Shown here: piece by piece, positions 1 to 32,000 of the stretch | Numbering within the stretch: position 1 is the first letter of the stretch | Layout of the letters: every line of letters starts with the position of its first letter | Source of the DNA: Methylorubrum extorquens | GTDB taxonomy: Bacteria > Pseudomonadota > Alphaproteobacteria > Rhizobiales > Beijerinckiaceae | Assembly (NCBI GenBank): GCA_900234795.1 | Contig: LT962688.1 | Coordinates: forward strand, 3,270,001-3,302,000 | DNA length: 32,000 bases | Direction: 5' to 3' | Notes under the pieces: model-generated | What the model was told of the DNA's origin: nothing | The model's input: the letters and a program-made list of their open reading frames with translations, nothing else | Databases searched by the model: none | Translations under genes and position numbers: made by a program

Positions 1-1
1 G

Positions 2-691
2 CGCCCGCTCAGCCGAGATCACCGAATGCCCGGCCAGCGGATGATGCCCGGAATAGGCCAGGAACAGCCCGGCGGTGGCGAGCTGGCGGCAGGTCATCGC
101 GATGGCGCAGTGATGGAAGTAGACGCCCAGCGTGTAATCGACCGGATTCTCGATCACATCGAAGGAGCGCATGTAGTTGGCGAGCGCCGCGTTGCGGAAG
201 CCCGTGCGCTTCTCGGAGGCCGCCACGCGCTCGTCGATCGTGATGCTGTCGTCCTGCGCCACGAACTGCATGAAGCGCAGGATCTCGCCCAACGCCTCCC
301 GCGGCTGATGGCCCGACAGGATCAGGTCGGTAACCGCGATGGCGCCGGCATTGATGAACGGATTGCGCGGGATGCCGTGCTCCCGCTCCAACTGCACGAT
401 GGAGTTGAACGGGCTGCCCGAGGGCTCGCGGCCGACCCGGCGCCAGAGCCGGTCGCCGACCATGCCGAGGGCCAGCGTCAGGGTGAAGACCTTGGAGATG
501 CTCTGGATCGAGAAGGGGGTGTCGGCATCCCCCCCGGCCGCGACCCGCCCGTCGCCGTCGATCACGACGAGGCCGAAGCCTTGAGCGTCGACGCGGGCCA
601 GTTCGGGGATGTAGCTCGCCACCGCGCCGCGATCGGGGCGGGCCCGCATCTCCGCGGCGATGTCTTTGACGATACTGTCGAGATCGGGCAC
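2..691 (-). CDS. glsA: glutaminase, N-terminal ~230 codons (C-terminus lies beyond the left window edge)
   Basis: Absent from the ORF track because it runs off the window edge. Minus-strand translation from GTG at 691 reads [70 protein letters not shown], the glutaminase S-x-x-K family signature. An in-frame stop at 704-706 bounds the start. Confidence 0.85.
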
Positions 692-777
692 GGCGTCGCT
701 CGGCTACGGCGCTTCACGGCAAGCGCGGACGCGGCCGGCCCTTCACGAAGCGGGCCAGGATAGCGGGGCCGACTGGA

Positions 778-1143
<366 letters not shown>

Positions 1144-1149
1144 TCAGTC

Positions 1150-1165
1150 AGCCATTTATGTACCA
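1150..1165 (-). promoter_or_regulatory. candidate sigma-54 (-24/-12) promoter for glnB
   Basis: The minus strand reads TGGTAC-ATAAA-TGGCT. The GG and GC dinucleotides are spaced as in the consensus TGGCAC-N5-TTGCA. The element lies about 33 nt upstream of the glnB ATG in an unusually AT-rich stretch. This is a single-site match only. Confidence 0.3.
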
Positions 1166-1300
1166 TCGCCGCCGCGTGACCGCCACGGCGATTTGGATGA
1201 CGGGACCGGGAAGTTGCGCACGGAATATGCAAACAAAGCGGAATATGTAGGCAATTCCGCCAAAAACGATGAATTTAAAGGCATAGGTTGAGCCAGTTGC

Positions 1301-2824
1301 ATGCATGAGCCGGTGAAATCCCCCCAAGCCTCGCATCGGCTGCTCACCGTTGAGGCGATGCGCCGGGTTGATGCCGCCGCGATCGCCGGCGGCACGCCGG
1401 GCCTGACGCTGATGGAGGCGGCGGGCGCCGCCGTCGCCGCGCATGCCCGCGCCATGGCACCGGAGCGTGGCCGGGTGCTCGTGCTGTGCGGCCCCGGCAA
1501 CAATGGCGGCGACGGGTTCGTGGCCGCCCGCCTGCTGAATGAGTCCGGCTACCACGTCGATCTGCGTCTGCTCGGCGAGCGCGCCGCGCTCAAGGGCGAT
1601 GCCGCCCTCGCCGCCGAGGCCTGGACCGGCCCGGTGGGTACCGTGGAGGCCGCGATTCCGGCGGCCGACCTCATCATCGATGCCGTGTTCGGCGCCGGCC
1701 TCTGCCGCGATCTGGAAGGGGCAGCCCGTACCCTCGTGGAAGCGGTGAACCGCTCGGGCATCCCCGTGCTGGCCGTGGATGTGCCGAGCGGCATCGACGG
1801 CGATAGCGGCGCGGTGCGCGGGCTCGCGGTCGAGGCGACCGAGACGGTGACCTTCGTCGCGCCGAAGCCCGGCCACCTGCTCGAGCCCGGCCGGACCCAT
1901 TGCGGCGTACTGCATGTCGCCGATATCGGCACGGGCGAGGCCGCTTTCGCCGCCGGGGTCGCCGGAGAGACCCGCGCGCTGTATCGCAACGCGCCCGGCC
2001 TGTGGGCGCTGCCGCGGCTCACCGCCGGCAGCCACAAATACACCCGCGGCCATGCCCTGGTGTTGTCGGGCCCCGCCTATCGCACTGGCGCGGCCCGGCT
2101 CGCTGCCCGCGGCGCGCTGCGGGTCGGTGCGGGGCTCGTCACCATGGCTTCACCCGCCTCGGCGCTGGCGGAGAACGCCGCCCAGCTCACCGCGATCATG
2201 CTGCGCCCGTGCGAGAATGCCGACGACCTCGATGACATGCTCGCCGACGAGCGGCTGAACGCGCTGCTGCTCGGCCCCGGCCTCGGGACCGGCCCGGCGA
2301 CCTGCGACCTCGTCGCGGTGGCGGCCAATGCCGGGCGCGCCCTGGTGCTCGACGCCGACGCGCTCACGAGCTTCCGCAGCGAGGTGCGCACCCTCGCCCG
2401 CCACATCCGCGACGGCGAGGCACGGGCCGTGCTCACCCCGCACGAGGGAGAGTTCACGCGGCTGTTCTCCGGCACGGAGGCCGTGGCGGAGGGGCTGACG
2501 AAGGTCGAGCGGGCCGCGCGGGCGGCGGAGATCGCCGGGGCGGTCGTGGTGCTGAAGGGCGCCGACACGGTGATCGCGGCCCCGGACGGGCGCGCGGCGA
2601 TCAACGACCACGGCACGCCGCATCTCGGCACCGCCGGCTCCGGCGACGTGCTCGGCGGCCTCGTCGCCGGGTTGCTGGCGCAGGGCATGGACCCGTTCGA
2701 CGCCGCCTGCGCCGCCGTGTGGCTGCACGGCGATGCGGGCCTGCGCTTCGGGCCGGGGCTGATCTCCGAGGATCTGCCGGAGATGGTTCCGGCGGTTCTG
2801 CGCGACCTCGCCGGTCGCGCCTGA
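1301..2824 (+). CDS. nnr: bifunctional NAD(P)H-hydrate repair enzyme (YjeF N-terminal epimerase + C-terminal ADP-dependent dehydratase)
   Basis: 507-aa ORF. The N-terminal half has VLVLCGPGNNGGDGFVAARLL (YjeF_N). The C-terminal half has HKYTRGHALVLSG..GSGDVLGG (carbohydrate-kinase-like dehydratase). Confidence 0.9.
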   Translation: MHEPVKSPQASHRLLTVEAMRRVDAAAIAGGTPGLTLMEAAGAAVAAHARAMAPERGRVLVLCGPGNNGGDGFVAARLLNESGYHVDLRLLGERAALKGDAALAAEAWTGPVGTVEAAIPAADLIIDAVFGAGLCRDLEGAARTLVEAVNRSGIPVLAVDVPSGIDGDSGAVRGLAVEATETVTFVAPKPGHLLEPGRTHCGVLHVADIGTGEAAFAAGVAGETRALYRNAPGLWALPRLTAGSHKYTRGHALVLSGPAYRTGAARLAARGALRVGAGLVTMASPASALAENAAQLTAIMLRPCENADDLDDMLADERLNALLLGPGLGTGPATCDLVAVAANAGRALVLDADALTSFRSEVRTLARHIRDGEARAVLTPHEGEFTRLFSGTEAVAEGLTKVERAARAAEIAGAVVVLKGADTVIAAPDGRAAINDHGTPHLGTAGSGDVLGGLVAGLLAQGMDPFDAACAAVWLHGDAGLRFGPGLISEDLPEMVPAVLRDLAGRA

Positions 2825-2834
2825 CCCGCTCCCG

Positions 2835-4238
2835 CTATCCGGCTGCGACCGAAGCGTTCTTCCGGCCATAAAGCGCGTAGAACACCAATCCGAGGACGTT
2901 CCAGACGGCGAACCAGAGTTGGGTCTTCGCGGGCAGGCTGAAGAACAGATAGCCGCAGCCCAAAATCGTGATCGCCCCGATGAGCCACGGGGCCGGGGCG
3001 CGGAAGGTGCGGGGAGCATCCGGCGCACGGGCGCGCATCACCAGCATGCAGGCCGCGACGGCAATGAACGCCGCGAGCGTCCCGGCATTGGCGAGTGCAG
3101 CGAGCTCCCCCAGCGGGACGAGCCCGGCGAGCACGGTCACCACGGCCGCCGTGAAGAGGGTGATCCGAACCGGCGTTCCGGCGGAGGAGAGTTTCGCCAG
3201 GCTCTGCGGCAGCATCCCGTCGCGGGCCATGGTGAAGAAGATCCGGCTCTGGCCGTAGAAAAAGGCGAGGATGACGGTGGGCAACGCGATCACCGCCGAG
3301 GCCGCGAGATACTGCGCCACCAGCGGCCGGCCGAGTTCGCGCAGGATCAGCGCCAGCGGCTCCGGACTGTCGGCAAAGCGCGTGTAGGACAGGGCCCCCA
3401 CCGCGGTGACCGCGACCGCAACGTAGATCACGACGCAGGCCGCCATCGATCCGACGATGCCGATGATCAGGTCGCGCCCTGGGTTGCGCGTCTCCTCCGC
3501 CGCGGTGGCGATGGCGTCGAAGCCGTAGAAGGCGAAGAAGATGATCGCCGCCGCCGCCATGATGCCGCGCTCGACCCCGTCGGCGCCCAGGCTCTTCACG
3601 AAGCCGAACGGGTTGAACGGTTCAAGATGGGCGGCGTCGAAGGCGGGCACCGCGAAGACCACGAAGACGATCAACGCGGCGATCTTCACCAGCACCAGCG
3701 CGGCATTGACTGTGGCGCTCTCCCGCGTGCCGCGCAGGAGCAGCACGGCGACGACGACGATGATCGCGACCGCGGGGAGGTTGACGATCCCGCCCGCATC
3801 CGGCCCCCGCATCAGCGCCCTGGGGAACCCGAACAGGTTCTCCAGCAGCGGCGCGGCATAGCCGGACCAGCCGACCGCCACCGCGCTGACGACGAGCGAG
3901 TATTCGAGTATCAGGCTCCAGCCGATGACCCAGGCGAGGATCTCGCCGAGCACGACATAGGTGTAGGTATAGGCGCTGCCCGAGACCGGGATCATCGTCG
4001 CCATTTCGGCATAGGCGAGCGCTGCGCAGGCGCAGATCGCGCCGGCAATGGCGAAGGACAGGATCACGGCGGGCCCGGCCTTGGCCGCCCCGACGCCGAT
4101 GAGCGTGAGGATGCCGGTTCCGACGATCGCGCCGACACCGAGGGCCATGAGATGCGGCCAGCCGAGCGTTCGTGCCAGCCGACGCTCTTCACCGGGCTCC
4201 AGTTGCAAGGGCTTACGGCGAAGAAGGCTGGACGTCAT
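2835..4238 (-). CDS. APC-family amino acid permease
   Basis: Polytopic membrane ORF with GVGAIVGTGILTLIG..FAIAGAICACAALAYAEMATMIPVSGSAYTY. I chose the start at ATG 4238 (MTSSLLRRK) because AGGAG lies 5 nt upstream. The track's longer start at 4292 has no such site. Confidence 0.85.
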   Translation of the reverse strand: MTSSLLRRKPLQLEPGEERRLARTLGWPHLMALGVGAIVGTGILTLIGVGAAKAGPAVILSFAIAGAICACAALAYAEMATMIPVSGSAYTYTYVVLGEILAWVIGWSLILEYSLVVSAVAVGWSGYAAPLLENLFGFPRALMRGPDAGGIVNLPAVAIIVVVAVLLLRGTRESATVNAALVLVKIAALIVFVVFAVPAFDAAHLEPFNPFGFVKSLGADGVERGIMAAAAIIFFAFYGFDAIATAAEETRNPGRDLIIGIVGSMAACVVIYVAVAVTAVGALSYTRFADSPEPLALILRELGRPLVAQYLAASAVIALPTVILAFFYGQSRIFFTMARDGMLPQSLAKLSSAGTPVRITLFTAAVVTVLAGLVPLGELAALANAGTLAAFIAVAACMLVMRARAPDAPRTFRAPAPWLIGAITILGCGYLFFSLPAKTQLWFAVWNVLGLVFYALYGRKNASVAAG

Positions 4239-4376
4239 TCGGGCTCCTGTCACGCGGTTGTCCGAGAGCATAGGGCAGCGTGACCGTCGCACCCTCGCGC
4301 AAGCGTCGCCGAATGCGCCAGCCCTCGGCCCGGCTTCTTCGTTTCAAACGCGCCGACAGTTCTACAATTTTTGCGG

Positions 4377-4416
4377 GCATCGCCCCGAAAGGTGGTTGCC
4401 GGCTTTCGGGCGATGC
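4377..4416 (-). repeat. palindromic intergenic repeat, copy A (inverted orientation relative to copies B-E)
   Basis: GCATCGCCCCGAAAGGTGGTTGCCGGCTTTCGGGCGATGC. The arms GCATCGCCCCGAAAG and CTTTCGGGCGATGC can pair. It shares the core CCGG..ACCNCCTTTCGGG-NN-GATGC (reverse complement) with the other copies. Confidence 0.8.
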
Positions 4417-4467
4417 CGGCGCGACGGCTCAGAGCCTCGTTCCGGATCCGAACTCCGGGATGATGCC

Positions 4468-5616
4468 TTAGGGCGCGAGGCTCACCCGGTCCGCCGCCAG
4501 CGCCTCGGCGCGCTTGCGCTCGTCGGGGTTGAGACCGGCGGTCGCTTGATCGAGGCCGGCATCGGCGCGGCCCTGCGAGGCTGCGGTGAGGTTCCAGGCC
4601 GCCGCCTCGACCAGATTCTTGGGCACGCCGCGGCCGGCGACGTAGAGCTTGGCGATCCGGTTCTGGGCGATGGCGTTGCCGCGCTGGGCCGCATGCAGGA
4701 AGTAGCGGGCCGCGCGGGTCTCGTCCTTGGGAACGCCGTCGCCGTTGAACAGCCGGATCGCGAACTCGACCTCGGCACCGAGATCGCCGTTGTCGGCGGC
4801 GCGGCGAAACCATTGCGCCGCCTGGGTCGTGTCCTTGGAGACGCCCTTGCCCTGGAGGTAGAGCACGCCCAGCGCGTATTGCGCGGCGGGGATCTCGGCC
4901 TCGGCCGCCGCCCGGAAATTGGCCAGGGCCGCTGCTAGATCCGCCGGCTTGTCGCTCGCGAGCTGGATCAGGGCGAGATTGTAGCAGGCGCTGGGCTGTC
5001 CCTTGCGGGCCGCCTGTTCGAGCCAGGTCCGGCCAGCCTTCTCGTCCTTGGGTTGCCCGCGCCCATCCATCGCCATCAGGCCGAGGGAGGCCATGGCGTT
5101 GGGATCGTTCTGCACGGCCGCCAGCCGGTACCATTCATGGGCGCGTTTAGGGTCCGGCTTGACCCCGAGGCCCTGGTTGTAGAGTTCGCCGAGCAGCGTC
5201 ATCGCCGCGGCGTCCTTCGGATTCGCCTCGATCCGCTTGGTCGCCTCGCGGAAGGCGGTGACGTAGCGACCGCGCTGATACGCCCCATAAGCCGCGTCCG
5301 CATTCGGGTTCGCCGTCGTGGGCTGCGCCCCCTGGACGTTGGCCGAGTAGGGCGAGGGCAGCTCACGCTTGAGGTCGAACAGGTTCGGCTTGGCCGGCGT
5401 CTGCCCGACAGGCTCCTTCGGGGCGGGCTGCTTCGGGGCTGCGTGCGGAGCGCCGATGTCGAGCGCGAGGACGGCGCAGGCGCTCAGGACCGCGAGGGAC
5501 AGGGTTCCCGTTTGGCGTGCGGCCTTCCCCCTGCGCCCACGCGCCCTTCCCTCCCCCCACAGAGGGAAGAGGGCTTTGAAGGTCACCGCCACGGTCCCGT
5601 CTTCAAAAAAAATCAT
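4468..5616 (-). CDS. Sel1/TPR-like repeat protein, probably exported
   Basis: Repeated A..WY..AA.QG...A...LG..Y..G.GV.KD motifs (Sel1 repeats). A hydrophobic signal-like segment LSLAVLSACAVLALD is present. I chose the start at ATG 5616, which overlaps the upstream stop as ATGA. The exact start is uncertain. Confidence 0.75.
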   Translation of the reverse strand: MIFFEDGTVAVTFKALFPLWGEGRARGRRGKAARQTGTLSLAVLSACAVLALDIGAPHAAPKQPAPKEPVGQTPAKPNLFDLKRELPSPYSANVQGAQPTTANPNADAAYGAYQRGRYVTAFREATKRIEANPKDAAAMTLLGELYNQGLGVKPDPKRAHEWYRLAAVQNDPNAMASLGLMAMDGRGQPKDEKAGRTWLEQAARKGQPSACYNLALIQLASDKPADLAAALANFRAAAEAEIPAAQYALGVLYLQGKGVSKDTTQAAQWFRRAADNGDLGAEVEFAIRLFNGDGVPKDETRAARYFLHAAQRGNAIAQNRIAKLYVAGRGVPKNLVEAAAWNLTAASQGRADAGLDQATAGLNPDERKRAEALAADRVSLAP

Positions 5617-6281
5617 CGTGCCCGGTCGAGCTGCGCCTGTGCGGCCCTGACCCCTTCGGGATCGTCGAGCCACAGGGCGCTTTCCAGCCCGACGAATTCG
5701 GAACCGGTCAGGACGAGCGCCGCGACATCCTCGGCGGAGGTCGCCACCGCGATGCAGGGCGTCTCAAAGATCTCGGCCCACCACGCCGCGCGCTCGCGCA
5801 CCTCCTCGGCATCGGGGGCGACACCGTCGGGGAAGAGGCCGCCGACCATCAGGTAATCGACGCCGGTCTCGCCCGCGACCATCGCCGCGTTGCGCGAGCC
5901 GAGCACGCCGCCCGTCCCGAGGATGCGCCCGTCACGCAGGCGCCCGCGCAGATCGCGCAGCGCCTCTTCGTCCGCACGGTCGAGATGCACCCCATCGGCC
6001 CCGCCGCGAGCCGCGACGGAGACGATATCGCCGGTAAAGCCCGGCACGGAGACGAGCACCGCCGCGCCACGCTCCTGCGCCGGGGGGGCCAGCCGCTTGA
6101 CGAGGGCGACGAGGCTGCGCTCGTCGGACGCCGCCAGCCGCAGGATCACCGCCGCGACATCCCCCGCAGCGCAGGCGGCATCGAGCGCCCGCGCGGTCGC
6201 CTCGGCCTCGGACGCGCCGAGACCATAGGGGGTGAGGAGGGCGAGGCGGGGCCGGGGCGCGGCCGACTCTGATTCAGCCAT
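5613..6281 (-). CDS. thiamine-phosphate synthase family (ThiE-like) protein
   Basis: 222-aa ORF with a TIM-barrel-like pattern (GADGVHL...VDYLMVGGLFP...). It occupies the position downstream of fba where alphaproteobacteria commonly carry a ThiE-like gene. The assignment is weaker than for its neighbours. Confidence 0.6.
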   Translation of the reverse strand: MAESESAAPRPRLALLTPYGLGASEAEATARALDAACAAGDVAAVILRLAASDERSLVALVKRLAPPAQERGAAVLVSVPGFTGDIVSVAARGGADGVHLDRADEEALRDLRGRLRDGRILGTGGVLGSRNAAMVAGETGVDYLMVGGLFPDGVAPDAEEVRERAAWWAEIFETPCIAVATSAEDVAALVLTGSEFVGLESALWLDDPEGVRAAQAQLDRAR

Positions 6282-6287
6282 GACGGA

Positions 6288-7355
6288 TCAGGCGTCGATC
6301 TTCGGGTCGAGCGAGCCGTTGGCGTAGCGCTTCGCCATCTCGGCCACCGAGATCGGGCGGATCTTCGAGCCCTGACCGGCGGTGTTGAACTCCTCGAAGC
6401 GCTGGCGGCACAGCTTGGTCATCGCCTCCATGGCGGGCTTCAGGTACTTGCGCGGATCGAACTCGGAGGGGTTCTCGGTCAGCACCTTACGGATCTGACC
6501 GGTCATCGCCATGCGGTTGTCGGTGTCGATGTTGATCTTGCGCACGCCATGCTTGATGCCGCGCTGGATCTCTTCGACCGGCACGCCCCAAGTCGGCTTC
6601 ATCTCGCCGCCGTACTGGTTGATGATGTCCTGAAGGTCCTGCGGCACCGAGGAGGAGCCGTGCATGACGAGGTGAGTCGTCGGCAGGCGGCGGTGGATCT
6701 CCTCGATCACGCCCATGGCGAGCACGTCGCCGTCGGGCTTGCGCGTGAACTTGTAGGCGCCGTGGCTGGTGCCCATGGCCACCGCCAGCGCATCGACCTT
6801 GGTGGCGGTCACGAACTTCACCGCCTCGTCCGGATCGGTCAGGAGCTGGTCGTGGGAGAGCACGCCTTCCGCGCCGTGGCCGTCCTCGGCCTCGCCCTGG
6901 CCGCTCTCCAGCGAGCCGAGCACGCCGAGTTCGCCCTCGACCGAGACGCCGGCCCAGTGGGCCATCTTGGTGACGTTGCGGGTGATCTCGACGTTGTAAT
7001 TGTAGTCCGCCGGGGTCTTGCCGTCGGCTTTCAGCGAACCGTCCATCATCACCGAGGTGAAGCCGTACTGGATCGCGGTGGCACAGGTGGCTTCGTTGTT
7101 GCCGTGGTCGAGATGCATGCAGACGGGGATGTGCGGGTAGATCTCGACGAGGCCGTCGATGAGCTTGGCCAGCACCACGTCGTTGGCATAGGCGCGGGCA
7201 CCCCGGCTCGCCTGGAGGATCACCGGCGAGTCGGTGGCATCCGCCGCCGCCATGATGGCGAGCCCCTGCTCCATGTTGTTCAGGTTGAACGCGGGCACGC
7301 CGTAGCCGTACTCGGCGGCGTGATCGAGGAGCTGCCGGAGGGTGATGCGTGCCAT
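6288..7355 (-). CDS. fba: class II fructose-bisphosphate aldolase
   Basis: [44 protein letters not shown].. is class II FBA. ATG 7355 is preceded by GAGGA. The track's 712-aa ORF is an artefactual N-terminal extension that runs across pgk. Confidence 0.95.
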
Positions 7356-7507
7356 GGTTCGATCCTCGTGCGATGCGGCCTCAGCCGGGCCTGTCCCTTG
7401 CTGCGGCCTATATAGGTGAGCCAGTGCCGCCAGCCTGCGGCCCGGCGCTGAAAAATGCGCGCGTTTGTCGCCACCGCCGCCCGCGTTGCGGTGCGGCCGA
7501 TCCGGCC

Positions 7508-8710
7508 TCAGCCCTGCGCGCGCAGCGCCTCGACGCCGGGCAGTTCCTTGCCCTCCAGCCATTCGAGGAAGGCGCCGCCCGCGGTGGAGACGTAGGAGAA
7601 GTCCTCGCCCACGCCCGCATGGTTGAGGGCCGCCACCGTGTCGCCGCCGCCGGCGACGCTGACGAGCTGGCCGGCCTTGGTCCGCCGGGCGGCATGCTGG
7701 GCGACCGCGACCGTGCCGGTGTCGAACGGCGTCAGCTCGAAGGCGCCGAGCGGGCCGTTCCAGACCAGCGTCCGGGCTTCCTCGATGGCGCCGTCGATCG
7801 TGGCGATCGAGGAGGCGCCGACATCGAGGATCATCGCGTCGGAGGGCACGGCATCGACCGGAACGGTCTCGTTCTCGGCATTGGCCTTGAACTCGCGGGC
7901 CACCAGCGCATCGACCGGTAGGATGATGGTGCAGTTCTTCTCCTTGGCCGCGGCGAGGATGCGCTTGGCGGTCTCGGCGAGATCCTTCTCGCAGAGCGAC
8001 TTGCCGACATCCTTGCCCTGCGCGTGCAGGAAGGTGTTGGCCATGCCGCCGCCGATCACCAGCATGTCGACCTTGGCGACGAGGTTTTCGAGCAGGTCGA
8101 TCTTGGTCGAGACCTTGGCGCCGCCGACGATGGCGATGACCGGGCGGGCCGGAGCCTCGAGACCCTTGGTCAGGGCATCGAGTTCGGCCTGCATCAGGCG
8201 GCCGGCATAGGCCGGCAGCAGGCGGGCGAGCGCTTCGGTCGAGGCGTGCGCACGGTGGGCGGCGGAGAACGCCTCGTTGACGTAGATGTCGCCATTGGCA
8301 GCCAGCGCCTTGGCGAAGTCGGGATCGTTCTTCTCCTCGCCCGCGTGGTAGCGGGTGTTTTCGAGGAGGATCACGTCGCCGTCCTTGAGCGCCGCAACGG
8401 CTGAAGCAGCGGCCTCGCCGACGCAATCCTCACCGAACGCCACCGGCCGCCCGAGCTTCTCCGACAGCGTCGAGAGGATGGGCTTGAGCGAGTCCTTCGG
8501 GTCCGGCTTGCCCTTGGGGCGGCCGAAATGCGCCAGCAGGATCACCCGCCCGCCCGCATCGGCGATCTCGCGGATCGTCGGCACGACGCGCTCGATCCGG
8601 GTCGCGTCGGTGACGCGTCCGCCCTCCATCGGCACGTTGAGATCGACGCGCAGCAGCACGCGCTTGCCCTGGAGCGGGCCGGCATCGTCGAGGGTGCGGA
8701 AATCCGTCAT
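7508..8710 (-). CDS. pgk: phosphoglycerate kinase
   Basis: 400-aa ORF with [18 protein letters not shown] and [14 protein letters not shown] motifs. Confidence 0.97.
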
Positions 8711-8725
8711 GGCGGCGTCTGATTT

Positions 8726-9232
8726 CTACGGGTTGGAGGCAGAAGGATTGGCGGGCGTCGTCTGGCTCTGGCCGCCGAGGCTGTGCGGCAGCATCCGGTC
8801 AAGGTTCATCCGCTGCACGGCGACCATCAGCGCGACGGTGAGCACGGCGGTGATGATGGCGGTGAGAACGAGGGCGCCGGTGCCGGGCAGGCGGCCGACC
8901 CGGTCGGACAGGGTGCGGACCTCGCTGCGCAGCGACGAGAGGTCGACCTGCCGGGCGGCATCGTTCATCCGGGTCGAGGCCGACTCGACCTTCTCCTCGA
9001 CGCGCGAGAGAAGCGCCTCGGAGCGGGCGTACTTGTCCTCGATGCGCGCGGTCTTGTCCTCGATGCGGGCGAGTTGGTCGGCGTGGTTGACGGCGCCGGA
9101 GGCGGGCAGCGCGGCCTTGCCGGTGCTCGGTGGCGCGACTGCGGGCGTCACGGCGGCGGGCGGCGCGGAGGAGGAAGCGGGAGCGGGGATGAAGTCGGTC
9201 CCGGAAGGCTTGGCCGGCGAGGTCTCGGTCAT
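8726..9232 (-). CDS. hypothetical tail-anchored coiled-coil membrane protein
   Basis: ORF between gap and pgk. It has a Pro/Ala-rich N-terminus, a heptad-like ARIEDKTARIEDKYARSE segment and a C-terminal TM helix ALVLTAIITAVLTVALMVAV. I chose the start at ATG 9232 (MTETSPAK); 9307 is also possible. Confidence 0.55.
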   Translation of the reverse strand: MTETSPAKPSGTDFIPAPASSSAPPAAVTPAVAPPSTGKAALPASGAVNHADQLARIEDKTARIEDKYARSEALLSRVEEKVESASTRMNDAARQVDLSSLRSEVRTLSDRVGRLPGTGALVLTAIITAVLTVALMVAVQRMNLDRMLPHSLGGQSQTTPANPSASNP

Positions 9233-9374
9233 CGCGTACGCACCTTGAAGCTTCGGCGAGCCGGGCTCGCCTGAGTGTCTCTCACGAAACGTCCGCTTCA
9301 CCGTCACGGCAGACGAGAGGCGGTCAGTCAGCGAGAGTTACGTGAGGGACTCTATGGGAACTCGAAGACAATCG

Positions 9375-9405
9375 GGGGCGGCCGGCCCGAACGGCCGGCC
9401 GCCCC
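9375..9405 (-). terminator. GC-rich hairpin downstream of gap (terminator candidate)
   Basis: 13-bp perfect stem GGGGCGGCCGGCC/GGCCGGCCGCCCC with a 5-nt loop, about 20 nt after the gap stop. The trailing sequence is only weakly U-rich. Confidence 0.4.
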
Positions 9406-9426
9406 TCGTCAGGCGTAGCTAGCGCG

Positions 9427-10434
9427 TCAGATCAGCTTGGCCATGGCCACGGCGGTGTCGGCCATGCGGTTCGAGAAGCCCCACTCGTTGTCGTACCAGG
9501 ACAGGATGCGCACAAAGGTGCCGTCCATGACCTTGGTCTGGTCGAGGTGGAAGGTGGACGAGTGCGGATCGTGGTTGAAGTCGATCGACACGTTCGGCCG
9601 GTCGGTGACGCCGAGCACGCCCTTGAGCGGGCCGGCGGCGGCCGCCTTGATCGCGTCGTTGATCTCCTGGACCGAGGTCGCGCGCTTGGCCGTGAACACG
9701 AGATCGACCGCCGAGACGTTCGGGGTCGGCACGCGGATCGCGGTGCCGTCGAGCTTGCCCTTCAGCTCCGGCAGGACGAGGCCGACGGCCTTGGCCGCGC
9801 CGGTCGAGGTCGGGATCATCGAGAGCGCCGCGGCGCGGGCCCGATAGAGATCCTTGTGCATCTGGTCGAGCGACGGCTGGTCGTTGGTGTAGGAGTGGAT
9901 CGTGGTCATGAAACCGCGCTCGATCCCCACCGTGTCGTTCAGCACCTGTGCCACCGGCGCAAGGCAGTTCGTGGTGCAGGAGGCGTTGGACACGACGAGG
10001 TGCTCGCCCGTGAGCTTGTCGTGGTTCACGCCGTACACGACCGTGAGGTCGGCGCCGTCGGCGGGCGCCGAGACGAGCACGCGCTTGGCGCCGGCGTCGA
10101 GATGGGCCTTCGCCTTGTCCTTCGAGGTGAAGATGCCGGTGCATTCCAGCGCGATGTCGACACCGAGCTCGCGGTGCGGCAGCTCGGCCGGGTTGCGCAC
10201 GGCGGTGACGCGGATGCGCTTGCCGTTGATGACGATGTCGTCGCCCTCGACCGCGACCTCGGCCGGGAAGCGGCCATGGACGGAATCGTAGCGCAGCAGG
10301 TGGGCGTTGGTCTCGACCGGGCCGAGATCGTTGATCGCGACGACCTCGATATCGGTGCGGCCGGCTTCGACGATGGCGCGCAGCACGTTACGGCCGATGC
10401 GCCCAAACCCGTTGATGGCAACCTTGACGGTCAC
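9427..10434 (-). CDS. gap: type I glyceraldehyde-3-phosphate dehydrogenase
   Basis: [41 protein letters not shown] start at 10434 with AAGGAG 7 nt upstream. The track's 513-aa ORF is an upstream extension. Confidence 0.95.
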
Positions 10435-10896
10435 GGCGTGACTCCTTCGAAATGGGGCGCACCCGCGCGCCGATGGAACAACGGTCGGGCCAGCCGGCGG
10501 CTTTCGCGCGCGGTGCCCGATGAAGGTGAGACCGCTCCAAGCGGGGCGGGACTGAACGGGGGATGAACCGTGAGGCGGCCCGCAGACGTCCGGTCGGCGG
10601 ACGGTCTGATCGGGGAGCCGGAGAAAGTCACGGTCTTGAGAATCCGTAGGGCGGCCCCGCGCCGGGGGATCGGGGCCGGGCGCCGGCTCTCTAACATGGC
10701 GCCCGAGGCTGTCAAAGATCGGGGGCAAGCCTGTGAATTGTCTGGAATTTCGAATGCGCTTGGCTGAAACCTGTCCGCAGCGAGGGTTCGGAGTACCGCG
10801 AAAGTCCTTCCGCCGCCGGCCGTTTGCGTTCTGGCCGTCGCGGCGCGGGACGCGTTTCGTGGCCGACTCTGATGGGACGGCAACCGACGGGTAGAT

Positions 10897-11217
10897 ATGG
10901 CGCGAGCGGATACGAAGGCAGCGCAGGGCAGAAGGCAGGACGGCGTCGGGCTGGAAGAGGCGCTGCACCGGCTCGACACGGCGCTGGCGCTGCTCGAGAC
11001 GGCGGTGGCCCGCAAGCTCGAAGCCGAGCGCAGCCGCGGCGATCGGGAGACGGAGTTCGCCCTGCTGGAGGAGGACCGGGTTCGGCTCGCCGCCGAACTC
11101 GATGCGGCGGGCGCGCGGCTCGCCCGGATGAATTCCACCACCGGCGAGGTCAACCGCCGCCTCGATCGCGCCATCGAGACGGTGGAAGACGTGCTGTCCG
11201 GCCCGTCCGGGCGCTGA
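10897..11217 (+). CDS. DUF4164-family coiled-coil protein
   Basis: 106-aa coiled-coil ORF directly upstream of zapA, the usual position of DUF4164 in alphaproteobacteria. Recognised by context and composition. Confidence 0.7.
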
Positions 11218-11240
11218 GTTCGAGTCAGGTTCAAACGCGG

Positions 11241-11612
11241 ATGCCGCACGTCAACGTTACCATCGCGGGCAAGAGCTACCGGATGGCCTGCGGCCCCGGC
11301 GAGGAAGACCATCTCGCGGCGTTGGCCAAGAGCTTCGACGACCGTGTCACCGAGATGCGCGGCACCTTCGGTGAGATCGGCGACATGCGCCTGCACGTCA
11401 TGGCCTCGCTGACCCTGGCCGATGAACTGCTCGAAGCGCGCCGCCGCATCGCCGACCTGGAGCAGCACGCGGCTCAGGGCGCGGCCGATCAGGCGCGGCT
11501 CGCGAGCGGTGTCGGCATCGCCGCCGAGCGGATCGACCGGCTGGCGCGGGCGCTGTCTGGCCAGCCGGGCGGCGCTCCCGGCGGCAAGGGCGAGGCCGAG
11601 CGCGGCGGCTGA
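11241..11612 (+). CDS. zapA: cell division protein ZapA
   Basis: [46 protein letters not shown] is the ZapA N-terminal domain plus a coiled coil. It is embedded in a longer artefactual track ORF (10824..11612). Confidence 0.85.
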
Positions 11613-11650
11613 CCCGTCCAACGTCGGCCGGATCGTCGCGCCGGCTTCGA

Positions 11651-11848
11651 ATTTCTGAGGCATGACGCGATCGCCCCCTGGCGCCGGGACGCGAGCGCGT
11701 CTATCTCTGGCGGGCGGGGCTGCAGAGTTCGTCAGGAGAACTTTCCCCGGGGCCTTATCGACTCCCCAAGGAGCTGTCACTGGCCTCGTCCGTGGACTTG
11801 GCCAACACGGCGCCCACCTACACTGTAGGTTTCCCGGGATCGACACTC
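11651..11848 (+). ncRNA. ssrS: probable 6S RNA (boundaries approximate, +/- 20 nt)
   Basis: A 247-nt non-coding gap between zapA and the 5-formyl-THF cyclo-ligase gene is the conserved proteobacterial ssrS location. The segment starts AUUUCUGAGG... like E. coli 6S and contains several stems, for example AGAGUUC-GUCAGGA-GAACUUU, GGGG..CCCC, and CCGGGA (11684-9) pairing with UCCCGG (11832-7). I could not fold it rigorously. Confidence 0.5.
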
Positions 11849-11859
11849 CAACGGCTCAA

Positions 11860-12450
11860 GTGGCTCCGCACTCTTCTCCCGAACGCTCCCTGAAGGCGAG
11901 CCTCCGCGCCGAGGCACTCAGCCGCCGCGACGCGCTCTCGCCCGAGGCCCGCAAGGCCGGCTCGCTGCGCGCCGCCGAGACCATCGCGGCCATTCCCGAG
12001 CTGGCCGAGGCGCCGCTGGTCGGCGCCTTCTGGCCGATCCGCTCCGAGATCGACCCGCGCCCGCTGATCGAGCGCCTGTTCGCCCGCGGCCAGCGGGTCG
12101 CGCTGCCGAAGGTCACCAAGCAAGGCCTCGTCTTCCGCGAATGGCGCGCGGGCGAGGAACTGGTGAGCGGCGGCTTCGGCCTCAGCGAGCCCCGCGACGA
12201 CCTTCCGCCGCTCGACCCCACCGCCCTGATCGTGCCGCTCGCCGCCTTCGACCGCGCGGGCCAGCGCATCGGCTACGGCGCGGGCTATTACGATCAGGCG
12301 ATCGAGCGGCTCTCGAAGAACGGGCCGGTGCTGACCGTCGGCATCGCCTTCTCCGTGCAGGAGATCGCGCGCGTCCCGGCCGAGCCGCATGACCGCCCGC
12401 TCGACCATCTCGTGACCGAGACCGGCCCCGTGCCGCTCCGGCAAAGCTAG
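11860..12450 (+). CDS. 5-formyltetrahydrofolate cyclo-ligase
   Basis: SLKASLRAEALSRRDAL..VGAFWPIRSEIDP..VALPKV..GLSEP..IVPLAAFDRAGQRIGYGAGYYD are family motifs. I chose GTG 11860 as the start, giving 196 aa, so that the ORF does not run across the putative 6S RNA. Confidence 0.85.
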   Translation: MAPHSSPERSLKASLRAEALSRRDALSPEARKAGSLRAAETIAAIPELAEAPLVGAFWPIRSEIDPRPLIERLFARGQRVALPKVTKQGLVFREWRAGEELVSGGFGLSEPRDDLPPLDPTALIVPLAAFDRAGQRIGYGAGYYDQAIERLSKNGPVLTVGIAFSVQEIARVPAEPHDRPLDHLVTETGPVPLRQS

Positions 12451-12466
12451 ACCTTTCATTTGACTC

Positions 12467-12512
12467 GCATCGGCTCTTTCGAGACGCCGGCGACCACCTT
12501 TCGGGCCGATGC
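12467..12512 (+). repeat. palindromic intergenic repeat, copy B
   Basis: GCATCGGCTCTTTCGAGACGCCGGCGACCACCTTTCGGGCCGATGC. It ends 3 nt before the ATG of the next gene. Confidence 0.8.
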
Positions 12513-12515
12513 TGC

Positions 12516-13337
12516 ATGCGCATCCTCTTCCTCGGCGACATTGTCGGACGGCCCGGCCGCCACGCCGTCACCGAACGTCTGCCGTCCTTACGCGAGCGCT
12601 GGCGTCTCGATTGCGTCGTCATCAACGGCGAGAACGCGGCCGGCGGTTTCGGCATCACCGAATCGATCTGCGACGAGATCCTTCAGGCCGGCGCCGACGC
12701 GGTGACCCTCGGCAACCACTCGTTCGACCAGCGCGAGGCGCTCGTCTTCATCGCCCGCCAGCCGCGTCTGATCCGCCCGGCGAACTACCCGCCGGGCACG
12801 CCGGGCCGCGGTGCCGCCGTGATCGAGACGCCCCGCGGAGCGCGCGTCCTCGTCGTCAACGTGATGGGCCGGATCTACCTCGACCCGCTCGACGACCCCT
12901 TCGCTGCGGCCGACCGGGAACTCGACGCCTGCCCGCTCGGCGCGGCGGCGGATGCGGTGATCGTCGACATGCACGCCGAGGCCACGAGCGAGAAGCAGGC
13001 CATGGGGCATTTCCTCGACGGCCGCGCCACCCTCGTCGTCGGCACCCACACCCATGCGCCGACCGCCGATCACCGCATCCTACCGGGCGGCACCGCCTAC
13101 CTGTCGGATGCGGGGATGTGCGGCGACTACGATTCCGTGCTCGGTATGCAGAAGGACGAGCCCGTGCGCCGCTTCCTTCAGAAGACGCCGGGCTCACGGC
13201 TCGAGGCAGCGACCGGCGAGGGCACCTTGTGCGGCATCGCGGTCGAGACCGACGACGCGACGGGGCTGGCCCGGCGGGTCTGGGCCGTGCGCCTCGGACC
13301 GCATCTGGAAGAGACCTGGCCGCGCGAGTGGGATTGA
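12516..13337 (+). CDS. YmdB-like (TIGR00282) metallophosphoesterase
   Basis: MRILFLGDIVGRPGR..VINGENAAGGFGIT..TLGNH..VDMHAEATSEK..GTHTHAPTAD are hallmarks of the YmdB 2',3'-cyclic-nucleotide phosphodiesterase family. Confidence 0.9.
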   Translation: MRILFLGDIVGRPGRHAVTERLPSLRERWRLDCVVINGENAAGGFGITESICDEILQAGADAVTLGNHSFDQREALVFIARQPRLIRPANYPPGTPGRGAAVIETPRGARVLVVNVMGRIYLDPLDDPFAAADRELDACPLGAAADAVIVDMHAEATSEKQAMGHFLDGRATLVVGTHTHAPTADHRILPGGTAYLSDAGMCGDYDSVLGMQKDEPVRRFLQKTPGSRLEAATGEGTLCGIAVETDDATGLARRVWAVRLGPHLEETWPREWD

Positions 13338-13489
13338 GGCCGCTCGCGTCGCGGCCCCGGGCCAGCCACGCTCGAATGCTCGTTGAACGATACGGCACCG
13401 CGACTTGATCGCGGCAGGCCGAGCCGCCACAGTGCCGCCGGTTTCGACACAGCGGTGCCGCCGGTCCCGGCGTCAGGCCCAACACGAGT

Positions 13490-14495
13490 ATGGACCCGAT
13501 GGCGGCCCGTTCCGCGTCCCTCGACACGCCTCCCCTCGCCAAGCCCGGCATGACGCTGGTGCGGATGCTGGTGTTCCTGGCGCTCGCGGGCTTCCTCGCC
13601 TTCGTCCTCTACAAGCAGATCACCCCGGCCTTCCTCGCCAATCCAGGCCTGAACGGGCTGATCCTCGGCGTGCTGCTGATCGCGGTGCTGCTCGCCTTCG
13701 GGCAGGTAACGCGGCTGTTTCGCGAGGTGCGCTACGTCAACGCGGTCGCCGCGGGGCAGACCCCGAAGGACCGGCCGGCCCTGCTCGCCCCGCTGCTGCC
13801 CGCCATCGCAGCCCGGCGCGATGGGATGACGCTGTCGAGCACCCGCGCGCATCTCGACACCACCGCCGTGCGGCTCGACGAGGGCCGCGAGATCCTGCGC
13901 TACATCGCCGGCATCCTGATCCTGCTCGGCCTGCTCGGCACGTTCTGGGGCCTGATCGAGACGCTCTCGGCGGTGGGCTCGGTGATCGGCGGCATGCGCG
14001 GCGGCGGCGATGCGGCGGTGATGTTCGATGAACTCAAGAGCGGGCTCGCGGTGCCGCTCTCGGGCATCGGCCTCGCCTTCTCCGCCTCGCTGTTCGGCCT
14101 CGCCTCCTCTTTGATCGTCGGCTTCCTCGACCTTCAGACGGGTCAGGCCCATTCGCGTTTCCACAACGAGCTGGAGGATTGGCTCGTCTCCGGCGAGGAG
14201 CAGGCGCTCGCCACGACCACCGTCGCGGCGCGCCCGGCGCCGGAGCACGACCCCGCCATCGCCCGCGAGTTGCAGGCCGCGGTAGACCGCCTGAGCGGCG
14301 TCATCGCCGAGGGCGCCGGGGGGCCGGGGCGCAACCCAGGCCATGACCAACCTCGCCGAGGGCATCCAAGGGCTCGTGCAGCACATGCGCGCCGAGCAGC
14401 AGATGATCCGCGACTGGGTCGAGGCCCAGGCCGCCCGGGAGCGGGAGCTGAAGCAGGTGCTCGAACGGCTCGCGCGCGAGAAGGTCGGCTCCTAA
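13490..14495 (+). pseudogene. MotA/TolQ/ExbB-family proton-channel protein, reading frame interrupted (needs removal of 1 nt, most simply one G of the G6 run at 14318-14323); genuine frameshift or sequence error
   Basis: The N-terminal 275 aa, in the frame of 13490, include LLGLLGTFWGLIETL (the MotA/ExbB signature). The C-terminal part ATQAMTNLAEGIQGLVQHMRAEQQMIRDWVEAQAARERELKQVLERLAREKVGS* is in the next frame and ends at TAA 14493-14495. The span is 1006 nt, which is 335 codons plus 1 nt. Confidence 0.7.
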
Positions 14496-15511
14496 ATGGC
14501 CTCTGCCCGTGCCCGCTCGCAGCGCAGCCTGAACGTCTGGCCGGGCTATGTCGACGCGCTTGCGACACTCCTGCTGGCCGTCGTCTTCCTGCTCACCGTC
14601 TTCGTGGTGGGGCAGTTCTTCCTCTCTCGCAGGAGTTGACCGGGCGCGACGCGGTCCTGACCCGCCTCAACCGCCAGATCGCCGACCTCACCGACCTGCT
14701 GGCGCTGGAGCGCTCCAGCCGCCGCGCCCAGGAAGAGGCGGCCTCCGGCCTGCGCAACACCCTGACGGCCACGGAAGCCGAGCGCGACCGGCTCCGGGCG
14801 CTCACCGATGCCAGCGAGGCGGCCCAGGGCAAGAGCGCCGACGTCGATGCCCAGCTCGCGGCCGAGCGCGGCGCGACGCAGCGGGCCCAGAATCAGGTCG
14901 AGCTTCTGAACGAGCAGATCCGCGCCCTGCGCCGACAACTCGCGGCGCTCGAAGACGCGCTGGCGGCCTCCGAATCCCGCGACCGGGAAAGCCAAGCCCG
15001 CATCGCCGAACTCGGCAGCCGCCTCAACGTGGCGCTCGCCCAGCGGGTGCAGGAACTCGCCCGCTACCGCTCCGACTTCTTCGGGCGGCTGCGTCAGGTC
15101 ATCGGCAGCCGCACCGATGTCCGCATCGTCGGCGACCGTTTCGTGCTGCAATCCGAGGTTCTGTTCGCCGCCGGCTCCGCCGCGCTGAAGCCCGAGGCCG
15201 GGCCGGAACTGGACCGGATCGCCGGGGCGATCCTCGATATCGCGCGGGAGATCCCCGCCGACATCCCCTGGGTGCTGCGGGTGGACGGTCACACCGATGC
15301 GCGCCCGATCCAGTCGGCGCAATTCCCGTCGAACTGGGCGCTGTCGGCGTCGCGTGCCATCGCGGTAGTGCAGTATCTGCGGAGCAAGGGCCTGCCGCCG
15401 CAGCGGCTCCTGGCCGGCGCCTTCGGCGAGTTCCAGCCGCTCGATTCGGGGACGAGCGAGGAGGCCTATTCCCGAAATCGCCGGATCGAGATGAAGCTGA
15501 CGGAGCGGTGA
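14496..15511 (+). pseudogene. OmpA/MotB-family peptidoglycan-binding protein with long coiled coil, reading frame interrupted in the CT repeat at 14621-14628; genuine frameshift or sequence error
   Basis: ATG 14496 follows the upstream stop as TAAATG. It encodes MASARARSQRSLNVWPGYVDALATLLLAVVFLLTVFVVGQFFLS (a MotB-type TM helix with Asp) and then stops at 14637-14639. The continuation QELTGRDAVLTRLNRQIADL...(coiled coil)...GHTD..SNWALSASRA..NRRIE (OmpA domain) is in another frame. The span is 1016 nt, which is 338 codons plus 2 nt. Confidence 0.7.
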
Positions 15512-15563
15512 GCCGCGCGCCACGGCGGCTTGCGGAAATCACCATACGGCCTAATCTTCGGCC

Positions 15564-15803
15564 ATGACGGTCGAGGCACTCTACATCCTGCGCCGACAGG
15601 CACCGCGATCCGCTTTCAAGGATCTCGACCGTATCGTGCTGACGGCCGACGTGACGACTGATGACGGCGACACGGTCGCCGCCGGCACCGAGGGAACGAT
15701 CGTCGGCGTGTGGCGCGACGGCGCGGCCTACGAGGTGGAATTCACGACACCTGTCGCCGGGCTGGCAACGGTACTGCCGAGCGCCCTGGCCCCGAAGCCT
15801 TGA
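15564..15803 (+). CDS. DUF4926 domain protein
   Basis: 79-aa ORF. The pattern LDRIVLTADV..GDTVAAGTEGTIVGVWRDGAAYEVEF matches my recollection of DUF4926. Confidence 0.75.
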   Translation: MTVEALYILRRQAPRSAFKDLDRIVLTADVTTDDGDTVAAGTEGTIVGVWRDGAAYEVEFTTPVAGLATVLPSALAPKP

Positions 15804-16150
15804 GCAGGTCGACACGATCGCCGACAGCCTTTGCCATCAGTTCAGAGAAGATCAGCGGCTATCTCTTGAACCCAGCGCATCCCGACGGTGGATCGAAGGC
15901 GCGCTTTTTGTCGATGTTCGGCTTCTCCGGCGATGCGCCCGAGATTCTGGCGCAAGCACTCCTCGCCCACGCCAAGCCGGAGCACTTGGCGAAAGAGGGA
16001 CTGACGCCCCTCGGGGACGTCAAGCTCATCTACGAGGGCTCGCTTCAGGCGCCCAATGGCCGCTCGCCCTTCGTGCGGACGGTTTGGCGCCTTCTGCCCG
16101 ACGACACGGCTCATTTCGTGACGGCAGTGCCCTTGAAGGAGCGTCGCTAG
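15800..16150 (+). CDS. DUF6883 domain protein (start codon uncertain; TTG 15800 proposed)
   Basis: KISGYLLNPAHPDGGSKARFLSMFGF...GRSPFVRTVWRL...FVTAVP matches the DUF6883 pattern (KL..Y.LN..HP.GG.KA.FF...GF ... TVW ... TA.P). No ATG exists between the upstream stop and the domain. TTG at 15800 overlaps the DUF4926 stop as TTGA. The track's GTG 15710 start would overlap DUF4926 by 94 nt. Confidence 0.65.
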   Translation: MSRSTRSPTAFAISSEKISGYLLNPAHPDGGSKARFLSMFGFSGDAPEILAQALLAHAKPEHLAKEGLTPLGDVKLIYEGSLQAPNGRSPFVRTVWRLLPDDTAHFVTAVPLKERR

Positions 16151-16165
16151 GCGCCTGTTTTTGCG

Positions 16166-16207
16166 GCGTCTTTACCGAAAGCCGGTGATTACCCTTCGGG
16201 GCGATGC
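16166..16207 (+). repeat. palindromic intergenic repeat, copy E (more diverged)
   Basis: GCGTCTTTACCGAAAGCCGGTGATTACCCTTCGGGGCGATGC, sitting between two convergent stop codons (16150 and 16209). Confidence 0.65.
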
Positions 16208-16208
16208 C

Positions 16209-17216
16209 CTAAAACTCGCTCCGATAGGCGAACAGCCCCGGCACGCCGCCGGTCATCACGAACAGCACCGCCGCGCCGCGCTCGTACAGGCCGGCGCGCA
16301 CGTCGTGGAGCAGCCCGGCGAACGCCTTGCCGCTGTAGACGGGGTCGAGCAGCAGTCCTTCCGTGCGGGCCATCAGCCGCACCGCCTCGCGCATGCCCTC
16401 GGTCGGGATGCCGTAGCCCGGCCCGCGATGGGAGCCGTCCACGAGGATGGCGTCGTCGGAGAGCGTCTGACTGGCATCGATCAGCGCGAGGGTGTCGCGG
16501 GCCCTGGCCAGCGTTGCGGCCGTCGCCTCGGGCTCGGGGGCGAGCACCGTGTAGGATTGGGCCAGATGCGGGTCGCGGCCGGCGGCGGCGAGACCGGCGG
16601 CGAGCCCCGCATGGGTGCCGGAGCTGCCGTTCGGCACGACGATGCGGGCGAAGGCGAGGCCGAGATTGGCCGCCTGCTCCAGGATCTCGGCGGCGCACGC
16701 CGCGTAGCCGAGACAGCCGAGCGGGCTCGACCCGCCGGAGGGGAAGACGTGGACGCGCCGCCCCTCCGCCCTCAACTCCTCCGCCCGCGCCTCGGCCTGC
16801 GCCAGCGAAGCCGCCTCGCCCGGCAGCAGGTGCACATGGGCGCCGAACAGATCCTGCAACAGCCGGTTGCCGTTGGCTGTGTAGTCGGCGTCCTCCCGCG
16901 GGACGCTGCGGGTGAGGAACAGTTCGCAGGCGAGCCCCATCCGCGCGGCGGAGGCGGCGGTGAGCCGGGCGTGGTTCGATTGCAGCGCACCGACGGTGAT
17001 CACCGTGTCGGCCCGCTCCGCCAGCGCCTGACCGAGCAGGAATTCGAGCTTGCGCAGCTTGTTGCCGCCCAAACCCACCGGGCCGATGTCGTCGCGCTTC
17101 ACGAACAGGCGGACGCCGTTCAGCTCGGGCCCGAGATGGGTCGAGAGACGGTCGAGGGAGCGGATCGGCGTCGGCCCGTCGGTGAGCGCGACACGGGGGA
17201 AGCGGGTGAGAACCAT
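16209..17216 (-). CDS. D-cysteine desulfhydrase / ACC deaminase family PLP enzyme
   Basis: 335-aa ORF with RDDIGPVGLGGNKLRKLEFLL (PLP-lysine motif), GALQSNHAR and DPVYSGKAF. Confidence 0.88.
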   Translation of the reverse strand: MVLTRFPRVALTDGPTPIRSLDRLSTHLGPELNGVRLFVKRDDIGPVGLGGNKLRKLEFLLGQALAERADTVITVGALQSNHARLTAASAARMGLACELFLTRSVPREDADYTANGNRLLQDLFGAHVHLLPGEAASLAQAEARAEELRAEGRRVHVFPSGGSSPLGCLGYAACAAEILEQAANLGLAFARIVVPNGSSGTHAGLAAGLAAAGRDPHLAQSYTVLAPEPEATAATLARARDTLALIDASQTLSDDAILVDGSHRGPGYGIPTEGMREAVRLMARTEGLLLDPVYSGKAFAGLLHDVRAGLYERGAAVLFVMTGGVPGLFAYRSEF

Positions 17217-17321
17217 CGATCGCCTTCGTGAGCGTTAGTGTCACTCACGAAACTCCCGCTGCGCCGTCGTGCCCAGAACGGAGACGATCGGTGATCGGGA
17301 GTTTTGTGAGGCACTCTTAAA

Positions 17322-17367
17322 GCATCCCCCTGATCCGAGAGCCGGAAACCGCCTTTCGGGAGGATGC
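17322..17367 (+). repeat. palindromic intergenic repeat, copy C
   Basis: GCATCCCCCTGATCCGAGAGCCGGAAACCGCCTTTCGGGAGGATGC, immediately adjacent to the stop of the ABC exporter gene. Confidence 0.8.
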
Positions 17368-17368
17368 T

Positions 17369-19228
17369 CTATTCCGCGGCGTGTTTCGGGCGCGGGTCGC
17401 GCGCCCGGGCGCTGTCATCGAAGCTGTCGGCGAATTGCAGGCTCGCGAGCTGCGCGTAGAGGGCGCCGCGGGCAAGCAGGCTTTCGTGCGTGCCCTCCTC
17501 GACGATCTTGCCGCCATCGAAGACGAGGATGCGGTCGGCCGCGCGGATGGTTGCGAGCCGGTGGGCGATCACCAGCGTGGTGCGGCCCTGCATCAGCCGG
17601 TCGAGGGCGTTCTGCACCGCGCGCTCGCTCTCGGCATCGAGCGCCGAGGTCGCCTCGTCGAGGAGAAGGACCGGCGCATCCTTCAGGATGGCGCGGGCGA
17701 TGGCGATGCGCTGGCGCTGCCCGCCCGAGAGCGTGGTGCCGCGCTCGCCGAGCATTGTCGCGTAGCCCTGAGGCAGGGCACGGACGAAGCCATCGGCGTT
17801 GGCGAGGCGCGCCGCCTCCTCGACCTCCGCCTCGCTGGCGCCGGGGCGCCCGTAGCGGATGTTCTCCAGAACCGTGCCGGAGAACACCACCGGGTCCTGC
17901 GGCACCAGGGAGAGGCGCGCGCGCAGGGCGTCGAGATCGGCCTGCGGCAGCGGCACGCCGTCGATCGTCACGCGGCCCTCGTCGGGGTCGTAGAAGCGCA
18001 GCAGCAATTGCAGCACCGTGGTCTTGCCGGCCCCCGAGGGACCGACGAGGGCGATGCGCTCGCCGGGCGCCGCGGTGAAGGAGATGCCGTCCAGCGCCGC
18101 GTGTTCGGGCCGGGTCGGGTAGCGGAAGCGCACCGCCTCGAACGCGACCGCGCCACGGGCCGGGCTCGGCAGCGCGACCGGGTGCTCGGGGGACTTGATC
18201 GCCGGCTCGGCGGCCAGGATCTCGCCGAGCCGCTCGGCGGCGCCCGCGGCCTGGGCGAGTTCGCCGTAGACCTCGGAGAGCTGGCCCAGCGCGCTGGCGC
18301 CGAACACGGCGTAGAGCACGAATTGCGAGAGCTGGCCGGCGCTGGTGGTGCCCGCGAGCACACCCTTAGCGCCGTACCACATCACGCCGACGACCGAGGC
18401 CGAGATCAGGAAGATCGCCACGCCGGTGAGCAGGGCGCGGGCCGTGATCGAGACCCGCGCCGCCCGGTAGGCATTCTCCGAAGCTTGCGCGAAGCGCTCG
18501 GCGGTGGCGCGGCCCATGCCGAAAGCCTGCATGGTGCGGACCGCCCCGACGGCTTCCGCCGCGTAGGCCGAGGCGTCGGCGAGCCGGTCCTGCGCCGCGC
18601 GCGAGCGCCGCCGTACGCCGCGGCCCGACAGGATCAGCGGAAACACGATGAGCGGAATCGCGGCGAGCACGAGGATCGACAGGCCGGGGCTCGTCCAGAC
18701 CATCATCACCACGGCGCCGACGAACAGGAACAGGTTGCGCAGCAGGATCGAGATCGAGACCCCGAACACCGCCTTGACCTGCGTAGCGTCCGCCGTGAGC
18801 CGCGAGACGATCTCGCCTGATTGCGACTTGTCGAAGAAGGTCGGGTCGAGGCTCGTCAGCCGTGCGAACACGGCCGAGCGCAGATCCGCGACGACGCGCT
18901 CGCCCAGCGTCACCACCGAAAAGTAGCGGCCCGCACTCGACACCGCGAGCACCGCCACCACCACGAGCAGCGCCAGGAAGTAGGAATTGATGAGGGCCTG
19001 CCCCTCCGGCGAGAAGCCGTGGTCGATCACCCGGCGAATCGCAATCGGCACGACGAGCGTCGCGCCCGACGCCGCGATCAACGAAATCAGCGCCGCGAGG
19101 ATGCGGCCCCGGTAGCGGCTGGCGAAGGGAATCAGCGGCTTGAGAGCTCCGAGCGGCGCCCGCCCCCGGAGAGCCGCCTGCGGATCGTCTCCTGCGCCGG
19201 ACGACGCATCACGCTTGCGGGCCATCAT
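17369..19228 (-). CDS. ABCB-type exporter, fused permease/ATPase (MsbA/ATM1-like)
   Basis: Six-TM N-terminal domain followed by Walker A GPSGAGKTT, signature LSGGQRQRIAIARA and Walker B LLLDEATSALD. The start is ambiguous (ATG 19228, 19225 or 19291). Confidence 0.9.
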   Translation of the reverse strand: MMARKRDASSGAGDDPQAALRGRAPLGALKPLIPFASRYRGRILAALISLIAASGATLVVPIAIRRVIDHGFSPEGQALINSYFLALLVVVAVLAVSSAGRYFSVVTLGERVVADLRSAVFARLTSLDPTFFDKSQSGEIVSRLTADATQVKAVFGVSISILLRNLFLFVGAVVMMVWTSPGLSILVLAAIPLIVFPLILSGRGVRRRSRAAQDRLADASAYAAEAVGAVRTMQAFGMGRATAERFAQASENAYRAARVSITARALLTGVAIFLISASVVGVMWYGAKGVLAGTTSAGQLSQFVLYAVFGASALGQLSEVYGELAQAAGAAERLGEILAAEPAIKSPEHPVALPSPARGAVAFEAVRFRYPTRPEHAALDGISFTAAPGERIALVGPSGAGKTTVLQLLLRFYDPDEGRVTIDGVPLPQADLDALRARLSLVPQDPVVFSGTVLENIRYGRPGASEAEVEEAARLANADGFVRALPQGYATMLGERGTTLSGGQRQRIAIARAILKDAPVLLLDEATSALDAESERAVQNALDRLMQGRTTLVIAHRLATIRAADRILVFDGGKIVEEGTHESLLARGALYAQLASLQFADSFDDSARARDPRPKHAAE

Positions 19229-19402
19229 TCCTCGACATCGTTTCGTCCCGTTCCGTGCCGTTTCTGTCGTGTCGTCTTTGCCTGGGACCATCGCATACGC
19301 AGCGACCGCCCGGATTTCCAGTTCGTGCGGGACGAGCGGGCGGATCGCGGCCGATATCCCTGGCATCGTTTTGCGGAAAACCGCCGATGCGCCCGCGCTC
19401 TC

Positions 19403-19431
19403 TTGTTCCTCGTCCGAGGCTGAGGTATAGG
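19403..19431 (+). promoter_or_regulatory. candidate sigma-70 promoter for rpmE
   Basis: TTGTTC-N17-TATAGG, about 90 nt upstream of the rpmE ATG. Pattern match only. Confidence 0.25.
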
Positions 19432-19521
19432 CGCGCCTTCATCGGAATGCGCGCGATGTTTTGCCCCTGGCTCCTCCCCTGAGTGGCGGGGCTGGTCGGC
19501 GTGCTACCTCAGGAATTCGTC

Positions 19522-19776
19522 ATGGCAAAGAACGAGGCCGGCAAGGCCAAGGGGACCGAGCACCCCGACTACCACTTCATCAAGGTCGTGATGACCGATG
19601 GCTCCGACTACAAGACCCGCTCGACCTACGGCAAGGAAGGCGACGTCCTCAACCTGGACATCGACCCGTCCACGCACCCGGCCTGGACCGGCGGCGAGCA
19701 GAAGATGCTCGATCGCGGCGGGCGCGTCTCGCGCTTCAATTCGCGCTTCGGCGGCCTCGGCTTCGGCAAGAAGTGA
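19522..19776 (+). CDS. rpmE: 50S ribosomal protein L31
   Basis: [66 protein letters not shown] 19522 is preceded by AGGAA at a 6-nt spacing. Confidence 0.95.
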
Positions 19777-19810
19777 TTGTTGGATTTGGGCGCGAGCCCG
19801 AATCGACCAG

Positions 19811-19836
19811 ACGGCGCCGCTCGCGGCGCCGTTTTC
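19811..19836 (+). terminator. intrinsic terminator of rpmE
   Basis: ACGGCGCCG-CTCG-CGGCGCCGT stem (about 9 bp) followed by TTTT, 35 nt after the rpmE stop. Confidence 0.6.
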
Positions 19837-20111
19837 GTGTGCGCGGACGATCTGACGGCAAGGCCCGCACATGCGGCGTCTGCGGATCGGACGGCAGACT
19901 GAACCGAGTCGGGCAACGGCGTGCGGCCGTCGGCCTGCATTCCTGTCGCGAGCCGAACGGTGAAACGGTTCGGCCAAATCGATTCGGTTAAGGCAACCCG
20001 GGCCGGGGCGTCAGCCCGCGGGACCGACACAGGGCGCGTCGAGCGCGCATGCCGCGCGCGCTCCGGATCCAGCCCGGAATGCGGGCCGGATCGAGGCAAG
20101 GACGGTTGAAA

Positions 20112-20645
20112 TCACTCTCCGCCGAACGCGGCGCGCAGACGGCCGAACTGGGCGGTCACCGGGCTTTCCCGCGGCACCGGGGCGGGACGATCCTCGCTGA
20201 TGAGCGCATCGAGGTGGAGGATGCGCGAGTGAAGCCGGCGCGAACGGCGCACGAGATCCTGAAGCCGCAGCGGCAGGGTGGTGAAGGCATCGCCGGCCTC
20301 GGGCAACGCGCGCTCCGGCTCGGCGAGCTTGACGCGGGTCTTCTCCTCCTGCGCCTGAACCAGCGAGATCTCACCCTCGGAGACGGCGCGCTGCACCAGC
20401 AGCCATGAGGCGATCTGCATCAGCCGGGTCGTGAGGCGCATGCTCTCGCTGGCATAGGCGAGCGTGGCATCGCGGGAGATCAGCCGCGATTCGGAGCGCC
20501 CTTCCCCATCGAGATAGGCCGCCGTCTCCTCGACCAGCAGCATCCCCTCGCGGAACAGGGTCTTGAAGCCTTCCGAGGTCACGTAGGACTGGCCGAAGCT
20601 CACCCACTCGCGATCGTCCCGGAACGTCACGTCGAACTCGGTCAT
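20112..20645 (-). CDS. DUF1465 family protein (RcdA-like regulator of CtrA degradation)
   Basis: MTEFDVTF..VSFGQSYVTSEGFKTLFREGMLLVEETAAYLDG..ASESMRLTTRLMQIASWLL is the DUF1465 pattern. ATG 20645 is preceded by GGAGG. Confidence 0.8.
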   Translation of the reverse strand: MTEFDVTFRDDREWVSFGQSYVTSEGFKTLFREGMLLVEETAAYLDGEGRSESRLISRDATLAYASESMRLTTRLMQIASWLLVQRAVSEGEISLVQAQEEKTRVKLAEPERALPEAGDAFTTLPLRLQDLVRRSRRLHSRILHLDALISEDRPAPVPRESPVTAQFGRLRAAFGGE

Positions 20646-20819
20646 CCTGCCTCCTGTACCGCCAGCGAACCATCTGCCCCGGATCGGGACGATGCCGGTG
20701 CGAATGCGGCCAGTGGGGCAAGTGTAGCGCCGAACGCGAGCCGAAAGGAGGTTCACGTCTTTTTAACGTTAACGGCCCCAGCCGGCATCAGGCCCGAAGC
20801 GCCGCGCGCGGAGAGAGGC

Positions 20820-20851
20820 AAAAAAAGAAGCCGCCCCAGGAGGAGCGGCTT
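20820..20851 (-). terminator. strong intrinsic terminator on the minus strand
   Basis: The minus strand reads AAGCCGCUCC-UCCU-GGGGCGGCUU, a 10-bp stem with one G.U pair, followed by C and UUUUUUU. On the plus strand the same stem has a C.A mismatch and no U tract, so the orientation is minus. Confidence 0.75.
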
Positions 20852-20928
20852 TCGTGAGTCTTACAGGGAGGCATCAAGCAGACTGGAAAGAGATCCCAAT
20901 CAGGATCCAGACAATCTGGATGTGCCTC
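20820..20928 (-). ncRNA. candidate small RNA (about 100 nt, 5' end uncertain) ending at the intrinsic terminator
   Basis: A locally AT-rich island in a roughly 70% GC genome. There is no credible ORF: the only one, 20788..21033, reads through the terminator. Contains hairpin AUCCAGA-UUG-UCUGGAU (20905-20921), possible pairing of GAGGCA with UGCCUC, a GCCUCCCUG stretch and a CUCCUCCU terminator loop. Confidence 0.4.
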
Positions 20929-20944
20929 TTCGTAGAACGGAAAG

Positions 20945-20960
20945 GTTAACGCTCCGTTAA
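20945..20960 (-). promoter_or_regulatory. perfect CtrA-box consensus TTAA-N7-TTAAC
   Basis: The minus strand reads TTAACGGAGCGTTAAC. TTAA is very rare in this window. The box sits just upstream of the sRNA candidate. One reading makes the first half-site a -35 element, with TTCTAC 17 nt downstream. Confidence 0.45.
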
Positions 20961-21132
20961 GGGCCGGGCCGGCGCGGCGGGAATCGTCGGCACAGGCCCG
21001 TGAAGACCCAAGCCGGGACGCGCGCGATCGCAACAGAGCGGTCCGATAGCCACCGCCACCCGCCGCATCGGTCGCGGAATCGCTCGAAGCGGCGCACCGG
21101 CGACCGGGGCTGTCATGAGTTGGGCGCCGTCA

Positions 21133-21161
21133 TTGACTTGCAGCGCCCCCTCCGCCATAAG
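21133..21161 (+). promoter_or_regulatory. candidate sigma-70 promoter for rpmH-rnpA-yidC
   Basis: TTGACT-N17-CATAAG, about 135 nt upstream of the rpmH ATG. Pattern match only. Confidence 0.3.
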
Positions 21162-21294
21162 CCGCGCCATTGCGAAGCGGCGCCCCGTTCCGGGCGCCCT
21201 TCGCGTTTGCAGATCCCATTTCGAGGCTTACGCACGGTCCGCGCGCTCATCGGCAGCGCCGCCGGGCCGATACCTCGGCCGCCGGAGACCGACC

Positions 21295-21429
21295 ATGAAG
21301 AGAACCTATCAGCCCAGCAAGCTCGTTCGGAAGCGCCGCCACGGCTTCCGCGCCCGCATGGCCACCGCCGGCGGCCGCAAGGTCATCGCGGCCCGCCGCG
21401 CGCACGGCCGCAAGCGCCTCTCGGCCTGA
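21295..21429 (+). CDS. rpmH: 50S ribosomal protein L34
   Basis: [49 protein letters not shown] lies 6 nt upstream. It is embedded in a longer artefactual track ORF. Confidence 0.97.
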
Positions 21430-21504
21430 TACGTCCCCCGGCGCCGCCCTTCGCGCGACGCCGCCTTTTGCAACACGAGCCCGCGAATCGGGATCGGAGC
21501 GCCC

Positions 21505-22002
21505 GTGCCGACGATCGGACGTCTCCGGCGGCGCCCGGACTTCCTGGCAGCCGCCCAGGGCCGGCGTTTTCATACGGAACGCATGAGCGCCCAAGGGCGC
21601 CTGCGCGATCCGGGCGAGACGCGCGACGGCGCGACTGCCGAGGGCCTCTTCCTCGGCTTCACCATCACCAAGCGCGTAGGGCATGCGACCGAACGCAATC
21701 GGATACGGCGACGCCTGCGCAGCGCCGTCGCCGCCGTGGCGGCGGATGCGCCTGCGATCGGAGCGGATGTCGTGGTGATCGCCCGGCGCCCTGCCCTCGA
21801 TGCCCCGTTCGACAGCCTCGTCGCGGATCTGCGCCGCGCGCTCCATTCGGTGACGCGCCCGGCCACGCCGCGCTCCAGCGACTCCGCCCGACCGACTCCA
21901 CCGCGACGCGGCGGGTCCCGCTCCGGGCGCGGTGCGTCGGCTGGCGGCCCTCCGCCCTTCCCCCCCACATCGAAAGCGCCTGACGGATCGACCGATGGGT
22001 AA
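21505..22002 (+). CDS. rnpA: ribonuclease P protein component (with an unusually long low-complexity C-terminal tail)
   Basis: GTG start. [17 protein letters not shown]...[22 protein letters not shown]...DVVVIAR is the RnpA pattern. It occupies the conserved position after rpmH. Confidence 0.88.
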
Positions 22003-23845
22003 CGACAAGACGAACATGTTCGTCGCCATCGCCTTGTCGCTGGTGGTCCTGCTTGGCTGGCATTACTTCGTCACCGGGCCGGCCAGCGAGCGGCAGCGAC
22101 AGGCGGCGCAGAGCCAGACCGCACAGACGGGTGCGCCGCAGACGGCCGACGGCATCCCGTCGCCGAGCCCGCGCGAGGGCAGCCCCAACGCGCCCGCGCC
22201 CGGCACCCTGCCGGGCGCCGCGGCGCAGGGGCCCGTCTCCCGCGAGGACGCGCTGGCCCGTTCCGCGCGCGTCCGCATCGACACGCCGGCCCTCTATGGC
22301 TCGATCGGCCTCAAGGGCGCCCGCATCGACGATGTGAGCCTGAAGAACTACCACGAGACCGTCAGCGACGAGAGCCCGCGCATCGTGCTGCTCTCGCCCA
22401 CCGGCAGCGCCAACCCGTACTATGCTGAGTTCGGCTGGGTCGGCGCCAATGCGGGTCCGCTGGCCAATGCCGACACCCTCTGGAAGGCGGACGGCGATCT
22501 GCTGGCGCCCGGCCGGCCGCTGACGCTGACCTGGGACAACGGCCAGGGCCTCGTCTTCAAGCGCATCGTCGCCGTGGACGACAAGTTCATGTTCACGGTG
22601 CGCGACGAGGTGGAGAACACTTCGGCCAACCCGGTGACGCTCTATCCCTACAGCCTCGTCTCGCGCTGGGGTAAGCCGCAGACCCAGGGCTATTACGTCC
22701 TGCACGAAGGCCTGATCGGCGTGCTCGGCGGCGACGGCCTGCAGGAATACACCTACGACAAGGTCGGCAAGGAGCCGGCCTATGGCGGAGCCGCCACGCA
22801 GGGCAAGGCCTGGACGAACGTGACCGGCGGCTGGGTCGGCATCACCGACAAGTACTGGGCCGCCGCCGCGATCCCGGAGCAGGACAAGCCCTTCACCGGC
22901 GCCTTCACCGAGCGCACCGACGGCGCGACCAAGATCTACCAGACCTCCGTGCGCGGCGATGCCGTCACCCTGGCGCCGAACGCGTCGTCCGTGACGACGC
23001 AGCGCTTGTTCGCGGGCGCCAAGGAGGTCAACCAGATCAACGCCTACGAGCGCGAGTTCGGCATCAAGCAATTCGATCTGATGATCGACTGGGGCTGGTT
23101 CTGGTTCCTGACCAAGCCGATGTTCCGGGCGCTCGACTTCTTCTTCCACCTGCTGGGCAATTTCGGTGTCTCGATCCTGCTCGTGACGCTGATCCTGAAG
23201 CTGTTCTTCCTGCCGATCGCCAACCGCTCCTACGTCTCCATGGCCAAGATGAAGGCCGTGCAGCCGGAGATGACCTCCATCCGGGAGCGCTACAAGGACG
23301 ACCGGGTGAAGCAGCAACAGGCGATGATGGAGTTGTACAAGAAGGAGAAGATCAATCCGGTCGCCGGCTGCTGGCCGGTGCTGATCCAGATCCCGGTCTT
23401 CTTCGCGCTCTACAAGGTGCTGTTCATCACCATCGAGATGCGGCACGCGCCGTTCTTCGGTTGGATTCAGGACCTCGCCGCGCCCGATCCGACGAGCATC
23501 GTCAACCTGTTCGGCCTGCTGCCGTTCACGCCGCCCGAGTACATCCCGATCCATCTGGGCGTGTGGCCGATCATCATGGGCATCACGATGTTCATCCAGA
23601 TGAAGATGAACCCCGCGCCGCCGGACCCGGTCCAGGCGCAGGTCTTCGCCTTCATGCCGATCGTGTTCACCTTCATGCTCGGCTCGTTCCCCGCCGGCCT
23701 CGTGATCTACTGGGCCTGGAACAACACCCTCTCGGTGATCCAGCAATACGTCATCATGCGCCGCAACGGCGTGAAGGTGGAGTTGTGGGATAACCTCAGG
23801 GGCATGTTCAAACGCGGCAACAAGAGCGCCGCGGCCAAGGGCTGA
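21995..23845 (+). CDS. yidC: membrane protein insertase YidC
   Basis: [22 protein letters not shown] (N-terminal TM helix), a large periplasmic domain, then [44 protein letters not shown] (the YidC/Oxa1 core). I chose ATG 21995, which overlaps the rnpA stop by 8 nt. Confidence 0.95.
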
Positions 23846-23887
23846 TACCGAGGGCTGACGCTCGACCGTCGAGCGCTGGCCTCCCAC

Positions 23888-23928
23888 GAGGGCATCGTCC
23901 TGGACGCCTGATCCAGGACGGTGCCCTC
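23888..23928 (+). terminator. long hairpin downstream of yidC (terminator candidate)
   Basis: GAGGGCATCGTCCTGGA-cgcctga-TCCAGGACGGTGCCCTC, a 17-bp stem with one G.U pair, followed by the T-rich ATCTATTGTTGT. Confidence 0.5.
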
Positions 23929-23940
23929 ATCTATTGTTGT

Positions 23941-23986
23941 GCATCATCTCCTTCCGAAAACCGGCCACCACCTTTCGGGACGATGC
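23941..23986 (+). repeat. palindromic intergenic repeat, copy D
   Basis: GCATCATCTCCTTCCGAAAACCGGCCACCACCTTTCGGGACGATGC, located between yidC and engB. Confidence 0.8.
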
Positions 23987-24093
23987 TCGAGCGGGGAAGA
24001 AGCCGGCAGCCGAGCGGAATGCGCCGCCGCGCATCGGCCGGCATCCCCCCATCCCTCCCCTTGCCCGCAAGGGGGGAAGAAGCGCGCAGCCTC

Positions 24094-24753
24094 ATGACCG
24101 ACGACCCGACAGACGCTCACTCCCCCGAACTGCTCGAAGCCGGCCGCCTGCTGTTTGCCGGTAGTGCAGACTTCGCCACCGCCGCCCCGGCCCTCGGGGC
24201 GTTGCCGCCGATGGAAGGTGTCGAGATTGCCTTTGCCGGCCGCTCCAACGTCGGCAAATCGAGCCTCGTCAACGCCCTGACCGGGCGCAACACGCTCGCG
24301 CGGACCTCGCACACGCCGGGGCGCACCCAGCAGCTCAACTTCTTCCGGATCGGCGAGCGCCTGACCCTCGTCGACATGCCGGGCTACGGCTATGCCGCGG
24401 TGGAAAAGGCCAAGGTCGAGGCCTGGACCAAGCTGATTCACGCCTACCTCAAGGGCCGGTCGAACCTCGCGCGCGTCTACCTGCTGATCGATTCCCGGCA
24501 CGGCCTCAAGGAGATCGACACCGATCTGCTCGACGGGCTCGACAAGGCGGCGGTCTCCTATCAGATCGTGCTGACCAAGGGCGACGCGCTGAAGAAGGCC
24601 GAGATCGAGAAGCGCATCGCCGGCATCCATGCCGCTTTGGCCAAGCGCCCGGCGGCCTATCCCGAAGTGCTGCTCACCTCCAGCCGCGACGACCGCGGCG
24701 TGGCGGAACTGCGCGCCAGCATCGCCCGGCTGCTGCAGGAACGCGGCGCGTGA
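24094..24753 (+). CDS. engB: ribosome biogenesis GTP-binding protein YihA/EngB
   Basis: G1 motif AGRSNVGKSSLVNAL, G3 motif DMPGYG and G4 motif TKGD. It occupies the conserved position after yidC. I chose the start at ATG 24094 (MTDDPTD). Confidence 0.9.
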   Translation: MTDDPTDAHSPELLEAGRLLFAGSADFATAAPALGALPPMEGVEIAFAGRSNVGKSSLVNALTGRNTLARTSHTPGRTQQLNFFRIGERLTLVDMPGYGYAAVEKAKVEAWTKLIHAYLKGRSNLARVYLLIDSRHGLKEIDTDLLDGLDKAAVSYQIVLTKGDALKKAEIEKRIAGIHAALAKRPAAYPEVLLTSSRDDRGVAELRASIARLLQERGA

Positions 24754-25121
24754 CCGGCCTCGACCGCGTTCTTGCCGCGCTTGCAGCGCTCGCCGGCGGG
24801 CTCGGCGTCGCGGCGAGTGCCGCCGCAGCGCATACCAGCGGCGGCGAGACGCTGAAGACGGCGGCGCAGTTCCTGCTGTTCCATGCTCCCGCCGTGCTGG
24901 CACTCACGGGCCTGACCGCGACCGGCTTCGTCCGCAGCGGCCTCGCCCGCCTCGCGGCGGCGGCGCTGCTGGTCGGCCTCGCGCTGTTCTCGGGCGATCT
25001 TGCTCTCCGCGCGCTGACGGGCACGCCCCTGTTTCCGATGGCAGCGCCCAGCGGCGGCGTGGTGCTGATGGCCGGCTGGCTGCTCGCGGCGATCGCTGTG
25101 CTGGTGCCCGCGCGGCGCTGA
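24750..25121 (+). CDS. DUF423 (YgdD/TMEM256-like) small membrane protein
   Basis: 123-aa protein with four hydrophobic helices and an AAAAH...FLLFHA pattern. The GTG start overlaps the engB stop as GTGA. Confidence 0.75.
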   Translation: MTGLDRVLAALAALAGGLGVAASAAAAHTSGGETLKTAAQFLLFHAPAVLALTGLTATGFVRSGLARLAAAALLVGLALFSGDLALRALTGTPLFPMAAPSGGVVLMAGWLLAAIAVLVPARR

Positions 25122-25391
25122 CCCCCTCGATTCAGACAAACCTGTGTGAGGGATGCGTGCGCCGATCCTGGCTCCCGCTCGCCGCCTGCCTCGACGAAGC
25201 CTTCCCGGCGGAGACCTTCTCACCCCCTCGCCGCGAGCCTCTGGTCGGAGAAGTGCACCGACCATGAGAGCGGTCCTCTGCGCCCCGTCCGCTTCACGAT
25301 TCTCGCCACCGGCGGCGACGAGGCAGGCGGCCTGAGGGATGCCGACCTCATCGTGGCGGGCGGCCCGGCGCAGGGCCGCCCGTAGTCGCTT

Positions 25392-26786
25392 TCACCCCGG
25401 CAGGACCGGCGGGTGGTATTCCAGCGTGAAGGCGAGCGCCCAGAGCAGGAACAGCACCACCGGGAGGTGGACGATGAGCTGGAGGAAGCTGAAGCCGACG
25501 ATATCGCGGGCCTTCAAGCCGAGGATGCCGAGCAGCGGCAGCATGAAGAACGGGTTGATGAGGTTCGGAAGCGCCTCGGCCGCATTGTAGACCTGCACCG
25601 CCCAGCCGAGATGCACCTTCAGCTCGTTGGCCGCCTGCATCACGTAGGGCGCCTCCAGCAGCCACTTGCCACCGCCCGAGGGGATGAAGAAGCCGAGCAG
25701 GGCCGAGTAGACGCCCATGGCGAGCGGGAATGAGCCTTGCGTGTTCATCGCCACGAAAGCGTGGGCGATGACGTCCGAAAGGCTGTGGCCGGCGGCGTTC
25801 TTGGCGCCCGTCAGGATCGCGGCGATGGCGGCGTAGAACGGGAACTGGATCAGGATGCCGGCGGTGGCCGGGACCGCCTTGGAGAGCGCCGCCAGGAAGC
25901 GCTTGGGCCGCCAGTGCAGCAGGAAGCCGGCCATCAGGAACAGGAAGTTGTAGGTGTTGAGGTTGGAGATCGCGATCATCCAATCCTGACGCGCGAATTC
26001 CTGGATCAGCCAACCCGCCGCCAACAGGCCGATGAGGATGGTCAGGACGGGCGCGTGCTCCAGCCACTCGCCGGGCTGCTTCGGCGGGGCGACGCTATCC
26101 TCCTGCTTGGAGACATCGACGCCGAGATCCTGCGCCGTCACCGCCGTCTCACGGCCCGGCGCGGAGGCGAGCGCGATCAGCGCCGACATCACCACGAGGA
26201 TCGCGGCAATCAGGATCGACTGCCACAGGAAGATCGTCTCGCTGAACGGGATCACGCCGGTGATCGGCAGCAGGCCCGGCGGCAGGCTTTTCGGGTTGGC
26301 CTGAAGCTGCGCTGCGGAGGAGGACAGGCCCATCGCCCAGGTCGCGCCGAGGCCGAGATAGGCGGCGGCGCCGGCCGCCCGGTAATCCATCCGCAATTTG
26401 GTGCGGCGGGCGAGCGCCCGGGCGAGCAAGCCGCCGAAGATCAGGCTCAGGCCCCAGCTCAGGAGCGAGGACAGCATGGTGGCGAGCGCCACGTAGCCGA
26501 TGGCGCCGCGCCCGGTCTTCGGCACCAGCGCCATCCGGTCGATCAGGGCTTGCACCGGGGCGGAGGTCGCCACCACGTAGCCGCCGATGGTGACGAAGAC
26601 CATCTGCATGGTGAAGGGGATCAGGCTCCAGAACCCGTCGCCGAAGCTCTTCGACACCGCCTGGACCGGCGCGCCGTTGATGAGCGCGGCGGATGCCACG
26701 ATGACGACGGCGATGGCCACGAACACGAAGGCGTCGGGAAACCACTTCTCCGCCCAATCAGTGAAGCGGAGTGCGAGGCGGGCCAT
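25392..26786 (-). CDS. atoE: short-chain fatty acid transporter (AtoE/TIGR00366 family)
   Basis: GDGFWSLIPFTMQMVFVTIGGYVVATSAPV..GILIQFPFYAAI..IPSGGGKWLLEAPYVMQAA aligns by eye with E. coli AtoE. ATG 26786 is preceded by GAGGAG at a 6-nt spacing. Confidence 0.85.
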   Translation of the reverse strand: MARLALRFTDWAEKWFPDAFVFVAIAVVIVASAALINGAPVQAVSKSFGDGFWSLIPFTMQMVFVTIGGYVVATSAPVQALIDRMALVPKTGRGAIGYVALATMLSSLLSWGLSLIFGGLLARALARRTKLRMDYRAAGAAAYLGLGATWAMGLSSSAAQLQANPKSLPPGLLPITGVIPFSETIFLWQSILIAAILVVMSALIALASAPGRETAVTAQDLGVDVSKQEDSVAPPKQPGEWLEHAPVLTILIGLLAAGWLIQEFARQDWMIAISNLNTYNFLFLMAGFLLHWRPKRFLAALSKAVPATAGILIQFPFYAAIAAILTGAKNAAGHSLSDVIAHAFVAMNTQGSFPLAMGVYSALLGFFIPSGGGKWLLEAPYVMQAANELKVHLGWAVQVYNAAEALPNLINPFFMLPLLGILGLKARDIVGFSFLQLIVHLPVVLFLLWALAFTLEYHPPVLPG

Positions 26787-26958
26787 GGCCCGCTCCTCGG
26801 TCCGCGTGCGGGGCTCTGGGGGCGCATCCATCGGCGTCGGCTCCTCATCCGCGGCACGAGCGGCCGCGGTTAGGCCCTGTTAGAGAGGGAGCCGAGGCCG
26901 GGTTCAAGCCGGTCCGGTGATGAAACCTCAGCGCTCACAGAAATCGAGGGTGCCTGAC

Positions 26959-27633
26959 TCAACCAGCCGACACGCGCAGGAATTCCAGCGCCGGGCCCTG
27001 CGCCTGCGAAAAGACGCCCGCCGTCAGCGCGTTGCCGAAGACCGCACCCGTGTCGAGATTGGTGCGGAAGCGGCGGCAATCCGGCCCGCCGCGGGTCTGC
27101 GGCGTGTGGCCGTGGACGATGTGGCGGCCGAAATCATAATCCTCGGAGAGGAACGGCTCGCGGATCCAGAGCCGGTTGTGAGGGTCGGGGTCCGGCACCT
27201 CCCCCTCGGGGCGAAAACCAGCATGGACGTACCAGCGCTGCGCATCCTCGTGCAGGGTCGGCAAGGCCTCGATCCAGTCGAGCATCTCGCCGGGCAGCTC
27301 TTCCGGCCCCGAGACGCCGAACGACGTCAGGGTCTTGGCGCCGCCATTATAGACCCAATGGTCGAGGGCGCCGGGCTCGCGCAGACTCTTCAGCAGCATC
27401 TCCTCGTGGTTGCCCATCAGGCAGACCACGTCCTCTGGCTCGCGCCACTGCAGGCGCCGCAGGGTCTCGATCACCCGTGCGCTGTCGGGCCCGCGATCGA
27501 TGTAGTCGCCGAGGAAGACCAGCTTCTTCGCGCGGGTCCCTGCATGGGCCTCGATGCGTTCCAGCAGGCGGTCGAGCAGGTCGGCGCAGCCGTGGATATC
27601 GCCGATGGCGTAGGTGATCGTCTCGGCAGTCAT
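26959..27633 (-). CDS. PPP-family metallophosphoesterase (serine/threonine phosphatase, PrpA/ApaH-like)
   Basis: Carries the GDIHGC, GDYIDRGPDS, GNHE and VHGHT motifs. Confidence 0.85.
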   Translation of the reverse strand: MTAETITYAIGDIHGCADLLDRLLERIEAHAGTRAKKLVFLGDYIDRGPDSARVIETLRRLQWREPEDVVCLMGNHEEMLLKSLREPGALDHWVYNGGAKTLTSFGVSGPEELPGEMLDWIEALPTLHEDAQRWYVHAGFRPEGEVPDPDPHNRLWIREPFLSEDYDFGRHIVHGHTPQTRGGPDCRRFRTNLDTGAVFGNALTAGVFSQAQGPALEFLRVSAG

Positions 27634-27809
27634 CCGCTCGTTGTCGATGGGAAATCGCTGCAGCGCAAGACGAGGGCGCTCCGGGCCCAGGGCAACCGAT
27701 CAAAGCCGCGCGAGTAGCCTCGCGGCGCGTTGACGCGGCCGCTCCGAAGCGGCCGCGACCGAGGCGGCCCTGGCGCGCTTTCCCGCGCCGGGGCCCTTCG
27801 TTCACCGGA

Positions 27810-30434
<2,625 letters not shown>

Positions 30435-30661
30435 GCGTGTTGCCCTTCCCCGGATCGAAGATCGTCCGCCCGCTTGCGCGGCACGGAGCCTCCGATGCGT
30501 TGTCCCGCGGGGTGAGCCCCACCGGGACACCGGCGCTTTATTGTGAGCCGCCGGTAGGGATGATCTGGTGTTGCGTATACGTGACACAAGAGGGAGAGGG
30601 CGCCCAAAACGCATCCCAGGCGGGCATTCGGACCAAGCTTGCGCGGCCGATGCGTGGCCGT

Positions 30662-31456
30662 TCAGGCGGCGTCTTCGGCTTGCGGCATCACGTTAAGCCG
30701 GTCGCCGACCGCCACGGCGCCGTCGCTGAGCACTTCGAGGTAGATGCCGAGATCGACATGGTCGAAATGGCGTTTCAGCGCCTTCGGCAGGTTGGTGTCG
30801 CGCCGGGCCGTCTCCGGATTCACATCGACGGCAGCGCAGCGCGGCGTGCGGGCGAGCCCCCGCAGACGCAAGCCCCCGACGGTCACCTCCCGGCCGACCC
30901 AATCCATCTCCGCCCACGGCTCCAGCCCATCGACGTAGATGTTGGCGCGGAAGCGCAAGGGGTGGATCGCGCCGCCTGTCCGCTCTTCCAGGGCGCGGAC
31001 CGAGGCGAGGTTGATGAGCGAGACCGCCCGCATGAAGGCCGGCGAGATCACGCTGCCGTCGGTGAACTTGTGGTCGGCCGCCCGCACGAGGCGCGGCCGA
31101 CCCTTGGCCGCCGGGCCGACATAGGCCTCGAAGAAGCGCTCGACCGCCTCGCGGCCCTCAGGCCGGGTCAGATCCTCGCTGAGCATCGTCGCGCCGTCGC
31201 GCGTGATCGTGAGCTGCCCGGTCTCGGGATCGAACCGCGTCGCGAGCGCCGCCAGCACCTCGTTGCTGCGCAGCATCAGGAAGTAGCCCTTATCGAGCGG
31301 CTCCGGGTTCTGCGGATCGAAGGCCGTGGTGCCGAGCGCGAGGGCGTATTCGCGGTCGAAGGCGAGGCCGGACGCGCGAGACAGCGTCAGTGCCGGAAGC
31401 GGCTCGGCCGAGAGGCCCTTGACCGGATATCTATAGAGCGCGGTGACCTCGGCCAT
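30662..31456 (-). CDS. MOSC domain protein (MOSC_N beta-barrel + MOSC)
   Basis: N-terminus ALYRYPVKGLSAEPL. The C-terminal part is RFRANIYVDG..W..GLARTPRCAAVDVNPETA. Confidence 0.85.
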   Translation of the reverse strand: MAEVTALYRYPVKGLSAEPLPALTLSRASGLAFDREYALALGTTAFDPQNPEPLDKGYFLMLRSNEVLAALATRFDPETGQLTITRDGATMLSEDLTRPEGREAVERFFEAYVGPAAKGRPRLVRAADHKFTDGSVISPAFMRAVSLINLASVRALEERTGGAIHPLRFRANIYVDGLEPWAEMDWVGREVTVGGLRLRGLARTPRCAAVDVNPETARRDTNLPKALKRHFDHVDLGIYLEVLSDGAVAVGDRLNVMPQAEDAA

Positions 31457-31592
31457 CTGTCCTCATCCTCCTGACGCAAAGCGGCAGGCTGACCGAGACT
31501 GCAGCGCCGGACCATGCGGAATTCTCCGTAGACGGCGCAGGGCTCCACCGGTCCGGTTGCAAATCGGGCGCGTCCGGCCTTAGCGAGTGGGA

Positions 31593-32000
31593 ATGAGCCA
31601 GAGCCCTGCCCTCCGCATCGCCGCCCTCTACCGCTATCCGGTCAAAGGCCTCTCGCCCGAGGCCGTAGAGACAGCCGAACTGGAAACGAGCGGCTACTTT
31701 CCCGGCGACCGGCTCTACGCCATCGAGAACGGCCCCTCCGGCTTCAACGAGACCGTGCCGCGCCACCTGCCGAAGATCGCCTACCTGATGTTGATGCGCA
31801 ACGAGGCGCTGGCCCGGCTGCGCACCCGGTTCGACGACGCCACGCACCGCCTCACGGTCGAGGAGAACGGGGTGCAGGCGGTGGATGCGGATCTGAGCAC
31901 GGCGGAGGGGCGCGAAGCGCTCGCCGCGTTCATGAAGGGGTTCCTGCCGCAGGAACTGCGCGGCGCGCCGCAGGTGCTGACGGCGCCGCCCGGCTACCGC
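31593..32000 (+). CDS. second MOSC-domain protein, N-terminal 136 codons (continues beyond the right window edge)
   Basis: Absent from the ORF track because there is no stop in the window. ATG 31593 gives MSQSPALRIAALYRYPVKGLSPEAVETAEL..GDRLYAIENG.., a paralogue of the divergent neighbour. It stays in frame to position 32000. Confidence 0.8.
   Translation, partial: MSQSPALRIAALYRYPVKGLSPEAVETAELETSGYFPGDRLYAIENGPSGFNETVPRHLPKIAYLMLMRNEALARLRTRFDDATHRLTVEENGVQAVDADLSTAEGREALAAFMKGFLPQELRGAPQVLTAPPGYR

Follow-up and report, generated by a model that had tools for sequence, protein, structure and literature searches.

Two residual long-read insertions very probably account for an apparent MotA-MotB fusion gene in the genome of Methylorubrum extorquens TK 0001

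We found that a long ORF of Methylorubrum extorquens TK 0001, deposited as a flagellar motor protein, consisted of a MotA-like gene and a MotB-like gene welded together by two small insertions, and that this fusion is very probably the product of two residual long-read indel errors in the assembly and not a real biological feature. Both insertions were unique to this assembly and were absent from Illumina contigs of the same lineage, and their removal restored two exactly conserved proteins. From the sequence comparisons described below, we infer that the insertions arose during sequencing or assembly and not in the sequenced clone. The DNA under study was a stretch of 32,000 nucleotides (contig LT962688.1, positions 3,270,001 to 3,302,000 of the forward strand), which is referred to here as the window, and the coordinates of its relevant features are collected in Table 1.

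The ORF at 13490..15511 encodes 673 aa and is a longer-start version of the 670-aa fused CDS, which was deposited under the name 'flagellar motor protein MotB (modular protein) [Methylorubrum extorquens]'. Its translation revealed a MotA/ExbB-like part that was followed by approximately 102 wrong-frame codons and then by a MotB/OmpA-like part. A preliminary description of the window had pointed to an Arg/Pro/Gly-rich middle region in this ORF, and the translation confirmed such a region, which includes GPGRNPGHDQPR. The same description had placed a GGGGGG run, a CT repeat and a TAAATG junction at the positions given in Table 1 and had proposed that the adjacent frame reads cleanly in between; all of these positions hold in the sequence, and the frame translation bore out the proposal. 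Specifically, the adjacent frame encodes ..ATQAMTNLAEGIQGLVQHMRAEQQMIRDWVEAQ..EKVGS*, then MASARARSQRSLNVWPGYVDALATLLLAVVFLLTVFVVGQFFLS, so that the true frame of the intervening segment encodes the C-terminus of the MotA-like protein and, beyond TAAATG, a MotB-type N-terminus with its transmembrane motif. In particular, it carries WPGYVDALATLLL, a single N-terminal transmembrane helix with a conserved Asp, as is characteristic of a stator partner. As deposited, the MotA-like gene has its last 58 codons (14319-14492) and its stop codon (14493-14495) shifted into the +1 frame with respect to the start. The two disruptions are 305 nt apart or less, and both lie within one operon. Both Pfam domains were detected in the fused ORF, where PF01618 scored 27.0 bits.

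Table 1. Features of the fused locus and of the additional insertions, in window coordinates
Feature	Coordinates	Strand	Length or basis
Fused CDS as deposited	13499..15511	+	670 aa; identical to SOR30111.1 / UniRef100_A0A2N9ARY2
MotA/TolQ/ExbB-like gene	13499..14495	+	331 aa after removal of the extra G at 14318
G6 tract with one probably spurious G, first disruption (+1)	14318..14323	+	G5 in every other assembly
Wrong-frame segment, Arg/Pro/Gly-rich 'linker'	14319..14621	+	Frame translations and variable-site pattern
TAAATG stop-start junction	14493..14498	+	Sequence; genes abut likewise in relatives
MotB/OmpA-like 'peptidoglycan-binding protein' gene	14496..15511	+	337 aa after removal of the extra CT
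CCTCTCTC tract with one probably spurious CT, second disruption (+2)	14621..14628	+	Gaps at 14622-14623 in alignments
+C (C4 to C5)	25122		Non-coding or in a doubtful 75-aa ORF; found in the window only
+C (C4 to C5)	25223		Non-coding or in a doubtful 75-aa ORF; found in the window only

When one G and one CT were removed, the locus encoded a MotA-like protein of 331 or 334 aa, depending on the start, and a MotB-like protein of 337 aa. The two corrected proteins were identical to the gene products of a relative (L087), and the corrected MotA-like protein was exactly the database protein P0168, which was found on 62 contigs, including AM1 ACS40145.1. The central claim of the preliminary description, namely that a +1 disruption in the G run and a +2 disruption in the CT repeat weld the two genes, is thus upheld by the exact match of the corrected proteins to those of relatives. 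An abutting pair was also present in the relative L081, where the genes occupy 6984..7979 and 7980..8993.

The corrected MotB-like protein was found to be a full-length member of NCBIfam NF006545 (PRK09039.1-4, an equivalog family), with a score of 478.8 bits against a cut-off of 372 and an end-to-end alignment of residues 1-337 to profile positions 1-342 of 342. Its N-terminal transmembrane helix carries the motif WPGYVDAL and is followed by a long coiled coil and, at the C-terminus, by an OmpA domain of PF00691 (59.9 bits against 27.2, residues 222-328). The corrected MotA-like protein, in its 334-aa form, is a member of PF01618 with 24.7 bits against a cut-off of 22.9. The PF01618 margin is small, and the MotA-like matches of the relatives were flagged 'weak'.

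Genes for DUF4164, zapA, 6S RNA, 5-formyl-THF cyclo-ligase and ymdB lie upstream of the pair, both in the window and in every one of the M. extorquens-group genomes fetched; DUF4926 and a PLP enzyme are further neighbours. The YmdB, DUF4926 and PLP enzyme proteins of the window corresponded exactly to SOR30110.1, SOR30112.1 and SOR30114.1, respectively. The locus appears to be an ordinary, conserved, non-flagellar stator-like two-gene operon. Proton flow through a pentamer of the MotA type is presumably coupled, in this pair, to a MotB-type dimer anchored in the peptidoglycan, a proposal that is drawn only from family membership, by analogy with MotAB, TolQR and ExbBD. The literature searched contained nothing on the function of PRK09039.

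Other assemblies were fetched via exact look-ups of the neighbouring window proteins. The other-strain set included nine chromosome-scale NCBI records with contigs of 5.4-6.0 Mb; CP021054.1, FP103042.2 (DM4), CP019322.1, AP025942.1 and CP073633.1 were in the set. As evident from the alignments to L081-L096 and L107-L114, a gap was present at 14318 in every case, as were gaps at 14622-14623. The G tract read GCCGGGGGCCGGGG in L082, L087, L088, L094 and L096, and the second site read CCTCTC in all other M. extorquens-group assemblies. Every one of these assemblies lacked both insertions and carried separate genes of 331 and 337 aa. The preliminary description had expected relatives to have G5 and (CT)2, and exactly these tracts were found in the M. 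extorquens-group alignments. In a collection of 5.8 billion proteins, the exact 670-aa sequence occurred only on a single contig of 5,715,512 bp, and the 673-, 653- and 648-aa start variants of the fused ORF were absent, as was any record of the 50-aa and 47-aa truncated ORFs of the adjacent frame. A gene-position index, queried for starts at 13490, 13499 and 13550, held no 673-, 670- or 653-aa record; the source chromosome apparently lies outside this index.

The comparison was extended to GTDB species genomes, a scan of which yielded 80 loci; their genera include Methylobacterium, Methylorubrum, Microvirga, Bosea and Bradyrhizobium. An unbroken motA-like gene lay directly upstream of a motB-like gene, with a gap of 0-189 nt, in 78 of the 80 Hyphomicrobiales loci. 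The two exceptions (L047 and L074) came from 'MFD' metagenome-assembled genomes, in which motA was split or frameshifted. The relative frame of the two genes differed from locus to locus among the 80, and the transmembrane motif WPG[YF]VDAL, which is lost from the fused ORF as deposited, was present in all of them. Both tract sites were non-repetitive in other species, for example GGGGGCGGCCGG at the first and CTGTCG at the second. A few 'fusions' were found in the database (P0001, P0003, P0004 and P0007); these were singletons with similar out-of-frame Arg/Pro/Gly linkers.

The change of frame was also visible, independently, in the pattern of variable sites. Variable sites among eight close relatives were scored by their codon position in the fused ORF. 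In the two flanks, 20 of 26 and 19 of 21 variable sites fell on position 3 of the ORF. Between 14319 and 14621, 10 of 11 fell on position 1, which is position 3 of the adjacent frame, and purifying selection has therefore acted on the adjacent frame in this segment.

The TK 0001 genome (LT962688) is a single 5.71-Mb contig that was assembled with smartdenovo from Canu-corrected MinION reads and then polished with MiSeq reads (PMC5824006). We compared the window with short-read (Logan) contigs of the runs ERR2660577, ERR2831462/67/504 and ERR28498xx, which amount to more than 15 runs when places not shown are counted. A private T at 14561 of the window was common to the same-lineage contigs, and we infer that these runs represent TK 0001 or its derivatives; the assignment rests on sequence identity, on this common private SNP and on accession ranges consistent with PRJEB27428/29054/29055, which PMC6595629 gives as its projects. 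Over a compared span of approximately 20 kb (5561-17716 and 23963-32000), there was one substitution only, with A in the window at 11769, and there were four insertions in the window: +G at 14318, +CT at 14622-23, +C at 25122 and +C at 25223. All four private indels were insertions and lay in short repeats. The two C insertions were absent from L089, L090 and L097-L106, including same-lineage Illumina contigs that matched the window without a single substitution over as much as 8 kb. Taken over all four sites, the Illumina contigs of what is probably the same strain lacked every insertion and differed by 0-1 substitutions. In contrast, the neighbouring strains CP021054.1 and LMNP01000031.1 showed 11-15 substitutions relative to the window and 0-2 indels of their own. 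With four private indels to one private substitution, the usual proportions of bacterial divergence are inverted, and such a ratio is the signature of residual long-read error.

The annotation of the genome was consistent with this picture. In an annotation table for TK 0001 (supplement of PMC6595629), 138 rows follow the pattern 'fCDS, fragment of ... (part 1/2)' and the term 'modular protein' appears 32 times, although the rows recur across sheets and the two figures are not counts of distinct genes; split exbB, modA and gspD are among the fragmented genes. Such an abundance of fragmented and 'modular' CDSs is circumstantial evidence, being what indel errors spread over the whole assembly would produce. 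The locus tags in the table have the form 'TK0001_v2', a hint at a later revision of the sequence, and the 2019 evolution paper may have mapped its reads to a revised reference. That paper (PMC6595629) reports few mutations common to all evolved isolates and does not list the insertion sites. MotA, MotB and OmpA are not mentioned in its main text, and its supplements contain unrelated MotB and OmpA genes only; it neither confirms nor contradicts an artefact directly.

The fusion is best explained by two insertion errors, one additional G in the G5 run and one additional CT in the (CT)2 repeat, that very probably survived Illumina polishing of the MinION assembly. The shifts of +1 and +2 sum to +3 and the wrong frame is open in DNA of 69% G+C, and ORF callers therefore saw one ORF of 670-673 aa, which was then annotated as a 'modular' MotB. 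An open wrong frame of approximately 102 codons is expected and unremarkable here, because 35% of all 102-codon windows, counted over six frames of this stretch of 69% G+C, are stop-free, and two small indels can easily add up to +3 by coincidence. The two insertions resemble residual long-read (nanopore) errors in several respects: they lie in a homopolymer and a short repeat, occur in one MinION-based assembly only, are missing from short-read assemblies of the same lineage, and are accompanied by more such insertions nearby and by many CDSs annotated as 'fragment' or 'modular'. The present case differs in that the sum of +3 yields a single long ORF, where two fragments would be usual, and the problem is thereby hidden from ORF callers. 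One point against reading the insertions as artefacts is that polishing drew on Illumina data of approximately 134x, a depth at which most indels should disappear.

The preliminary description had listed four possible causes without ranking them; sequencing or assembly error is the one favoured by our data, and a decaying locus, slipped-strand switching and an expressed fusion are all disfavoured. It is unlikely that both insertions are real slippage mutations of the sequenced TK 0001 clone that together form a recent loss-of-function allele. Replication slippage is possible at both sites, as both are short repeats, the proximity of two lesions in one operon (305 nt) could be a trace of selection, and both insertions persisted through Illumina polishing. 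One could speculate that a 47-aa MotB transmembrane stub, left by a first frameshift, could create an unplugged, leaky channel and thereby select for a second lesion in motA. However, the insertions are missing from same-lineage assemblies of many runs, the fused protein exists on one contig only, and the genome-wide annotation contains many further fragmented genes. Additionally, two more private homopolymer insertions lie in non-coding DNA, where no such selection story is available, and the four indels per substitution contrast with the 11-15 substitutions and 0-2 indels of the neighbours. We consider it quite unlikely that the TK 0001 stock is truly mutated and holds a naturally arisen null allele, or else a neomorphic fusion allele, of this conserved, non-flagellar stator-like pair; if it does, the second lesion might suppress a leaky channel formed by MotA and truncated MotB.

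Two further readings are far less probable. The location of both lesions in simple repeats is the one point in favour of phase-variation contingency tracts or programmed ribosomal frameshifting sites, and we regard either as exceedingly improbable, since the tracts are very short (5-6 G and 2-3 CT), every other M. extorquens-group assembly had exactly G5 and (CT)2, and other species have no repeat at either site. Programmed frameshifting would require a -1 shift followed by one of -2, for which the sequence contains no conserved signal. Just as improbable is a genuine, expressed MotA-MotB fusion of 670 aa, a 'modular protein' as annotated, even though the reading frame is uninterrupted and contains both Pfam domains. 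Its linker is out of frame, and the variable sites show selection on the other frame rather than a linker evolving in the frame of the ORF. The fusion also deletes the invariant transmembrane/Asp motif of MotB, and the loss of this helix would probably leave the OmpA domain on the cytoplasmic side. Moreover, no fused orthologue was found, as 78 of the 80 loci were separate and the other two were frameshifted metagenome-assembled genomes, and the database 'fusions' were singletons. Residual insertion errors thus remain the preferred explanation, and the organism almost certainly makes the two normal proteins.

To place the pair among known systems, we compared the corrected proteins with related families. 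No difference was found from the PRK09039 family (NF006545) with its upstream MotA/TolQ/ExbB partner once the two insertions were removed, and the synteny with ymdB, 6S RNA, zapA and DUF4164 is shared by all M. extorquens-group genomes. The pair resembles flagellar MotA/MotB in combining a MotA/ExbB-type channel with a single-pass partner that has a transmembrane Asp and an OmpA-like domain. In contrast to classical MotB, which has no coiled coil, the window protein contains one of approximately 150 residues, and the neighbours of the pair are cell division and housekeeping genes instead of flagellar ones. The flagellar MotB name was not supported, as the score for NF005831 (MotB) was 61.1 against a cut-off of 301; likewise, the protein scored below the cut-offs for MotD (NF006541, 99.8 against 283) and MotS (NF005382, 93.4 against 264). 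Weak, partial PADLOC matches to the Zorya proteins ZorA1 (38 bits) and ZorB3 (81.5 bits) were found. However, these cover only the shared channel and OmpA cores, the long ZorA tail is missing, and the window pair is a core gene pair kept across the order. ZorAB was rejected, with NCBIfam ZorA_2 at 18.8 against 100 and no zorC/zorD-type neighbours. When the corrected MotA-like protein was compared with PDB sequences, all matches were insignificant, the best being 8vvn_C (Zorya, E = 0.07).

These results indicate that SOR30111.1 / UniRef100_A0A2N9ARY2 is very probably an artefact and is unfit as evidence for MotA-MotB fusions or modular stators. LT962688 appears to keep insertion errors in short repeats, at approximately four per roughly 20 kb of comparable sequence, and frameshifted, fragmented or 'modular' TK 0001 genes should be checked against short-read data before they are interpreted biologically. 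The biological importance of the finding is small, and its practical value lies in a flagged wrong database entry and in the error profile of a reference genome. Apart from the artefact, the gene pair itself, which is kept across the Hyphomicrobiales near ymdB, 6S RNA and zapA, may merit a study of its own.

Other MotA-MotB 'fusion' proteins were found in the public collection, and the four proteins P0001, P0003, P0004 and P0007 were all singletons whose linkers were out-of-frame and R/P/G-rich. P0001 is encoded on L047 (CAWCCG010000020.1), which is one of two loci from other genomes where the motA-like gene was split, the second being L074 (CAVPDZ010000018.1). The fusion artefact appears to be recurrent at the motA/motB-like locus in other high-G+C assemblies.

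We found that the G runs at window positions 6082 and 10721 were each one G shorter in CP021054.1 (L089/L108) than in the window and all other relatives. The G missing at 6082 coincides with an aberrant gene call of 364 aa, which takes the place of the genes for thiamine-phosphate synthase (TMP-TENI) and Sel1. The CP021054.1 assembly probably contains homopolymer errors of its own. Additional features of the window are listed in the table below.

Additional features of the window and their coordinates
Feature	Position	Strand	Details
6S RNA gene	11714-11870	+	Rfam RF00013, 71.7 bits
Small strain-variable islet	15564-16150	+	DUF4926 protein (79 aa) and DUF6883 protein
Match to alphaproteobacterial sRNA BjrC1505	20821-20967	-	Rfam RF02356, 68.7 bits vs gathering score 50
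Extra-C sites	25122, 25223		Just 3' of DUF423 stop codon and within doubtful 75-aa GTG-start ORF

At each of the two extra-C sites, a window-private C4 to C5 change was observed, and the alignments revealed the additional C neither in the same-lineage Illumina contigs nor in any other strain. The doubtful ORF was also called in relatives (L099 1194..1421), and a Pfam search with it gave no match. Within the 6S RNA gene, which is flanked by zapA and the 5-formyl-THF cyclo-ligase gene in the classic zapA-ssrS-ygfA synteny, position 11769 was A in the window only and G in the loci of 19 relatives; this A may be a further consensus error or a private SNP.

The islet, which lies between the motB-like gene and a D-cysteine desulfhydrase-like gene, was found in TK 0001, CP021054.1, LMNP01 and CP019322.1, and was absent from DM4 (FP103042.2) and several other genomes. 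Its two genes could be a toxin-antitoxin-like pair.

In the TK0001_v2 annotation table (supplement, PMC6595629), whose rows repeat across sheets and are not counts of distinct genes, 'fCDS, fragment of ... (part 1/2)' appeared in 138 rows and 'modular protein' occurred 32 times, which suggests that frameshift artefacts are numerous throughout the genome of TK 0001. Such artefacts may also have inflated the published figure of 6,160 CDSs in 5.71 Mb.

Follow-up and report, generated by a model that had tools for sequence, protein, structure and literature searches.

The CdiA-CT toxins of Klebsiella pneumoniae 342 (Kp342; PDB 6CP9) and E. coli 3006 (EC3006; 6CP8) are the C-terminal domains of large secreted CdiA proteins, and next to each of them a small cognate protein is encoded that neutralises it. 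These colicin-D-like tRNases act on tRNA-Ile, with a Lys-Tyr-Thr triad, His and Arg in the active site (PMC9086364). The immunity proteins of these CDI systems are a beta-sandwich dimer and an alpha-solenoid. Type II toxin-antitoxin (TA) systems with BECR toxins (relatives of RelBE, HigBA, BrnTA and ParDE) consist of two small overlapping co-directional genes, one for a basic toxin with an RNase fold and one for its acidic partner, and they have a patchy, accessory distribution on chromosomes and plasmids. In phages, PBECR domains are fused to MuF or portal proteins, and their active-site pattern is a His in the N-terminal helical part and a Thr or Ser at the C-terminus (Iyer 2017, PMC5512222). 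DUF6883 was named "BECR-Tox3" and DUF4926 was presumed to be its immunity protein in a computational prediction of August 2026 (bioRxiv 10.64898/2026.08.28.747851).

Here we describe a cassette of one DUF4926 gene and one DUF6883 gene in Methylorubrum extorquens. The window, to which all positions refer, is the whole stretch of DNA that was analysed (32,000 nt). An earlier note on this DNA had read the cassette as an uncharacterised TA-like module. The word uncharacterised holds only in part, for the preprint had already predicted the pairing, although that prediction is computational only. Since the preprint already pairs DUF6883 with DUF4926, the cassette is an added member of a predicted family. 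Our analysis and the preprint agree in both Pfam families, in the inference of a colicin-like BECR RNase and in phage-linked fusions, while the strain-level presence/absence case given here is absent from the preprint. The TA-like reading held in every part that could be tested in silico, namely the linkage of the two genes, the full length of the second one and the indel between core genes. We put at about 0.7 the probability that the cassette is a two-gene chromosomal toxin-antitoxin (toxin-immunity) module of a tRNase toxin and an acidic inhibitor, the function of which we infer.

Two overlapping genes of the DUF4926 and DUF6883 families

The coding features of the cassette are as follows.

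15564..15803, + strand: DUF4926 gene, putative antitoxin or immunity protein (Pfam PF16277, AF2 model, Foldseek)
15800..15803, + strand: TTGA junction (sequence; common to M. populi and CP073633)
15800..16150, + strand: DUF6883 gene, putative BECR-fold tRNase toxin (Pfam PF21814, AF2 model, Foldseek)

ORF1 starts with ATG and encodes 79 aa with a pI of 4.47, and ORF2, counted from TTG, encodes 116 aa with a pI of 9.52. ORF1 scored 34.5 bits against DUF4926 (cut-off 29.1, E 1.4e-8), a match confined to residues 21-62, which correspond to profile positions 2-39 of 57. DUF4926 was the sole Pfam family matched by ORF1, and further homologues annotated DUF4926 were recovered by sequence search. ORF2 scored 73.8 bits against DUF6883 (cut-off 27, E 1.6e-20) and covered profile positions 9-110 of 110. 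The assignment of both genes made in the earlier note was thus borne out above the gathering cut-offs, as was its description of an acidic first protein and a second one with a conserved motif; both of the motifs that it quoted are conserved family-wide. No second copy of either gene was found within the window.

The TTG codon of ORF2 at 15800 overlaps the TGA stop codon of ORF1 by 4 nt. No other canonical start would preserve the conserved N-terminal motif and yet avoid overlapping ORF1 at length. The ORF2 orthologues are likewise 116 aa long and have the same N-terminus, and codons 2-14 differ from those of M. populi by six synonymous and four non-synonymous changes. The overlap and the TTG start, both proposed before, are therefore upheld by the shared junction and the length of the orthologues. 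The arrangement suggests that translation of the two genes would be coupled. Two other starts were considered for ORF2 and rejected. GTG at 15710 (146 aa) would overlap ORF1 by 94 nt, and both the homologues and the Pfam profile start near TTG; ATG at 15914 (78 aa) would remove the conserved residues K17, Y21, H27 and K33.

A 5′-truncated second gene would have spoken against a TA-like module. The Pfam profile span, the orthologues and the family lengths all give ORF2 as full length. Among 150 listed of the 1272 DUF6883 representatives, most stand alone and measure about 105-125 aa; ORF2 is therefore no truncated remnant.

In public records the toxin gene is called with 104 or 78 aa. The 78-aa version begins at about Met40 and loses part of the predicted active site, because the four residues named above lie before its start. 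A look-up of the exact 116-aa sequence gave no match, public gene calls using other starts.

Predicted fold and conserved residues of DUF6883

The AF2 model of DUF6883 (pLDDT 93.1) has a beta-alpha3-beta4 topology, with helices at residues 15-22, 31-38 and 47-57 and strands at 63-68, 74-81, 91-98 and 103-111. The predicted structure shows the N-terminal helices packed on a four-stranded antiparallel sheet that define the BECR fold. The best Foldseek match in the PDB was 6CP9, the complex of CdiA-CT from Kp342 (E 9e-6, TM 0.70-0.74, probability 1.0). The 6CP9 chains overall ranged from E 9e-6 to 2e-5 and from TM 0.64 to 0.74, and 6CP8 and 6VEK ranked next. The CdiA-CT toxins of Kp342 and EC3006 share with DUF6883 the predicted succession of helices and then a four-stranded sheet, yet no relationship to them is detectable by sequence. 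Identity to the closest structural relatives is 14-17%, and sequence and profile searches of the PDB with both proteins of the cassette returned no relative, the lone match to an S-layer protein (E = 2) being noise. DUF6883 lies nearer to the colicin-D branch than RelE does and hence is unlikely to cut mRNA in a ribosome-dependent manner.

Several residues are conserved across the 83 aligned family members: K17 in 82, Y21 in 81, H27 in 81, K33 in 82, H57 in 77, R93 in 70 and T108 in 80. All seven are present in the ORF2 protein, and together with R88 they are its candidate catalytic residues. Among them, K17, Y21, H27, H57, R93 and T108 are spaced much like K157, Y160, H170, R252 and T255 of Kp342. 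Judged from this spacing and from conservation, not from superposition, they may be counterparts of the Lys-Tyr-Thr plus His and Arg set of the Kp342 and EC3006 toxins. The N-terminal His and C-terminal Thr also agree with the description of PBECR domains in PMC5512222. Position 105, which by spacing equals Kp342 R252, is Arg in 49/83 members (59%) and varies among close orthologues. It is His in ORF2, so the activity of this protein could be altered.

The domain also occurs within larger proteins. An RHS-repeat protein (locus L052) ends in it, as expected of a polymorphic toxin, and it follows the portal domain of a phage portal protein (locus L082), as expected of a phage effector. On this L082 portal protein the toxin domain and its putative DUF4926 inhibitor are fused in cis. 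In BFVD the DUF6883 model further matched C-terminal parts of phage proteins that carry a minor capsid annotation (TM 0.74). A tblastn search of GenBank phages gave no match. A 72-aa ORF 3′ of the Rhs-DUF6883 gene was considered as a divergent DUF4926 and rejected (hhalign probability 2%).

The gene in the window differs from all of these carriers. CdiA-CT toxins are parts of large secreted proteins, whereas DUF6883 here is a stand-alone, cytoplasmic protein; the likeness lies in the small, presumably cognate protein encoded alongside. It is not the tip of a large trafficked protein followed by an immunity gene, as its presumed inhibitor is encoded upstream. PBECR effectors, which resemble it in the class of toxin domain borne at the C-terminus of a phage head protein, are virion fusions, whereas the domain here is stand-alone and chromosomal, fused to no head protein, and has no phage genes nearby.

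DUF4926 as a putative inhibitor

In the AF2 model of DUF4926 (pLDDT 89.8) an SH3-like beta-barrel comes after an N-terminal helix, and the whole looks compact and globular. Foldseek returned only SH3 and Tudor domains (TM 0.55-0.77), and no SH3-like immunity protein or antitoxin was among these matches. The predicted barrel differs from the folds of the immunity proteins of the Kp342 and EC3006 toxins. E59 is invariant across 53 partners and is the sole invariant polar residue. Taken together, the models support the assignment of roles, with DUF6883 as the predicted BECR-fold RNase toxin and DUF4926 as the predicted SH3-like inhibitor.

Classical type II antitoxins are labile, autoregulating and DNA-binding, whereas DUF4926 is compact and has no recognisable DNA-binding domain; neither Pfam nor the fold search detected an RHH, HTH, AbrB or Phd-type domain. 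DUF4926 therefore departs from type II TA in its antitoxin, and the term toxin-immunity-like fits the pair as well as type II TA does. The SH3-like barrel itself might conceivably bind DNA. Of the other collections searched, NCBIfam gave no useful match for either protein, PHROGs gave none at E < 0.06 for either, and PADLOC-DB v2 gave nothing for the toxin and only a chance-level match for DUF4926 (E 0.011).

Linkage and co-divergence of the two families

The earlier note held that the two families are frequently adjacent in cyanobacterial and proteobacterial genomes. Relatives were collected with one conserved-stretch search pattern derived from a less diverse alignment, and DUF4926 adjoined DUF6883 on the same strand at 53 of the 57 loci so found, each from a different species. 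The adjacency and its occurrence in proteobacteria were confirmed; the cyanobacterial part was not, since no cyanobacterial locus with the pair was found under this pattern. Linked loci belong to Planctomycetota, Nitrospirota, Bacteroidota, Armatimonadota, Spirochaetes, Alpha- and Betaproteobacteria and one Mycobacterium. With ORF2 protein as query, the 1272 DUF6883 representatives (clusters at 50% identity) were likewise spread over many phyla. Pfam DUF4926 was matched by 52/52 scanned partner ORFs (51 loci plus the window). A second DUF4926 match at locus L012 was a lone partial fragment and was not taken as an additional member.

DUF4926 is described in bioRxiv 10.64898/2026.08.28.747851 as conserved downstream, whereas in the window it lies upstream. 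Among the 53 linked loci it was downstream in 43 and upstream in 10, the latter mostly from Alpha- and Betaproteobacteria. Overlaps of 4 nt recurred among the 57 related loci whichever gene came first. Three further paralogous pairs were found elsewhere in Methylobacterium/Methylorubrum, one of them on a plasmid, and paralogous pairs adjoin other TA modules (BrnT/BrnA and DUF4258/DUF2283). With these and the 53 of 57 loci, the two families occur together far beyond chance. In other phyla the neighbours of the pair are unrelated housekeeping genes.

Distances between toxins were correlated with distances between their partners (Mantel r 0.76), and none of 2000 permutations reached this value. 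The overlap, the linkage and the Mantel correlation show what is expected of a type II TA locus, two small adjacent co-directional genes that are coupled and co-inherited. The pair also shares with type II BECR systems a basic, putative toxin of RNase fold with an acidic partner, either gene order across the family, and the patchy accessory occurrence on chromosomes and plasmids.

Presence and absence of the cassette among strains

The cassette stands between two convergent core genes, as the earlier note had described. Upstream lies a MotA/ExbB and OmpA/MotB-like pair, downstream a convergent PLP-dependent (PALP) gene of the D-cysteine desulfhydrase (dcyD)/CuyA-like type, and ABC transporter genes are also nearby. 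Alignment of occupied sites (the window, L059, L066 and L058) with empty ones (L067, which is DM4, L068 and L071), together with gene tables, delimited the following segment.

15512..16208, strand not assigned: presence/absence segment of about 700 bp

The cassette occupies the same site in CP021054, CP073633 and M. populi AP014809. In DM4 and seven other assemblies it is absent, and the flanking stop codons are 28-147 nt apart. The insertion proposed before is thus an indel, present in some Methylorubrum and absent from others. Neither a target-site duplication nor a mobile-element gene was found at its borders.

Both genes are under purifying selection, with dN/dS against M. populi of 0.13 for DUF4926 and 0.09 for DUF6883. 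In CP073633 the antitoxin gene has ACG in place of its ATG, and nine amino acids of the toxin are changed; between CP073633 and the window, dN/dS reaches 0.26 in the antitoxin gene and 0.33 in the toxin gene. The suspected lower GC content at third codon positions was real but modest, GC3 being 0.79 in ORF1 and 0.78 in ORF2 versus 0.84-0.92 in the neighbours. Overall GC was 0.67 and 0.63, respectively, versus a window mean of 0.70 (sd 0.024).

Proposed mode of action and alternatives

We propose that the downstream gene encodes a basic 116-aa metal-independent endoribonuclease. By analogy with CdiA-CT of Klebsiella 342 and E. coli 3006, it would most likely cleave tRNA and so arrest translation. 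Catalysis would be by the Lys-Tyr-Thr triad K17, Y21 and T108, helped by H27 or H57 and by R88 or R93. The acidic 79-aa SH3-like protein would form a stoichiometric complex with the toxin and obstruct the toxin's active site or RNA-binding face, possibly via the invariant Glu59. Because the TTGA stop/start overlap would couple translation, synthesis of the toxin would have to wait for that of the inhibitor, and the ratio of the two would be fixed. Because no secretion, trafficking or phage-structural partner is present here, the module would act within the producing cell. In being gained and lost between the motB-like and dcyD-like genes, it behaves as a selfish accessory element. What the analysis shows is the family membership, the predicted fold, the conserved residues, the strict linkage in both orders, the co-divergence, the purifying selection and the variable presence between strains; we infer toxicity, direct neutralisation, the RNA substrate and any role in addiction or phage defence.

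The same two proteins might instead form an abortive-infection or anti-phage module, in which disturbance of the inhibitor by a phage would lead to arrest of translation, instead of serving simple addiction or selfish persistence. BECR RNase TA pairs are common defence effectors. The variability of this module between strains and the TA modules beside its paralogous pairs are consistent with such a function, and so are the toxin domains in phages, where the single fusion to the inhibitor suggests an arms race. However, none of the PADLOC models matched, the neighbours are housekeeping genes here and in other phyla and not defence islands, no sensor component is evident, and the sequence offers nothing that separates defence from plain TA behaviour; we regard a defence module as possible but unlikely. 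A polymorphic toxin system of the Rhs, CDI or T6SS type might have left the cassette behind as an orphan toxin-immunity pair, its immunity gene retained against the DUF6883 toxins of neighbours and its toxin a detached recombination cassette or exported with an unknown adaptor; we consider this improbable. The Rhs-borne relative, the CDI toxins as nearest solved structures and a globular DUF4926 that, without a DNA-binding domain, is more like an immunity protein than a classical antitoxin would all fit this origin. Yet an N-terminal trafficking domain is missing from the toxin, genes for Rhs, CdiA or VgrG do not occur nearby, the listed DUF6883 representatives are mostly stand-alone, and the ORF 3′ of the Rhs-linked relative is not detectably DUF4926. 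Purifying selection and translational coupling of both genes would also be unexpected for a silent orphan.

The pair could also be non-toxic or attenuated, with DUF6883 a benign RNA-processing or RNA-binding protein and DUF4926 its regulatory partner, or it could be a decaying module. Inactive PBECR domains, such as that of Mu gp30, have been described (Iyer 2017, PMC5512222), and the His at position 105 as well as the lost antitoxin start, toxin changes and dN/dS values of CP073633 are in keeping with such a state. On the other hand, the seven conserved residues are intact, both genes have a dN/dS of about 0.1 against M. populi, and a toxin that needs neutralisation is marked by just such strict pairing, in either order, with a small acidic protein; we hold attenuation to be quite improbable. 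Hardly any weight is given to reversed roles, with DUF4926 as the toxin and DUF6883 as the antitoxin. SH3-like barrels are also known from toxins, namely those of the MazF, Kid and CcdB families, but in this pair the RNase fold, the catalytic-type residues and the basic charge all belong to DUF6883, which in the fusions to Rhs and portal proteins also stands where a toxin would, and DUF4926 is acidic with a single invariant polar residue.

Returning to the toxin-antitoxin (toxin-immunity) reading, this instance is an ordinary accessory TA-like module, and the family-level prediction is already in the preprint. A wider proposal, which we hold to be rather doubtful as a whole, is that the two families form a widespread TA family in which an intracellular acceptor-stem tRNase of the CdiA-CT Kp342 kind, possibly EF-Tu/EF-Ts-dependent, is plugged at its active site by the invariant Glu of a novel type of inhibitor, a minimal SH3-like barrel; phages would carry the toxin, and the chromosomal pairs would provide abortive infection and immunity to injected phage toxins. 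The interest of DUF6883 lies in a family of this size (1272 clusters) and phyletic breadth that has no structural relative detectable by sequence in the PDB. If the roles are confirmed, a colicin-D-like tRNase would join the stand-alone TA repertoire, an SH3-like barrel would join the known antitoxin and immunity folds, and one toxin domain would link chromosomal TA pairs, Rhs toxins and phage head-borne RNases. For such work the locus offers a natural experiment in a genetically tractable model methylotroph, since near-isogenic Methylorubrum strains are available that either carry or lack the cassette.

Non-coding elements around the cassette

The non-coding features are as follows.

15529..15556, + strand: possible own promoter, TTGCGG / 16 nt / TAATCT (read from sequence)
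16141..16164, + strand: weak terminator-like hairpin and T-run, overlapping the toxin stop codon (consensus scan)
16166..16209, strand not assigned: imperfect REP-like palindrome between the toxin stop and the convergent PALP stop (repeat search)

Rfam and tRNA scans of the cassette were empty and thus gave no hint of an RNA antitoxin of type I or type III. No sigma-70 promoter was called at the cassette by the consensus scan, and no convincing operator palindrome was seen in 15512-15563. The possible promoter ends 7 nt before the ATG and would yield a leaderless or near-leaderless mRNA. Its hexamers are kept in M. populi (TTGCGT...TACTCT) despite a diverged remaining spacer. The terminator-like scan gave one site versus 0.7 expected, which alone is not significant.

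The earlier note had seen a copy of an intergenic palindromic repeat 3′ of the cassette. The palindrome is there, but it is imperfect, and the window holds just one more copy of it, on the minus strand at 4375-4409, with 86% identity over 35 nt. CP021054 and CP073633 share the palindrome next to the cassette, but it is absent from M. populi, where the stop codons of the toxin and PALP genes overlap.

Gene organization of the DUF4926-DUF6883 cassette

The interval from the MotB-like gene to the convergent desulfhydrase/CuyA-like gene is filled by two small plus-strand ORFs, with the following arrangement:

ending at 15511, plus strand: MotA/ExbB-like and OmpA/MotB-like gene pair, upstream flank
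15564-15803, plus strand: ORF1, DUF4926, ATG start, 79 aa (Pfam E 1.4e-8, 34.5 bits, cut-off 29.1)
frame ending at 16150, plus strand: ORF2, DUF6883 (Pfam E 1.6e-20, 73.8 bits, profile positions 9-110 of 110)
16209-17216, minus strand: PLP-dependent D-cysteine desulfhydrase/CuyA-like gene, convergent, downstream flank

Both Pfam assignments made from the sequence in the earlier note were recovered. No useful match to either ORF was obtained in NCBIfam, PADLOC or PHROGs.

ORF2 starts with TTG at 15800 and shares TTGA with the ORF1 stop, as had been read from the sequence. This TTG is the sole canonical start that retains the conserved N-terminal motif without a long overlap with ORF1; the frame is open from GTG 15710, which was rejected since the overlap would be 94 nt. 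A length of 116 aa and the same N-terminus are found in the orthologues of Methylorubrum populi and relatives, and the TTGA junction is identical in M. populi at 78% amino-acid identity. Between the window and M. populi, codons 2-14 carry 6 synonymous and 4 non-synonymous differences, and DUF6883 representatives are mostly stand-alone proteins of 105-125 aa (150 listed of 1272). ORF2 is therefore full length and not the 5′-truncated remnant that the earlier note had asked about. Public records give ORF2 as 104 aa or as 78 aa (from Met40); the 78-aa call was rejected, as it loses conserved residues.

A possible promoter lies at 15529-15556 (TTGCGG, 16 nt, TAATCT); its 3′ end is 7 nt from the DUF4926 ATG. 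Both hexamers are kept in M. populi despite a diverged spacer, and a consensus scan did not call this candidate. There is no Shine-Dalgarno sequence ahead of the ATG, and the arrangement suggests that the DUF4926 mRNA may be leaderless.

ORF1 is acidic, as the earlier note had stated (pI 4.47), and ORF2 is basic (pI 9.52). The two motifs quoted there proved to be conserved family cores, GT.V...YEVEF in DUF4926 and K..YLL..HP.G..KA.F in DUF6883. The lower GC3 judged by eye was borne out on calculation (ORF1 0.79, ORF2 0.78; neighbours 0.84-0.92), and total GC (0.67 and 0.63) falls below the window mean of 0.70 (sd 0.024); the deficit is real but modest. The palindromic repeat noted 3′ of the cassette is present at 16166-16209 but is imperfect, and it recurs once more, at minus-strand 4375-4409 of the window. 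This REP-like intergenic palindrome (GGCATCGCCCGAAAGCCGG...CCTTTCGGGGCGATGCC) has at least two copies in the window; the left arm of the copy 3′ of the cassette is degenerate, and in M. populi the locus has no such palindrome.

Linkage and co-divergence of the two families

A pattern scan with one genome per species gave 57 DUF6883 loci, in which partners were detected with our own DUF4926 HMM. DUF4926 directly adjoins DUF6883 on the same strand in 53 of the 57. This bears out the adjacency of the two families stated in the earlier note, with no cyanobacteria among the taxa found by this pattern. All 52 scanned partner ORFs (51 loci plus the window; L034 was omitted as a duplicate of L033) match Pfam DUF4926. 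Among the four unlinked loci, two stop at a contig end (L015 and L049), one is an Rhs fusion (L052) and one is a partial match only (L056). DUF4926 is upstream in 10 loci (Alpha- and Betaproteobacteria, Chthoniobacter, one Planctomycetota MAG) and downstream in 43 (Planctomycetota, Nitrospirota, Bacteroidota, Armatimonadota, Spirochaetes, one Mycobacterium), and 4-nt overlaps were repeatedly found in either order. The pairwise divergences of toxin and partner are strongly correlated (Mantel r 0.76; none of 2000 permutations was as high).

Three Methylobacterium/Methylorubrum DUF4926 paralogues, 50-54% identical, each directly precede a DUF6883 gene, at three loci other than this one. One of these pairs is on a 47-kb plasmid, with a second copy adjoining BrnT/BrnA; another pair adjoins DUF4258/DUF2283. 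Of 72,556 plasmid records, 7 carry homologues. Around the pairs lie unrelated housekeeping genes (secA in five Planctomycetes, S1 protein, H+-PPase, AcrB, TonB receptor), so the pair is autonomous.

In five Planctomycetota MAGs of different species (L024, L037, L041, L044, L048) the DUF6883-DUF4926 pair lies 3′ of secA on the same strand, immediately downstream in four, pointing to prolonged vertical inheritance at a single locus within this lineage.

Predicted structures and domain fusions

The DUF6883 model (AlphaFold2, 83-sequence alignment; pLDDT 93.1, pTM 0.85) comprises one short strand, three helices and a four-stranded antiparallel sheet. A Foldseek search of the PDB returned four significant matches (E 9e-6 to 2e-5, TM 0.64-0.74), each of them a chain of 6CP9 (CdiA-CT/CdiI complex, Klebsiella pneumoniae 342), followed by 6CP8 (E 1e-3) and 6VEK (E 3e-3), CdiA-CT of E. 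coli 3006. From their length and the reviewed helix-then-sheet topology, we infer that the matched 6CP9 chains are the toxin and not the immunity protein. Both CdiA-CTs are colicin-D-like BECR tRNases that cut uncharged tRNA-Ile(GAU) in the acceptor stem, with a Lys-Tyr-Thr triad plus His and Arg (K157, Y160, H170, R252 and T255 in Kp342); the Kp342 toxin is stimulated by EF-Tu/EF-Ts (PMC9086364).

K17, Y21, H27, K33, H57, R93 and T108 are conserved in 84-99% of 83 diverse DUF6883 members and are all present in ORF2; position 105 is Arg in 59% of members and His in ORF2. Judged by spacing, candidate catalytic residues among them may be equivalent to those of CdiA-CT. In BFVD the fold is matched by phage 'minor capsid' proteins at their C-termini (TM 0.74), and DUF6883 fits the phage-borne PBECR class of Iyer et al. 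2017 (PMC5512222).

DUF4926 was modelled (pLDDT 89.8) as a helix at the N-terminus followed by an SH3-like barrel of five strands, for which the fold search returned SH3 and Tudor domains only (E about 1e-2, TM 0.55-0.77). E59 is the sole invariant residue among 53 partners. No DNA-binding domain was detected in DUF4926.

A proteobacterial MAG (JAFECT010000009.1, L052:28-3351) encodes an RHS-repeat protein with a C-terminal DUF6883, a classical polymorphic toxin. The 72-aa ORF 3′ of it (3373-3591), SH3-like by eye, is not a detectable DUF4926 (hhalign probability 2%). A 690-aa phage ORF (IMG/VR contig IMGVR_UViG_3300031239_000142, L082:1594-3666) carries Phage_portal, DUF6883 and DUF4926 in series, a cis fusion of the toxin and its presumed inhibitor to a portal protein. 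The next portal-like ORF of this contig (3741-5003) is similar but has a different C-terminal domain.

Strain distribution and evolution of the cassette

Over 7.3 kb the window shares 99.89% identity with CP021054.1, a chromosome from the extorquens/zatmanii group of Methylorubrum. The sister-strain comparison proposed in the earlier note found this site occupied by the cassette in CP021054.1, CP073633.1 and M. populi AP014809.1. It is missing from M. extorquens DM4 (FP103042.2), an M. aminovorans genome, four more assemblies, and two further contigs with the same PALP protein as the M. aminovorans genome. In the cassette-free assemblies the flanking stop codons are 28-147 nt apart. The PALP proteins of DM4 and CP073633 are identical although their cassette status differs. 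The indel borders showed no target-site duplications and no mobility genes.

In cassette-free strains, as at the DM4 empty site (L067:4509-4547), the spacer between the convergent stops is a GC-rich hairpin (CCCCTCCCCCTGCGGGAGAGGGG) that looks like a bidirectional terminator; the entire spacer is replaced in strains carrying the cassette. At least one assembly, GCA_051964895.1 (L069), has no cassette at the motB/dcyD site yet carries a paralogous DUF4926-DUF6883 pair elsewhere (L075, JBQCMR010000004.1). The neighbours of this pair (L075; also L074, CP039546.1) are an SbmA/BacA-type ABC transporter on one side and a fructosamine kinase on the other, with a DUF4258/DUF2283 pair a few genes away.

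Both genes are under purifying selection relative to M. populi (dN/dS 0.13 for ORF1, 0.09 for ORF2). Their dS values of 0.75 and 1.37 are 2-4 times those of the flanking genes (0.33-0.41), reflecting either faster evolution or allelic replacement. In M. extorquens CP073633.1 (L066:4568-5133) the DUF4926 start is ACG instead of ATG and the toxin has nine amino-acid changes, including P47H, S89L and D102G; dN/dS against the window is 0.26 (antitoxin) and 0.33 (toxin). The cassette may be in decay in this strain.

Proposed function and relation to previous work

The window pair belongs to a predicted toxin-antitoxin-like family. The observation of the earlier note is confirmed, and its toxin-antitoxin-like interpretation is supported. 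The data show family membership, predicted fold, residue conservation, linkage, co-divergence, purifying selection and strain-level presence or absence; from these we infer toxicity, binding, substrate and biological role as follows. The pair would be an intracellular toxin-antitoxin (toxin-immunity) module in which the inhibitor is translated first and the toxin by coupling at TTGA, so that the toxin:inhibitor ratio would be fixed. The acidic SH3-like DUF4926 would bind and block the basic RNase; toxin left free would cut tRNA, or possibly a different RNA, through metal-independent transesterification, and translation would stop.

Four rival readings are judged less likely. The pair could serve in phage defence, or could be an orphan polymorphic toxin-immunity pair; it could also be attenuated or non-toxic, or the roles of the two proteins could be reversed.

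An August 2026 preprint describes DUF6883 as a new 'BECR-Tox3' profile of the colicin-like branch, with a conserved downstream DUF4926 as presumed immunity gene and with Phage_Mu_F fusions (bioRxiv 10.64898/2026.08.28.747851). The pairing was reached independently here and agrees with it; in contrast to BECR-Tox3 as described there, the window and the proteobacterial loci have the inhibitor upstream, in reversed order. Added here are the structural match to the Kp342/EC3006 tRNases with candidate catalytic residues, the Rhs and portal-toxin-inhibitor fusions, the co-divergence of the two proteins and a clean case of presence or absence between strains. The literature holds no experimental work on either DUF family, and other mentions of DUF4926 were only passing. 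As a kind of system the pair is ordinary, but its family is uncharacterised and the locus offers a good experimental handle.

Other observations in the window

Two insertions set the window apart from CP021054.1, a G at 14318 and a CT at 14622-14623 (within 13490-15511); jointly they put the motA/exbB-like 3′ end and the ompA/motB-like 5′ end out of frame. Genes of 331 and 337 aa in all relatives become a single 673-aa ORF whose middle has about 100 out-of-frame residues. The insertions could be genuine and pseudogenising, or they could be errors of sequencing. Rfam identified a 6S RNA at 11714-11870 (plus strand, 71.7 bits), whose 3′ neighbour is a 5-formyltetrahydrofolate cyclo-ligase gene by synteny with the related locus L058, and the alphaproteobacterial sRNA BjrC1505 at 20821-20967 (minus strand, 68.7 bits).

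Follow-up and report, generated by a model that had tools for sequence, protein, structure and literature searches.

A BjrC1505-family small RNA beside the rcdA-like gene of Methylorubrum extorquens, with a 5′ flank that looks like a CtrA-type promoter

The window, that is the whole 32,000-nucleotide stretch of Methylorubrum extorquens DNA that was analysed, contains a neighbourhood made up of rpmH, rnpA, yidC, rpmE and an rcdA-like gene. The last of these encodes a DUF1465 (RcdA-family) protein; its ATG lies at 20645 and is preceded by AGGAGG, and homologues align from residue 1. Upstream of it, on the same strand, is a small RNA candidate (20820-20967) that a preliminary description had noticed in the letters. 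The composition of the DNA is as described there: the roughly 100 nt upstream of the terminator are AT-richer, with a G+C content of 0.47 at 20850-20949 where the flanks have about 0.70, and contain no credible open reading frame, the sole overlapping ORF having no protein family match and none being conserved among relatives. A small-peptide reading was rejected, as relatives share neither start codons nor frames nor lengths (the ATG of GATG is present in just 27 of 67 sequences). The features of the locus are as follows.

20112-20645, minus strand: DUF1465 (RcdA-family) gene, 177 aa (Pfam PF07323, E = 1.7e-54)
20646-20657, minus strand: ribosome-binding region of the DUF1465 mRNA, ACAGGAGGCAGG, a speculative target of the seed
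20751-20767, minus strand: second CtrA-like box, GTTAAAAAGACGTGAAC, with one mismatch on either strand, assigned to the DUF1465 gene's own promoter
20820-20851, minus strand: intrinsic terminator with a 10-bp stem, UCCU loop and U7 tail (terminator scan)
20820-20921, minus strand: predicted sRNA transcript of about 100 nt (from RF02356, the core model and SmelC671)
20860-20877, minus strand: SL3, a weak stem presenting the CCUCCC loop (20871-20866); 81.1% of cells pair
20881-20901, minus strand: SL2, hairpin GAUUGG...CCAGUC; 98.5% of cells pair
20905-20921, minus strand: SL1, hairpin AUCCAGA-UUG-UCUGGAU; 97.8% of cells pair (67 sequences)
20929-20934, minus strand: −10-like element TACGAA (family consensus TATnAA), from the anchored information profile
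20945-20960, minus strand: CtrA box TTAACGGAGCGTTAAC (TTAA-N7-TTAAC), a predicted activator site with its 5′ T at about −38/−39

The minus-strand candidate is a genuine small regulatory RNA. In a scan against Rfam, RF02356 (BjrC1505) matched at full length on the minus strand (20821-20967) with 68.7 bits, above the gathering score of 50, and with E = 4.5e-11 over the entire window; model positions 1-140 were all aligned. A covariance model of the core without the promoter scored 80.5 bits at 20821-20925, and the 150-nt fold has a z-score of −4.47, with none of 200 shuffles folding equally well. The family goes by the synonyms BjrC1505 (Rfam RF02356), SmelC671 or sm84 in Sinorhizobium meliloti and ReC71 in Rhizobium etli, and these orthologues were published between 2008 and 2012. 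The RNA is the Methylorubrum/Methylobacterium copy of this known alphaproteobacterial sRNA and so is not new as an RNA; the curated threshold and the published orthologues argue against the earlier description of it as unannotated, with no family assigned. The types suggested at that time (AbcR, alpha-r8/MmgR, alpha-r14) do not fit either. MmgR/alpha-r8 (RF00519, suhB) scored 24.7 bits, below its gathering score of 41, in an alignment limited to the seed and terminator of the 3′ half, while neither AbcR (alpha-r15) nor NfeR1 (alpha-r14) was among the matches up to E = 1 in a sensitive scan of 20600-21300. GspR, the S. meliloti sRNA controlling ctrA, is unrelated, being at another locus and confined to Sinorhizobium, and a sub-threshold match to c-di-GMP-II-GAG at 21057-21149 (19.5 against 40 bits) was taken as chance. 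Neither BjrC1505 nor the promoter sequence was found in the supplements of the B. japonicum dRNA-seq study. The comparative analysis drew on about 190 related loci in total, and the family is spread over Rhizobiaceae, Bradyrhizobium-type bacteria, Methylobacteriaceae, Beijerinckiaceae and others.

Conservation and covariation support a structure of four hairpins. Across 67 sequences, 90.1% of cells pair in this model, compared with 39-46% in slid controls, and compensatory changes occur at 12 pairs, a number reached by none of 500 shuffles. SL1 is the perfect 7-bp hairpin at 20905-20921 that had already been pointed out; it is conserved in relatives, and in 11 sequences one of its A-U pairs is replaced by G-C, a compensatory change. 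SL2 has compensatory changes at four of its six pairs, the window carrying a U-G pair where most sequences have G-C. Covariation is near-absent in SL3, with double changes in one of six pairs (6 sequences). The terminator is present as first described: its arms AAGCCGCUCC and GGGGCGGCUU at 20851-20828 form 10 pairs, 7 of them G-C, and are followed by a C and the U7 tract that runs to 20820; 85.5% of cells pair, with compensatory changes at six pairs. The proposal of a discrete minus-strand small RNA gene closed by this terminator is thereby supported. The possible long-range GAGGCA/UGCCUC helix fared differently. Both arms are present in the window (20928-20923 and 20873-20868), but the helix is not conserved, five of its six columns pairing in 27-52% of sequences, and the GAGGCA arm sits upstream of the predicted transcription start. 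It was rejected as a family feature.

Two pyrimidine motifs complementary to ribosome-binding sites had also been proposed. One, GCCUCCCUG, is found at 20872-20864 on the minus strand, 2 nt off from the earlier placement at about 20866-20874. An exact copy of its CCUCCC is found in 55 of 67 relatives; the motif has a mean unpaired probability of 0.87 and sits inside the conserved block UUGAUGCCUCCCUGU; CCTCCCTGT is near-invariant. The other, CUCCUCCU, at 20845-20838 on the minus strand within and around the terminator loop, occurs in only 24 of the 67 and was rejected as a seed of the family. CCUCCC in the SL3 loop is the putative seed, which would most likely pair with Shine-Dalgarno sequences.

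The earlier length estimate of about 100 nt is borne out, and is a better fit than the 140-nt Rfam model. Judging from conservation and one orthologue, transcription in the window most likely starts at about A20921 (±1), and the predicted 3′ end falls within the U tract, at about 20821. The orthologue is SmelC671, a 100-nt RNA-seq transcript distinct from the rcdA leader SmelC672. Its 5′ end was placed by combining the 2010 RNA-seq coordinates with the published structure threaded onto the sequence; this puts it 38 nt past the first T of the CtrA box, matching the prediction, and only that 38-nt register fits the published structure (25 of 25 pairs). A Northern band of about 80 nt has been reported for sm84, sm84/SmelC671 has been detected across many conditions, and BjrC1505 is Northern-positive in M. 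extorquens.

The conserved 5′ flank of the BjrC1505 family looks like a CtrA-type promoter. The box in the window is the sole perfect match to the consensus within 32 kb, where shuffles give an expectation of 0.00, and it also matches the opposite strand with one mismatch. In the information profile, both half-sites reach 1.4-2.0 bits, the spacer does not exceed 0.7 bits, and sequence upstream is unconserved. A −10-like block is conserved at positions 26-31 from the box start (A27 1.28 bits, T28 0.9, A30 0.9), and the roughly seven positions after it carry little information, a pattern seen again in the metagenomic set. There is no TTGACA-like hexamer 16-18 nt from the −10 element, and no canonical −35. 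TTA[AG]-N7-TTA[AG] occurs at a fixed distance in 63 of 69 matches to the RNA core; the box is degenerate in some lineages, with one perfect half-site retained in 6 of the 69 loci. Metagenomic loci were scored for the palindromic core TTAA-N7-TTAA alongside a control region, the strict TTAAC form having under-called the box (54 of 115). By this measure 105 of 114 RNA-selected loci score at least 7/8, whereas control regions reach 5/8 at most; TTTA-N7-TTAAG variants are common. The 5′ base of the box is at −38 in S. meliloti, counted from the published RNA-seq 5′ end, and at about −38/−39 in the window, as estimated from the −10-like element. For comparison, activated promoters of Caulobacter have the 5′ base of the full CtrA motif near −35, and at −39 in ctrA P2 (Zhou et al. 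2015, PMC4287350). The Caulobacter CtrA regulon with the full motif includes rcdA and six ncRNAs (PMC4287350). CtrA ChIP-seq in S. meliloti found binding in the rcdA promoter region, with a peak that cannot separate two boxes about 175 bp apart, at 2986384-2986399 and 2986558-2986573. Binding and activation by CtrA are predictions for the window. Since the promoter looks CtrA-activated, the sRNA would be expected to build up late in the cell cycle, during the period of CtrA activity, and to share a cell-cycle regulon with the DUF1465/RcdA-family gene.

Apart from the perfect box, the second CtrA-like box, GTTAAAAAGACGTGAAC, is the window's only site with no more than one mismatch to the consensus, and 51 of 69 loci retain at least 8 of its 9 positions. 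Nearly all of them place it 87-120 nt ahead of the start codon, yet its distance from the sRNA terminator ranges from 0 to 251 nt. At the equivalent motif in S. meliloti, rcdA mRNA start sites have been mapped 34 nt downstream. The sRNA and the DUF1465 gene are closely linked. Of 20 loci chosen by the DUF1465 protein, 17 have the family at this position, and the core model matches 68 of 80 protein-selected loci, every one upstream and on the same strand; conversely, when loci were picked with nothing but the RNA seed, 94 of 95 had a co-oriented DUF1465 gene downstream. The order is the same in S. meliloti, with rpmE and an ABC-transporter gene beyond the DUF1465/rcdA gene, and extensive microsynteny has been reported for the family (Reinkensmeier 2011). 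Some Methylobacterium species are without the sRNA altogether, so it appears dispensable in those lineages.

The mechanism that we propose is as follows. Transcription would begin at about A20921 under the CtrA box (20960-20945), standing in the place of a −35 site, together with the −10-like TACGAA, and would stop at the intrinsic terminator (20851-20820). The RNA is predicted to fold as SL1, SL2, a weak SL3 and the terminator, SL3 displaying the near-invariant CCUCCC(UGU). This motif would most likely pair with the Shine-Dalgarno regions of mRNAs in trans and block translation initiation, in the manner of other anti-SD sRNAs of alpha-rhizobia, and the U-rich terminator tail suggests that Hfq may assist. 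The likely picture is a trans-acting sRNA, activated by CtrA, which occludes ribosome-binding sites. To the reading as a whole, an independent BjrC1505 sRNA gene of about 100 nt with a CtrA-type promoter and anti-Shine-Dalgarno action in trans, we assign a probability of about 0.72.

The Rfam record implies a longer, 140-nt RNA that would start upstream of TTAA-N7-TTAAC, with the box folded into a structured 5′ domain. These positions are indeed covered by the seed and the consensus structure in Rfam, the window aligns to all 140, and the M. extorquens Northern band was reported without a size. However, in the window and all 67 relatives the 5′ helices (positions ~1-45) pair in 34-52% of cells, about background and equal to slid controls, and RNAalifold predicts no structure in this segment. 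What is conserved there is two half-sites around a free spacer, and the S. meliloti RNA, 100 nt by RNA-seq and about 80 nt on Northern blots, starts 38 nt past the box start, downstream of the segment. A 140-nt transcript is therefore extremely improbable. As the 5′ helices fail family-wide, their failure is read as a flaw in the RF02356 boundary, not as evidence against membership: the first ~45 model positions correspond to the promoter (CtrA box and −10-like element). Counting about 45 nt of promoter as RNA distorts the structure and probably lowers sensitivity; S. meliloti SmelC671 scores merely 27 bits against RF02356. The promoter could instead be an ordinary constitutive or stress sigma-70 promoter of an independent sRNA, with TTAA-N7-TTAA acting as a −35-like element or as another protein's site. 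Valverde et al. took the sm84 promoter to be a plain sigma-70 one, the RNA is seen under many conditions, half-sites are degenerate (TTTA, TTAG) in many lineages, and S. meliloti rcdA mRNA is unresponsive to CtrA depletion despite the ChIP-seq binding. Nevertheless, the 7-nt spacing is exact, with both half-sites conserved and the spacer free, a TTGACA-like hexamer is missing at 16-18 nt from the −10 element, and the box stands, relative to the predicted start, where it does in CtrA-activated Caulobacter promoters. A second copy of the motif precedes the adjacent gene, which belongs to the CtrA-proteolysis pathway, and the S. meliloti ChIP-seq signal covers the region. On balance we consider a sigma-70 promoter unlikely.

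The constant position of the RNA, on the same strand and immediately upstream of the DUF1465/rcdA-like gene in essentially every locus, would also suit a cis-acting 5′ leader or attenuator of that gene, with transcription from the CtrA box running on into it whenever the terminator failed to form and the short RNA being a mere by-product. Kaistia- and Mesorhizobium-type loci, with gaps of 105-122 nt and no second CtrA-like site (a score of 5 out of 9 positions), fit such a role, as read-through could be their sole CtrA input. Yet the gap between terminator and start codon varies from 97 to 361 nt, and the second CtrA-like site keeps its distance to the gene, not to the RNA. In S. meliloti, separate rcdA mRNA starts are mapped downstream of the sRNA terminator, and in several species the gene persists with its proximal box where the RNA is lost or the upstream neighbour is different. 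The terminator is also strong, and no conserved anti-terminator pairing was found, the only long-range helix to have been proposed being the unconserved GAGGCA/UGCCUC. A cis-acting leader is accordingly very improbable. Finally, the RNA might act chiefly by binding a protein or the ribosome, for example as a sponge or decoy with a Shine-Dalgarno-complementary loop. No member of the family has a validated mRNA target, and SL1 and SL2 are near-invariant (TCCAG...CTGGA, GAGTGG...CCACTC) beyond structural need. An exposed C/U-rich loop followed by a U-tailed terminator is, on the other hand, the standard layout of anti-Shine-Dalgarno sRNAs in these bacteria (PMC7143759), and co-variation is seen between the seed and a candidate target site. 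We regard this mode of action as quite improbable, and retain mRNA pairing by a CtrA-activated sRNA as the preferred reading.

The candidate target is the adjacent gene itself. We advance it as a tentative, rather doubtful extension that BjrC1505/SmelC671 may be a CtrA-activated cell-cycle sRNA across Hyphomicrobiales that directly targets the ribosome-binding site of the neighbouring rcdA-like mRNA. RcdA is an adaptor promoting CtrA proteolysis; in S. meliloti rcdA is essential, and control of CtrA matters for bacteroid differentiation. The tandem CtrA boxes, the seed-RBS pairs and a C/U-G/A co-variation all speak for this extension. RNAduplex gives −17 to −21 kcal/mol for the seed with the DUF1465 RBS, although target tests based on energy alone give inflated values through generic SD/anti-SD pairing, in which any anti-SD loop pairs with any strong SD. 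Several distant lineages have 8-9 perfect seed-RBS pairs, and the base after AGGC co-varies with the C or U of the sRNA: 67 of 79 loci with C have G there, and 12 of 19 with U have A. The U/A combination occurs in one family only and may go back to a single evolutionary event. Targeting of rcdA is put forward as a hypothesis because the shuffle-controlled energy test is weak (median z −0.72 against shuffled leaders). The published target prediction for the BjrC1505 family is acetolactate synthase, encoded by ilvIH. If rcdA were the target, CtrA would turn on both the sRNA and rcdA while the sRNA restrained RcdA, an incoherent feed-forward loop that could stabilise or time CtrA. The sRNA would then be a functional counterpart of Caulobacter CcnA, itself not found in Rhizobiales, and the CtrA binding at S. 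meliloti rcdA without an mRNA response to depletion would be explained.

No new sRNA is added by this analysis, the RNA being an ordinary member of a known family. What goes beyond the literature that we found is that the CtrA-type 5′ flank would place a widespread sRNA family in the cell-cycle regulon, and that RF02356 takes in promoter sequence as RNA. The strict sRNA-rcdA linkage and the seed-RBS complementarity also offer a concrete and cheap test of the tuning of CtrA stability in rhizobia and methylotrophs.

Compared with other BjrC1505/SmelC671/ReC71 RNAs, the window copy has the same hairpins, the same CCUCCCUGU block, the same terminator and the same place upstream of DUF1465/rcdA; it differs in having U for C in GA(C/U)GCC and a longer SL2 loop, neither of which is essential. 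With MmgR/alpha-r8, AbcR1/2 and NfeR1 it shares a short unpaired CCUCCCU-type anti-SD motif followed by a strong terminator, but genomic context and promoter type differ: MmgR is under NtrC and AniA control and the NfeR1 promoter is sigma-70 (PMC7143759). Its promoter resembles the CtrA-activated promoters of Caulobacter (PMC4287350) in motif and 7-nt spacing, which are identical, and in the predicted position of the box; CtrA binding and dependence are predicted for it. The closest functional parallel is CcnA of Caulobacter crescentus, which targets ctrA and gcrA and for which its authors found no clear homologue in S. meliloti (PMC8959179). CcnA is 182 nt long and lies at the replication origin, while the window RNA is about 100 nt and lies beside rcdA and rpmH. 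Both promoters carry a CtrA box, both RNAs are proposed to pair a C-rich loop with G-rich sequence at or near the RBS of cell-cycle mRNAs, and both connect to the circuit governing CtrA levels, a likeness that we put forward as a functional analogy alone.

The minus-strand element between the DUF1465 (RcdA-family) gene and rpmH is a member of an sRNA family already described, BjrC1505. An Rfam scan of the whole window gave a full-length match to RF02356 ("Alphaproteobacterial sRNA BjrC1505") at 20821-20967 (-), with a score of 68.7 bits (E = 4.5e-11) where the gathering score is 50. The observation in the preliminary description was real, with coordinates right to within 2 nt; its core interpretation as an sRNA holds, while the unassigned status and two of its sub-claims do not. 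The families it had suggested are not supported, since MmgR/suhB lies far under threshold (24.7 vs 41 bits) and AbcR and alpha-r14 are absent from the Rfam matches to the sRNA region. SorY and other Rfam models were also far under threshold. Elsewhere in the window, 6S RNA (SsrS, RF00013), an ordinary housekeeping RNA, matched in full length at 11714-11870 (+) (71.7 against a gathering score of 46.4).

The family has been published under several names. sm84 was predicted in the Sinorhizobium meliloti SMc03988/SMc03989 intergenic region, SMc03989 being RcdA, and gave a Northern band of ~80 nt (PMC2573895). SmelC671 was listed as a 100 nt trans-encoded sRNA at S. meliloti 2986421-2986520 (PMC2873474 supplement), and ReC71 is the Rhizobium etli name, with relatives in Bradyrhizobiaceae and Methylobacteriaceae showing "extensive microsynteny" (PMC3927594). 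In M. extorquens, BjrC1505 is Northern-positive (bioRxiv 10.1101/2022.01.24.477521). A 2020 review leaves the promoter type entry for the BjrC1505/SmelC671 family blank.

Features of the M. extorquens locus, 5' to 3'
5' flank (-), candidate promoter segment: ...CCC TTAACGGAGCGTTAAC CTTTCCGTTC TACGAA GAGGCAC
20921-20905 (-), hairpin SL1: AUCCAGAUUGUCUGGAU, directly after GAGGCAC
20901-20881 (-), hairpin SL2: GAUUGGGAUCUCUUUCCAGUC, preceded by CCU
20877-20860 (-), hairpin SL3: UUGAUGCCUCCCUGUAAG, preceded by UGC
20851-20820 (-), terminator: AAGCCGCUCC-UCCU-GGGGCGGCUU C UUUUUUU, with ACUCACGA before the stem

The sRNA is ~100 nt long if it starts at about 20921, the inferred start; transcript length across the family has a median of 98 nt (range 91-105). 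The terminator scan recovered the minus-strand terminator of the preliminary description, with a 10-bp stem containing 7 G-C pairs, a 4-nt UCCU loop and a U7 tail. The AT-richer stretch noted there is also borne out (G+C 0.47 vs ~0.70 in the surroundings), as is its lack of a credible ORF, no ORF in the region being conserved among relatives. The fold of the 150-nt sRNA segment has z = -4.47. The stems, whose conservation in relatives had been left to be checked, form a four-hairpin structure in which 90.1% of cells pair, compared with 39-46% when the structure was slid along the alignment, with compensatory changes in twelve pairs (matched by 0/500 shuffles). Two pyrimidine motifs had been described as complementary to ribosome-binding sites (RBSs): the putative CCUCCC seed in the SL3 loop is exact in 55/67 sequences, with a mean unpaired probability of 0.87, but the terminator-loop motif occurs in only 24/67. 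The suggested long-range helix, with its 5' arm inside the promoter, is not conserved.

The DUF1465 gene lies downstream on the same strand (ATG at 20645), and rpmH-rnpA-yidC lies upstream and divergent. A c-di-GMP-II-GAG riboswitch aptamer match between the sRNA promoter and rpmH, at 21057-21149 (-), is most likely due to chance (19.5 vs 40 bits, E = 0.49).

The linkage to DUF1465 was seen from both directions. With the DUF1465 protein as sole query, 80 genomic loci were fetched, the closest relatives being Methylorubrum species (92-93% amino-acid identity). Rfam found BjrC1505 in 17/20 sampled loci, always co-oriented and just upstream of the gene, and a covariance model of the RNA core found it in 68/80. 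Conversely, a 24-nt seed-region pattern alone picked out 120 metagenomic loci; in 95 of them the sequence reached far enough downstream, and 94 of these carried a same-strand downstream DUF1465 gene. The 12/80 loci without a match comprise diverged RNA variants, real losses in some Methylobacterium species, and loci with a different upstream neighbour. Four Methylobacterium loci (L020, L021, L022 and L015, about 2500-3000) have the DUF1465 gene but no seed motif or T-run, which looks like lineage-specific loss; L020 and L022 keep the gene-proximal CtrA-like site although the sRNA is absent. The element in the M. goesingense group (L016, L018 and L019, about 2700-2840) is a diverged variant, with a GTAAC-N6-GTTAAC box, altered hairpins, a normal terminator, the seed altered to GCUCCCGAC, and a core-model score of only 13-19 bits. 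As in the window, an fba gene is found near rcdA in S. meliloti (FbaB SMc03983), which hints at wider regional synteny. In the window, the fructose-bisphosphate aldolase ORF (6288-8426, -) and the GAPDH ORF (9427-10968, -) run 180-360 codons upstream beyond their Pfam-matched parts; both are over-extended, as is usual in high-G+C DNA, with the true starts further in.

Judged from conservation, the 5' segment of the family is a promoter with a candidate CtrA box. At its 5' end the alignment is most invariant in columns that spell TTAA-N7-TTAA(C), the bases between the half-sites being free. The perfect box, TTAACGGAGCGTTAAC, occurs once in the 32 kb window, where shuffles expect 0.00, and the sole other site within one mismatch of the consensus is in the stretch that separates the sRNA terminator from the DUF1465 gene. 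Upstream of matches from a box-free model, TTA[AG]-N7-TTA[AG] was found in 63/69 cases, usually at a distance of 33-36 nt from the start of the model, and the remaining loci retain one perfect half-site. In the anchored information profile, the half-sites carry 1.4-2.0 bits and the spacer <=0.7; the box is followed by 11 nt, a TATnAA block, ~7 uninformative positions and SL1, with no conserved positions upstream of the box. The metagenomic RNA-selected loci gave the same profile, with the box at >=7/8 in 105/114 vs <=5/8 in control regions. In the literature available to the analysis, no paper was found linking CtrA with the BjrC1505/SmelC671 sRNA.

RF02356 positions ~1-45 (window 20925-20967, -) appear to represent promoter DNA outside the transcript, about 45 nt with the CtrA box and the -10 element, drawn as unsupported helices. 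In the four helices of this segment only 33.6-52.5% of cells pair, vs 34-45% in slid controls, compared with 85-98% in the downstream helices of the same alignment, and RNAalifold predicted no structure for the 5' segment. Including the promoter probably lowers sensitivity. The Rhizobiaceae orthologues L201 (S. meliloti CP090106.1, 2155-2302; 27.2 bits) and L202 (Shinella, 2150-2294; 31.7 bits) both fall under the gathering score of 50, the former being the experimentally verified SmelC671, and Rfam-based annotation therefore misses the family in Rhizobiaceae. This boundary is a curation issue. CP090106.1 (3.7 Mb, 'pSymB') and NZ_CP069303.1 (4.6 Mb, 'unnamed1') are labelled as plasmids, yet carry the chromosomal housekeeping loci rpmE and rcdA, and look like mislabelled chromosomes.

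The sRNA could be the leader of the DUF1465 gene or a separate unit. The gap from terminator to start codon varies from 97 to 361 nt, whereas the gene-proximal CtrA-like site keeps a distance of 87-120 nt to the start codon in almost every locus (>=8/9 consensus positions in 51/69) and persists in loci that lack the RNA. The sRNA and the gene are therefore two transcription units in tandem, not leader plus gene. In S. meliloti, SmelC672 is a separate rcdA leader starting at 2986608, and rcdA mRNA start sites were mapped from 2986607, 34 nt past the second motif. Agrobacteria have several rcdA start sites, with CtrA sites further upstream than those of Caulobacter (PMC10469942).

The RBS of the rcdA-like mRNA is a speculative target of the seed, offered only as a lead. 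Pairing of the seed with this region reaches -17.2 kcal/mol vs -14.5 for control initiation regions sharing the GGAGG core, and in several distant lineages 8-9 perfect pairs extend beyond the SD (e.g. GGAGGCGUC with GACGCCUCC). With the sRNA variant GACGCC, the base after AGGC at the RBS is G in 67/79 (background 43%); with GAUGCC it is A in 12/19 (background 10%). Given AGGC, the association of sRNA C/U with RBS G/A has a phylogeny-uncorrected 2x2 Fisher p = 1.5e-8, the U/A state being limited to Methylobacteriaceae. When seed pairing was tested against dinucleotide-shuffled leaders, the signal was weak (median z -0.72; p <= 0.05 in 19% of loci).

What this analysis adds is a candidate CtrA-type promoter, a corrected transcript boundary and a testable link to rcdA. 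The S. meliloti orthologue provides an experimental anchor. Its locus reads TTAACCGCAAATTAAG, 22 nt including a -10-like element, A followed by UCCGG..., UCUCCCUGU and the terminator, then a second box, TTAACCCTTTCTTAAG, and rcdA. The published 100-nt SmelC671 structure fits this sequence in exactly one register (25/25 pairs), which starts at the A 38 nt past the first T of the box, the start position predicted beforehand from the -10-like element. CtrA ChIP-seq in S. meliloti found binding in the rcdA promoter region, with rcdA mRNA unchanged on CtrA depletion (PMC4433202). In activated promoters of Caulobacter, the 5' base of the full CtrA motif lies near -35, and at -39 in ctrA P2 (PMC4287350).
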